DNA of 51,975 bases. Origin: Arenimonas sp. GTDB taxonomy: Bacteria > Pseudomonadota > Gammaproteobacteria > Xanthomonadales > Xanthomonadaceae. The notes beneath the pieces were generated by a model that was not told where the DNA came from, made no database searches, and worked only from the letters and a program-made list of their open reading frames with translations. Below are positions 1-51,975 of the stretch, one piece after another (positions within the stretch are counted from its first letter, which is position 1; every line of letters begins with the position of its first letter). The position numbers were made by a program, and so were the translations under genes. Where the stretch lies: positions 1 to 51,975 of the forward strand of contig JBMSNF010000001.1 of NCBI GenBank assembly GCA_049421545.1, written 5' to 3'.

Positions 1-1607
1 TCGGAATCCACCGCCCAGTTCGGCCAGTCGTTCGAGTTGGCCAAATCGCGGCCCAGGGCGTACAGGATTTCCAGATCGCGGCTCATGCCTTCAAAGCTCC
101 AGCCCGCCTGCCATTCATCGGCCGGTTGGTGGTAGCGCAATTTGGTGTAGTCCGCCTCTTCCTGGTCACCGGCCGTCTTGCCGCCAACCAGCAGGTCATC
201 GCCGCTGCCGAAGGAAATCGCCGGCACGCCGCGCTTGGCCATCGGGAAGTGATCGGATCGGAAGAAGTGGCCGGCTTCCGGTTTCGGATCGGGCGAGTAC
301 GCCACATTCCATTTGGCGGCGGTGGCTACCAGACGATCCAGCAGCTCGAGCTTGGCATTGCCGGAAATGCTGAAGTTGCGGGCCTTGCCACCCGGGCTGA
401 GCGCATCCATGTTGATCATGGCGACGGTTTTGCCGAGCGGGAACACCGGATTGGCGGCGTAGTATTCGGAACCGAGCAGGCCTTTTTCTTCGGCGGTCAC
501 TGCCAGGAACACCACCGAACGGTGGGTTTTCGGAGCCTTGCCATAGGCACGCGCCAACTCGATCATGCCGGCAATGCCGGTGCCGTTGTCGACCGCACCG
601 TTGTAGATGGTGTCGCCTTTGGCATCGGGGGCGCCGACGCCGAGATGGTCCCAATGACCGCTGTAAATCACGGTGTGCTTCGGGTTCTTGCTGCCTTCGA
701 GGCGGGCCACCACATTCTGCGAGACGATGGTCTGCGCATCCACGGCGTAATCGGCGGTGAATGTGACGCCCTTGAGCGTGACCGGCTTGAAGCCCGGCGT
801 CTGCGCCTGTTTCTTGAGGGTGTCGAAGTTCAGGCCGGCCTGTTTGAACCAGGCCACGGCGGTATCGCGCTGGATCCAGGACTCGAGTTGCGCGTGCGAC
901 TTCTGCGGTTCCTGGCGCACGATGTCGAACATGACATTGGTGTTGGAATTCTTCACGGTCGGCCAACCGTAGGACGCCGGTGCCGTTTCATGAACGATCA
1001 TGGTACCGATCGCGCCCTGACGCGCCATTTCCTCGAATTTGTAGGTCCAACGGCCGTAATAGGTCATGGCTTTGCCGCCGAAGGCGCCCTGGCCGGTTTC
1101 GAAGTCCGGATCGTTGATCAGCACCACGGCGATCTTGCCTTTCAGATCGACGCCTTTGAAATCGTCCCAATTGCGTTCCGGGGCTTTCACGCCGTAACCG
1201 ACGAACACCAGCGGCGCATCCTTGATGGCCACCGAGGTCTGACCGTTCATGGCGGCGCGGATGGCGATCTCGTTGCCCTGCTGCAGGGGTTTGGCCTTGC
1301 CGCCGAGCGACACCGAAGCCACGACCGGACCTTTGATTTCGAAGCGTCCGAGCGGCACGGCCTGGGTCCACAGGCGCTTGCCGTTCTTGCTGTCACCGCC
1401 CGGTTGCAGACCGGCGGCCTTGAACTGTTCGATGAGATAGGCGACGGTTTTTTCTTCGCCGGCGGTATTCGGGCCACGGCCTTCGAAGGCATCCGAAGAC
1501 AGGGTCTTCACATGCTGGGAAAGGCGCTGGGCGTCGAAGCTTGGGCCATCGGCGGCGGTTGCGGCGCCGGCGGCGAGAAGGGCGATCAGGATTACGGGCT
1601 GTTTCAT
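1..1607 (-). CDS. M28 family metallopeptidase, exported; truncated at the left window edge
   Basis: Not in the ORF track because there is no stop in the window. Manual translation from ATG at 1607 (GAGG RBS upstream) gives MKQPVILIALLAAGAATAADG (signal peptide)...LSSDAFEGRGP...SGHWDHLG...NGAVDNGTG...TAEEKGLLGS...NMD...RSDHF, the M28 zinc-ligand motifs. Confidence 0.88.
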   Translation of the reverse strand, partial: MKQPVILIALLAAGAATAADGPSFDAQRLSQHVKTLSSDAFEGRGPNTAGEEKTVAYLIEQFKAAGLQPGGDSKNGKRLWTQAVPLGRFEIKGPVVASVSLGGKAKPLQQGNEIAIRAAMNGQTSVAIKDAPLVFVGYGVKAPERNWDDFKGVDLKGKIAVVLINDPDFETGQGAFGGKAMTYYGRWTYKFEEMARQGAIGTMIVHETAPASYGWPTVKNSNTNVMFDIVRQEPQKSHAQLESWIQRDTAVAWFKQAGLNFDTLKKQAQTPGFKPVTLKGVTFTADYAVDAQTIVSQNVVARLEGSKNPKHTVIYSGHWDHLGVGAPDAKGDTIYNGAVDNGTGIAGMIELARAYGKAPKTHRSVVFLAVTAEEKGLLGSEYYAANPVFPLGKTVAMINMDALSPGGKARNFSISGNAKLELLDRLVATAAKWNVAYSPDPKPEAGHFFRSDHFPMAKRGVPAISFGSGDDLLVGGKTAGDQEEADYTKLRYHQPADEWQAGWSFEGMSRDLEILYALGRDLANSNDWPNWAVDS

Positions 1608-1631
1608 GGAAACCTCACGGTGGGAGCGGCG

Positions 1632-4313
<2,682 letters not shown>

Positions 4314-4358
4314 AGCGTTTTCCAGGTTTCGTTTCGTTGTTTTGTTTTTGAGGGATTC

Positions 4359-6638
4359 TCAGGCACCGCGTTGTTCGCGGATCTGCGCTTCCACGGCGGC
4401 GATGGCGGTCATATTGACCACGCGCCGCACGGTCGCCGACGGCGTCAGCACATGCACCGGCTTGGCCATGCCCATCAGGATCGGGCCGATGCCGATGCCG
4501 TCGGTCATCACCCGGGTCAGGTTGTAGGCGGTATTGGCGGCATCCATGTCCGGCATCACCAGCAGGTTGGCGGCGCCGGTCAGGCGTGAATCCGGGAACA
4601 GGCGGTCGCGGATCTCCGGCCGCAGCGCGGCATCCACATGCATTTCGCCTTCGACTTCCAGACGCGGCGAACGCGCCAGGATCAGCTGCAGGGCTTCCCG
4701 CATCTTCTTCGCACTGGCCGCTTCCGAGGAACCGAAGTTGGAATGGCAGACCAGCGCCACTTTCGGATTGATGCCGAACAGGCGCAGGCGGAATGCCGCC
4801 TGCAGCGCGGCTTCCGCGATCTGTTCGGCGCTGGGGGAATGCTGGACATGGGTGTCGGTGAAGAACAACGGACCTTTGTCGCTGATCACCACCGACATGG
4901 CCGAGACCGCGCTGACCGCCGGATCGACGCCGATGACATCGATGACGTGTTTGAGTTTGCCCGAATATTTGCCGACGATGCCGCACAGCATGGCATCGGC
5001 TTCGCCGCGCTTGACCATCAGCGCCGCAACCACGGTACCGCGCGAACGCACGATGGCTTTCGCCGCCGGCGGACTGACGCCCTTGCGCGCCATGATCTGC
5101 AGATAGAGCTGCCAGTAATCGTTGAAGCGCGGATCGTCATCGAGGTTGGTCAGGTCGAAATCCACGCCCTGCTTCAGGCGCAGGCCGAGCTTCTCGATGC
5201 GGCGCTCGATCACCGCCGGCCGGCCGATCAGGATCGGACGGGCCAAGCCGTCATCGACCACGGTCTGCACGGCGCGCAGCACGGTTTCCTCTTCGCCTTC
5301 GGCATACACCACGCGTTTGAGATCGGCGCGGGCACGCTCGAACATCGGCCGCATCAGCAGGCCGGTGCGGTACACGAACTGCGACAGCTGTTCGCGGTAG
5401 GCATGGATGTCGGCGATCGGCCGGGTCGCGACGCCCGAGAGCATCGCGGCCTGGGCCACGGCCGGCGCCAGCGAGATCAGCAGGCGCGGATCGAACGGGC
5501 GCGGAATCAGGTAGTCGGCGCCGAAACGGGGCGTTTCACCGCTGTAGGCCGAACCGAGATCGGAGGCTTCCTTGCGGGCCAGTTCGGCGATGGCATACAC
5601 GCAGGCGCGCTTCATGTCCTCGTTGATGCAGGTGGCACCGACATCGAGCGCACCGCGGAAGATATACGGGAAGCACAGGGCGTTGTTGATCTGGTTCGGA
5701 TAGTCGGAACGGCCGGTACCGATGATGGCATCCGCACGCACCGCTTTGGCGGCATCGGGCAGGATTTCCGGATAGGGGTTGGCCAGCGCGAAGATGATCG
5801 GGCGTTCGGCCATGGCCGCGACCATTTCCGGTTTCAAAACGCCGCCGGCCGACAGGCCGAGGAAGATATCGGCGCCTTCGATGATTTCCGCCAGCGTGCG
5901 CTTGTCGGTTTTGCGCGCGTAACGGGCCTTGTCGGCATCCAGACCCTCGCGGCCCTCGAAGAGCACGCCGTCGCGGTCGATGGCGAGGATGTTTTCCGGC
6001 TTCAGGCCGAGCGCGACCAGCATGTCGAGGCAGGCGATGCCGGCGGCACCGGCACCGCTGGTGGCCAGCCTGACGTCTTCGATTTTTTTGCCGGCCACAT
6101 GCAGGGCATTGATGACGGCGGCGCCGACGATGATGGCGGTGCCATGCTGGTCATCGTGGAACACCGGGATTTTCATGCGTTCGCGCAGCTTGCGCTCGAC
6201 TTCGAAACATTCCGGAGCCTTGATGTCCTCGAGATTGATGCCGCCGAAGGTCGGCTCCATGCTGGCGATGATGTCGACCAGTTTGTCCGGATCGTTTTCA
6301 TCGATTTCGATGTCGAACACGTCGATGCCGGCGAATTTCTGGAACAGAACGCCCTTGCCTTCCATGACCGGCTTGCCGGCCAGCGGACCGATGTTGCCCA
6401 GACCGAGCACAGCGGTGCCGTTGGTGACCACCGCCACCAGATTGGCGCGGGCAGTCAGCGAGGACGCCTGGGCCGGGTCGGCCACGATGGCTTCGCAGGC
6501 GTGCGCCACCCCCGGCGAGTAGGCCAAGGCCAGATCGCGCTGGGTCACCATCGGCTTGGTGGCGCTGACCTTGATCTTGCCGTAGGGGGCCATCCGGTGG
6601 TAATCGAGTGCCGCTTGCTTGAAATCTTCTTCAGACAT
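4359..6638 (-). CDS. maeB: NADP-dependent malic enzyme with C-terminal phosphotransacetylase-like domain
   Basis: 759 aa; [31 protein letters not shown], then a PTA-like domain (VYAEGEE...GEMHVDAAL). Confidence 0.96.
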
Positions 6639-6725
6639 TTCCGCTTCCAGAATCGAGCACCGTTAGTGCTAACGCTCTATTGTACCCAATGGCGGTCGAA
6701 ACCGGCTTAATCCGGCCCTAACCGC

Positions 6726-7796
6726 TTATTTCCGCCCGAATTTATCCTTGATGTGACGCTTGACCCGGGCGCTCAGTGCCTTGTCCGAAGCGCGCCGGTC
6801 GGCCAGGGTCATGGCCGCCGCATCCCGCTCATCCTTGAGCTTGCAGTAATGCTGGTAGCGCTCCAGGGTCAGGCGGCCCTCGGTAATGGCCGCCTGCACC
6901 GCGCATCCGGGCTCGTTGCCATGGCTGCAATCGCTGAACCGGCATTGGCCGGCCAAGGTGGCGAATTCGGCGAACATGCCCTCATCGAAACGCTCGTCAC
7001 CGCTGAGCTTCAGCTCGCGCATGCCCGGGGTATCGATCAGACAGCCCCCCTGCGGCAATGCGATGAGCGCCCGATGCGTGGTGGTATGCCGGCCTTTGGC
7101 ATCGGCTTCGCGCACGCTGCGGGTCTTCATCTTTTCGGTTCCGAGCAGGGTGTTGGTCAGCGTGGATTTGCCGGCACCCGACGAGCCTACCAGTACCGCC
7201 GATTTGCCCGGGGATAAATACGTATGCAGAACGGCCGCCTCGACGGCGCTTTTGGCATTCAAGGCATGCACGGGAATGCCGCCCTCGGCCAATGCCTGCA
7301 ATTGGCTGATGTAAAACCCGGGATCGCCGCACTTGTCGAGCTTGGTCAGTACCAGCACCGGCTTGGCGCCCGAAGCGGCAATCAACAGCAGATAGCGCTC
7401 GATGCGCTTGGCATTGAAATCCGCATCCATGCCGCTCACCAAGAGCACATGATCGATGTTGGCGGCGATCAATTGCTGCTGGAAATGCTCGCCGGCGGCG
7501 GCGCGTTTGAGCAAAGCATGGCGCGGCAGCAGCCCGAGAATCTGCTTGCCGGCGGCATCCAGCGCGACCCAGTCGCCGACCACGGCCCGCAACTCGGGAT
7601 CGGTGCGCGGCCGCAGCCAGCCGGCCGGCGCCTGCGCACGGAAACTGTGTTCGGGATGTTGGGCCAATTCATAGCCGCTGCGATGCTGGGCGACCACACG
7701 CGCCAGTTGCGCGCCGGGCCAGGGCGCCAAAGCCTCGGCAATGGATTGGGACGGCGGCCAACCGATGGCACCGAAATCGAAACGGAGATCGGTCAC
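6726..7796 (-). CDS. rsgA: Ribosome small subunit-dependent GTPase A
   Basis: Circularly permuted GTPase: TKLD, GSSGAGKST, GRHTTT, DTPG, and zinc finger CRFSDCSHGNEPGC. Confidence 0.95.
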   Translation of the reverse strand: MTDLRFDFGAIGWPPSQSIAEALAPWPGAQLARVVAQHRSGYELAQHPEHSFRAQAPAGWLRPRTDPELRAVVGDWVALDAAGKQILGLLPRHALLKRAAAGEHFQQQLIAANIDHVLLVSGMDADFNAKRIERYLLLIAASGAKPVLVLTKLDKCGDPGFYISQLQALAEGGIPVHALNAKSAVEAAVLHTYLSPGKSAVLVGSSGAGKSTLTNTLLGTEKMKTRSVREADAKGRHTTTHRALIALPQGGCLIDTPGMRELKLSGDERFDEGMFAEFATLAGQCRFSDCSHGNEPGCAVQAAITEGRLTLERYQHYCKLKDERDAAAMTLADRRASDKALSARVKRHIKDKFGRK

Positions 7797-8680
7797 GCGT
7801 CCAATGCCTTCCAGGCCATCGGCAGCGCGTCCAGCACGTCACCGGCGGTCATGCCCGGGGCGGTCAGGGCCTCGCAGGCCAATTCACCGGCCACGCCGTG
7901 CAGCCAGACCCCGAAGCGCGCGGCGTCAAAGGGGGCAATCCCCTGGGCGGCAACCGCGCCAATCACCCCGGAAAGCACATCGCCGGTGCCGGCGGTGGCC
8001 AGGCCCGGTCCGCCGCTGCTGTTGAGTTCCTGGCGGCTGCCATCCGTAATCCGGCTGCGATGCCCTTTCAAGACAAGCACGGCATGCCGGCTGCGGGCAT
8101 AGGCATCGACCGCGGCATCGAACTCGGGACGACCGTTCGGTGTGCCGGCATGCAGGCGGCGCATTTCGCCGGCGTGCGGGGTGAGGATGCGGGGTCCGGC
8201 CGGAATCTTCAAGCGCTCTTCCGGCAATTCGGCCAAGGCATTCAAGCCATCGGCATCCAGCAGCAGCGTGCGTGGAAAATCCCGCCATAGCGCCAGCACC
8301 AGATCCAGCAAGGCGGGTGAACGGCCCATGCCCGGACCGCAGACCACCACATCGGCGTGCTGCACCAGGGCCAGCAGGGCATTGACCGCGCTGGCATCGA
8401 AACTGCCGCTGACCGACTCGGGCAGGCCATGCACGATCAAGGCCGGATCGAATCCGGCCACCGTCGCGGCCACCGACTGCGGCACGCAGACTTCCACCAG
8501 TCCGGCACCTCCGCGCAGGGCCGCCATGCCGGCCAAGGCCGGGGCACCGGCCATCGTGCGGCTGCCACCGATCACCAACACCCGGCCGAAATCGTACTTG
8601 TGGCAATCGGCTGGACGATGCAGCAGACGCTTGGCGACGGCGAGCAGATCGGACGGCAGGGGAGTCATCGCTTCAGACAT
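7793..8680 (-). CDS. nnrD: ADP-dependent NAD(P)H-hydrate dehydratase (stand-alone, no epimerase domain)
   Basis: HKYDFGRVLVIGGS...GA..LAGMAALRGGAGLV, GPGMG, LLDADGL, TPHAGE, LATAGTGDVLSG. Start set at MSEAM (8680) because the longer ORF overlaps the divergent SGNH gene. Confidence 0.9.
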   Translation of the reverse strand: MSEAMTPLPSDLLAVAKRLLHRPADCHKYDFGRVLVIGGSRTMAGAPALAGMAALRGGAGLVEVCVPQSVAATVAGFDPALIVHGLPESVSGSFDASAVNALLALVQHADVVVCGPGMGRSPALLDLVLALWRDFPRTLLLDADGLNALAELPEERLKIPAGPRILTPHAGEMRRLHAGTPNGRPEFDAAVDAYARSRHAVLVLKGHRSRITDGSRQELNSSGGPGLATAGTGDVLSGVIGAVAAQGIAPFDAARFGVWLHGVAGELACEALTAPGMTAGDVLDALPMAWKALDA

Positions 8681-8770
8681 GTACCTATGGTAACGGCATT
8701 CGCGCCCGGTGTTCATTCCACGGCGATTCCCGTTATCATCGGCGGACTGACTGATGACCAAGGTAGATGA

Positions 8771-9379
8771 ATGCTGCACCTTCTTGCCCTCGGCGACTCC
8801 TACACCATCGGTGAAGCCGTTCCACCCGAGCAGCGCTGGGTGGAGCAGTGGGCCGGACTGATGCAGGCCGAAGGCCATGCGATTGCCCGTCCGGTCCGCG
8901 TGATCGCCCAAACCGGCTGGACCACCGATGAGCTGGCCCAGGCCATCATCGAGGCCGAACCGATCGGATCCTGGGACCTGGTGACACTGCTGATCGGCGT
9001 CAACAATCAATACCGCGGGCGCGATCTAGAGAATTTCCGCAGGGAATTCAATACCCTGCTCGATACTGCCAGTGCCGCGGCCGGCCATCGCCCCGAGCGT
9101 GTGCAGGTCCTGTCGATTCCCGACTGGGGGCAAACACCGTTCGGCGCGGCTTGCGGCCGGGACCTGAGTCAGGTCGGTGCCGAAATCGATGCCTTCAACG
9201 GCGTCATCGCCGGGGTGTGCGGCGAACGCGGCATCGCCCTGCTCGACATCACCGGTCTGACCCGACGGCACAGTGCCGATTCCCGCATGCATGCCGAAGA
9301 CGGCCTGCACCCCTCGGCGGCCATGTATCGCTTATGGGCCGAGGCTTTGCTTTGCACTGGAAAGTTCGGTAGATTGTAG
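8771..9379 (+). CDS. SGNH/GDSL hydrolase
   Basis: ALGDSYT (block I), GWTT, LIGVNN (block III), DGLHPS (block V). Confidence 0.9.
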   Translation: MLHLLALGDSYTIGEAVPPEQRWVEQWAGLMQAEGHAIARPVRVIAQTGWTTDELAQAIIEAEPIGSWDLVTLLIGVNNQYRGRDLENFRREFNTLLDTASAAAGHRPERVQVLSIPDWGQTPFGAACGRDLSQVGAEIDAFNGVIAGVCGERGIALLDITGLTRRHSADSRMHAEDGLHPSAAMYRLWAEALLCTGKFGRL

Positions 9380-9406
9380 TCATGCGTGAAAGGAGGGTTT
9401 CGCCGC

Positions 9407-9727
9407 ATGAGATTACCCATAGTTATGATGACCGCGATTTGCCTCGGTGCCTGCAGTGGCGGTGGCGGTGCATCGAATTCACCGAAAGAACGGGCGGCTG
9501 CAGCCTGCGAAGCCGAGGCCAAAGTACGCATCGGTGAAAAAACCTATCAGCTCGACATCGCGGCCTTGGCGCAGAGCGCCAAACTCGAGGACGATGTCTG
9601 GGCCATGCAGGCTCCGATCGTGATCGAGCCGGGGCTGCGCGACGAGGCCAAGCAGACGCTTGAATGCAAAGTGCGCGTGCAGGACGGCAAGCCGGATGAA
9701 GTGACCTACATCAACTTCATTTTTTAA
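9407..9727 (+). CDS. Hypothetical lipoprotein
   Basis: AGGAGG RBS at 9391-9396; lipobox CLGAC followed by a Gly/Ser linker; two further Cys. Confidence 0.75.
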   Translation: MRLPIVMMTAICLGACSGGGGASNSPKERAAAACEAEAKVRIGEKTYQLDIAALAQSAKLEDDVWAMQAPIVIEPGLRDEAKQTLECKVRVQDGKPDEVTYINFIF

Positions 9728-9747
9728 TCCTTTTCCGCATGCAAACG

Positions 9748-9774
9748 AAACCCCCGCCGAAGCGGGGGTTTTTT
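9748..9774. terminator. Intrinsic terminator, probably bidirectional
   Basis: AAACCCCCGC-CGAA-GCGGGGGTTT hairpin followed by a T-run on +, between convergent lipoprotein and amn genes. Confidence 0.8.
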
Positions 9775-9791
9775 CATCCCTGCCGCGCCGC

Positions 9792-10565
9792 TTAATCGAA
9801 GCGCAGGTGCTTGACCGATTTGCCGTGACGACGGATCAGCTTGAGGGCTTCGATGCCGATGGTGATGTGGCGCTCGACGAAATTCTCGGTGACCTTGCGG
9901 TCCGAAGCCTCGGTCTTGACACCTTCCGGCACCATCGGCTGGTCGGACACCAGCAGCAGGGCGCCGCAGGGAATCGAATTGGCGAATCCGGCGGCGAAGA
10001 TGGTGGCGGTTTCCATGTCGATGGCCATGCAGCGCAGCTTGCGCAGATAGCTCTTGAATTCCTCGTCGTGCTCCCAGACCCGGCGGTTGGTGGTGTAGAC
10101 GGTGCCGGTCCAGTAGTCGTGGTCGAGATCGCGGATCATGGTGGAGATCACGCGCTGCATGGCGAATGCCGGCAGGGCCGGCACTTCGGGGAGCAGATAA
10201 TCGTTCGAGGTGCCCTCGCCGCGGATGGCGGCGATCGGCAGAATCAGATCGCCGAGCTGGTTTTTCCTTTTCAGACCGCCGCATTTGCCCAGAAACAGCA
10301 CGGCTTTCGGCGGCAAGGCGCTCAACAGGTCCATCATGGTGGCGGCATTGGCCGAACCCATGCCGAAATTGATCATGGTGATGCCGTCGAAGGTGGCGCT
10401 GGGCATCGGCTTGTCACGGCCCACCACTTCGGCACCGGTCAACCGGGCGAAGGTATCGAGATAGCCGCCGAAGTTGGTCAGCAGGATGTGCCCGCCGAAG
10501 TCCTCGAGCGCCAGCCCGGTATAGCGCGGCAGCCAGTTGCTGACGATTTCCTGTTTGTCTTTCAT
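9792..10565 (-). CDS. amn: AMP nucleosidase, short type (PNP/UDP phosphorylase fold)
   Basis: 257 aa; NWLPRYTG, ILLTNF, FGMGSANA, FLGKCGG, AIDMETAT, LLLVSDQP. Confidence 0.88.
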   Translation of the reverse strand: MKDKQEIVSNWLPRYTGLALEDFGGHILLTNFGGYLDTFARLTGAEVVGRDKPMPSATFDGITMINFGMGSANAATMMDLLSALPPKAVLFLGKCGGLKRKNQLGDLILPIAAIRGEGTSNDYLLPEVPALPAFAMQRVISTMIRDLDHDYWTGTVYTTNRRVWEHDEEFKSYLRKLRCMAIDMETATIFAAGFANSIPCGALLLVSDQPMVPEGVKTEASDRKVTENFVERHITIGIEALKLIRRHGKSVKHLRFD

Positions 10566-10667
10566 GGATTCTCCTTTGCACTATTGTGCCATGCACCGGC
10601 TTTCCGGTAAAAATTCTTGGCAGACGGCGCCATCTGCTATACGGTATCCGTTCAACCGGAGATTCCC

Positions 10668-12043
<1,376 letters not shown>

Positions 12044-12047
<4 letters not shown>

Positions 12048-13297
12048 GCCGTCGCATCGTTTTCTTCGGCCTGATGGCCCTCGCTTTCGGCGCCCAGGCG
12101 CAGAACGTTCTCATCCGCAACGCCACCGTGCATACCGCCGGCGCGCAGGGCACCCTGCAGAACGCCGACGTGCTGGTGCAGGGCGGCATCATCCGCGCGG
12201 TCGGCCGCAACCTGGCCAACAGCGGCAATGTCCCGGTCATCGATGCCAAGGGCAAGCCGCTGACACCGGGACTGTTCGGCGGCATCACCGACATCGGTTT
12301 GGAAGAAATCAGCCAGGAAGACACCACTGTTGATGCCAACCTGAATCTGAAAACCGGCGACTCCGGGCTGATCGAAACCCTGCGTCCGGAATTCGATGCC
12401 ACCCGCGCGTACAACCCGCGTTCGACCCTGCTGGCCATCGCACGCGTAGGCGGCATGAGCTTCACCGCGCTGGATGCCGGCGGCAGTCTGTTGCCGGGCC
12501 AGGGCGGCGTGATGCGTCTTGACGGCGGTTTCGAGCCGCTGCGCCGGACACCGTACATCCACATCGGCAACGGCATGCTGAGCGAAAGCGGTTCCAGCCG
12601 CGCGGGCCAGTTCATGCTGTTGGAACAGGCCTTTGCCGAAGCCAAAGCACCGGTCGCCGGTGATCCGCGCCTGCTGACAGCGGCCGGGCGCAATGCCTTG
12701 AATTCGGCATCGCTCGGCAACCGCTTTCTGGTATCGGTGAACCGCGAAGCCGATATCCGGCAGGTCCTGAAGCTGTCGGCGAAAACCGGCATCCGCATCG
12801 CCATTGTCGGCGGCGCCGAAGCCTGGCGTGTCGCCGATGCCCTGGCGTCGGCGAAGGTGCCGGTGTTCCTGGATGCCATGGACAACCTGCCCAACACTTT
12901 CGAACAGATCGGCGCCAGCGAAGAAAACGCCGCACGCCTGCACCGTGCCGGCGTCAGCGTCAGTTTCATCAACGGCAATGACGCCTCGCACAACGCGCGC
13001 AAGGTCCGTCAGATCGCCGGCGTCGCGGTGTCAAACGGCCTGCCTTGGGAAGCCGGTCTGGCCGGCATCACCTCGGCACCGGCGAAGGCGCTCGGGGTGG
13101 ACACCAAGATCGGCAGCATCGAAGTCGGCAAAACCGCCGATCTGGTGCTGTGGACCGGCGATCCTTTGGATGTGGCTTCGACGGCATCGATGATGTGGCT
13201 GGCCGGAAAAAACACGCCGCTGGTATCGCGCCAGACCCTGCTGCGCGACCGCTATCTGGCACCGGAAGGCAGTCTGCCGCGCGCTTATCAACCCTGA
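12044..13297 (+). CDS. Exported amidohydrolase-fold protein with degenerate metal site
   Basis: ATGA overlap with the previous gene; signal peptide; amidohydrolase N- and C-terminal sandwich (IDAKGKPLTPGL, GSIEVGKTADLVLW), but GGITDIG where DxHxH is expected. Confidence 0.85.
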
Positions 13298-13307
13298 GGA
13301 ATTCCGC

Positions 13308-16300
13308 ATGACCATCAAACCGCTGGCGCTGATCTGCAGCGCCCTGTTGCTCAGTCCGTTGGCGGCCGCCGACAAGCCGACCTGGGATGTTTCCGCCGAT
13401 CACGGCAAAACCAAAACCGTGCGCTTCACCACCGATGAGGGCACGTGGCTGGATCTCGACGTCAGTCCGGACGGCAGACGCATCGTGTTCTCGATGATGG
13501 GCGACATCTATCTGCTGCCGATTTCGGGCGGCACGGCCCAGCGCATCAGTTCCGGCCCGGCCTGGGATGTGCAACCGCGCTTCTCGCCGGACGGCCGGGA
13601 AATCGCCTTCACTTCCGACCGTGGCGGCGGCAACAACCTCTGGCGCATGGCGGCCGACGGCAGCAACGCCGTGCAGGTGACCAAGGAGAATTTCCGGCTG
13701 TTCAACAATCCGGTATGGACGCCCGACGGCCAGTACCTGATCGGCCGCAAGCATTTCACTTCGGGTCGTTCGCTCGGCGCCGGCGAGCTGTGGATGACCC
13801 ACCGCAACGGTGGCGAGGGCCTGCAGCTGACCAAGCGCCGCAACGACCAGATGGATCTGGGCGAACCGGCGGTCAGCCCCGATGGCCGTTATGTGTATTA
13901 CTCGGAAGACGTCAGCCCCGGCAGCTCCTTTGAATACAACAAGAACGTGCATGGGGTGATTTACGCCATCAAACGGCTCGACCGCGAGACCGGCGACATC
14001 GATACGCTGGTGAATACGCCCGGCGGCGCCATCCGGCCGCAGCCCTCGCCCGACGGGAAACGCCTGGCTTTCGTGAAGCGCGTGCGTGACAAGACCGTGT
14101 TGCATGTGCTCGATCTCAAATCCGGCAAAGTGACGCCGGTCTGGGACGGCCTCTCGCATGACATGCAGGAGGTCTGGGCGATTTTCGGTCCCTACGCCAA
14201 TTTCAACTGGACGCCGGATTCGCAATCGGTGGTGATCTGGGCGCAGGGCAAGCTCTGGCGCGTCGACATGGCCAGTGGCAAACCGAGTCCGATCGCGTTC
14301 AGTGCCGAAGTGCAGCAGAAACTGACCGCGCCGATCCGCTTCAGCCACACGCTGGAAGGCGACAGCTTCACTCCGAAAATGCTGCGGGATGTGGCGACCT
14401 CGCCGGACGGCAAGACCGTGGTGTTCCATGCCGTCGGCCATCTCTGGAAACGCAATCTGCCGGGCGGTGCGATCACTCGCCTGACCGCTGAAAGCACCGC
14501 TTTCGAATACCAGCCGCACTTCAGTCGCGACGGTCGCAAACTGCTGTACACGAGTTGGAGCGACAAAAACCAGGGCAGCATCCGCGAAATCGATCTGGTC
14601 AGCGGCAGCATCCGCACGCTCAGCGACGAACCCGGCTTTTATTACCAGCCGAAGTGGTCGCCGGACGGCAAGTATCTGGTGTTCATCAAAGACGGCGGCG
14701 GCAGTCTGACCGGCAGCCTGAATACCGGCACCCCCGGTATCTACATCACGCCGACCGCGGCATGGGCACCGCAGAAAATCGCCGACGGCGGCGAGCCGCA
14801 GTTCACGCCGGATTCGAAAGCGCTGCTGTACATGAGCGGCGGCGGACTTTCCAAAAAGGTGAACCGTATCGGTCTGCATGGCGAGGACAAACGCGAAATC
14901 CTGAGCCTGAAATACGCCGATTCGGTGCAGCTGAGCCCGGATGGCAAACATGTCGCGTTCACCGAGCTGTTCAATGCCTATGTCGCGCCGCTGCCCGCCT
15001 ATGGCGGCACCATCGAACTGAGCAAGGACAGCACGGCCGTGCCGGTCACCAAACTGACCAGCAGCGCCGGCCCGTATCTGCACTGGTCGGATGCCGACAG
15101 CGTGCACTGGATGCTGGGCAACCAGTACTACACGCGTGATATCAAACCCGGATCCTCGCCGGCAGCGACCTCCATGGCCTTCAGCGTGCCGAGTGACCGG
15201 CCGACCGATACCGTGGCCTTCACCGGCGCCCGCATCATCACCATGAAGAATGCCGAACGCCAGCAGGAAGTCATCGAGAACGGCACCGTGCTCGTGCAGG
15301 GCGACAAAATCACCGCCGTCGGCGCCAATGTGGCGGTGCCGGCCGGTGCGCGCGTCATCGATGCCCGCGGCAAGACCATCTTCCCGGGCATCGTGGATGC
15401 GCACGCACATGCCGCGCACTTCGGCGGCGGCGTGGTGCCGCAGCAGAACTGGGCCTACTACGCCAATCTCGCGTTCGGCATTACCACCATGCACGATCCG
15501 TCGGCGACCTCGGAAACGGTGTTCTCGCAGGCCGAATTGCAGAAAGCAGGCACCCTGGTCGGTCCGCGCGTGATGTCGACCGGCACCATCCTGTACGGTG
15601 CCGACGGCGACTTCAAGGCGGTCATCAACTCCATCGACGACGCCCGCAACACCATCGCGCGCATGAAAGCGCTCGGCGCCTTCAGCGTGAAAAGTTACAA
15701 CCAGCCACGCCGTGACCAACGCCAGCAGATCAACCAGGCCGCGCGCGAGCAGGGCATGCTGGTGGTCGAGGAAGGCGGCTCCACCTTCAACCACAACATG
15801 ACCATGATGCTCGACGGCGTTACCGGCATCGAACACAACATTCCGGTCGCGCCGCTCTACAAGGACGTGATCGACACCTGGAAGGCCACCGATGTGCGCA
15901 ACACGCCGACGCTGGTGGTCAACTACGGCGGCCTGAATGCCGAGTACTGGTGGTACGACAAGATGAACATCTGGGAAAACCAGCGCTTCCTGAATTTCTA
16001 TCCGCGCGAAGCCCTGGATGCCCGTTCGATCCGCCGTGAAACCGCGCCGGATTGGGACTACTACCACATCAAGGTGGCGCAGCAGGCCAAACGCCTGCGC
16101 GATGCCGGCATCAAGATCCAGGTCGGCGGCCACGGCCAGATGCAGGGATTGTCGCCGAACTGGGAAATCTGGTCGCTGGTGCAGGGCGGCTTCTCGCCCT
16201 GGGAGGCCCTGCGCGCCGCCACCATCGACGGCGCCGATTATCTGGGCTTCAGCGCCGAAATCGGCTCGCTGGAAGCGGGCAAGCGCGCCGATCTGGTCAT

Positions 16301-16505
16301 CACCAACACGAACCCGTTGGAAAAGATCGAAAACACCATCGATACCGCCTACGTGATGGTCAACGGCCGCCTGTTCGATGCCGCCACCATGGCGGAAATC
16401 GGCGGCAAACAGCGGCCGGCGCCGGAGTTCTACTTCAATCGGCAACAGAGCGGACTCAGCGTCGGCCAGGAGTATGGACCGACCATGGAAGCCCAGGGCG
16501 ATTGA
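13308..16505 (+). CDS. Exported TolB/PD40 beta-propeller plus amidohydrolase fusion
   Basis: 1065 aa; signal peptide; many SPDG repeats in the N-terminal ~620 aa; C-terminal PGIVDAHAH, TTMHDP, GIEH, GGHG, GKRADLVI. Confidence 0.9.
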   Translation: MTIKPLALICSALLLSPLAAADKPTWDVSADHGKTKTVRFTTDEGTWLDLDVSPDGRRIVFSMMGDIYLLPISGGTAQRISSGPAWDVQPRFSPDGREIAFTSDRGGGNNLWRMAADGSNAVQVTKENFRLFNNPVWTPDGQYLIGRKHFTSGRSLGAGELWMTHRNGGEGLQLTKRRNDQMDLGEPAVSPDGRYVYYSEDVSPGSSFEYNKNVHGVIYAIKRLDRETGDIDTLVNTPGGAIRPQPSPDGKRLAFVKRVRDKTVLHVLDLKSGKVTPVWDGLSHDMQEVWAIFGPYANFNWTPDSQSVVIWAQGKLWRVDMASGKPSPIAFSAEVQQKLTAPIRFSHTLEGDSFTPKMLRDVATSPDGKTVVFHAVGHLWKRNLPGGAITRLTAESTAFEYQPHFSRDGRKLLYTSWSDKNQGSIREIDLVSGSIRTLSDEPGFYYQPKWSPDGKYLVFIKDGGGSLTGSLNTGTPGIYITPTAAWAPQKIADGGEPQFTPDSKALLYMSGGGLSKKVNRIGLHGEDKREILSLKYADSVQLSPDGKHVAFTELFNAYVAPLPAYGGTIELSKDSTAVPVTKLTSSAGPYLHWSDADSVHWMLGNQYYTRDIKPGSSPAATSMAFSVPSDRPTDTVAFTGARIITMKNAERQQEVIENGTVLVQGDKITAVGANVAVPAGARVIDARGKTIFPGIVDAHAHAAHFGGGVVPQQNWAYYANLAFGITTMHDPSATSETVFSQAELQKAGTLVGPRVMSTGTILYGADGDFKAVINSIDDARNTIARMKALGAFSVKSYNQPRRDQRQQINQAAREQGMLVVEEGGSTFNHNMTMMLDGVTGIEHNIPVAPLYKDVIDTWKATDVRNTPTLVVNYGGLNAEYWWYDKMNIWENQRFLNFYPREALDARSIRRETAPDWDYYHIKVAQQAKRLRDAGIKIQVGGHGQMQGLSPNWEIWSLVQGGFSPWEALRAATIDGADYLGFSAEIGSLEAGKRADLVITNTNPLEKIENTIDTAYVMVNGRLFDAATMAEIGGKQRPAPEFYFNRQQSGLSVGQEYGPTMEAQGD

Positions 16506-16526
16506 AGCCGCCGGCTTTGCTACACT

Positions 16527-16557
16527 GGAAGGCGCCGGCAACGGCGCTTTCCTTTTT
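16527..16557 (+). terminator. Intrinsic terminator after the amidohydrolase operon
   Basis: GGAAGGCGCCG-GCAA-CGGCGCTTTCC hairpin followed by TTTTT. Confidence 0.65.
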
Positions 16558-16569
16558 CGGGAGCCAGCC

Positions 16570-16908
16570 ATGAAGTTCTACATCACCCTGCCCGATCCGG
16601 AACAGGCGCGCGGCGGAAATCCGGCGCTCAGTTTTTCGGCCAAGGGCGTCGACGCCTTCGCCGAACAGCTGCAACATGCGCTTTCCGACCGCCGCTACGT
16701 GGAAGACTGGCTGGCCGGCATGGACGAAGACGAGGCCGACCGGGTCGATCCGGTGCTGTTGGCCGTCGATGCCAAAGCCAAGGTGTCCGGCAAGCTGCAC
16801 GGACTCGGGTTCATGCTGGTCGCGGATACCGCGCTGAACGGCACCGCGTTCAAGCACCGCATGCGGCTACTGGCCGGCAGCCACTGGCAATTGGTCGACG
16901 TCAAATAA
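16570..16908 (+). CDS. Hypothetical protein (112 aa)
   Basis: GGAG RBS, high-GC3 codon usage, fills the gap before the DUF1415 gene. Confidence 0.75.
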   Translation: MKFYITLPDPEQARGGNPALSFSAKGVDAFAEQLQHALSDRRYVEDWLAGMDEDEADRVDPVLLAVDAKAKVSGKLHGLGFMLVADTALNGTAFKHRMRLLAGSHWQLVDVK

Positions 16909-16912
16909 ACGG

Positions 16913-17485
16913 ATGACCGACGCGTCCACCAACGATGCCATCGTTGCCCGCATCCGACACTGGATCGAAACGGTGGTGGTCGGCATGAATTTCTGTCCTT
17001 TCGCCAAGCGCGAACTGAAGCGCGGCAGCATCCGCTTCCGTATCTGCCCGGATCCGGACATGGAGAGCGTGCTGACGGAGCTGATCCGTGAATGCGCGCA
17101 TCTGGATGCCGATGCCGGCACCGAAACCACACTGTTGATTCTGCAGGATGGCTTTGACGATTTCGAAGACTATCTCGATCTGATCGGGCTGGCCGAAGAC
17201 CTGCTGGCGGACCAGGGCTACGAAGGTGTCTACCAGATCGCCAGTTTCCACCCGGACTACCGCTTCGCCGATGCCGAAGCCGATGACCCGGCCAATTACA
17301 CCAACCGCAGCCCGTATCCCATGCTGCACCTGTTGCGTGAAGCCGGTCTGGAGCACGCCATCGACAATTACCCGGATCCGGATTCGATTCCGGAAAACAA
17401 CATCGGCAAAGCCCGTGCGCTCGGTGCGGATTATTGGCGTCAATTGATGACCGATTTGCATGGCATGGATTTTCCAAGCCGATAA
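16913..17485 (+). CDS. DUF1415 family protein
   Basis: W.E.VVVGMNFCPFA, ETTLLI, QIASFHPDY, NYTNRSPYPMLHLLRE. Confidence 0.88.
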   Translation: MTDASTNDAIVARIRHWIETVVVGMNFCPFAKRELKRGSIRFRICPDPDMESVLTELIRECAHLDADAGTETTLLILQDGFDDFEDYLDLIGLAEDLLADQGYEGVYQIASFHPDYRFADAEADDPANYTNRSPYPMLHLLREAGLEHAIDNYPDPDSIPENNIGKARALGADYWRQLMTDLHGMDFPSR

Positions 17486-17513
17486 CTCATTCCACTTTGT
17501 TTGGAGCACTCGC

Positions 17514-17807
17514 ATGAAAACTGTCGCTGCATTGCTTCTTGTTCTCGCTCTTCCTCTACAGGCTGCACTCCCGCCGCAGTACCAAAACCGGCGCGACATG
17601 GAGGTCATGTTGGCCTTCATCCAGCAGCATCCCAGAGTCGAAGCCGGTTTGAATGCCATCGACCTCGAGACCTATACGGTACGCTATGAGCGCGAATGCA
17701 TCGCGACCTTCGTGCGTGATGTGCAGCCCAAACCGCCCGGATGGGTCGGTCCACTCGATCCGATCGTGTTCAAAAGCAGCAGCTGTGCTGTGGATTACGG
17801 TCCTTAG
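17514..17807 (+). CDS. Small secreted hypothetical protein
   Basis: GGAG RBS; signal peptide MKTVAALLLVLALPLQA followed by ALPPQYQ; two Cys. Confidence 0.7.
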   Translation: MKTVAALLLVLALPLQAALPPQYQNRRDMEVMLAFIQQHPRVEAGLNAIDLETYTVRYERECIATFVRDVQPKPPGWVGPLDPIVFKSSSCAVDYGP

Positions 17808-17901
17808 GCATTGCCCCGTGCCGATGCAGTGCTTATGATGGACGGACGGCCATCCGGCAACAGCTGCGGCGCCGCCACCGACCCGATCCCAGGAGCACAC
17901 C

Positions 17902-19101
17902 TTGAGTTCCAGTCCTCATGCAAGCCCCCATGCCGAGACCCTGCACAGGCAACTGACCGACTTTATGCAGGAACATGTTTATCCGGCAGAGGTCGAGGTC
18001 GCTGCCTGGCAGAACAACCCGCAAACCCGCTGGCAGCCCTGCCCGCGCATCGAAGCCCTGAAGGCCCTGGCTAAGGAGGCCGGACTCTGGAATCTGTTCC
18101 TGCCCGACCCCGTGCATGGCGCGGGCCTGAGCAACCGCGACTACGCGCCGATGGCCGAGCTGATGGGCCGTGTGCTGTGGGCATCGGAGGTCTTCAACTG
18201 CAATGCGCCGGATACCGGCAACATGGAAGTGTTGGCGCACTTCGGAAATGATTCCCAGAAGGCCGAGTGGCTGGCGCCGCTGTTGCGCGGCGAAATTCGC
18301 TCGGCATTCGCGATGACCGAACCGGATGTGGCTTCCTCGGATGCAACCAATATCGCCCTCGGCATCACCGCCGATGGCGACGATTACGTCCTGAACGGCC
18401 GCAAGTGGTGGATCACCGGTGCCGGCGATCCACGCTGCGCCATCCTGATCGTGATGGGCGTGACCGACCCGGAGGCTGACAAGCATGCGCGGCACTCGAT
18501 GGTGCTGGTGCCGATGGCCACACCTGGCGTACGTGTGGTCAGGGCGCTGGAAGCCTTCGGCTTCGATGATGCACCCAGCGGCCACATGGAACTGGAATTC
18601 AGGAACGTACGCGTTCCGAAATCCAGCCTCATCGGCAGCCAGGGCAGCGGTTTCGCATTGGCGCAGGCGCGCCTCGGGCCCGGCCGCATCCATCACTGCA
18701 TGCGCCTGATCGGCTTGGCCCAGCGCGCCCTGGAACTGATGATCGAGCGCGCCAAATCGCGCGTCGCCTTCGGCAAGCCACTCGCGGCACAGGGCATGGT
18801 ACAGGAAATGATCGCGCTGTCGCATTGCGAAATCGCGCAGGCGCGCCTGCTCACGATCAATGCCGCCGCCATGCTCGATGCCGGCGGCAACAAGGCCGCC
18901 AAGAATGAAATCGGCATGATCAAAATCGTGGCTCCGCGCATGGCGCTGCAAGTCATCGACCGCGCCATCCAGCTGTTCGGCGCCGAAGGTCTGCAGCATC
19001 CGTTCCTGCCACATGCCTGGGCCGGCGCGCGCTGCCTGCGTCTGGCCGATGGGCCGGATGAAGTCCATATCGCGGCGCTGGCCCGCGGATTGCTGAAGTA
19101 G
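17902..19101 (+). CDS. Acyl-CoA dehydrogenase, ACAD10/11-like subfamily
   Basis: TTG start after AGGAG; [54 protein letters not shown]. Confidence 0.92.
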
Positions 19102-19105
19102 TTCC

Positions 19106-20137
19106 ATGAGCGACACGCGCGCCGCGCTGCAGCTTCCGGACACCGCCCTTGCCGGGTATCTGGCCGGGCACATTCCGGGCTTTCAGGGCCCGCTGCAATC
19201 GGTCAAATTCAAAGGCGGCCAGAGCAATCCGACGTATCTGCTGGAAGCCGCCAGTGGCCGCTACGTGCTCCGGCGCAAGCCGCCGGGCACCCTGCTCGGC
19301 TCGGCGCATGCGGTCGATCGGGAGTTCCGTGTTCTGCAAGCACTTCACGGCTCGGCCGTGCCGGTTGCCGAACCCCTGCACCTATGCACGGATGAATCGG
19401 TCATCGGTTCGATGTTTTATGTCATGTCCTACGTCGATGGCCGCGTGTTCTGGGATCCGTCGCTTCCGGAATCGACGCCGGTTGCGCGCACCGCCCTCTA
19501 CGACACCCTGCTGCGGACCTTGGCCGCCATCCATGCCATCGACGTCGCCAAGGCGGGCCTTGCCGATTACGGCAAGCCCGGCAATTACTTCGCACGCCAG
19601 TTGGATCGCTGGAGCCGGCAATACCGGGATTCGGAAACGCAGGCCATACCGGCCATGGATGCCTTGATCGCGCAGCTGCCGCAACGCTGTCCGGAAGATG
19701 ACGGCAGCATCGCCCTGGTGCATGGCGATTTCCGCATCGACAATCTGATGTTCTCGCCGGATGGCAGTGACGTCCTTGCCGTGGTCGATTGGGAACTGTC
19801 CACCCTCGGTCATCCGCTCGCCGATCTGGGCTATCTGTGCATGGCATTGCGTCTGCCGCGCAACCCCGCCTTGCCCGGTCTTGCCGGCATGGATCGTGCG
19901 CCACTCGGCATTCCCGGGGAAGCCGAACTGCTGGCACGTTATGCCGAACTGACCGGCCGGGCGATTCCATCCGACTGGCCCTTCGTCTTGGCGTTCAGTT
20001 TCTTCCGCCTTGCCGCCATCGCCCAGGGCGTGGCGAAACGCGCGCAGCTGGGCAATGCCTCCAGCGAACAGGCCCAGCAGGCCGGCCAGATGGTGCAGAT
20101 GCTTGCGGAAATGGGCTTGCAGGAGCTGCAGAATTGA
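19106..20137 (+). CDS. APH-family phosphotransferase (ACAD10/11 kinase-like)
   Basis: GGQSNPTY, VLRRKPPG, AHAVDRE, HGDFRIDN, DWELSTLG. Confidence 0.92.
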   Translation: MSDTRAALQLPDTALAGYLAGHIPGFQGPLQSVKFKGGQSNPTYLLEAASGRYVLRRKPPGTLLGSAHAVDREFRVLQALHGSAVPVAEPLHLCTDESVIGSMFYVMSYVDGRVFWDPSLPESTPVARTALYDTLLRTLAAIHAIDVAKAGLADYGKPGNYFARQLDRWSRQYRDSETQAIPAMDALIAQLPQRCPEDDGSIALVHGDFRIDNLMFSPDGSDVLAVVDWELSTLGHPLADLGYLCMALRLPRNPALPGLAGMDRAPLGIPGEAELLARYAELTGRAIPSDWPFVLAFSFFRLAAIAQGVAKRAQLGNASSEQAQQAGQMVQMLAEMGLQELQN

Positions 20138-20142
20138 GACTA

Positions 20143-20739
20143 ATGGGGGCCGTGCTTCTTTTTTTCCTATGCTTTGGCTCGGCTTTGGCAAAAAAATATG
20201 TCGAGCCCACGGGCGCGTCGGCAGGTTTGCGGATCGTACTGGTCAACCCGGAAAGCTATTCGGTGCATATCGCCGAATATGATGTAGCAACCTGCAGGAG
20301 AGGCGGGGATGTCGGTTGGGTTAGCGGTGGCCGGAAAGTCGATACGGTCCGTATTGGCATGCCGGGCGAAGAAGCGCCGCGCGAAGGTATTCTTGAACGA
20401 CGTATTCCCGTTGGGCGGCCATTTTCCTTCGGAACGCGCTTCATCATGCCCAAACAATCCATTGCACAATCCTTGATGGGTGCTACGAATCCCGGCGGTG
20501 CCAGTGCCGAGGCCTTGGCCAATGCCCATGCAGCTATCTGCGAAGCACCGGTTTTCACACCAGAAGCGGGCGTGTTCTATGAACTGACACTGGCTCTTTC
20601 TCCCCAACGATGTGAGGCTACTTTGTCTCGGCTTAAGCTGACCGCAGATGGTCTATCGCAAGGTGATGTCTTGATCACTGATCGCATCCGCTTTCCGGTT
20701 TCGCCGGACAAGCCGGCCTGTCCGAAGCCCCGCGAATGA
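20143..20739 (+). CDS. Secreted hypothetical protein
   Basis: Start re-called at MGAVLLFFLCFGSALA (signal-like), 5 nt after the APH stop; ATGA overlap with the next gene; AT-richer codons than flanks. Confidence 0.6.
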   Translation: MGAVLLFFLCFGSALAKKYVEPTGASAGLRIVLVNPESYSVHIAEYDVATCRRGGDVGWVSGGRKVDTVRIGMPGEEAPREGILERRIPVGRPFSFGTRFIMPKQSIAQSLMGATNPGGASAEALANAHAAICEAPVFTPEAGVFYELTLALSPQRCEATLSRLKLTADGLSQGDVLITDRIRFPVSPDKPACPKPRE

Positions 20740-21869
20740 GCGGAACAATGGTTGAACTATCCGCTGATCTCGGAATAATCAGTGTTTTCGGCGGCGGCAA
20801 TGGCTGGGGAAAGCGCATCGCCGAAACGCTCATGGCCAATGGATACGGCGTCGCCATCCTCGAACAGGACGCGACCGATGCCGAAATCCGGAATGCCATT
20901 GCCCGGAGCAGCCTGATATTCATCGCCATCCCCGACACCGGTATTGATGGCCTGCTACAGAGTTATGGCCAGACCATGCACGGCCGTATGCTGATCGACT
21001 GCGCCACCAGCAAGACCGGATTCAGCAGCCGCCTGCAGGAACTGGCCGAAACCGTCAGCATCTGTTCGAGCCATCCGATGGCGGTATCCAGTGCCGCCCT
21101 GCGTGGCCAGAATGTCCTGCTGATGCCGGTCGGTAGTCAATCATTGAAGGCCGAGTCTGCAGCAAGGCACATCTACGATCTGCTTGGCATGCATTGCAGC
21201 CGCTTCGATTTCAGCCGGCATGACGAACTCATGGCGCTCGTGCAGTTGCTTCCGCATCTGGTGCAGCGGGCCTTCATGGCGGTGCTGGGCCAGGGACTTG
21301 CCGCACAGCGAATCGGTATTTCTGAACTCACCAGCCTGGCATCCGCAAACTATCTTCTGGCCGAGCTCGGTCTGGGACGGGTTGCGGCGCAGCGCAGCGA
21401 CGTTTCTGCCGGCATCATCGCCTCCGGCCTTTCGGGCGAATTCGGGCGCGGACTTCTCGAGTCGCTTTCCAACAGTCTCGCCGCCATCACGGAATCGAAA
21501 GATTCACGTGAGCTTCTGACCCGTCAGTTCGAAGCCACCGTGCAGACCCTTGATCCGGATGGAAGCTGGCGCAGGCAAATGGCGGAACGCACCGAAGCCG
21601 CACTTAATCGGCTCGGCAATCTACGCAGCAGAAGCTTGGTCATTTCGGCACCCAACCGCATCGGCATGCTGCGCGACATCCTGACGGTGCTGGCGCGGCA
21701 TGACATCGACATGACCGCGCTGGACTCGCAATTGTTGGCTTCTGACAATGGCGTTGAATCGGTTCGGTTCGAAATCGGCATCAGCAATGCGCGGATTCCA
21801 CATGCCTCGATCCACAGAGAACTCGATGAAATCGGCGTGCACCTGCACGGCAATGACTTCAACCCATGA
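20736..21869 (+). CDS. Prephenate/arogenate dehydrogenase-like protein with C-terminal ACT domain
   Basis: Rossmann GGGNGWG, DCATSK, SHPM, HDELMALVQLLPH; ACT motif NRIGMLRDILTVLARHDIDMTALDS. Confidence 0.8.
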   Translation: MSGTMVELSADLGIISVFGGGNGWGKRIAETLMANGYGVAILEQDATDAEIRNAIARSSLIFIAIPDTGIDGLLQSYGQTMHGRMLIDCATSKTGFSSRLQELAETVSICSSHPMAVSSAALRGQNVLLMPVGSQSLKAESAARHIYDLLGMHCSRFDFSRHDELMALVQLLPHLVQRAFMAVLGQGLAAQRIGISELTSLASANYLLAELGLGRVAAQRSDVSAGIIASGLSGEFGRGLLESLSNSLAAITESKDSRELLTRQFEATVQTLDPDGSWRRQMAERTEAALNRLGNLRSRSLVISAPNRIGMLRDILTVLARHDIDMTALDSQLLASDNGVESVRFEIGISNARIPHASIHRELDEIGVHLHGNDFNP

Positions 21870-21930
21870 ACAAAGGACATTGACTCCCATGCAGCCATAC
21901 CCGACGTCGAATCCGTTTTTCAGGTTGCCC

Positions 21931-22731
21931 ATGCTCCGGATACTGGCTTTCATCGCGCTTGCATTCACCGGAACGGTTCCGGCCGCAGGAAGCCCCGGCT
22001 TCGTTTCGGAATCTCCGCTGCGGCGCGTGGAATACTGGCAGCTCCGCTCGGAAGCGATCAACGCGGAACTGGCGAACCGCGAAGCATTGCCGGCGGTGAA
22101 ACTGGTCTTTTTGGGCGACTCCATCACCGATTTCTGGCAGTTGGGCGAGAATCCCTGGGTACGCGGTCAGAAATTCGGAATCGACAGCTGGCAGCCGGCA
22201 TTCGTCAACGGGCTTCCGGAAAACCGTGCGCTGAACATGGGCATATCCGGCGACCGCACCGAACACGTGCTGTACCGAATTCAGCCGAAGGCCGAGGGCG
22301 GCATGGGGCAACTGGATGCGCCGGAGCTGGATCCGGAGTTCATCGTGCTGATGATCGGCGTCAACAATACCTGGGCGCAGGAAGATCCGGTGATCGAAAG
22401 CGTATCCGCCGGCATCAGCTCGGTGCTTGATGCCGTGCATGCCCGCAAACCGAAGGCGCGCATCATCCTGCAGTCGCTGCTTCCGACCAATGATGCCGAA
22501 CGCAACCGCAGCGTGGTGGTTCCGGTTAACGCCCTCATCAAGGCCATGGCCGCACGGAAGCCGCATGCCGGTTACACCGTATTCCTTGATCTGTATCCGC
22601 AATTCGCCGATGCCCAAGGCGGGCAGAATGCAGCGCTGTTCGTAACCGATGGTGTGCATCCGAATGATGCCGGTTACCGGGTTTGGAGCGCGAAGCTGCT
22701 GCTCCTTCTGCAGGTACAACGGAGTCGATGA
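21931..22731 (+). CDS. Exported SGNH/GDSL hydrolase (PAF-acetylhydrolase-like)
   Basis: Signal MLRILAFIALA; FLGDSIT, GISGDRT, MIGVNN, DGVHPN. Start uncertain. Confidence 0.85.
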   Translation: MLRILAFIALAFTGTVPAAGSPGFVSESPLRRVEYWQLRSEAINAELANREALPAVKLVFLGDSITDFWQLGENPWVRGQKFGIDSWQPAFVNGLPENRALNMGISGDRTEHVLYRIQPKAEGGMGQLDAPELDPEFIVLMIGVNNTWAQEDPVIESVSAGISSVLDAVHARKPKARIILQSLLPTNDAERNRSVVVPVNALIKAMAARKPHAGYTVFLDLYPQFADAQGGQNAALFVTDGVHPNDAGYRVWSAKLLLLLQVQRSR

Positions 22732-22797
22732 AGGACCTTGAATACGTAGGTTCGGTAAACCCGCTAAAGCGGGCCGCACCCAACGCATAACAGACAG

Positions 22798-22831
22798 GGA
22801 GGCCCCGATTTGCAAGCAAACCGGGGCCTCC
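22798..22831. terminator. GC-rich hairpin between convergent genes, probable terminator
   Basis: GGAGGCCCCG...CGGGGCCTCC inverted repeat with an inner TTTGC/GCAAA pairing; U-tract weak. Confidence 0.5.
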
Positions 22832-22835
22832 TGCA

Positions 22836-23588
22836 TCAGAACCGATAAGCAAGACCTAAGCGGATGACATCAGCATCAAAGTCTTGAGTGATGGTTTCAC
22901 CATAGCCGGGGAAAGTACTTCCGGGCACATACTCCAGATCGTAAGTGACATCTCCGCCATTGTAACGGAGATATTCCAGGCGACCACTCCAGTTTCCGCC
23001 GAAGCGGAATTCTAGGCCAGCCCCAAAAACGGTCTGGCTGAAACTCTTTGATGCGCCACCCAGTTTTGCATATCCGTTATCCAGACCTGTTTCAGTAAGC
23101 GCCGTAGCAAAATCAACATCCGTCCAGGCCCATCCGGCGGTAACGTAGGCCATAACTTGCTCTCCTGCATAACCGAAACGCGGGCGGATTGAATAACTGT
23201 CTCCGGCTTCAAATACCTGTCCGACGGTGTATTCAAGAGCGCTACTGGTACTTGCGACACTCTGGACATCTTCTCCATTGGCGCCGTGATCACCATATTC
23301 GGCTTCGATGCCGAGTACAAAACCATTGTCAAAATCATGGTCATAACCGGCGAAGAGTCCCCAGGACGTTCCACTGCCGTCGTATTCACCGGATAGGGCA
23401 TCCAGGACAGCCGTCTGGGTTGCCGCCGATTCACTGCTCCAGGAGCCGCTTAAAGCGGCCGACGACTGGGCATCCAAACTTCCCTGACCAACATTGACGC
23501 CGGCATACCAGCCTGTCCAAGAATCCGATGCCACTGCGCCACCTGCAGCTGCCAGCAGCGACCCGGTCAAAATAATGCGTTTCAACAT
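22836..23588 (-). CDS. Outer-membrane beta-barrel protein (Omp25/Omp31/RopB-like)
   Basis: GGGAG RBS; signal MLKRIILTGSLLAAAGGAVA; WTGWYAGVNVG, RPRFGYA, GAGLEF, C-terminal beta-signal GLAYRF. Confidence 0.85.
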   Translation of the reverse strand: MLKRIILTGSLLAAAGGAVASDSWTGWYAGVNVGQGSLDAQSSAALSGSWSSESAATQTAVLDALSGEYDGSGTSWGLFAGYDHDFDNGFVLGIEAEYGDHGANGEDVQSVASTSSALEYTVGQVFEAGDSYSIRPRFGYAGEQVMAYVTAGWAWTDVDFATALTETGLDNGYAKLGGASKSFSQTVFGAGLEFRFGGNWSGRLEYLRYNGGDVTYDLEYVPGSTFPGYGETITQDFDADVIRLGLAYRF

Positions 23589-23741
23589 ACACAAGCTCCC
23601 TAGTTTTTATTTGATGTGTCTGTCGCAGCACCGAAATGCGTCGACTGGTCAATACTAGCAATTTCCTGAATGATTGCAAACTGTCGCTTTTCCATTCAGA
23701 AATTAGTTAAAATTCATTCAAGCTCAGAATTGACTACCAGT

Positions 23742-23771
23742 ATTTTATATATATATATCAATGATTTACAA
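23742..23771 (-). promoter_or_regulatory. Putative sigma70 promoter of the OMP gene with a (TA)n tract in the spacer
   Basis: Minus strand TTGTAA-N18-TAAAAT in a very AT-rich stretch; (TA)6T at 23746-23758. Confidence 0.35.
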
Positions 23772-23878
23772 TAAATTACAATAATTTTAAACCCTGAACA
23801 AGAATAGGTACGACGTCCCCCCGGATTTGAGTAGCACGCTGATTTGGAGTCCAATATCCCAGATGAAGGAGATTGGAC

Positions 23879-24142
23879 ATGAAGAAGCGATTTACCGAAG
23901 AGCAGATTATTGGATTCCTGCGTGAAGCCGAGGCCGGCATACCGATAAAGGACCTATGCCGCCGTCATGGCTTTAGCGAAGCTTCGTACTACCTATGGCG
24001 GAGTAAGTTCGGCGGCATGAGCGTGCCGGATGCCAAGCGACTGAAGGATTTGGAAGCGGAGAATGCCCGCCTCAAGAAACTGCTGGCAGAACAGGTCTTC
24101 GAGAACGACCTGATCAAGGACGCCTTACGAAAAAAGTGGTGA
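23879..24142 (+). CDS. IS3 transposase OrfA (HTH)
   Basis: AAGGAG RBS; MKKRFTEEQII...LCRRHGFS..YYLWRSKFGGM...LEAENARLKKL. Confidence 0.93.
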   Translation: MKKRFTEEQIIGFLREAEAGIPIKDLCRRHGFSEASYYLWRSKFGGMSVPDAKRLKDLEAENARLKKLLAEQVFENDLIKDALRKKW

Positions 24143-24969
24143 CCGCGCCGGCAAGGCGAATGCTGGTGCGGCATCTTGCTGAGAAGGGGTTGAGTGAACG
24201 CCGGGCCTTGGCTGTGGCTGATATGAGCGCCAGCGCCTACCGCTACCAGCCCCGGCCGGACCGCAATGATGCGTTGCGCGAGCAGATCTTGGCGTTGGCG
24301 CATCGTCACAAGCGCTATGGCGTCGGGATGATTTACCTCAAGATTAGGCAGGCAGGAACGATGGTGAACTACAAGCGTGTTGAGCGGCTGTATCAGGAAG
24401 CGCAACTGCAGGTGCGGCGGCGCAAACGCAAGAAAGTACCGCTCGGAGAGCGTCAGCCCTTGCTTCGGCCCACAGCGGCCAATCAAGTTTGGTCGATGGA
24501 TTTCGTGTTTGACCGGACTGCCGATGGCCGTGTGCTCAAGTGCTTGACGATTGTGGACGATGCCACCCATGAAGCGGTTGCCATTGAAGTTGACCGTGCC
24601 ATCTCGGGACACGGCGTGGTGCGGGTTCTTGAGCGGCTAGCACTGAGCCGCGGCCTGCCTAGGGTAATCCGTACCGACAACGGCAAAGAATTTTGCGGCA
24701 AAACGATGTTGGAATGGGCCTTTGAGCGCGGTATTGCGTTACGGTTGATTGAACCCGGCAAACCGAACCAGAACGCCTACATCGAGAGCTTTAACGGTCG
24801 GCTGCGCGACGAATGTCTGAATGAACATTGGTTTCCGAACCTGCTACACGCACGTGCCGTCATCGAAACCTGGCGACGAGAATACAACGAGGATAGACCA
24901 AAGAAAGTGCTCGGTGGAATGACACCGGCAGCTTATGCGAAACAGCTAACCGCAGTTCCGTTACAATAA
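24136..24969 (+). CDS. IS3 transposase OrfB (DDE/rve), joined to OrfA by a -1 frameshift
   Basis: WSMDF, TDNGKEF, PGKPNQNAYIESFNGRLRDE; A-AAA-AAG slippery site at 24130-24136 in the correct phase. Confidence 0.93.
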   Translation: MVTAPARRMLVRHLAEKGLSERRALAVADMSASAYRYQPRPDRNDALREQILALAHRHKRYGVGMIYLKIRQAGTMVNYKRVERLYQEAQLQVRRRKRKKVPLGERQPLLRPTAANQVWSMDFVFDRTADGRVLKCLTIVDDATHEAVAIEVDRAISGHGVVRVLERLALSRGLPRVIRTDNGKEFCGKTMLEWAFERGIALRLIEPGKPNQNAYIESFNGRLRDECLNEHWFPNLLHARAVIETWRREYNEDRPKKVLGGMTPAAYAKQLTAVPLQ

Positions 24970-25014
24970 CCATGGACTCTAAACAGCTCTGCTACTGAAA
25001 CTGGGGGGACGTCG

Positions 25015-25080
25015 TTGAATGCCGTCAGCAGTTCGATGTCCACCATCACCAGCATGGTCAATCTGTTCAAAACCCCTTAG
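25015..25080 (+). pseudogene. Possible 3' remnant of a gene truncated by the IS
   Basis: Open frame LNAVSSSMSTITSMVNLFKTP-stop starts exactly at the right IR and has host-like GC3 codons. Confidence 0.35.
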
Positions 25081-25094
25081 TCACGCCGACCATC

Positions 25095-25123
25095 TTGACG
25101 GTATCGGTCCGGCGCGTTGTAAT
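25095..25123 (+). promoter_or_regulatory. Putative sigma70 promoter
   Basis: TTGACG-N17-TGTAAT, about 30 nt upstream of an AGGAG RBS/ATG. Confidence 0.4.
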
Positions 25124-25153
25124 CCACTAACACAAAACACTAGGAGATCTGTC

Positions 25154-25570
25154 ATGACCACACGACCGAAATGGTATCTGCCTGTGGCGATTCTTGCCCT
25201 GCTCTGGAATCTGATGGGCTGCGCTGCCTATCTGAGCGATGTCATGCTCAGCCCGGAGGATATCGCGGCGATGGATGCGACGCAACAAGCACTTTATAAC
25301 AGTCGCCCGGTTTGGGCGGTGGCGGCGACCGCCATCGCGGTCTGGTTCGGCGCAGCCGGCTGCCTCGGCCTGATACTAGGCAAGCGCTGGTCGGCATTGC
25401 TGCTCGAGCTGTCTTTGGTCGGCGTGATCGTGCAGGATATCGGCCTGTTCATCCTCAGCGGCGTCAATCCCGGCACTTTCGTGATGGCCATGCAGGGCTT
25501 CGTTCTGCTGGTCGCCATCGGTCTGGTGGCGCTGTCACGCCGGGCATTGGCGCGTGGCTGGATTGCTTAG
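25154..25570 (+). CDS. Small integral membrane protein (about 4 TM)
   Basis: AGGAG RBS; MTTRPKWYLPVAILALLWNLMG...P.WA..A.AIAV; four hydrophobic segments. Confidence 0.8.
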   Translation: MTTRPKWYLPVAILALLWNLMGCAAYLSDVMLSPEDIAAMDATQQALYNSRPVWAVAATAIAVWFGAAGCLGLILGKRWSALLLELSLVGVIVQDIGLFILSGVNPGTFVMAMQGFVLLVAIGLVALSRRALARGWIA

Positions 25571-25680
25571 CATTTAGGATTGACTTCGTACTGGGTAGCA
25601 CAGGATTAGCGTTAGACCTCGAACATATCCATATTCTTGCGGTGATCAATCGCCACTGAGCTTTGTTGGGACGACTGCGC

Positions 25681-27417
25681 CTAACGCGGATCTTTTCCCA
25701 ACCGGCTGCGCTCCAGCCACCAGAGCAGACTGCTGGCCAGCAACCAGCCGATGAACCAGGGCCATGGCGAACCCGGAATCGGCGTGCCCGATGTGACGGT
25801 GTTTTCCGGCGATACCGTGGTTAACTTCAGGGTTTCCGTTTGCAGGCGGGCGCGCCGCAGTGCTTCACCCTCTTTCGGTGCGTGCACATAAAAGGGCAAC
25901 TGCATTTTGCCGCTCGTGAGTATGTGCCAACCTGCGGCTTGCGGCCAATAGGCGGCACAGCCTGCATTCATTCCCGTCGTTTCAACGACCAGCACCTGCC
26001 GGTCGGCCGCGGCCTGAACGGCGGCATCCGGCTGCAGATGGCAGAACACCATGCGTTCATGCGGCCATGCCGTATTGCCGCGCCGGGTCGGCGGATTTTC
26101 CGCCTGCGGCCGTACCAACACCGAAACCAGATCGCTCCAGATCCGGCTGTGGGCATCGCCGAAGCCGGCCAGAGCGAGCCGGTAGCTGTCCGAGAGCGGC
26201 AACACGCCGATACGTCCGCTGCCGTAAGAACGCCAGACCATCAAGGGCTCGCCCTGGGTGCCTGCCAATGCCACCACGCCGTCTGTGGTAGTGATGCGCA
26301 CCGGCCGGCGGCTCAATACAGGCCACTCCTGTTTTGCGGCATCCGGAGCCAACTGCACGCTCTCGACAAGATCTGCCGCATCGATACGCAGACCCATCTG
26401 GCGGAAATCCGCGGCCGTCTGCGCCGACAGCGGTCCGGTGATACGCAGCAACAGGCCGAGACCGTTGCCGACGGCCTCGCGGATGTTCCGGCGTTGACCG
26501 CCATCGAAACCCTGCCATGCGCGCTCGTCGATGATGAGCATGTCCTGCGCAGCCAAAGTGGCGGGGCGGACATCGGCGCCCTCCGTGCGCACCGTCATGC
26601 CCGGTCCGAGTTCGATGTGGCTCTGCAGTTGCAGACCCGCATCCAGCGCCCAACGCCGGATTGCCTTCAGATCCGGCCCCGGGCCACCGGAATGACTGAG
26701 CAGCTTCAGCGTCTGCGGCTGGCTGACCGCAACCGGAACCGTAAACGTTTCACGGATTTTTCCTGCCGCATCCAACACGCGCAGTTGGTAGCTCACCTGA
26801 CCAGAAGCCCGGGCGATATCGGAAAGCAGGGCGTCTCCATTGCGTTCCGGAATGGCACCATCCACCAGGATTCCGGACGGATCGCGTAATTCAACCCGCG
26901 CCTGGGTGATGCCGGAGAGGCGCAGACGCAACTGCCAGCGATTGCCGATGACAATGGTTTCCGGCATCCAGAAATCCACCAGACCCACAGGCGGGGCACC
27001 CGGCAGAAAGCGCAGGCTCCGGCCTGCCACGGCCTCCCGGTCACGGGCCGGCAAGCCATCACCGACGATCAGTAAATGTCCGACATCCGGTGATTGACGC
27101 AGCAGTGTCGCCACATCCGGCACGCGCGTCATCGTCATCAGCGCGGGCGCTTCCGGCAAGGCAATACGTCGGCCTTCGGGAATGGCAGTCACCGAATCGG
27201 CATGGGCGGTCAACACGATGCGCTCACCGGCGGGTACCCACTGGGTTGGTGGCAGCAGAGTGAAATAAAGCATCAGTGCGGAGATTCCACTGAGCACCAT
27301 CAAAACGATGATGCGCCAAGGCTTGACCGGATGGCGGCGGGCCGCACGCCAAAGCTGCACCACCGCAATGAGCACGGCAAGGGCAAGGAGACCCGCAATG
27401 ACATCCGATGGCATCAT
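25681..27417 (-). CDS. Membrane protein of the MoxR/BatA cluster (two N-terminal TM, one C-terminal TM)
   Basis: ATGA overlap with the upstream stop; hydrophobic N-terminus; C-terminal WFIGWLLASSLLWWLER anchor. Confidence 0.8.
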   Translation of the reverse strand: MMPSDVIAGLLALAVLIAVVQLWRAARRHPVKPWRIIVLMVLSGISALMLYFTLLPPTQWVPAGERIVLTAHADSVTAIPEGRRIALPEAPALMTMTRVPDVATLLRQSPDVGHLLIVGDGLPARDREAVAGRSLRFLPGAPPVGLVDFWMPETIVIGNRWQLRLRLSGITQARVELRDPSGILVDGAIPERNGDALLSDIARASGQVSYQLRVLDAAGKIRETFTVPVAVSQPQTLKLLSHSGGPGPDLKAIRRWALDAGLQLQSHIELGPGMTVRTEGADVRPATLAAQDMLIIDERAWQGFDGGQRRNIREAVGNGLGLLLRITGPLSAQTAADFRQMGLRIDAADLVESVQLAPDAAKQEWPVLSRRPVRITTTDGVVALAGTQGEPLMVWRSYGSGRIGVLPLSDSYRLALAGFGDAHSRIWSDLVSVLVRPQAENPPTRRGNTAWPHERMVFCHLQPDAAVQAAADRQVLVVETTGMNAGCAAYWPQAAGWHILTSGKMQLPFYVHAPKEGEALRRARLQTETLKLTTVSPENTVTSGTPIPGSPWPWFIGWLLASSLLWWLERSRLGKDPR

Positions 27418-29513
27418 GGCTGTCCCTCCAGGCGCAAGGCTTTCTGATAGGGGCTGTCCACGGGCTGCGGACGCCGCGCTTTCGGCACCGAGGGTGGCCT
27501 GGCCAATACCGGCCACAGCAGGGCCTTGACCGCATCACGGCAACTGCGGCAATCCGGTCGGCTTTCCATTTCGGCCAAAGCCACCTTCAGGCCCAGGGCA
27601 TCGGGCAAGCGATCGCCATGGTCAGCCATCCATCGCTGCAAGTCAGCGGTATCCGGCGAACCCGCCGCATCGAGGCTGCGCCAGAACAGCAACAGGGGCG
27701 CGTCCTCGCGTTCGGCGGCACGCAGCATGTCCGCAGGCGCCTTGAAACCGCTGCGGTCGCCGCTGAGCCGCCGGCTTTCATCGATCGGCGGCAGATCTGG
27801 ACCGACACGCGCGAGATAGATGCGCTCGGCCTGCTGCACTTTCTTGATGAATGCCAGCGCACGATACGCATAAGGCAGCGCCTTGGCCGGCTCGGCCTGA
27901 CGCAGATGCAGTTCGGCCTGCCACATTTCATTCAGCGCCGAACGCAGCAGGGATTTGGTTCCGGCATCAAGCAAGGTGGCCGCTTCCGGAATGTCGTGCG
28001 TGTGGCCGAATTCTTCGAGAATGCTCTGGTCGGAAGTGGTCGCCGACTTTGCAGGTGCTTTGCCGCTGTCGCCGCCGTGATCATGGCCATCGTCATCGCT
28101 ATGCTGGACGCCCTCAGCCGGCGGCTCCGGAGCTTCGGTTTCTTCACCGAGGAACTGGCCATAGCGCAAGCGCAGGATGCGTTGATCGACACCGATGGTG
28201 TCGGAACGGATTTCGAACTGTTCCCGGCTGATTTTCTTTCTCTCCGCCAACAGCTTTTCGGTGTCGATGATGATCTGGCGCTGGCTGCGGAAATAGGCCG
28301 GCATCACCTTCTTCAACATGCCCTCGACACCACTGGCTTCGTAGGCGTCTTCCGCCGACCAACGCAGGATATATGCGGCACTGACGGCGGTATTGGCCTG
28401 GGGCCGGCGCCGGTCGCTGACACGGAACTGCACGATCAGGTCATCACCGACCTGCATGCCGAGTGCGGCCAGATCCAGAACGGCACTGTAGCGCCGCCGC
28501 GTCGGCGAGCCCTGCCCGGACAAGGGCCGGCTGATGCTTTTGAATTGGATGTTTTCACCGCTGCCCTGCGCCAACTGGATGTCCATGACCGCATCGGCCA
28601 GACCGTAATCGTCTTCCGCTTCCATCTGCAGCGACCAGCTGCGTTGCCCGGAGCTCACCAGACTCAGGCTGCGGTCAGGCAGACTGACGCGCCATTGCGG
28701 GGCCCGGTCGGGAATGGCATCCAAGCGTTGCCAGGGGTTCGGCGATGTCTGGCCGGGAATGACGAAGCGATAGACATCGGATGCCGCGATGACGGTATCC
28801 ACCGTCCAGACGTCCCCGTCGCGCCGCAAAGGCAGAACGCTGCCATTGAAGAACTGCAAGTTCGCCTGCGTCGGCTGCGGCGCGAAACGCAGCCGCCAGA
28901 TGATCCGGCTGCCTTCCGGAAATTTCGCCGGCAGGCCGGTTTCGGTCCGTACCGGCAAACCGGTGTAAGACGGCGGCACAATCCGAAGCCGCGCATCGAC
29001 AAGTTTCACCGGAACCTTGGTGGCCGAAGCCGCCGCCGAAGTTGCTTTGGCGGTGCCGCCATCCTGCGATGGTGGCCGGAAATACGCGGTAGCGGCAAGC
29101 GCGGCAGACAGCAGCAGTGCAAGGGCAATGCCGACAGCGGGAAACGGCCGTCGCAGATCCTGCTCCGGCAACGATGCCAGCCGCTGCAGCACACGTTGCT
29201 GCTGCAGGGCAGCCAGACGCGGCTCCGGCGTCTGCGTGCTGAGCAGCAGATCGGCACTGTTTTCCAGGACCGGCAATGCGTCCAGACGCCGTATCAGCCA
29301 GCCCTTGTCCATGCGGCGCAGGCGCCGCCAAAGGACGTAAGCCAGGATTGCCGCTGATACCGCCAATAGCATGGCCGCATACACCGGACTGAAGAAGCGC
29401 CAGCAGACGGCAAACGCCGCTGCCATCACCGGCAGGCCTGCCGCGACGACAATGATGACCTCGCGTTGGCGGGCCTGATTGAGCCACCGCAGGGCGCGTG
29501 AGGGAATACTCAT
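27414..29513 (-). CDS. DUF4175-like membrane protein with His/Asp-rich segment
   Basis: 699 aa; three N-terminal TM; Ig-like PPSYTGLP and AEDDYGL; YFRSQRQIIIDTEKL; HSDDDGHDHG; GHTHD. Confidence 0.75.
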   Translation of the reverse strand: MSIPSRALRWLNQARQREVIIVVAAGLPVMAAAFAVCWRFFSPVYAAMLLAVSAAILAYVLWRRLRRMDKGWLIRRLDALPVLENSADLLLSTQTPEPRLAALQQQRVLQRLASLPEQDLRRPFPAVGIALALLLSAALAATAYFRPPSQDGGTAKATSAAASATKVPVKLVDARLRIVPPSYTGLPVRTETGLPAKFPEGSRIIWRLRFAPQPTQANLQFFNGSVLPLRRDGDVWTVDTVIAASDVYRFVIPGQTSPNPWQRLDAIPDRAPQWRVSLPDRSLSLVSSGQRSWSLQMEAEDDYGLADAVMDIQLAQGSGENIQFKSISRPLSGQGSPTRRRYSAVLDLAALGMQVGDDLIVQFRVSDRRRPQANTAVSAAYILRWSAEDAYEASGVEGMLKKVMPAYFRSQRQIIIDTEKLLAERKKISREQFEIRSDTIGVDQRILRLRYGQFLGEETEAPEPPAEGVQHSDDDGHDHGGDSGKAPAKSATTSDQSILEEFGHTHDIPEAATLLDAGTKSLLRSALNEMWQAELHLRQAEPAKALPYAYRALAFIKKVQQAERIYLARVGPDLPPIDESRRLSGDRSGFKAPADMLRAAEREDAPLLLFWRSLDAAGSPDTADLQRWMADHGDRLPDALGLKVALAEMESRPDCRSCRDAVKALLWPVLARPPSVPKARRPQPVDSPYQKALRLEGQP

Positions 29514-30664
29514 GCCGGCATTCCCCGGCTCGGTCGCGTGGCGACGATTCTCTCGACAAGAAACAACAGCACAACGGCGATCAGCAGCCAGGGCTGCAAG
29601 GGCTGCGGCTCCGGAATCGACGGTGAAGCGCCGATCCGCGGGCGCTGCGTTTGCGCCATTCCGGAATCCGGCGCAGGAACGGCTTCCAGCAGATTCCGCA
29701 AATGCTCCGGAAATCCGGAATCACGCAATTGCGGCACGCGCCGGCCATCCAAAGCTTGCTGCCATTGCAGTACGCGCCCGGAACCGATGGCGTGTTGCTT
29801 CACCAAGGCGTTGCCATCGTCCGCGCGCCAAAGCACCGACGCTGCCGGCGCATCGATGACGGCATCCGGGCCGAGCATGAGCGTGCCGCCTTTTCGCGAC
29901 CACGCAAGAACCGGCGCCGGTACCGGCCCGGCAGGCAGGTACACCCAAATCCGCACAGGCGCCGACGGCACGGCATCGCCGGCAAGCACCGGCAGTGTGC
30001 TTTGCCTGGTTTCAGGAAGGTGACTTTGCCAGACCCGGTAGGCGGCGCGGAAATAGCGCGCACTTTCGGCGTTCACCGGATCCGGCGTGATGGCCATGGC
30101 CGGCACCAGAACCGGAGGGGTGTGCGCCGGCATCTGCCCTTGCACGGTTCGCCACTGCACCGGCCGTTGCAGTTGCGGGCGTTCGGCATCCAATCCACGG
30201 ATGCGCTCGGGCACCAGTACCGTCAATTGCGTTGTTCCCGGCAATTTGGCATCCAGTTCGCGCAACAGACTCGCGACCGGGACCGCCACCGGCGGCAAGG
30301 GACGATCGGCTTCGGGAAAGCCCGGAGCCAGCCAATGCCGACTGACCGCATTTCCAGAGGGCAGCACTTCATCCGGCGGCCAGGCCACGCCGGGAACCGC
30401 GACCAGCCAGTGCGCAGGTGCCGGCGTATGCTGACGGACCGGAATGGCCAGAAACAGAACCACGGCCGTCAGCAGCAAGAGACGGATCAACAACAACAGC
30501 CACTCCTGCACGATCGGTTGGCGACGCGGGCGGAAGCGCGCCTGCAGCCAACGCAGTGCCGCGAAATCGGTCCGATGCTGCTGTGAACGCCGGCTCAGAT
30601 GAATCAGCAAGGGAAGCGCCAAGGCGAACAGAGCCAGCAGCGCGGAGGGCAACAGGAAATTCAT
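29510..30664 (-). CDS. BatA (aerotolerance N-terminal) domain membrane protein
   Basis: MNFLLP..LLAL..LALPLLIHL...F.ALRWL...LLLLIRLLLL; C-terminal TM ending LVER. Confidence 0.85.
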   Translation of the reverse strand: MNFLLPSALLALFALALPLLIHLSRRSQQHRTDFAALRWLQARFRPRRQPIVQEWLLLLIRLLLLTAVVLFLAIPVRQHTPAPAHWLVAVPGVAWPPDEVLPSGNAVSRHWLAPGFPEADRPLPPVAVPVASLLRELDAKLPGTTQLTVLVPERIRGLDAERPQLQRPVQWRTVQGQMPAHTPPVLVPAMAITPDPVNAESARYFRAAYRVWQSHLPETRQSTLPVLAGDAVPSAPVRIWVYLPAGPVPAPVLAWSRKGGTLMLGPDAVIDAPAASVLWRADDGNALVKQHAIGSGRVLQWQQALDGRRVPQLRDSGFPEHLRNLLEAVPAPDSGMAQTQRPRIGASPSIPEPQPLQPWLLIAVVLLFLVERIVATRPSRGMPA

Positions 30665-31566
30665 GCGCTTTCCTGGAAGTGCGCTTTGCCCTGCGCGAAC
30701 AGGCGCTGCAGGGGCGCATCGATATTTTCATCCAGTGCGTAAGACACATGGCGGATGCCGGCGGAGTTCAGACGCAGATTCAATTGCCGGAGTGCGGCGG
30801 CAAACGCCTGCAGATAATCATTGCGTGCGGCGCCGGCATCGGTCAGCAGCTCCGCACCGGATTCGACATCGATGAAGCGGCGGCCGTCACGGAACGGGAA
30901 GTCGCGCTCTTCGACGGTCAGGATCTGGATATTCAGCACCTCGCGCCGGGCGGCGGCAAGACGCTCGATCAGTCCCAACACCGCCTCATCGAAATCATCG
31001 CTGAGCAGCAGCACCAGATCATTGGCGTGGATGCGCTCCCAGATCAGTCGGCAATCGGCTTCGCCCGGCCAGGTGCCTGCGGCGTCTGCGGCAACCAGCA
31101 TCTTCAGACACTGATCCCGGTGGCGGGTGCCGCTGCCGGCATTGATCACCTGCAGGCGGTTGTTGCTGACGACTATCAGGCCGAAGCGATCGCCCTGACG
31201 GCAGGCCAGTTCGAACACGCAGGCGGCCTGCGCTTTCGCCGCCTGCAGACGGCTCCAGCCGGGTCGGGCGGCATCGGCCTGCGCCATCGATGCGGTCGCA
31301 TCGAGCAAGACCCAGGCCGCCAAGGGGCTGTCGCGCTCGGATTCGCGCACGAAGAATTTGTCGGAACGCGCGTACAGTTTCCAGTCGATCTGCCGCGGCT
31401 CGTCACCCGGTTCGTAAGCCCGGTACTGGGCGAACTCCATGCCTGCACCGCGCGAGCGGCTGTGGTGCTGTCCGATGCCGAGCGCACCCGACACGCGCCG
31501 CGAGACCAGACGCAGCCCTTTCAGGCGCGCCCGGACGTCGGCGGGAATCAGGTCGGGCCCGGACAT
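30661..31566 (-). CDS. DUF58 / vWA-like MoxR partner
   Basis: G.H.S...GAGMEFAQYRAYEPGD..R.IDWK..AR; MIDAS-like LDATASM; LLSD. Confidence 0.92.
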   Translation of the reverse strand: MSGPDLIPADVRARLKGLRLVSRRVSGALGIGQHHSRSRGAGMEFAQYRAYEPGDEPRQIDWKLYARSDKFFVRESERDSPLAAWVLLDATASMAQADAARPGWSRLQAAKAQAACVFELACRQGDRFGLIVVSNNRLQVINAGSGTRHRDQCLKMLVAADAAGTWPGEADCRLIWERIHANDLVLLLSDDFDEAVLGLIERLAAARREVLNIQILTVEERDFPFRDGRRFIDVESGAELLTDAGAARNDYLQAFAAALRQLNLRLNSAGIRHVSYALDENIDAPLQRLFAQGKAHFQESA

Positions 31567-31577
31567 CGCGTTAGGGC

Positions 31578-32564
<987 letters not shown>

Positions 32565-32596
32565 GACGGCAGGGTCCGTGAGTGGGTTCTGGTGAA

Positions 32597-33292
32597 TCAG
32601 GCGTTGAGGGCGTACATCACGATGTTGACGGCGAACTTGGTGTTGTCTTCGGCGAGGAAACGCTTGTTGCGCCAGTCGTAATCCCATTCGCAGCCGTAGT
32701 CCTTGTTGCTGTAGAGCAGTCCGAGACGGCCGTCGAAGCTGATGCCTTTCAGGTAATCGTGCACGATGTCATCGCCCCAGCCGTTCAGCTCGAAACTGGT
32801 GGTCGGCGGCTCGCTGAAACGGAAAAAACTGGAGTACAGCGGATGGGAGTTGGGGATTTTGCCCAAAGCCTTCGGTCCGAAGATGGAGGCCATCTGGGCT
32901 TCGAAGGATTTGGCGAACAGGCCGTCGATGTCGTGGTTGCAGTCGTCCACGAAGATGAAGCCGCCGCTGCGCAGATAGGCCTCGAAATTCCGGCGCTCGG
33001 CCGGACTGAACTGCACCAGCTTGTGGCCGGCCAGGTAACAGAACGGGGCCAGCCGCATTTTCGGATCCGACAGGGCGATGACATGTTCTTTCGGGTCGAC
33101 CCGCAGGCTGGTGTAATCGATCAGCGCGGTGATCACATTGGACGGCATGCGCGCATCCACATCCCAATCCCCGGACTCGTACATCAGCCGGGTAAAGCGG
33201 AAATCGTATTCGGGGCCTGCGGCGGCCATGCGCGGCAGCGCGGCCATGGCCGCACCGCCGAGCATCAAACGCAGGAAGTCGGCACGGTCCAT
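32597..33292 (-). CDS. DUF4159 domain protein with Tat-like signal
   Basis: MDRADFLRLMLGGAAMAALPRMAAA; RL.Y.SGDW, PF.Y..GH, YL..GGF.FVDDC, H.LY..FF, DYGCEW, NI.MYAL. Confidence 0.85.
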   Translation of the reverse strand: MDRADFLRLMLGGAAMAALPRMAAAGPEYDFRFTRLMYESGDWDVDARMPSNVITALIDYTSLRVDPKEHVIALSDPKMRLAPFCYLAGHKLVQFSPAERRNFEAYLRSGGFIFVDDCNHDIDGLFAKSFEAQMASIFGPKALGKIPNSHPLYSSFFRFSEPPTTSFELNGWGDDIVHDYLKGISFDGRLGLLYSNKDYGCEWDYDWRNKRFLAEDNTKFAVNIVMYALNA

Positions 33293-33308
33293 GCCGGCTC
33301 CCGGGGCA

Positions 33309-34643
33309 TCACACGGCGTCCGACAGCGACGTGAAGGTGAAGTCGCGGATCTTCATCGGCGGAATCATCATCACGAACGGCGATTCGTCATCGCCGAGGC
33401 GGATCGGCTTGCCGAGCTCTTCGATGTTGTTGAGCATGATCACCGGCGACTCGTTGAAACGGAAATTTTTGATCGGATATTTAATCTCGCCATTCTCGAT
33501 GTAGAAGGTGCCGTCGCGGGTCAGGCCGGTCAGCAGCACGGTCTGCGGGTCGACCATGCGGATGTACCAGGTGCGGGTGACCAGAATGCCTTTCGCGGTG
33601 CCCTTGACCAGATCCATGGTGGACTTGGTGCCGCCGGCCATGATCAGATTGCCGGGCGAGCCCTTGGCCTCCTTGCCCTTGAGCTTGGCCCAGTAGCGCG
33701 AATATTCGAGATAGGACACCTTGCCCTTGTCGATGATGGTCATCTTTTCGCGCGGCAGACCTTCGCCGTCCCAGGGCATCACCGGCACATCCGGATTCCA
33801 GGGATCGGTGTGCAGGCTCACGCGCGGATCGAACACCTGCTCGCCGAGCTTGTTGCCGCCGCCTTTCTTGGTCAGGAAGCTGCGGCCTTCATCGGCCTGG
33901 CGGGCATCGAAGCCGTTCATCATGAAGGAAATCAGGCCGGCCGAAGCCGCCGGTTCCAGAATGACGGTGTACTTGCCCGGCTCGAGCGCCTTGGCGCCGC
34001 GTGAGCCTTTGGCTTTCTGGATGGCGGTCTGGATTTCACGCGAGGCTTTGAAGTCCTCGACGCTGCCGGCATTGCGGGCGACCCAGCCGGAGCCGGTGCC
34101 GTCTTCGGTGCGCACGGTGCAGGTGTAATCCAGCCCGGTGGATTGCTGGTAGGCGAAGTTGCCGTTGCTGTTGGCCGATGCGAAGAAGCCGACGCTGTCG
34201 GACAGGAAGCCGGCGGCGATCAGTCCGTCGCTCTTGCAGGGATTGATGGAATCGGCGGCGACCTGAGCGCGGTATTCCGGGGTGATGGCGGCGATGCCGG
34301 CATTGAAGGTCGGCGTGGGCTTGTAGCTCTGCTTGCCGATGGCCGGAACGAATTCCTCGTTCTCGGGCGCCAGACGTGCCAGTTCCTCGGCGCGGCGGAC
34401 CACGCGTGCCAGCGATTCATCATCGAACTCGTTGATGGTGGCGACGCCGACGCGCTTGCCGAAGGCGACCTGCACGGCCAGTTCGGCATTAGTGACGATG
34501 CCGCTGGTGGACACGTTGTTCAGCGCGAAGCGGATGTTGCCGTTGATGCCGCCGCCGAGGGTGGCGGTGCACTCATCGGCCTTGCTCAGCGCGATGACCT
34601 TGTCGAGGATCGCTTTGGCCTGTTGTTCCGTATACATGCTCAT
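33309..34643 (-). CDS. TldE/PmbA-like non-catalytic subunit
   Basis: 444 aa TldD/PmbA fold (IRFA.N, LEPGKYTVILEP.A, DGEG, TG.TRDG.F.IENG); no HExxxH; no signal peptide. Confidence 0.88.
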   Translation of the reverse strand: MSMYTEQQAKAILDKVIALSKADECTATLGGGINGNIRFALNNVSTSGIVTNAELAVQVAFGKRVGVATINEFDDESLARVVRRAEELARLAPENEEFVPAIGKQSYKPTPTFNAGIAAITPEYRAQVAADSINPCKSDGLIAAGFLSDSVGFFASANSNGNFAYQQSTGLDYTCTVRTEDGTGSGWVARNAGSVEDFKASREIQTAIQKAKGSRGAKALEPGKYTVILEPAASAGLISFMMNGFDARQADEGRSFLTKKGGGNKLGEQVFDPRVSLHTDPWNPDVPVMPWDGEGLPREKMTIIDKGKVSYLEYSRYWAKLKGKEAKGSPGNLIMAGGTKSTMDLVKGTAKGILVTRTWYIRMVDPQTVLLTGLTRDGTFYIENGEIKYPIKNFRFNESPVIMLNNIEELGKPIRLGDDESPFVMMIPPMKIRDFTFTSLSDAV

Positions 34644-34670
34644 GGATGCTTGCTCCTGTAGTGAGGTCGG

Positions 34671-36296
34671 TTAGCCCAGGGACCGGGCCGTGCTGATGAC
34701 GTTGATGCCGTCGAAGCGCGCGGTACTGGAACCGTGCGAGACCGCGGAAACCTGGCCGGGCTGGCCCTTGCCGTCGAAGAACGAGCCGCCGAAACGGTAA
34801 TCGCGTTCGTCGCAGATGGCCGAGCAGGCGCTCCAGAATTCCGGCGTGCGGATCTGGTAGGCGACGTCTTCGACCATGCCCTTTATTTTGCCGTTTTCGA
34901 TTTCATAGAACAGCTGGCCGCCGAACTGCGCGTTGTAACGCTGCTGGTCGATCGAGAACGAGCCGTCACCGATGATGTAGATGCCTTTTTCGACATTCTT
35001 GATCATGTCCGCCACCGACAGCGGCGATTTGCCCGGTTCAAGCGAAACGTTGGCCATGCGCTGGAACTGCACGCTCGACCAGGAGTCGGCGTAACAGCAG
35101 CCATGCGATTCGGCTTCACCGATGATGTGGGCCTGATCGCGGATGGCCTGGTAATTGACCAGGGTGCCGTCCTTGACCAGATCCCAGCGCTTGGTCTTGA
35201 CGCCTTCATCGTCGTAACCGACGGCGCCGAGCGTGTTCGGCTGGACCTTGTCGGCGAACAGGGTGACCCTGTCGCTGCCGTACTTGAATTTGTCCTTCAG
35301 TTTGTCGATGGTGGCGAAGCTGGTACCGGCATAGTTGGCTTCATAACCGAGGACGCGGTCGAGTTCGAGCGGATGTCCGACGTTTTCGTGGATGGTCAGC
35401 CACAGATGGGAGGGATCGAGCACCAGATCGTACTTGCCGGGCTTGACCGAGGGCGCTTTCAGTTTCAGCTGGGCCTGCTTGGCGGCGGCAATGGCGTCTT
35501 CCTTCATGTCGTAACGGTCCTTGTAGGCGGTCAGCCCGTTCGGCAGCGCGATGCTGCGGCCGCCGTCGAGGTATTCGTAGCCCATGCCCATCGGCGAAGA
35601 CAGGCTGTCGCGGCTGCGGAATTTGCCGGTGGCCTTGTCGATGGCGGTGACCGTGAAGGTCGGCCAGATCCGGTGCACGTCCTGGTCGATGTAGGAACCG
35701 TCGGTGGACGCGAAATATTTCTGCTCGTTGACCAGGAACAGCATGGAGTTGACGAAATTGGCGCCGGCGGCCATGGCCGCACTGTTGGCGGAAAGCAGCA
35801 GATCGACCTTGTCCTTGACCGGCACTTCCATCGCGTTTTTCTTGATCGGCGTGGCCCAGGACACTTCACCGACGCCCTTGACCGGCGCCAGCTGTACCGG
35901 CTTGGTCTGTGACTTGGCGTTGGCTTTGGCAATGGCGACCGCCTGTTGGGCGGCCTTGGCGATGGCGGCATTGCTGAGGTCGCTGGTGGCGGCGAAGCCC
36001 CAGGTGCCGTTGGCGATGACGCGGATGCCGGCACCGATGGACTCGGTGTTGACCACGTTCTGCACCTTGTTTTCGCGGGTGATCACGAACTGGCGCATAT
36101 AGCGGCCGATGCGGACGTCGCAGTAGCTGGCGCCGGCGGCGGTGGCCGCACCGAGCGCGATGTCGGCCAGCACTTTCTTGCGGGCCGGATCCATTTTGGT
36201 CAGCAAGGCTTCGGCCGCCACGGCGTTGCCGAAGCCCGGAATCATGAAGCCGCTCAGGCCGATGCCCGATGCCGCCAAGAAATGTCGTCTATCCAT
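34671..36296 (-). CDS. tldD: TldD family metalloprotease with Tat signal (paralogue B)
   Basis: AGGAG RBS; MDRRHFLAASG...AVAA; HENVGH; YDDEG; QRMAN; FFDGKGQP. Confidence 0.9.
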   Translation of the reverse strand: MDRRHFLAASGIGLSGFMIPGFGNAVAAEALLTKMDPARKKVLADIALGAATAAGASYCDVRIGRYMRQFVITRENKVQNVVNTESIGAGIRVIANGTWGFAATSDLSNAAIAKAAQQAVAIAKANAKSQTKPVQLAPVKGVGEVSWATPIKKNAMEVPVKDKVDLLLSANSAAMAAGANFVNSMLFLVNEQKYFASTDGSYIDQDVHRIWPTFTVTAIDKATGKFRSRDSLSSPMGMGYEYLDGGRSIALPNGLTAYKDRYDMKEDAIAAAKQAQLKLKAPSVKPGKYDLVLDPSHLWLTIHENVGHPLELDRVLGYEANYAGTSFATIDKLKDKFKYGSDRVTLFADKVQPNTLGAVGYDDEGVKTKRWDLVKDGTLVNYQAIRDQAHIIGEAESHGCCYADSWSSVQFQRMANVSLEPGKSPLSVADMIKNVEKGIYIIGDGSFSIDQQRYNAQFGGQLFYEIENGKIKGMVEDVAYQIRTPEFWSACSAICDERDYRFGGSFFDGKGQPGQVSAVSHGSSTARFDGINVISTARSLG

Positions 36297-36410
36297 CGCA
36301 GTGCTCCTGGGTTGATGAGGGGGTCGCGCCACCGGCCGGCGGCAGGCGAACCCCCATCATAGTGAAGGCCTTCCGGCATTGGCATAGCCCATTAGTCATG
36401 GCGACAGGGC

Positions 36411-38039
36411 TCATCCGAGCGAACGGGCGGTATTGATGATGTTGATGCCGTCGAAACGGGTGGTGGCCGCGCCATGGGAAACCGCCGACACCTGGGACGG
36501 CTGGCCTTTGCCGTCGAAGAAGGAACCGCCGTGGCGGAAATCGCTTTCATCGCAGATGGCGGTGCAGGCGTTCCAGAACTCCGGGGTCCGGATCTGATAA
36601 GCCACGTCTTCGATCATGCCGGTGATCTTGCCGTTTTCGATTTCATAGAACAGCTGGCCGCCGAACTGGGCGTTGTAACGCTGCTGGTCGATCGAGAACG
36701 AACCGCGGCCGAGGATATAGATGCCCTTTTCGACATTCTTGATCATGTCTGCGGGCTTCAGGGGCTTTTTACCCGGAGATAGCGAAACGTTCGCCATGCG
36801 CTGGAATTGCACGTCCGCCCAGCTCTGCGCATAACAGCAGCCCTGCGATTCGGTTTCGCCGATGATGTGGGCCTGATCGCGGATAGCCTGGTAATTGACC
36901 AGAATGCCGTCCTTGACCAGATCCCATTGCTTGGTCTTGACCCCTTCGTCGTCGTAACCGACGGCACCGAGGGTTCCGGGCACGGTCTTGTCGGCGAACA
37001 GGGTGACGATGTCGCTGCCGTAACGGAAACCCTGCTCGCGCTTGTCGAGGGTGGCGAAACTGGTGCCAGCGAAATTGGCTTCGTAGCCCAGCACACGGTC
37101 GAGCTCCAGCGGATGTCCGACGTTTTCATGGATGGTCAGGAACAGATTGCTCGGATCGAGCACCAGATCGTACTTGCCGGGCTTGACCGAGGGCGCCTTG
37201 AGTTTCATTACCGCGTGCTTGGCCGCCTGCACGGCGTCCTCGAGCATGTCATAGCGATCTTTGTAAGCCGTCAATCCATTGGGCAGCGAGATGCTCCGGC
37301 CGCCCTCCAGGTACTCGTAGCCCATGCCCATCGGCGATGACAATGCGTTGCGGCTGCGGAACTTGCCGCTGGCCTTGTCGATGGCGGTGACATTGAAATT
37401 CGGCCAGATCCGGTGCACATCCTGGTCGATGTAGGAACCGTCGGTGGAGGCGAAATATTTCTGTTCGTTGACGATGAACAGTTGGGAATTGATGAAATTG
37501 GCGCCGGCCGCCATCGCAGCGGCATTCACGCCGAGCAGCAGTTCGACCTTGTCCTTGACCGGCACGGCCATGGCGTTGCGGCCGATCGGCGTGGCCCAGG
37601 ACACCTGTCCGACACCCTTGACCGGCGCCAGACGCACCGGCTCGGTCTGCGCCACGCTGTTGGCGCGCGCAATGGCGACCGCCTGACGGGCGGCGCGAGC
37701 GATGCCGTCGTTGCTGAGATCGCTGCTGGCGGCGAAGCCCCAGGTGCCGTTGACGATGACACGGATGCCGGCGCCGGTGGATTCGCTGTTGAGGACGCTT
37801 TGGACGCGTTTTTCACGGGTGGTGATGGACTGCCGGAGATAGCGGCCGATGCGGACATCGCAGTAGCTGGCGCCGGCGCCGGTGGCGGCAGCGAGCGCGA
37901 TGTCGGCCAGTACTTTCTTGCGCGCCGGATCCATCGTTTCCAGAAGGGCTTCTGCGGCCACGGCACGCCCGAAACCGGGAATCATCAGGCCGCCGAGCGA
38001 TGCGCCCGAGGCTGCCAGAAAATCACGTCTATCCATCAT
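36411..38039 (-). CDS. tldD: TldD family metalloprotease with Tat signal (paralogue A)
   Basis: GGAG RBS; MMDRRDFLAASG...AVAA; HENVGH; YDDEG; FFDGKGQP. The longer track ORF overlaps the upstream gene and was trimmed. Confidence 0.9.
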   Translation of the reverse strand: MMDRRDFLAASGASLGGLMIPGFGRAVAAEALLETMDPARKKVLADIALAAATGAGASYCDVRIGRYLRQSITTREKRVQSVLNSESTGAGIRVIVNGTWGFAASSDLSNDGIARAARQAVAIARANSVAQTEPVRLAPVKGVGQVSWATPIGRNAMAVPVKDKVELLLGVNAAAMAAGANFINSQLFIVNEQKYFASTDGSYIDQDVHRIWPNFNVTAIDKASGKFRSRNALSSPMGMGYEYLEGGRSISLPNGLTAYKDRYDMLEDAVQAAKHAVMKLKAPSVKPGKYDLVLDPSNLFLTIHENVGHPLELDRVLGYEANFAGTSFATLDKREQGFRYGSDIVTLFADKTVPGTLGAVGYDDEGVKTKQWDLVKDGILVNYQAIRDQAHIIGETESQGCCYAQSWADVQFQRMANVSLSPGKKPLKPADMIKNVEKGIYILGRGSFSIDQQRYNAQFGGQLFYEIENGKITGMIEDVAYQIRTPEFWNACTAICDESDFRHGGSFFDGKGQPSQVSAVSHGAATTRFDGINIINTARSLG

Positions 38040-38106
38040 CGCTGCTCCACCGCAAAATGCGTCATCGGATTTCCATGATAACTGAAATCGGGCTCCGGGC
38101 AGCTCG

Positions 38107-39240
38107 TTACAAATCGCGCTCGTTGAGGATGTCCGAAATCGGTGAGCCCGCCATGCGCGCCAGCTCCTCGAGCGACTTCGGCTCCTCGTCGACCAGGCTG
38201 CTCTGGATGCCTTCGAGCTGGTCGAAGATGCGTTCGAACACATGCACCAGCTCAGGGTCGAAATGGCTGCCCGAGCGCTCGCGGAAAAACGCGAGGGTTT
38301 CTTCGGCGGACCAGGCGGTTTTGTAGGGGCGCGCCGAACGCAGCGCGTCGTAGACATCGCAGATGGCGGCAATGCGGCCCGACAGCGGGATGTCTTCGCC
38401 TTTCAGGCCCTGCGGGTAGCCTTGTCCATCCCAGTGTTCATGATGAAAAAGCGCAATTTCGGCCGCGAGCTGGGTCAACGGCGTCGCCTTGCTGTCATTC
38501 AGGATGTGATAGCCGATGCGGGCGTGATGCTGCATGATTTCACGCTGTTCCGGTGTGAACGGCCCTGACTTCTTCAGGATTTCCTCCGGAATGCCGATTT
38601 TGCCGATGTCATGCATCGGCATGGCCAGCCGCATGTTTTCGCATTGCTCTTCGGTCAGACCGATGGCGCGCGCGATCAGTGCCGCGTATTCACCGATACG
38701 CATGACATGCCGTTCGGTTTCATTCTCACGGTATCCGGCAGCCCGGGAGAGCATGCCGATGATGCTCTGGTAGCTGTCACGCAGCTGGGCGGTGCGCGCA
38801 AACACGGCCTGATCGAGCTGGTCGCGTTCGGTGCGCAGGGACTGGGTGGCCACGCTCAATGCGAGGCTGTTGCGGACGCGCAACAGCAGCTCGGGCAGGT
38901 CAAGCGGCTTGCAGATGTAATCATTGGCACCGAGCGACAGTCCCTTGCGGCGGTCTTCCGGGCGGCTCAGGGCGCTGACAACGATGATCGGCGAAGCGCT
39001 GCGGTCGCGGTCCTCGAGCGCTTTCAGGATATCGAAACCGTTGGGTGCCGGCATGTCCAGATCAAGCACCAGAAGATCCCAAGCCATGCCCTGCAACCAA
39101 TCCAGCGCCGCCGCCGAATCGCTGAATGCCCGCACATTGCGCAGGCCGAATGCCTTCATGCTGGATTCCAGCAGCCTGAGATTGGCCGGCGTATCGTCGA
39201 CGAGCACGACGGCTGCATTTTTGACATTTTCGGGCAACAT
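38107..39240 (-). CDS. Response regulator with HD-GYP c-di-GMP phosphodiesterase domain (RpfG-like)
   Basis: REC (VDD...LDLDMP...KP), then ET..H..R, MHDIGK, HHEHWDGQGYP, DVYDAL...RPYK. Confidence 0.93.
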   Translation of the reverse strand: MLPENVKNAAVVLVDDTPANLRLLESSMKAFGLRNVRAFSDSAAALDWLQGMAWDLLVLDLDMPAPNGFDILKALEDRDRSASPIIVVSALSRPEDRRKGLSLGANDYICKPLDLPELLLRVRNSLALSVATQSLRTERDQLDQAVFARTAQLRDSYQSIIGMLSRAAGYRENETERHVMRIGEYAALIARAIGLTEEQCENMRLAMPMHDIGKIGIPEEILKKSGPFTPEQREIMQHHARIGYHILNDSKATPLTQLAAEIALFHHEHWDGQGYPQGLKGEDIPLSGRIAAICDVYDALRSARPYKTAWSAEETLAFFRERSGSHFDPELVHVFERIFDQLEGIQSSLVDEEPKSLEELARMAGSPISDILNERDL

Positions 39241-39249
39241 CGGTTTTCC

Positions 39250-42138
39250 TCAGCTGTTCAGAATCGCACCGACCAGTCGGCGCAGCTCGTCCCGATCCAG
39301 CGGCTTGGCAAGAAATCTCTGGCAGTCCATCGTCTGCAACTGATCGGAGCCGACCACACCGCTGAGCACAATGACCTTGAGCGACCGCGTCCGGCTGTTA
39401 TCGCGCAGCACACGCAGCACTTCCTGACCATTGATTCCGGGAAGATTGATATCCAACAATAACAGATTCGGCGGCGCATCGATGATGCGGGCCACGGCTT
39501 CGCGGCCATCGGCGATGATTTCAATGACCGCCAGATCCTCGAGCGCTTTGGTGACCAGAAACTGGCTTGCCGGGTCATCTTCGACCAGAAACACTTGCGG
39601 CAGGGTGCGGGCTTCTGCCGGCGCCACCGGCTCCGCAGCGGATGCGGACGCAATCGGCGGCTTCGATTGAGCCATCGGGAGCTCGATCCAGAAACTGCTG
39701 CCGATGCCGGGATGGCTGTTGACGCCCATGCGTCCGCCCATCAGCTGGGCGAACTCGCGGCAGAGCGACAGGCCGAGACCGGTGCCGAGAATGGCCGTGT
39801 TCTCGCGTCCCAGCCTCTGGAACGGCTGGAACAGCTGGGCCTGCAGTTCTTGGCCGATGCCCATGCCGGTGTCTTCCACGATGATGCGGGCGTGCTGGCC
39901 GGCAATCTGGTAAGTCAACGTGATTTGGCCGTCGGGGGAATTGTATTTGATGGCGTTGGAAATCAGATTGATGATGACCTGCCGGAGTCGGCGCTGGTCG
40001 GCAAGCACGTTGAAATCCTCAGCGGGCAGATCGAGGTTGAGCGTCAAGCCGGCCCGCTCGACTTCGACACGGACCAGCTCCGCACAGGCACGCATGGTCT
40101 CGGGCACGCTCACGGCAATGAGCTCGAGTACCGGCGTCTCGGCCTGGGCGCTCGACCATTCGAGGATGTCACCGACGACCTGGTTCAGGTGACTGCTGGC
40201 ACTGAGGATCTCCTCGATGTATTCCGGCTCGTCGCCGCCGGAACCCGGCGGGTGCTGCATGCGCATGAGCTGGGCAAACCCCTGGATTGCATTGAGTGGC
40301 GTCCGCAGCTCGTGGGTCATGCTCGAGATGAAACGCGATTTGGCGACACTGGCGGCCTGCGCCTCGATGCTGGCCGCGCGCAGTTCCATTTCGGTTTGCT
40401 TCAGCGTATCGATATCGTGGTGGGTACCGCCGATCAGAAGGGCTTTGCCCGTTACCGGATCGCGCTCGAGCACTCGCCCGCGGCTGAGCAGCCAATGGTA
40501 ATTGCCGTCAGCATCGGCAAAGCGGTATTCGCTGTAATAGAAGTCCTGCAGGCCGTCGATCGCCTTCTGTTTGGCTTCGAATACCCCCGGCAGGTCATCG
40601 GGGTGGCCGTGCGAACGGAACTCCTCCTCGCTGACCGTTTCACCGCTCAGCCCGAAACGCTTGGCCAGACGCCCGCGCACGGTCACGGTGTTGGCACGCA
40701 GATCCTGCTCCCAGATGCTCTCGGTGGTGCCTTCCAGCACCAGTTCGAGCCGGCGCTGCGCATTCTGGCGCTCGTCTTCGCTTTGCCCCAGCCGGTGGCC
40801 CATGAGGGATGCGTGTTCGGCCATGGCATCCAGCTCGCTGATTTCGGACACGGCTTTCGGTGGCTGCCACTGGCCGTTGCCGATCTGATCCATCATGCTG
40901 GACACCCCGATGATGGGTTTTTCCAGACGGGCGCTGAGGCTGCGGGAACGCAGCCACATGTAGGTGAAGAACGCCAGATAGAAGAACACCAGGCCTGCGA
41001 TGAGCAGATAGCCGATCTGGGTGAAGCGGCTGGCCAGGGCATTGGTCTGCCGGAAGATGTCCTCTTCGGCAACCACCGTCATCAGGCGCCAACCGGTCTG
41101 ATCGATGGTGGTCCAGGCCACCAGATGCGGTTTGCCGCCGAAATTCAACGCCTGGATGCCGGCCGGACTGCCCTTCATGGCCTGCGCCAGCTGGCGGGTA
41201 TCCGCACGCTTGCCGAGATTGAAATCGGACGGCTTGTACAGTTCCTTGCTGATGGCCTCGTTGTAGGTGAAGTCGGTCAGTTCGGTCAAGCCGAAATCGG
41301 ATTCGCCCGCCTTGGGCAGGGCCATGATGTTGAGATCGCCGCTGACCAACACCGCGTAACCCTGCCAGGGCACTTCAAGGCTGTTGATCTCGTTGAGGAT
41401 GCTGCCGACCGTTACATCAAGACCGACCACACCCTCCAGAAAATCGCCCCGGTACACCGGCGCGATGGCGGACATCATCCAGCCTTGGCCGGCCGGGTCG
41501 ACATAGACATCGGTCCAGATCACTCCGCGTTTCGGGTTGTGCTTGGCATCTGCCAGATAATAAAAGTTGTACTCCGGTATCGATAGGTTGTGATCGTACT
41601 GTTCCGGGGTCAGGAACCAGGGGTAGATGTAATTCAGGCTGTCCCAGGTGTTGAAATAAACCGCCGCCACCAACGGATTCTCGGCCTTGATCTGCCGCAT
41701 CAGGCCATCCACATGCTCGAGCTTTGCGAGCTTGACCAGATTGTGGTTATCGTTAGATGCGGCATAGAACACGGCGGGGCGGCCGTCGTCTTTCGGGCTG
41801 TAACGGACGCCGGTCGGCGTCATGGCCAGATTCGAACTCGGCGGCCTCGGCTTCGGATCGCGCAGGGCGCTGTCCACTTCGTTGGCATACATCCGGGTCA
41901 ACGCACTGATTGTCGACAGCTGCTGATCGATCACGCGCGATTCCTGGCGGGTGACCAGACTCAGATCGGTGCGGGCGGTTTCACGCAGATACTCGATCTG
42001 TGCGTCGCGGATCGCACTGTTGCTCAGCAGATAAACGGCGATCAACACCGTTTCCACCAGCAACAGCGGAATCAACGCGCTTTGCACGAAAGCACGCCAC
42101 ATCCAAGAGCGCAGGCGTACGGTTCGGTTATCGGTCAT
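39250..42138 (-). CDS. Hybrid sensor histidine kinase (TM-dCache-TM-PAS-HisKA-HATPase-REC)
   Basis: Cache motif WTDVYVD; PAS HPDD...W...RG; H-box THELRTPL; NAIKY, DTGMGI, GTGLGL; C-terminal REC LDINLP. Confidence 0.93.
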   Translation of the reverse strand: MTDNRTVRLRSWMWRAFVQSALIPLLLVETVLIAVYLLSNSAIRDAQIEYLRETARTDLSLVTRQESRVIDQQLSTISALTRMYANEVDSALRDPKPRPPSSNLAMTPTGVRYSPKDDGRPAVFYAASNDNHNLVKLAKLEHVDGLMRQIKAENPLVAAVYFNTWDSLNYIYPWFLTPEQYDHNLSIPEYNFYYLADAKHNPKRGVIWTDVYVDPAGQGWMMSAIAPVYRGDFLEGVVGLDVTVGSILNEINSLEVPWQGYAVLVSGDLNIMALPKAGESDFGLTELTDFTYNEAISKELYKPSDFNLGKRADTRQLAQAMKGSPAGIQALNFGGKPHLVAWTTIDQTGWRLMTVVAEEDIFRQTNALASRFTQIGYLLIAGLVFFYLAFFTYMWLRSRSLSARLEKPIIGVSSMMDQIGNGQWQPPKAVSEISELDAMAEHASLMGHRLGQSEDERQNAQRRLELVLEGTTESIWEQDLRANTVTVRGRLAKRFGLSGETVSEEEFRSHGHPDDLPGVFEAKQKAIDGLQDFYYSEYRFADADGNYHWLLSRGRVLERDPVTGKALLIGGTHHDIDTLKQTEMELRAASIEAQAASVAKSRFISSMTHELRTPLNAIQGFAQLMRMQHPPGSGGDEPEYIEEILSASSHLNQVVGDILEWSSAQAETPVLELIAVSVPETMRACAELVRVEVERAGLTLNLDLPAEDFNVLADQRRLRQVIINLISNAIKYNSPDGQITLTYQIAGQHARIIVEDTGMGIGQELQAQLFQPFQRLGRENTAILGTGLGLSLCREFAQLMGGRMGVNSHPGIGSSFWIELPMAQSKPPIASASAAEPVAPAEARTLPQVFLVEDDPASQFLVTKALEDLAVIEIIADGREAVARIIDAPPNLLLLDINLPGINGQEVLRVLRDNSRTRSLKVIVLSGVVGSDQLQTMDCQRFLAKPLDRDELRRLVGAILNS

Positions 42139-42167
42139 CGGAATAAAAAAGTCCCCATTTCACTGAG

Positions 42168-42196
42168 AGCATAGCGACTCGGCAGACCGCTGCCAA
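42168..42196 (-). promoter_or_regulatory. Putative sigma70 promoter of the kinase operon
   Basis: Minus strand TTGGCA-N17-TATGCT, 30 nt upstream of the ATG. Confidence 0.45.
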
Positions 42197-42200
42197 TCAC

Positions 42201-42229
42201 GCAAAAAGAAGCCACGCGGTGCGTGGCTT
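42201..42229 (-). terminator. Orphan intrinsic terminator (no upstream CDS on this strand)
   Basis: AAGCCACGC-ACC-GCGTGGCTT followed by CTTTTTG on the minus strand. Confidence 0.6.
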
Positions 42230-42305
42230 GAAAAGTGTTATGGAATGAACACACCCGGGAGCGACGGAGCCAAGAGAGGGAGGGCGCTCCGTAACTCAGG
42301 TAAAT
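42201..42305 (-). ncRNA. Candidate small regulatory RNA, about 100 nt, three hairpins
   Basis: ACGGAGC/GCTCCGT stem with loop GCCCTCCCTCTCTTG; GTGTT/AACAC stem with loop CATTCCAT; terminator hairpin; AT-rich promoter-like region immediately upstream. 5' end approximate. Confidence 0.45.
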
Positions 42306-42313
42306 CCATATTA

Positions 42314-42360
42314 TTTTAATAACCATTATCTGAGTATTAATGTTTTTAATATCCATTATG
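42314..42360. promoter_or_regulatory. Direct repeat pair, Fur-box-like operator candidate
   Basis: TTTTAATA(A/T)CCATTAT at 42314-42329 and 42344-42359, period 30; minus strand reads GATAATGGTTATT and CATAATGGATATT. Confidence 0.4.
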
Positions 42361-42650
42361 TGTTTTTTTAATCTAATCAACGAGATATGCGCCCATCCGC
42401 ACAGAGCCGTGCTGCGGTTATTGTCTGCCGGCCGGTCACGGCGCACCGTGCGATCGTGCACTGGGTGTTCGCCCGGAGCCATGACGCGGCCTCCGGCGGA
42501 AGCCGCCCCGAAACTGTAAATTTGTTGTGAACTCTGCCGCCGGCAACGATGCAACCCTCTGGAAAGCATGGATTTGCGCAGAAAACATACGCTCGCGAAG
42601 TGCCTTCCGCCAATGCGCTATCATCGGATGCAAACCCTTGACCTCGGCAC

Positions 42651-44414
42651 ATGGCCATGCACGAACCATACGATCTGCTGATACGTCGCGCCACACTGTT
42701 TGATGGCACCGGATCGGCGCGGCATGTTGCCGATGTCGCGGTCCGCGACGGGCGTATCGCCACCATCAGCGCCGAGCCGCTTCCGGTTGATTCCGCCAAG
42801 CGGGTCATCGAGGCCGACGGCCTGTGGCTGACCCCTGGCATCATCGACATCCACACCCATTACGATGCGGAACTCCTTCTGGCGCCCGGTCTCCAGGAAT
42901 CGGTCCGGCATGGTGTCACCACCTGCATGGTCGGCAGTTGCTCGATCAGCATGATTTACTGCGATGCCGAGGACGCCTCGGACATCTTCACGCGGGTCGA
43001 ATCGATTCCGCGCGAATTCGTTCTGCCGGCCCTGCGCAGGATCAAGACCTGGAATGACGCGTCCGGCTATATCGCGCACCTGAAAAGCCTGCCCTTGGGC
43101 CCGAACATCGCCAGCTACATGGGGCATTCCGATCTGCGCACGGCGGTGATGGGCCTGGCGCGCGCGGTCGATCCGAAAGAAAAACCGACCGAAGCGGAAA
43201 TGCAGGCCATGGAGCGCCATCTCAACGAAGGCATCGACCAAGGGCTGCTCGGCCTGTCCGGGATGACCAATCCCTGGGACAAAGTCGACGGCGACCGTTA
43301 CCGCTCGGCGGCATTGCCGTCGGTGTATGCGCATTGGCGCGAATACCGGCGCCTGCACAGGCTGCTGCGCCGGCGCGGTGCCATCCTGCAGTCGGCACCG
43401 AACCTCAACAATCCAATCAATGCCGTGTTCTACCTGTTCACCTCGGCCGGCCTGGCGATGCGGCGTAGCCTGAAAACCACCCTGATCACCCTGATGGATG
43501 TGAAAGCCAGGCCGGGGCTGGACAGAATCGTCAGCGCAGGCACCGGGTTCTTCAACCGCTGGCTGGGCGCCAACTTCCGTTGGCAGGCCCTGCCGCAGCC
43601 GTTCCAGGTGTACGCCGACGGCATCGATTTCATCATCTTCGAGGAATTCCCGGCCGGCGAAGCCGCACTGCACCTGAAACGCGATTTCGACCGCAACAAA
43701 CTGTTCGCCGACCCGGACTACCGCGCACGCTTCAAGGCCGAATACCAGCGCAAATGGGGTGGACGGGTCTGGCACCGGGATTTCGGCGACGCGCATGTCA
43801 TCGCCTGCCCGGATGCGTCCTTGGTCGGCAAGACCGTCAAGCAGATCGCGGACGAGCGCGGCGAGCATGAGGTGAACACCTTCCTCGACCTGGTCATCGA
43901 TTACGGCCGCAGCCTGCGCTGGTCGACACTGATCGCCAATCACAATCCGGCGCGCGTCGCGGCCAATCTCAACAAGGACTGCGCGATCATCGGCTTTTCC
44001 GATGCCGGCGCGCACCTGCGCAACATGGCGTTCTACAACTTCGGCATCTGCATGCTGCAGCTGGCGGCGCAGGACCGGCCGATCATGACGCCCGAGAAAG
44101 CGGTCTGGCGGCTGACCGGCGAAATCGCCGACTGGTATGGCATCGATGCCGGAAAGATTCTTCAGGGCGCACGCGCCGACATGGTGCTGATTGATCCCGA
44201 CGCGCTGCGGGCCGCCGATGTCGGAGAGTATGCCGAGGCCCGCTTCGATGAGCTCGGCGGCTTATTGCGCGTGGTCAACCGCAACGACGGGGTGGTCAAA
44301 ACCGTCATCATCAACGGGAACCTCGCATTCGAAAACGACCAACCCGCAAGCGGGCTCGGTACGGCATCGGTTTTCGGGCGGTTCCTGCCCCGAACGGGGC
44401 ATGCCCAACAGTGA
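42651..44414 (+). CDS. N-acyl-D-amino-acid deacylase family amidohydrolase
   Basis: PGIIDIHTHYDAE, HGVTT..VGSCS, GHS, FSDAGAH, GARADMVLIDP; no signal peptide. Confidence 0.88.
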   Translation: MAMHEPYDLLIRRATLFDGTGSARHVADVAVRDGRIATISAEPLPVDSAKRVIEADGLWLTPGIIDIHTHYDAELLLAPGLQESVRHGVTTCMVGSCSISMIYCDAEDASDIFTRVESIPREFVLPALRRIKTWNDASGYIAHLKSLPLGPNIASYMGHSDLRTAVMGLARAVDPKEKPTEAEMQAMERHLNEGIDQGLLGLSGMTNPWDKVDGDRYRSAALPSVYAHWREYRRLHRLLRRRGAILQSAPNLNNPINAVFYLFTSAGLAMRRSLKTTLITLMDVKARPGLDRIVSAGTGFFNRWLGANFRWQALPQPFQVYADGIDFIIFEEFPAGEAALHLKRDFDRNKLFADPDYRARFKAEYQRKWGGRVWHRDFGDAHVIACPDASLVGKTVKQIADERGEHEVNTFLDLVIDYGRSLRWSTLIANHNPARVAANLNKDCAIIGFSDAGAHLRNMAFYNFGICMLQLAAQDRPIMTPEKAVWRLTGEIADWYGIDAGKILQGARADMVLIDPDALRAADVGEYAEARFDELGGLLRVVNRNDGVVKTVIINGNLAFENDQPASGLGTASVFGRFLPRTGHAQQ

Positions 44415-44462
44415 AGCGCGTGCAAGCGGCCTAAGCTGAAAGCACCATTCAAGGAGTAGCCC

Positions 44463-44984
44463 ATGAAAAAAATCCTGTTAATCGCGCTTATGATCCTGGC
44501 CGGATGCGCCGGAAAGCCCGAGCACGTCAAACCGGTTGAAAATTTCCAAGCCGAAAAATACCTCGGCACCTGGTATGAAATCGCCCGCATCGACAACCGT
44601 TTTGAAAAAGGCCTGTCGCGGGTCACCGCCGAATACCGCAAACGCGAGGGCGGCGGCATCACCGTGATCAACCGCGGCTTCGAGGAGGAATCCGGCAGCT
44701 GGAAGGAATCGACCGGCAAAGCCTTCTTCGTCGATGGCGAAGACAAAGGCCATCTGAAGGTCTCTTTTTTCGGTCCGTTCTACGGCGCCTATGTCGTATT
44801 CGCACTCGACGCCAAGGATTACCAGTACGCCTTGGTCAGCGGGCCGGATACGTCTTACTTCTGGCTGCTCTCGCGCACACCGACGATGGATGCCGCGCTG
44901 CGCAACCGTCTGATCGATGATGCGGTGTCCAAGGGCTTCCGCCGTGAAGACATCCTGCTGGTCGATCAAACCGCCGCGCCCTGA
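44463..44984 (+). CDS. blc: Outer-membrane lipoprotein lipocalin
   Basis: AAGGAG RBS; lipobox LAGC; YLGTWYEIAR, LKVSFFGPFY, WLLSRTP. Confidence 0.93.
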   Translation: MKKILLIALMILAGCAGKPEHVKPVENFQAEKYLGTWYEIARIDNRFEKGLSRVTAEYRKREGGGITVINRGFEEESGSWKESTGKAFFVDGEDKGHLKVSFFGPFYGAYVVFALDAKDYQYALVSGPDTSYFWLLSRTPTMDAALRNRLIDDAVSKGFRREDILLVDQTAAP

Positions 44985-44990
44985 TTACGC

Positions 44991-45689
44991 GTGCATCCGT
45001 TACTGATTCTACCGCTGGCGCCGTTGCTGCTGCTGCAAGGCCTTTATGTCCGCAAGGTAACGCCGCGCCTGCCGGAACCGCCGGGAGCACGCAGCGGCGA
45101 AACCGGCGACGGTCCTGGGCTACGGTTGTTAGTGCTTGGCGATTCGGCCGCGGCCGGCGTCGGTGCCGCCACGCAATCCGAGGCTTTATCGGGCCAATTG
45201 ATCCAGAAGCTCGCGGGCAGCCGCCGGGTGGCATGGCAGCTCTGGGCGGCCAATGGCCTGAATACCCGTCAATCTCTCGACATGCTGGAACGGGCACCGG
45301 CCGGAAACTTCGACGCCGTGGTGATTTCGCTGGGCGTCAATGATGTGACCGGCGGCGTTTCTTTGGACGTCTGGCTACGGCAACAGCAGCAATTGGCCGA
45401 ATTGCTGCGGAAGAAGTTTTCCGCGCACCGCATTCTGTTCACGCCGCTGCCGCCGATGCATCACTTTCCGGCATTGCCGCAGCCCTTGCGTTCGGTGCTG
45501 GGTGAGCGCGCCAAACAGTTCAACCGGGCCTTGGAAGACTTGCTGCGATCACAGGCCGATTGCCAGCTGCTGGCCTTCAACCTGCCGATGCAGGCCGACT
45601 ACATCGCCGATGACGGCTTTCACCCCAGCGCCGTCACCTATGGTCTGTGGGCGGGCGTGGCCGCCAAGGCCATTACGCCGGCGGAGTGA
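44991..45689 (+). CDS. SGNH/GDSL hydrolase with N-terminal membrane anchor
   Basis: LGDSAAAGVG, SLGVND, DGFHP; GTG start. Confidence 0.88.
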   Translation: MHPLLILPLAPLLLLQGLYVRKVTPRLPEPPGARSGETGDGPGLRLLVLGDSAAAGVGAATQSEALSGQLIQKLAGSRRVAWQLWAANGLNTRQSLDMLERAPAGNFDAVVISLGVNDVTGGVSLDVWLRQQQQLAELLRKKFSAHRILFTPLPPMHHFPALPQPLRSVLGERAKQFNRALEDLLRSQADCQLLAFNLPMQADYIADDGFHPSAVTYGLWAGVAAKAITPAE

Positions 45690-46341
45690 ATCCGGAAAAA
45701 CGCTGCACCACGCCTTTGAAACCATAGGCCGCCAATTGTGCCGGCGTGCCCGTTTCGCTTTGGCACACGAATCCGGCGATGGCCATCTGTTTGCGGAAAC
45801 GGACATGCAGGCGCCGCTTGGGATCGACGATGATGATGCGCGTCGCGGCATCGCTGTGGCGGGCCAGAAACGCCGTCAGCAAATCCGGATGATCGGGTTC
45901 GTAGAGCAGATCGCTGCCGATGATGAGGTTGAATACGCCCAGATCCGGCTCCGGAATGCGCCAGTCCAAGCGCTGGAATGGCGTATCGGCCAAGGCATTG
46001 CGTCGGCTGTTGTCATTCAGGAACACCGCCGCGCGCGGATGGTAGTCGGTCGCCAGAATATCGCCGCCGCGGGCGTTGACCACCAGGCTGGCCATGCCCA
46101 GACCGCAGCCCAGCTCGAGGATTCTGCCCGGCCCGAGTTTTTCCCGGCTGATCAGATCCGCCAGCAACAGACCCGATGGCCAGAGCATGCCGAAAAACGG
46201 CCAGCTTGCCGGCGAAATGCCGAGCGCCTCGGTGACTCCATCCGGATCATCGAATTGGTTGCCGTCGACCAGACGCCGGATACGGTAGGCGATACCATCG
46301 AAGTGGTGGGTGTCGACGCAGGTCTGCAGCGGCGGGGCCAT
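45673..46341 (-). CDS. Class I SAM-dependent methyltransferase (lysine methyltransferase-like)
   Basis: WPFFGMLWPSG, ILELGCGLG, ATDY, LDW, IIGSDLLYE. Confidence 0.85.
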   Translation of the reverse strand: MAPPLQTCVDTHHFDGIAYRIRRLVDGNQFDDPDGVTEALGISPASWPFFGMLWPSGLLLADLISREKLGPGRILELGCGLGMASLVVNARGGDILATDYHPRAAVFLNDNSRRNALADTPFQRLDWRIPEPDLGVFNLIIGSDLLYEPDHPDLLTAFLARHSDAATRIIIVDPKRRLHVRFRKQMAIAGFVCQSETGTPAQLAAYGFKGVVQRFSGFTPPA

Positions 46342-46489
46342 GGCATGCTCGGATTCAAATCGTGGATGAAATGAATCCCGGGCAAGTCCGGAACGGCGTG
46401 CGGGCCGGATGGGCCTTGGGCAGGAACGGAGCTGGACAAATCCATGCGAGCTCCCACCCTACGCCTTAACCGGCGCAAACGCCAGCGGA

Positions 46490-47845
46490 TCAGTAGGCGA
46501 ACTGTTTGAAGATCTGGTCGATGTCGCCGTTCCAGACGCCGTGATACAGCGCCAGCTTGCGTTCGGCCGGCGTTTCGTTGGCCAAGGCGATTTCCATCAA
46601 AGGATGCAGGAACAGCGCCTCGTCATCGCCATGCCGGTTCAGACGGCGGCGGTTTTTCAATCCCAGTGCGGAAATCTTGAGCGCTTCGATGGCCAGCTCG
46701 CGCATGCTGCTGTTGCGGAACGGCAGCTTCAGGCCCTGTTTCGGCACGCCATCGCGCAACTGGTTGCGTTCGGCCATGCTGAAATCCTTGACCAGATCCC
46801 AGGCGGCATCCAGCGCCTCGGTGTCGTAAAGCAATCCGACCCAGAACGCCGGCAGGGCGCACAGGCGCCGCCAAGGGCCGCCGTCGGCGCCGCGCATTTC
46901 CAGATATTTTTTCAGGCGCACTTCCGGAAACGCGGTGGTCATGTGATCCGACCAATCGGCCAGCGTCGGCAATTCGCCCGGCAGCGGCGCCAACTTTCCG
47001 TTCAGGAAATCACGGAAGCTGCGGCCGGCGCAATCGATGTATTTCTTGTCGCGGTAGGCGAAATACATCGGCACATCGAGCAGGTAATCGACGTAACGCT
47101 CGAACCCGAAGCCGTCCTCGAACACGAAATCGAGCATGCCGGTGCGGTCCGGATCGGTGTCGGTCCAGATGTGGGAGCGGTAACTCAGATAGCCGTTCGG
47201 TTTGCCTTCGGTGAACGGCGAATCGGCGAACAGCGCGGTCGCCACCGGCTGCAGGGCCAGCGACACCCGGAATTTCTTGACCATGTCGGCTTCGTTTTCG
47301 AAATCGAGATTGGTCTGCACCGTGCAGGTGCGGGTCATCATGTCCAGACCGAGCGTGCCCACTTTCGGCATGTACTCGCGCATGATCTTGTAGCGGCCCT
47401 TCGGCATCCAGGGCATGTCGCTGCGCGCCCACTTCGGCTGGAAGCCCATGCCCAGAAAGCCGATGCCGAGCTCGTCACCGACCGCTTTGACTTCGGCCAG
47501 ATGCTGGTTGGTTTCCTTGCAGGTCTGGTGGATGTTCTCCAGCTGCGCGCCCGACAGCTCGAACTGCCCGGCCGGCTCCAAGGTGATCGAGGCATCGTCA
47601 CGCAGCAGGGCGATGATGTTGCCGCCCTCTTCAACCGGCTGCCAACCGAAACGGGTCAAGCCTTTCAGCAGGGCGCCGATGCCCTGTTCGCCCTCATAGC
47701 TCGGCGGGCGCAGGTCGTCGAGGCGGAAGCCGAATTTTTCATGTTCGGTGCCGATCCGCCAGTCCTGCGGGGCGCGGGCGCCGGAGGCATGGAAGGCGAC
47801 CAGCTGGTCCTTGCCGGTAATGCGGGGGGAATCGGTGTCAGCCAT
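46490..47845 (-). CDS. gshA: Glutamate--cysteine ligase, plant/alphaproteobacterial type
   Basis: [49 protein letters not shown]. Confidence 0.94.
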
Positions 47846-48455
47846 GTGCCTGTCCTTCGCTGATCGGTGCGGCCATCAGCCAGCCGGTGACGACCTCGCG
47901 TGCTTCGTCCAGCCCCAGTTTCGCGGAACCGGAAAACAGCTGCGCACTGGCCCGGCCTGCCAGCTCCTTCTTCACCAGGGCCAAGGTACGGGCCTGTTCG
48001 CTGCGGCCGAGTTTGTCGGCCTTGGTCAGCAGGCAATGCACGGAAATATTGCGCTTGAAGGCGTAGTCGAGCATCTGCAGGTCGTAATCCCGCAACGGGT
48101 GGCGGACGTCCATGACCAGCACCAGGCCGGCCAGCGGCTCGCGGATCTGGAAATAACGGGTGATGAAAGCCTGCCAGTGATCACGCACGGCAATCGGCAC
48201 TTTGGCGTAGCCATAACCGGGCAAATCGACCAGATAGCGGTTCTCGGCAATACGGAAATACACCAGATGCTGGGTGCGGCCCGGCGTCTTGGAGGTCCGG
48301 GCCAGGCTGTTCTGGTTGCAGAGCGCGTTCAGCGCGGTCGATTTTCCGGCATTGGAGCGGCCCGCAAACGCGACCTCGGCCAGACTGTCTTTCGGCAACT
48401 GGGCGAGGGCATTGGCCGAGAGCACGAATTCGGCTTGGGCAAGGGGATTGGCCAT
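47838..48455 (-). CDS. engB: Ribosome biogenesis GTP-binding protein EngB/YihA/YsxC
   Basis: [26 protein letters not shown]. Confidence 0.96.
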
Positions 48456-48521
48456 GGGGACCGCTTCGGGGGGAATTGGCCTATTCTACCCTTTGTTTCT
48501 CCGGCAAAGCGCCGTAACGGA

Positions 48522-48551
48522 TTGACCGAACCCCGTAAACACTGGGATAAT
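48522..48551 (+). promoter_or_regulatory. Putative sigma70 promoter for cytochrome c4-dsbA
   Basis: TTGACC-N18-GATAAT with a TG extended -10. Confidence 0.4.
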
Positions 48552-48608
48552 TGGCGTCTGACGGGTTTGCCCGACGCTTAATCCACCTTATTCGCTTTCG
48601 GAGTCTCA

Positions 48609-49379
48609 ATGAAGCTCTCCCACCTCCTTGTCCTGAGCACCGCTTTGGTATTCACCGGCGCCATTGCCCAACAGGCCGTTGCTCCGGCAACTCCGGAGGC
48701 CGCTCCGGCCGATGCCGCGGCCGTGGCCATGCCGGCGCCGGTCGCCGCTGTGGAAACCGGCCCGGTCAAACCCGGCGATCCGAAAGCAGGCCAGGCCAAA
48801 GCCGGTGCCTGTGCCGCCTGCCACGGCGTGGATGGCAATGCCGCCACCCCGCTGTACCCGAAACTTGCCGGCCAGCACGAGCAATACATCTGGCGCCAAC
48901 TGAAAATGTACAAGTCCGGCGAGCGCAACAACGCCATCATGCTCGGCATGGCGGCGGTGCTGACCGAACAGGACATGCGCGACATCGGCGCCTATTTCGG
49001 CCAGCAGAAAGTCATCGCCGGCCTTGCCGACGAAACCGTGATCACCCAGGGCCCGAACGCCGGCAAGAAGTTCTACGAGGTCGGTGAAAAGATCTACCGT
49101 TCCGGCAATGCCGCCAGCGGCGTCCCCGGTTGCATGGCCTGCCACGGCCCGGCCGGCGCCGGCATGCCCGGCCCGACCTACCCAGCGCTCGGTGGCCAGC
49201 ACGCCGAATACATCAGCCTGCGTCTGACTGAATTCCGCGCCGGCACCGTGTGGGGCAAGGACAAGAACGCCAACGTCATCATGTCGCAGGCCGCCAAAGG
49301 CCTGAGCGATGAAGAAATCCAGGGCTTGGCCACCTACCTGCAGGGTCTGCACAAGGCCGCCAAACCCGCTGCGAAGTAA
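48609..49379 (+). CDS. Cytochrome c4 (di-haem)
   Basis: Signal peptide; CAACH and CMACH; YPKLAGQ and YPALGGQ; axial Met in each domain. Confidence 0.93.
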   Translation: MKLSHLLVLSTALVFTGAIAQQAVAPATPEAAPADAAAVAMPAPVAAVETGPVKPGDPKAGQAKAGACAACHGVDGNAATPLYPKLAGQHEQYIWRQLKMYKSGERNNAIMLGMAAVLTEQDMRDIGAYFGQQKVIAGLADETVITQGPNAGKKFYEVGEKIYRSGNAASGVPGCMACHGPAGAGMPGPTYPALGGQHAEYISLRLTEFRAGTVWGKDKNANVIMSQAAKGLSDEEIQGLATYLQGLHKAAKPAAK

Positions 49380-49453
49380 GCCCTGACAGCATCCGTTCAG
49401 CAAGCCGATAGCATCCTGATGTTATCGGCTTTGTTTTTCCCCAAGGAGTGATC

Positions 49454-50098
49454 ATGATCCGTCGTCTCGTTTTCAGTCTGTTGTTGCTCGCCCCGTTTGC
49501 CGCCGGCGCCCAATTGAAGGCCGGCGTACCGGTCGCCGGCAAGGATTATGTCGTGCTGAATCCGGCCCAGCCCACCTGGGGCACCGGCGGCATCGAAGTG
49601 GCCGAAGTGTTCGGCTACACCTGCATCCACTGCGCCCAGTTCCAGCCTCTGGTCAACAACTGGAAAAAAACCCTGCCGGCCGACGTCAAATTCCGCTATG
49701 TTCCGGCCGCCTTCGGCGGCATCTGGGACAACGGCGCCCGCGCCTTCTTCGCCGCCGAAGCATTGAAGGTCCAGGAACGCACCCACGATGCCGTGTTCAA
49801 AGCCGTGTTCATCGACAAGAAAGTGAAGACCGCCAGTGTCGATGAATTCGCCGATGTCTATGCCGGTCTGGGTGTGGACCGCGCGAAGATGCTGAGCGTG
49901 ATGAACGGTACGACGGTGTCGGGCAAACTCAACCGCGCCCGCCAGTTCGCCCAACGCGCCGGCGTCAACGGCACGCCGACCCTGATCGTCAACGGCAAGT
50001 ACCGCATCACGGCGAAATCGCATGAAGAATCGCTGAAAGTGGCCGAATATCTGATTGCCAAGGAACGCTCCGCGTCTCCTGCCGCCGCGAAAAAATAA
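49454..50098 (+). CDS. dsbA: Thiol:disulfide interchange protein DsbA
   Basis: AAGGAG RBS; signal peptide; EVFGYTCIHC; GVNGTP..IVNGKY. Confidence 0.92.
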   Translation: MIRRLVFSLLLLAPFAAGAQLKAGVPVAGKDYVVLNPAQPTWGTGGIEVAEVFGYTCIHCAQFQPLVNNWKKTLPADVKFRYVPAAFGGIWDNGARAFFAAEALKVQERTHDAVFKAVFIDKKVKTASVDEFADVYAGLGVDRAKMLSVMNGTTVSGKLNRARQFAQRAGVNGTPTLIVNGKYRITAKSHEESLKVAEYLIAKERSASPAAAKK

Positions 50099-50126
50099 AC
50101 ATGGCCCCGCTCCGGCGGGGCTTCGC

Positions 50127-50894
50127 ATGTCGGACCGTCGGCTAAAACTCCTCAGCAGCAATATCCAGGCCGGATCCACCACCCGGGCGTACAGCGAGTA
50201 CGTGACGCGCTCGTGGTCGCATGTATTTCCGAATGGCAAACGCGGCAATCTCGACGCGCTGGCCCAGACCTATGCGACATTCGATATGGTCGGTCTGCAG
50301 GAATGCGATCCGGGCAGTCTACGCTCCGGATTTTCCAACCAATCCGATTATCTGGCGGAAAAAGCCGGGTTTCCTTTCAGCTCGCATCAGGCCACCCGTC
50401 GTATCAGCCGCTTCGCCGGCTCCGGCAACGCCCTGCTGTCGCGGCTTAAGCCGTCCAAGATTGACCATTTTGTATTGCCGAGCCGCATTCCCGGCCGGGG
50501 CGTGCTATTGGCGGAATTCGCCAATGAAGGCCTGCCTTGGCACATTGCCGTCACCCACCTCTCACTCAGCACCAGTGCACGGCGCGTGCAGATCGCCTAT
50601 CTTGCCGAGTTGCTGGCTGACAAACCGCGGCTGGTTTTGATGGGCGACTTCAACTGTGATCTGCTGGCGCCGGAAATGAGCCGGCTGTTCCAGTTCACCA
50701 GTCTCGCGCCGCCGCCGATCAGCCTGCCGACGTTCCCGAGCTGGGCCGCGAAACGGCCCATAGATCATATTCTGGTCGGCGGCATGGCCAGCAGCCAACA
50801 TCAGACCCACATCGCCGCCGGGTCCGATCATCTGGCGATTGCACTGGATCTTGACCTGCCGGCAATCAATCCAGCGAATAGCCCATCGCCGTAA
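50127..50894 (+). CDS. Endonuclease/exonuclease/phosphatase family protein
   Basis: SSNIQ, GLQE, GNALLSR, THLS, MGDFN, IDHI, SDH. Confidence 0.9.
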   Translation: MSDRRLKLLSSNIQAGSTTRAYSEYVTRSWSHVFPNGKRGNLDALAQTYATFDMVGLQECDPGSLRSGFSNQSDYLAEKAGFPFSSHQATRRISRFAGSGNALLSRLKPSKIDHFVLPSRIPGRGVLLAEFANEGLPWHIAVTHLSLSTSARRVQIAYLAELLADKPRLVLMGDFNCDLLAPEMSRLFQFTSLAPPPISLPTFPSWAAKRPIDHILVGGMASSQHQTHIAAGSDHLAIALDLDLPAINPANSPSP

Positions 50895-51975
50895 CCGCAG
50901 GCGCCAGACGCGCCATCACCTCCGGATCGAAGTACGGGCGGTAATGCCGCCAGCGTCCCATGGCCTTGGTGTTCAGCGGCTGCAGCACTTGGGCATAGCT
51001 CGGCGTGTGGATGATCGCCTTGCTGCGGGCATGCGTGCTGTTATCGAGCCAATCGGCATTCCAGGGCAGATCGAGGAATGCCGCGATTTCGCGGGTACTG
51101 GTTTCCGGATCCCGGACCAGATTCTCGTAACGCGAGACCAAGACCGGTAGATCGAGTTTCGGTTGCAATGCCTGCCAGTATTCCGCCATTGCGATGTACA
51201 GATCGGCAATGCGTCCGAAGTCGGAAAAGGCGCCGCCGAGAACGGTCGAGCGCAGGTTCTGCATATAGCAGCTCAGGATGACATCGCAGGGATGGCGCAG
51301 GGCGAGAATGACCCGGGCCTGCGGAAACAGCGCACGGATCAGCGGCAGGCGTGCCCAATTGAGCGGGTTTTTATCGACCAGCCGGCGATTGCCGCGCTCC
51401 GCAACGCGTGCTTCGGTCTGTTGGAAATAATAATCACGCAGGCGCTGCCGGGTGTCCGCATCCAGCGCACTTAAACCGGACGGATAATCGATGCCGGCCT
51501 GCTGCAGCATCACCAGGGTTCTCGGAAGATAAGGCTGCTCGTCGAAGGACACCAATCCGTCACGGGCGTCGAGGATCTGCTCCAGCAAGGTCGTTCCCGA
51601 ACGCGGAAACCCGACCACGAATACCGGATCGGGCCGCTGATCGGCCGCACCGCCCTCGGCCGGCCAAATTCCGCTCACCGGCGCGCGCAGCAATGCAAAG
51701 AAATCCAAAGCCTGCCGGTCGCCGGCGGAATCGGCATTGATCCGGTTGCGCGTCGCATGCGCGGCATTGAATGCCTGCCAGGCCTCAGCATACCGTCCGG
51801 TCTTGTCGAGGGATTGTCCGTAATCGAACCCGACCTGGCTTTTCCACAGCGGATCGGAAACCTCGGCCGAGAAAGCCGCACCCAGAAAGCGGCAGGCGGC
51901 CGCGTTGTCGTTCCGGCGTGCGGCCAGCTTGCCTTGCAACTGGTCGAGTCCGGCACGTTGCGCGGAAGCCAACGG
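50866..51975 (-). CDS. Sulfotransferase, probably TPR-fused; 5' end beyond the window
   Basis: 5'-PSB VGFPRSGTTLLEQIL, DKNPLN, 3'-PB RHPCDVILS, YENLV, TPSY.QV; TPR-like helices upstream. Confidence 0.88.
   Translation of the reverse strand, partial: PLASAQRAGLDQLQGKLAARRNDNAAACRFLGAAFSAEVSDPLWKSQVGFDYGQSLDKTGRYAEAWQAFNAAHATRNRINADSAGDRQALDFFALLRAPVSGIWPAEGGAADQRPDPVFVVGFPRSGTTLLEQILDARDGLVSFDEQPYLPRTLVMLQQAGIDYPSGLSALDADTRQRLRDYYFQQTEARVAERGNRRLVDKNPLNWARLPLIRALFPQARVILALRHPCDVILSCYMQNLRSTVLGGAFSDFGRIADLYIAMAEYWQALQPKLDLPVLVSRYENLVRDPETSTREIAAFLDLPWNADWLDNSTHARSKAIIHTPSYAQVLQPLNTKAMGRWRHYRPYFDPEVMARLAPAVTAMGYSLD

Follow-up and report, generated by a model that had tools for sequence, protein, structure and literature searches.

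Operon structure

The window, i.e. the whole 51,975-nt stretch of Arenimonas sp. DNA that was analysed, contains a run of nine ORFs at positions 25681-38039, all on the minus strand (Table 1). In gene order they are separated by gaps of 114, 27, 16, 32 and 11 nt, and at the last three junctions the genes share ATGA overlaps. Nine co-oriented genes with such gaps and overlaps had been claimed in an earlier, sequence-only reading of the region, and the ORF coordinates bear this out. That reading treated all nine genes as one unit. The order and co-orientation stand, but the core unit comprises eight gene families, not nine, since the second tldD is optional. The two tldD paralogues are 82% identical, and paralogue 1 is the optional copy. 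The GC3 values are 0.71-0.85 across the nine genes. Pfam matches were obtained for PmbA_TldD (three genes), DUF4159, AAA_3, DUF58 and BatA, whereas genes 8 and 9 had no significant match in the Pfam search.

Table 1. Genes of the Arenimonas sp. operon, with positions in the window.
Gene	Product	Positions	Strand	Features
tldD1	TldD paralogue 1 (542 aa)	36411-38039	-	twin-Arg leader; HENVGH; Asp at the Cys-ligand position
tldD2	TldD paralogue 2 (541 aa)	34671-36296	-	twin-Arg leader; H303/E304/H308/D508
tldE	TldE/PmbA (444 aa)	33309-34643	-	lacks HExxxH and a leader; predicted to hitch-hike with TldD
	stand-alone DUF4159 protein (231 aa)	32597-33292	-	single-Arg Tat-like leader; GATase-like fold; candidate adaptor
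moxR	MoxR AAA+ ATPase	31578-32564	-	AAA_3 plus lid; Walker A/B; no signal
	DUF58 protein	30661-31566	-	weak vWA match; MIDAS-like residues; predicted cytoplasmic MoxR adaptor
batA-N	BatA-N/two_anch membrane protein (384 aa)	29510-30664	-	an N-terminal pair of hydrophobic helices and a single C-terminal one
gene 8	DUF4175-like membrane protein (699 aa)	27414-29513	-	three predicted TM helices
gene 9	membrane protein (578 aa)	25681-27417	-	TM-TM, GATase-like domain, C-terminal helix

Contigs from RNA libraries of close relatives bridge at least five of the eight junctions (tldD1-tldD2, tldD2-tldE, tldE-DUF4159, moxR-DUF58 and DUF58-batA); such contigs show neither the strand nor a single transcript, and thus this evidence is weak. 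The promoter and terminator scan produced chance-level counts only (2 vs 3.0 and 10 vs 10.4). The flanks contain no widely shared ORF of at least 140 aa, and no conserved transporter or substrate gene of that size. The commonest neighbour family was observed in 21 loci among L011-L095 and L115-L191, those listed belonging to Stenotrophomonas, Xanthomonas and Pseudoxanthomonas. When the locus was considered as a RiPP-type system, the gaps of at most 114 nt were found to leave no room within the operon for a precursor or modifying-enzyme gene, and the flanks offered no widely shared candidate above the same size limit.

The operon was found in genomes of Xanthomonadales and Sphingomonadales, and in Massilia-like, Colwellia-like and Bacteroidota-like genomes. 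The host genome is 1.91 Mb (95.5% complete), and retention of the operon in a genome of this size suggests that it earns its 12 kb.

TldD and TldE

Domains 1-3 of PmbA_TldD are present in both TldD and TldE, all above the Pfam cut-off. The motif HENVGH occurs in both TldDs, and TldE contains no HExxxH. Residues H303, E304, H308 and D508 of TldD are invariant in 76/76 aligned sequences. Asp508 stands where four sister-clade proteins and the canonical TldD of the same genome retain Cys; the latter belongs to a separate leaderless Cys-type TldD/E pair on contig C17. In E. coli TldD the corresponding Cys454 is the third metal ligand, and its replacement by Asp is known in Gemmatimonas, with no link to export drawn in the accessible part of that report (PMC5810440).

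In the FastTree phylogeny, where the outgroup branches are long, the Tat-type TldDs form one clade that keeps HExxGH. Their scores against the NCBIfam TldD/PmbA equivalogs are 78-84 bits, the cut-off being 513. The operon TldD thus has neither the Cys ligand nor the equivalog score of the canonical E. coli type, and given its RR leader it is predicted not to share the cytoplasmic location of that type. Judging from these sequence features, Tat-type TldD is a separate subfamily and not an orthologue of E. coli TldD. For the tldD row in PMC8745565, no assignment to the present operon was possible.

Leader sequences

Signals and topology were judged by motifs, hydropathy and the positive-inside rule rather than by SignalP or TMHMM. 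Both TldDs start with D-R-R-x-F-L, followed by an uncharged stretch and AVA-A. This confirms the twin-arginine signals assigned to them in the sequence-only reading, and together with the tatC gene present in the host genome gives the full set of features expected of a Tat substrate. R3, R4, F6 and A27-A28 are invariant in 76/76 aligned TldDs, while the stretch between them varies, and RR or RK/KR occurs in 178 of 181 TldD N-termini. Tat export of TldD is therefore well supported at the sequence level.

Inspection of motifs and hydropathy revealed neither a leader nor a hydrophobic segment in TldE, MoxR or DUF58, so that the latter two are indeed signal-less, as had been proposed. The DUF4159 protein had been assigned a Tat-like signal. 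Its leader, D-R-A-D-F-L, is Tat-like, but has one Arg only and falls short of a twin-arginine motif; it is a single-Arg leader in 68 of 98 loci and absent in 11, and so is degenerate or lost in many lineages. At one Myxococcaceae-like locus (L126) the RR leader is on DUF4159 and TldD has none. The distribution of DUF4159 leaders, including this swap, is new here. The Asp-type TldDs of L126 and L134 both have no leader. None of the 98 loci is without a leader on both TldD and DUF4159, which suggests that TldD, TldE and DUF4159 may be exported together.

DUF4159 protein

The DUF4159 protein has a predicted GATase-like fold: its model matches PDB 4I66 with Z 21.7 and 1KXJ with Z 10.2 (rmsd 3.2, 145 aligned). 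It contains three invariant motifs, DDCNHD, GW..[ND].[VI]H and D[YL]GCEW. Their Cys, His and Asp residues are invariant in all 126 TldD-linked sequences scoring at least 250 bits, whereas DUF4159 domains fused to BatA and 4I66 do not have these motifs. In a check for the GATase Cys-His-Glu triad, C118, H120, H178 and C201 were invariant.

MoxR, DUF58 and the membrane proteins

MoxR retains intact Walker A (GVPGLGKT) and Walker B (LLLADE) motifs and its gene adjoins that of DUF58, as in MoxR/vWA pairs. DUF58 contains the MIDAS-like D89-x-T-x-S93 and D190, with D89, S93 and D190 conserved in at least 90%. Compared with the full MIDAS (DxSxS-T-D), Thr replaces the first Ser in the Arenimonas protein, the Thr ligand was not located, and the VWA_2 match is below the cut-off.

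Hydrophobic segments are present in the products of the last three genes, in line with their proposed membrane anchoring. The middle part of BatA-N is predicted to be periplasmic. The name DUF4175 for gene 8 derives from atlas look-alikes (score 0.98), DUF4175 being assigned to 10-17% of cluster members; the Arenimonas protein has no match to PF13779 (DUF4175), and its homologues P0280 and P0291 exceed the Pfam cut-off. It has a small predicted cytoplasmic domain, where residue 84 is acidic in 106/107 sequences, a conserved SQRQIIIDxE region and a CxxC motif. The predicted periplasmic segment 458-507 is rich in His and acidic residues and ends in GHxHD. His makes up 10% of this segment vs 0.8% elsewhere, and H504 and H506 are invariant in 107/107. 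Acidic His-rich linkers also exist without a metal role. No sequence relative of gene 8 was found in PDB.

The model of gene 9 contains two TM helices, a small alpha/beta domain, a beta-sandwich, a GATase-like domain (235-437), a beta domain with C459/C487 and a C-terminal helix (552-570). Residues 235-437 align with 2GK3 (Z 17.0, rmsd 3.0, 186 aligned), supporting the GATase-like fold; this domain has no Cys. Paralogy of BatA and gene 9 was considered but is not claimed, since comparing their profiles gave a weak match (probability 27 over 60 columns).

Linkage and co-occurrence

Three genome draws were surveyed: 301 Pseudomonadota, 121 genomes of the order of Arenimonas and 101 of a second order. 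Tat-type TldD, stand-alone DUF4159 and a strong gene 8 match occur in the same 6 of the 301 genomes. In the order of Arenimonas TldD was found in 35 genomes and gene 8 in 33, all of them within the TldD set; in the two TldD-only genomes tldD lies at a contig end, and 30 of the 33 pairs share one contig. The same seven of the 101 genomes hold Tat-TldD and an adjacent stand-alone DUF4159. In these counts related genomes are not independent observations. Within the three draws the TldD-associated module subtype never occurs without Tat-TldD. When loci were anchored on DUF4159, 68 of 80 held all eight families, and the other 12 were cut by contig ends. The predicted linkage of Tat-TldD with DUF4159 or gene 8, and their co-occurrence, thus hold in all three draws.

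The two halves do not always stand together. In L137, L168 and L190 they are rearranged, the module being upstream. Among 45 informative metagenome loci with Asp-motif TldD, ten show no nearby module gene; five of these (L119, L127, L147, L149, L152) have sequence on both sides. Conversely, of the 72 genomes in the 301-genome draw that have DUF4159, 66 carry a related module with fused BatA-DUF4159, and in all 15 alphaproteobacterial loci fetched the roughly 10 kb to each side contained no TldD. These loci are probably operons of the Rhizobium RL3499-RL3502 type. Such a module reportedly (Vanderlinde, in 2011) affects envelope integrity. With no TldD nearby, a module of this sort has work that does not depend on TldD. 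Alphaproteobacteria that keep the module without a nearby TldD and Tat-TldD/E pairs without a nearby module both argue against an obligate machine.

Expression data exist for the very likely same operon of Stenotrophomonas maltophilia 454, NIPOLPBK_01784-01792, whose genes 01784, 01786, 01790 and 01792 drop jointly in biofilm (log2 -2.1 to -2.4; PMC7688217). The tldD/E and moxR halves fall together there, contrary to separate regulation. The proposed coupling of the ATPase module to TldDE is upheld at the genetic level by the linkage and this co-regulation, and Tat export has good sequence support; a physical or mechanical coupling is putative, and is weakened by the existence of each half without the other nearby.

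Possible function

We tentatively favour, by analogy, a maturation machine of the MxaRSACKL/NorQD kind for a Tat-exported periplasmic TldD/E metallopeptidase. What the sequences and genomes themselves show is that the genes are linked and co-occur, together with the catalytic motifs, the Cys-to-Asp ligand change, the leaders, the predicted folds and the His-rich segment. TldD and TldE would be exported folded by Tat, likely with DUF4159, and the MoxR-DUF58 motor would act via the three inner-membrane proteins, its most likely job being to load TldD/E with metal or re-activate it in the periplasm. TldD and leaderless TldE may form a pair while still in the cytoplasm and be carried across by Tat together with DUF4159. 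DUF4159 would then bring the protease to the membrane proteins by docking it on their periplasmic GATase-like domains. Through its MIDAS, DUF58 may grip a membrane subunit at an acidic residue on the cytoplasmic side, residue 84 of gene 8 being a candidate, and MoxR would pull. This movement would open the closed TldD/E shell, metal from the His-rich segment of gene 8 would enter, and active TldD/E would trim unfolded peptides in the periplasm. Against metal loading in the periplasm, Tat usually carries enzymes that are loaded before export. Recombinant E. coli TldD binds Zn or Fe at about one metal per monomer, and since its apoenzyme can be reconstituted by metal addition (both from PMC5810440), a dedicated metal loader is not obviously needed.

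A trans-envelope machine for ATP-energised proteolysis is possible but doubtful. In it, force from MoxR-DUF58 would reach TldD-TldE-DUF4159 by way of the three membrane proteins and serve to open this complex, load it with metal or feed it; the complex would be co-exported by Tat on whichever subunit has the leader. If true, this would be a periplasmic counterpart of the AAA+ proteases and give the DUF4159/BatA/DUF4175 modules their first defined client.

It is unlikely that the membrane trio, powered by MoxR-DUF58, unfolds imported peptides or proteins of the envelope, or presents them, for the narrow channel of periplasmic TldD/E, which would bring ATP-energised proteolysis to a compartment that has no ATP. 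The linkage speaks for this reading as much as for maturation, and the envelope effect reported for the TldD-free module fits general envelope remodelling. Passage of only unfolded N-termini through the narrow TldD/E pore (PMC5810440) also agrees with feeding. However, Tat-TldD/E pairs occur without a nearby module, the flanks offer no conserved transporter or substrate gene of at least 140 aa, and the MoxR/vWA pairs in the accessible part of PMC9976466 remodel a dedicated client and translocate no substrate. It is quite improbable that MoxR-DUF58 is a cytoplasmic chaperone folding or assembling TldD-TldE, possibly with DUF4159, before Tat, the membrane proteins only tethering the motor or the exported enzyme. 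A single-leader heterodimer must assemble before export, MoxR and DUF58 are signal-less, and M. tuberculosis MoxR1 is reportedly needed for Tat export of RipA (PMC4810496). This would leave unexplained why three membrane proteins, each with large domains predicted to be periplasmic, are conserved together and why gene 8 has invariant predicted-periplasmic motifs, and canonical TldD/E assembles without MoxR (PMC5810440).

A shared regulon, in which the module has its own envelope job as in Rhizobium and the peptidase is either an accessory transcribed along with it or an enzyme that processes one of its subunits, is distinctly unlikely. The separate existence and the rearrangement of the halves are consistent with it, as is homology of gene 9 to the GATase1_like gene of the TldD-free alphaproteobacterial operon (hhalign probability 84.9, E 6e-6). 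Against such uncoupled roles are the restriction of this module subtype to genomes with Tat-TldD, the invariant motifs of TldD-linked DUF4159 and the leader pattern tying DUF4159 to TldD/E. That the RR leaders are unused for export, with TldD/E-DUF4159 acting in the cytoplasm or at the inner membrane face, is extremely improbable: the loss or reduction of the DUF4159 leader and the leaderless TldDs of L126 and L134 point this way, but the TldD leader positions are invariant around a variable stretch and the genome already holds a leaderless Cys-type TldD/E.

Comparison with known systems

Envelope modules of the MoxR-DUF58-BatA kind occur widely and produce envelope phenotypes, and the literature found names no clients for them. 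In the present subtype the operon itself encodes an enzyme that can be assayed, which makes module function testable by a peptidase assay with metal measurement; the operon also defines a predicted periplasmic subfamily of TldD/E. In a literature search whose coverage mostly excluded subscription journals, no functional study of this operon and no paper joining DUF4159 with TldD were found, and the match listed for TldD with twin-arginine was unrelated by title.

Like E. coli TldD/TldE (PDB 5NJ5), the operon has adjacent tldD and tldE, three PmbA_TldD domains per subunit and HExxxH in TldD only; it differs by the twin-Arg leader, Asp for Cys454 and the adjoining MoxR module. The alphaproteobacterial operon shares MoxR, DUF58, BatA-N, DUF4159 and the GATase1_like membrane protein. 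There DUF4159 has no Cys/His motifs and forms one chain with BatA, in frames of about 800-1200 aa, whereas BatA-N and DUF4159 are separate genes in Arenimonas; it is also predicted to be periplasmic, as it follows a second hydrophobic, signal-like segment. Neither TldD/E nor a gene 8 match was found in the 20 kb fetched. The S. maltophilia operon likewise comprises nine genes, of which 01784-01786 cover TldD/PmbA, 01788 is MoxR and 01790 encodes a membrane protein; the accessible part of PMC7688217 calls it not yet characterised and down in biofilm, and discusses no export, fold or mechanism.

NorQ/NorD, also a MoxR with a MIDAS adaptor and predicted cytoplasmic, inserts Fe by acting on surface carboxylates of a TM helix (PMC9976466), and the present model takes from it the idea that the motor works on a membrane protein through acidic residues. 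Its client is itself a membrane enzyme, with no scaffold trio or exported protease. In methanol dehydrogenase maturation, MxaR, S, A, C, K and L are each required for Ca2+ loading of the periplasmic enzyme (PMC12276312). The client there is a PQQ/Ca2+ dehydrogenase, no homology of the membrane subunits is claimed, and the function is demonstrated there and predicted here; common to both systems is a MoxR ATPase with vWA-type partners beside a periplasmic metalloenzyme with an enclosed site.

Operon layout and genomic surroundings

The operon is real and conserved, and literature searches found no functional description of it. All nine ORFs proposed in the sequence-only reading, with gaps of 114, 27, 16, 32 and 11 nt and three ATGA overlaps, were borne out when the sequence was re-read. 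Two TldD, TldE, DUF4159, MoxR, DUF58 and BatA-N are recognised by Pfam; genes 8 and 9, which follow batA-N, have no significant Pfam match. The window DUF4159 is 97% identical to copies in named Arenimonas MAGs. The host genome (1.91 Mb, completeness 95.5%) carries on another contig, C17, apart from the operon, a second TldD/TldE pair of the Cys type, without leaders. A partial additional MoxR match lies elsewhere in the same genome. The kinase and response regulator genes upstream of tldD1 are absent from the commonest flanking families of other loci. The lower-GC stretch is probably acquired DNA.

Features of the window, and of two other sequences, mentioned in the text
Feature	Sequence	Position	Strand	Remarks
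Hybrid histidine kinase (Cache-like, PAS, HisKA, receiver) and HD-GYP-type response regulator	window	38107-42138	-	directly upstream, 67 nt from tldD1
Lower-GC stretch	window	20000-25000		GC 0.54-0.585 vs about 0.63; just past operon 3' end
IS3-like transposase	window	24136-24969		within lower-GC stretch
OmpA-like beta-barrel	window	22836-23594		within lower-GC stretch
GDSL lipase	window			within lower-GC stretch
Prephenate-dehydrogenase-like/ACT protein	window			within lower-GC stretch
MoxR match, partial	host genome (G000), contig C41	12890-13360
Leaderless Asp-type TldD, Myxococcaceae-like, and neighbouring DUF4159	locus L126	367-1071 and 2412-3884	-

Linkage of the protease and the module

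All eight families occur in order at 68 of the 80 best DUF4159-anchored loci from named genomes, and the remaining 12 stop at a contig edge. Such loci come from the closest relatives (Xanthomonadales, Sphingomonadales), so independent anchors were brought in. When 301 Pseudomonadota genomes were drawn evenly, three markers, Tat-type TldD (at 67% identity or above), a strong match to gene 8 and stand-alone DUF4159, picked out an identical set of six genomes that includes the window's own; the operon was present in each of the five other loci once fetched. Of 121 genomes in the window's order, 35 have TldD; gene 8 is in 33, every one of which belongs to those 35. In the two TldD-only genomes tldD abuts the end of a contig; 30 of the 33 pairs share a contig. 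Another order (101 genomes) yielded seven genomes with Tat-type TldD and an adjacent stand-alone DUF4159, 12 with only the fused type, where DUF4159 is joined to BatA in one chain, and none with both. These counts are given without a statistic, because kin genomes are not independent. The proposed linkage of tldD/E with the module (DUF4159 and the MoxR to gene 9 side) holds in all three draws, apart from the two contig-end cases. A nine-gene operon of S. maltophilia is described in a transcriptome paper as so far uncharacterised; four looked-up genes of it, from both halves, are reported down 2.1-2.4 log2 units in biofilm in isolate 454 (PMC7688217).

The linkage has limits. DUF4159 lies inside a long frame in 66 of the 72 DUF4159-positive genomes of the 301-genome draw, and all 15 long-frame loci fetched contain a BatA-type fusion adjoining moxR and DUF58, with no TldD in the 20 kb fetched. 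Scanning metagenomes for the Asp motif brought up 77 loci with flanking sequence, 45 of them informative after removal of one duplicate, two non-TldD and 29 too short. At least one module gene was found in 35 and none in ten, under a definition of presence that favours positives; five of the 35 (L124, L137, L154, L183, L190) show no more than one or two, and these are weak or partial. The module is upstream of TldD in L137, L168 and L190, and five of the ten negatives lack upstream sequence. Cluster relatives place the loci in Bacteroidota, Gemmatimonadaceae, Myxococcaceae, Colwellia and Massilia (a taxon came from five of ten look-ups).

A second tldD is not always present: the orders D-E, D-D-E, D-E-D and D-E-D-E were all found. 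In the FastTree tree both window copies pair within an Arenimonas clade; the Stenotrophomonas and Lysobacter second copies fall outside it. Alphaproteobacterial copies (L019, L037, L050, L052, L093) are nested among Xanthomonadales sequences in the TldD tree, a hint of horizontal operon transfer. One record labelled Bacillus subtilis (L027) contains a typical Stenotrophomonas-like copy; the assembly is probably mislabelled.

The TldD/TldE protease

Zn or Fe is held in E. coli TldD by His262, His267 and Cys454 (PMC5810440). Both window TldD retain HENVGH, and H303, E304, H308 and D508 do not vary across 76 aligned sequences picked via DUF4159. D508 lies within a DGK motif; the corresponding motif is CGK in the canonical TldD of the genome and in four proteins of the sister clade. 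The Asp forms make up one clade (support 98) in a tree whose metagenome rows had been selected on Asp. Replacement of the Cys ligand by Asp in Gemmatimonas was remarked on by the authors of the E. coli study (PMC5810440). An Asp ligand would fit an oxidising compartment, but there are two Asp-type TldDs without a leader, in the Myxococcaceae-like loci L126 and L134. In a cluster of 46 members, the leaderless Asp-type protein measures 491 aa for most of those listed.

TldD N-termini are twin-arginine in 172 of 181 cases and RK or KR in six. TldE begins right at its domain, without a leader, so that its export would be bound to TldD as in known Tat hitch-hiking, TldE being the passenger. Some copies in multi-copy TldD loci (L137, L160, L131, L168, L190, L119) have GAFNDGK or GAFGDGK beside the metal ligand, not GSFFDGK, which suggests differing substrate preference.

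DUF4159

The predicted model of DUF4159 (pLDDT 82) matches PDB 4I66 (Z 21.7, rmsd 2.5, 185 aligned); its similarity to class I GATases is weaker (Z up to 10.2). The motifs DDCNHD, GW..[ND].[VI]H and D[YL]GCEW are common to all 126 stand-alone proteins scoring 250 bits or more, and were not found in fused-type DUF4159 or 4I66. Leader classes were assigned by a regular-expression rule at 98 loci with both N-termini. Next to a TldD with a leader, DUF4159 is single-Arg in 68, twin-arginine in 17 and leaderless in 12 by the rule, or in 11 truly, L024 being a twin-arginine case misfiled through a long linker. Leaderless TldD adjoins a DUF4159 with a full twin-arginine leader at one locus, L126; at none are both leaderless. 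In the fused type (alphaproteobacterial loci L096-L110) the chain ahead of the domain comprises a helix, then a basic loop, then a signal-like segment whose end resembles an AxA-Q site; a periplasmic location is therefore predicted there too, and cleavage may set the domain free in the periplasm. The simplest reading is that DUF4159 would be one of the parts on the module's periplasmic face, travelling with TldD/E in the stand-alone subtype, with a swap of leaders in one locus.

MoxR, DUF58 and the membrane proteins

Walker motifs are present in MoxR; in DUF58 the MIDAS motif is partial. The gene following the alphaproteobacterial BatA-DUF4159 fusion is a homologue of gene 9, whose model (pLDDT 94) has a Cys-free GATase-like domain at 235-437, which resembles 2GK3 (Z 17.0), IFT52-N (Z 14.9) and OST48 (Z 12.7 at rmsd 11). 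The gene 8 family numbers 876 representatives at E values of up to 1e-30; a sequence search of the PDB found no solved-structure relative. Its SQRQIIIDxE region is invariant. His makes up 10.2% of its His/acid-rich segment vs 0.8% elsewhere in 107 sequences, and 12.2% vs 1.2% in a set of 21 that includes distant members. H504 and H506 are both present in 107/107 sequences of the first set and 20/21 of the second, and residue 84, in a small predicted cytoplasmic domain, is acidic in 106/107 and 20/21.

Possible mechanisms

The module might feed substrate to TldD/E, which we regard as a lesser possibility; entry into the E. coli enzyme is limited to unfolded N-termini (PMC5810440). It is rather unlikely that the halves share an operon and are otherwise uncoupled. 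Chaperoning by the MoxR side before export of TldD/E has a reported precedent in MoxR1-RipA (PMC4810496), and we consider it improbable here; the large domains of genes 7-9 are predicted to be periplasmic from hydropathy, helices of the gene 9 model and basic loops. That TldD/E are not exported at all, as the leaderless copies might suggest, is very improbable; tatC is present in the host genome.

The best-supported reading, by analogy and at somewhat less than even probability, is that the module serves the maturation of TldD/E, which would be a closed-shell metalloprotease on the periplasmic side, with the His-rich arm of gene 8 taking part. Ca2+ loading of periplasmic methanol dehydrogenase is described as requiring each of MxaR, S, A, C, K and L (PMC12276312), and NorQ/NorD are proposed to grip carboxylates on the surface of a TM helix and so open a metal site (PMC9976466). 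Not a new kind in itself, the operon joins two known kinds in a new combination.
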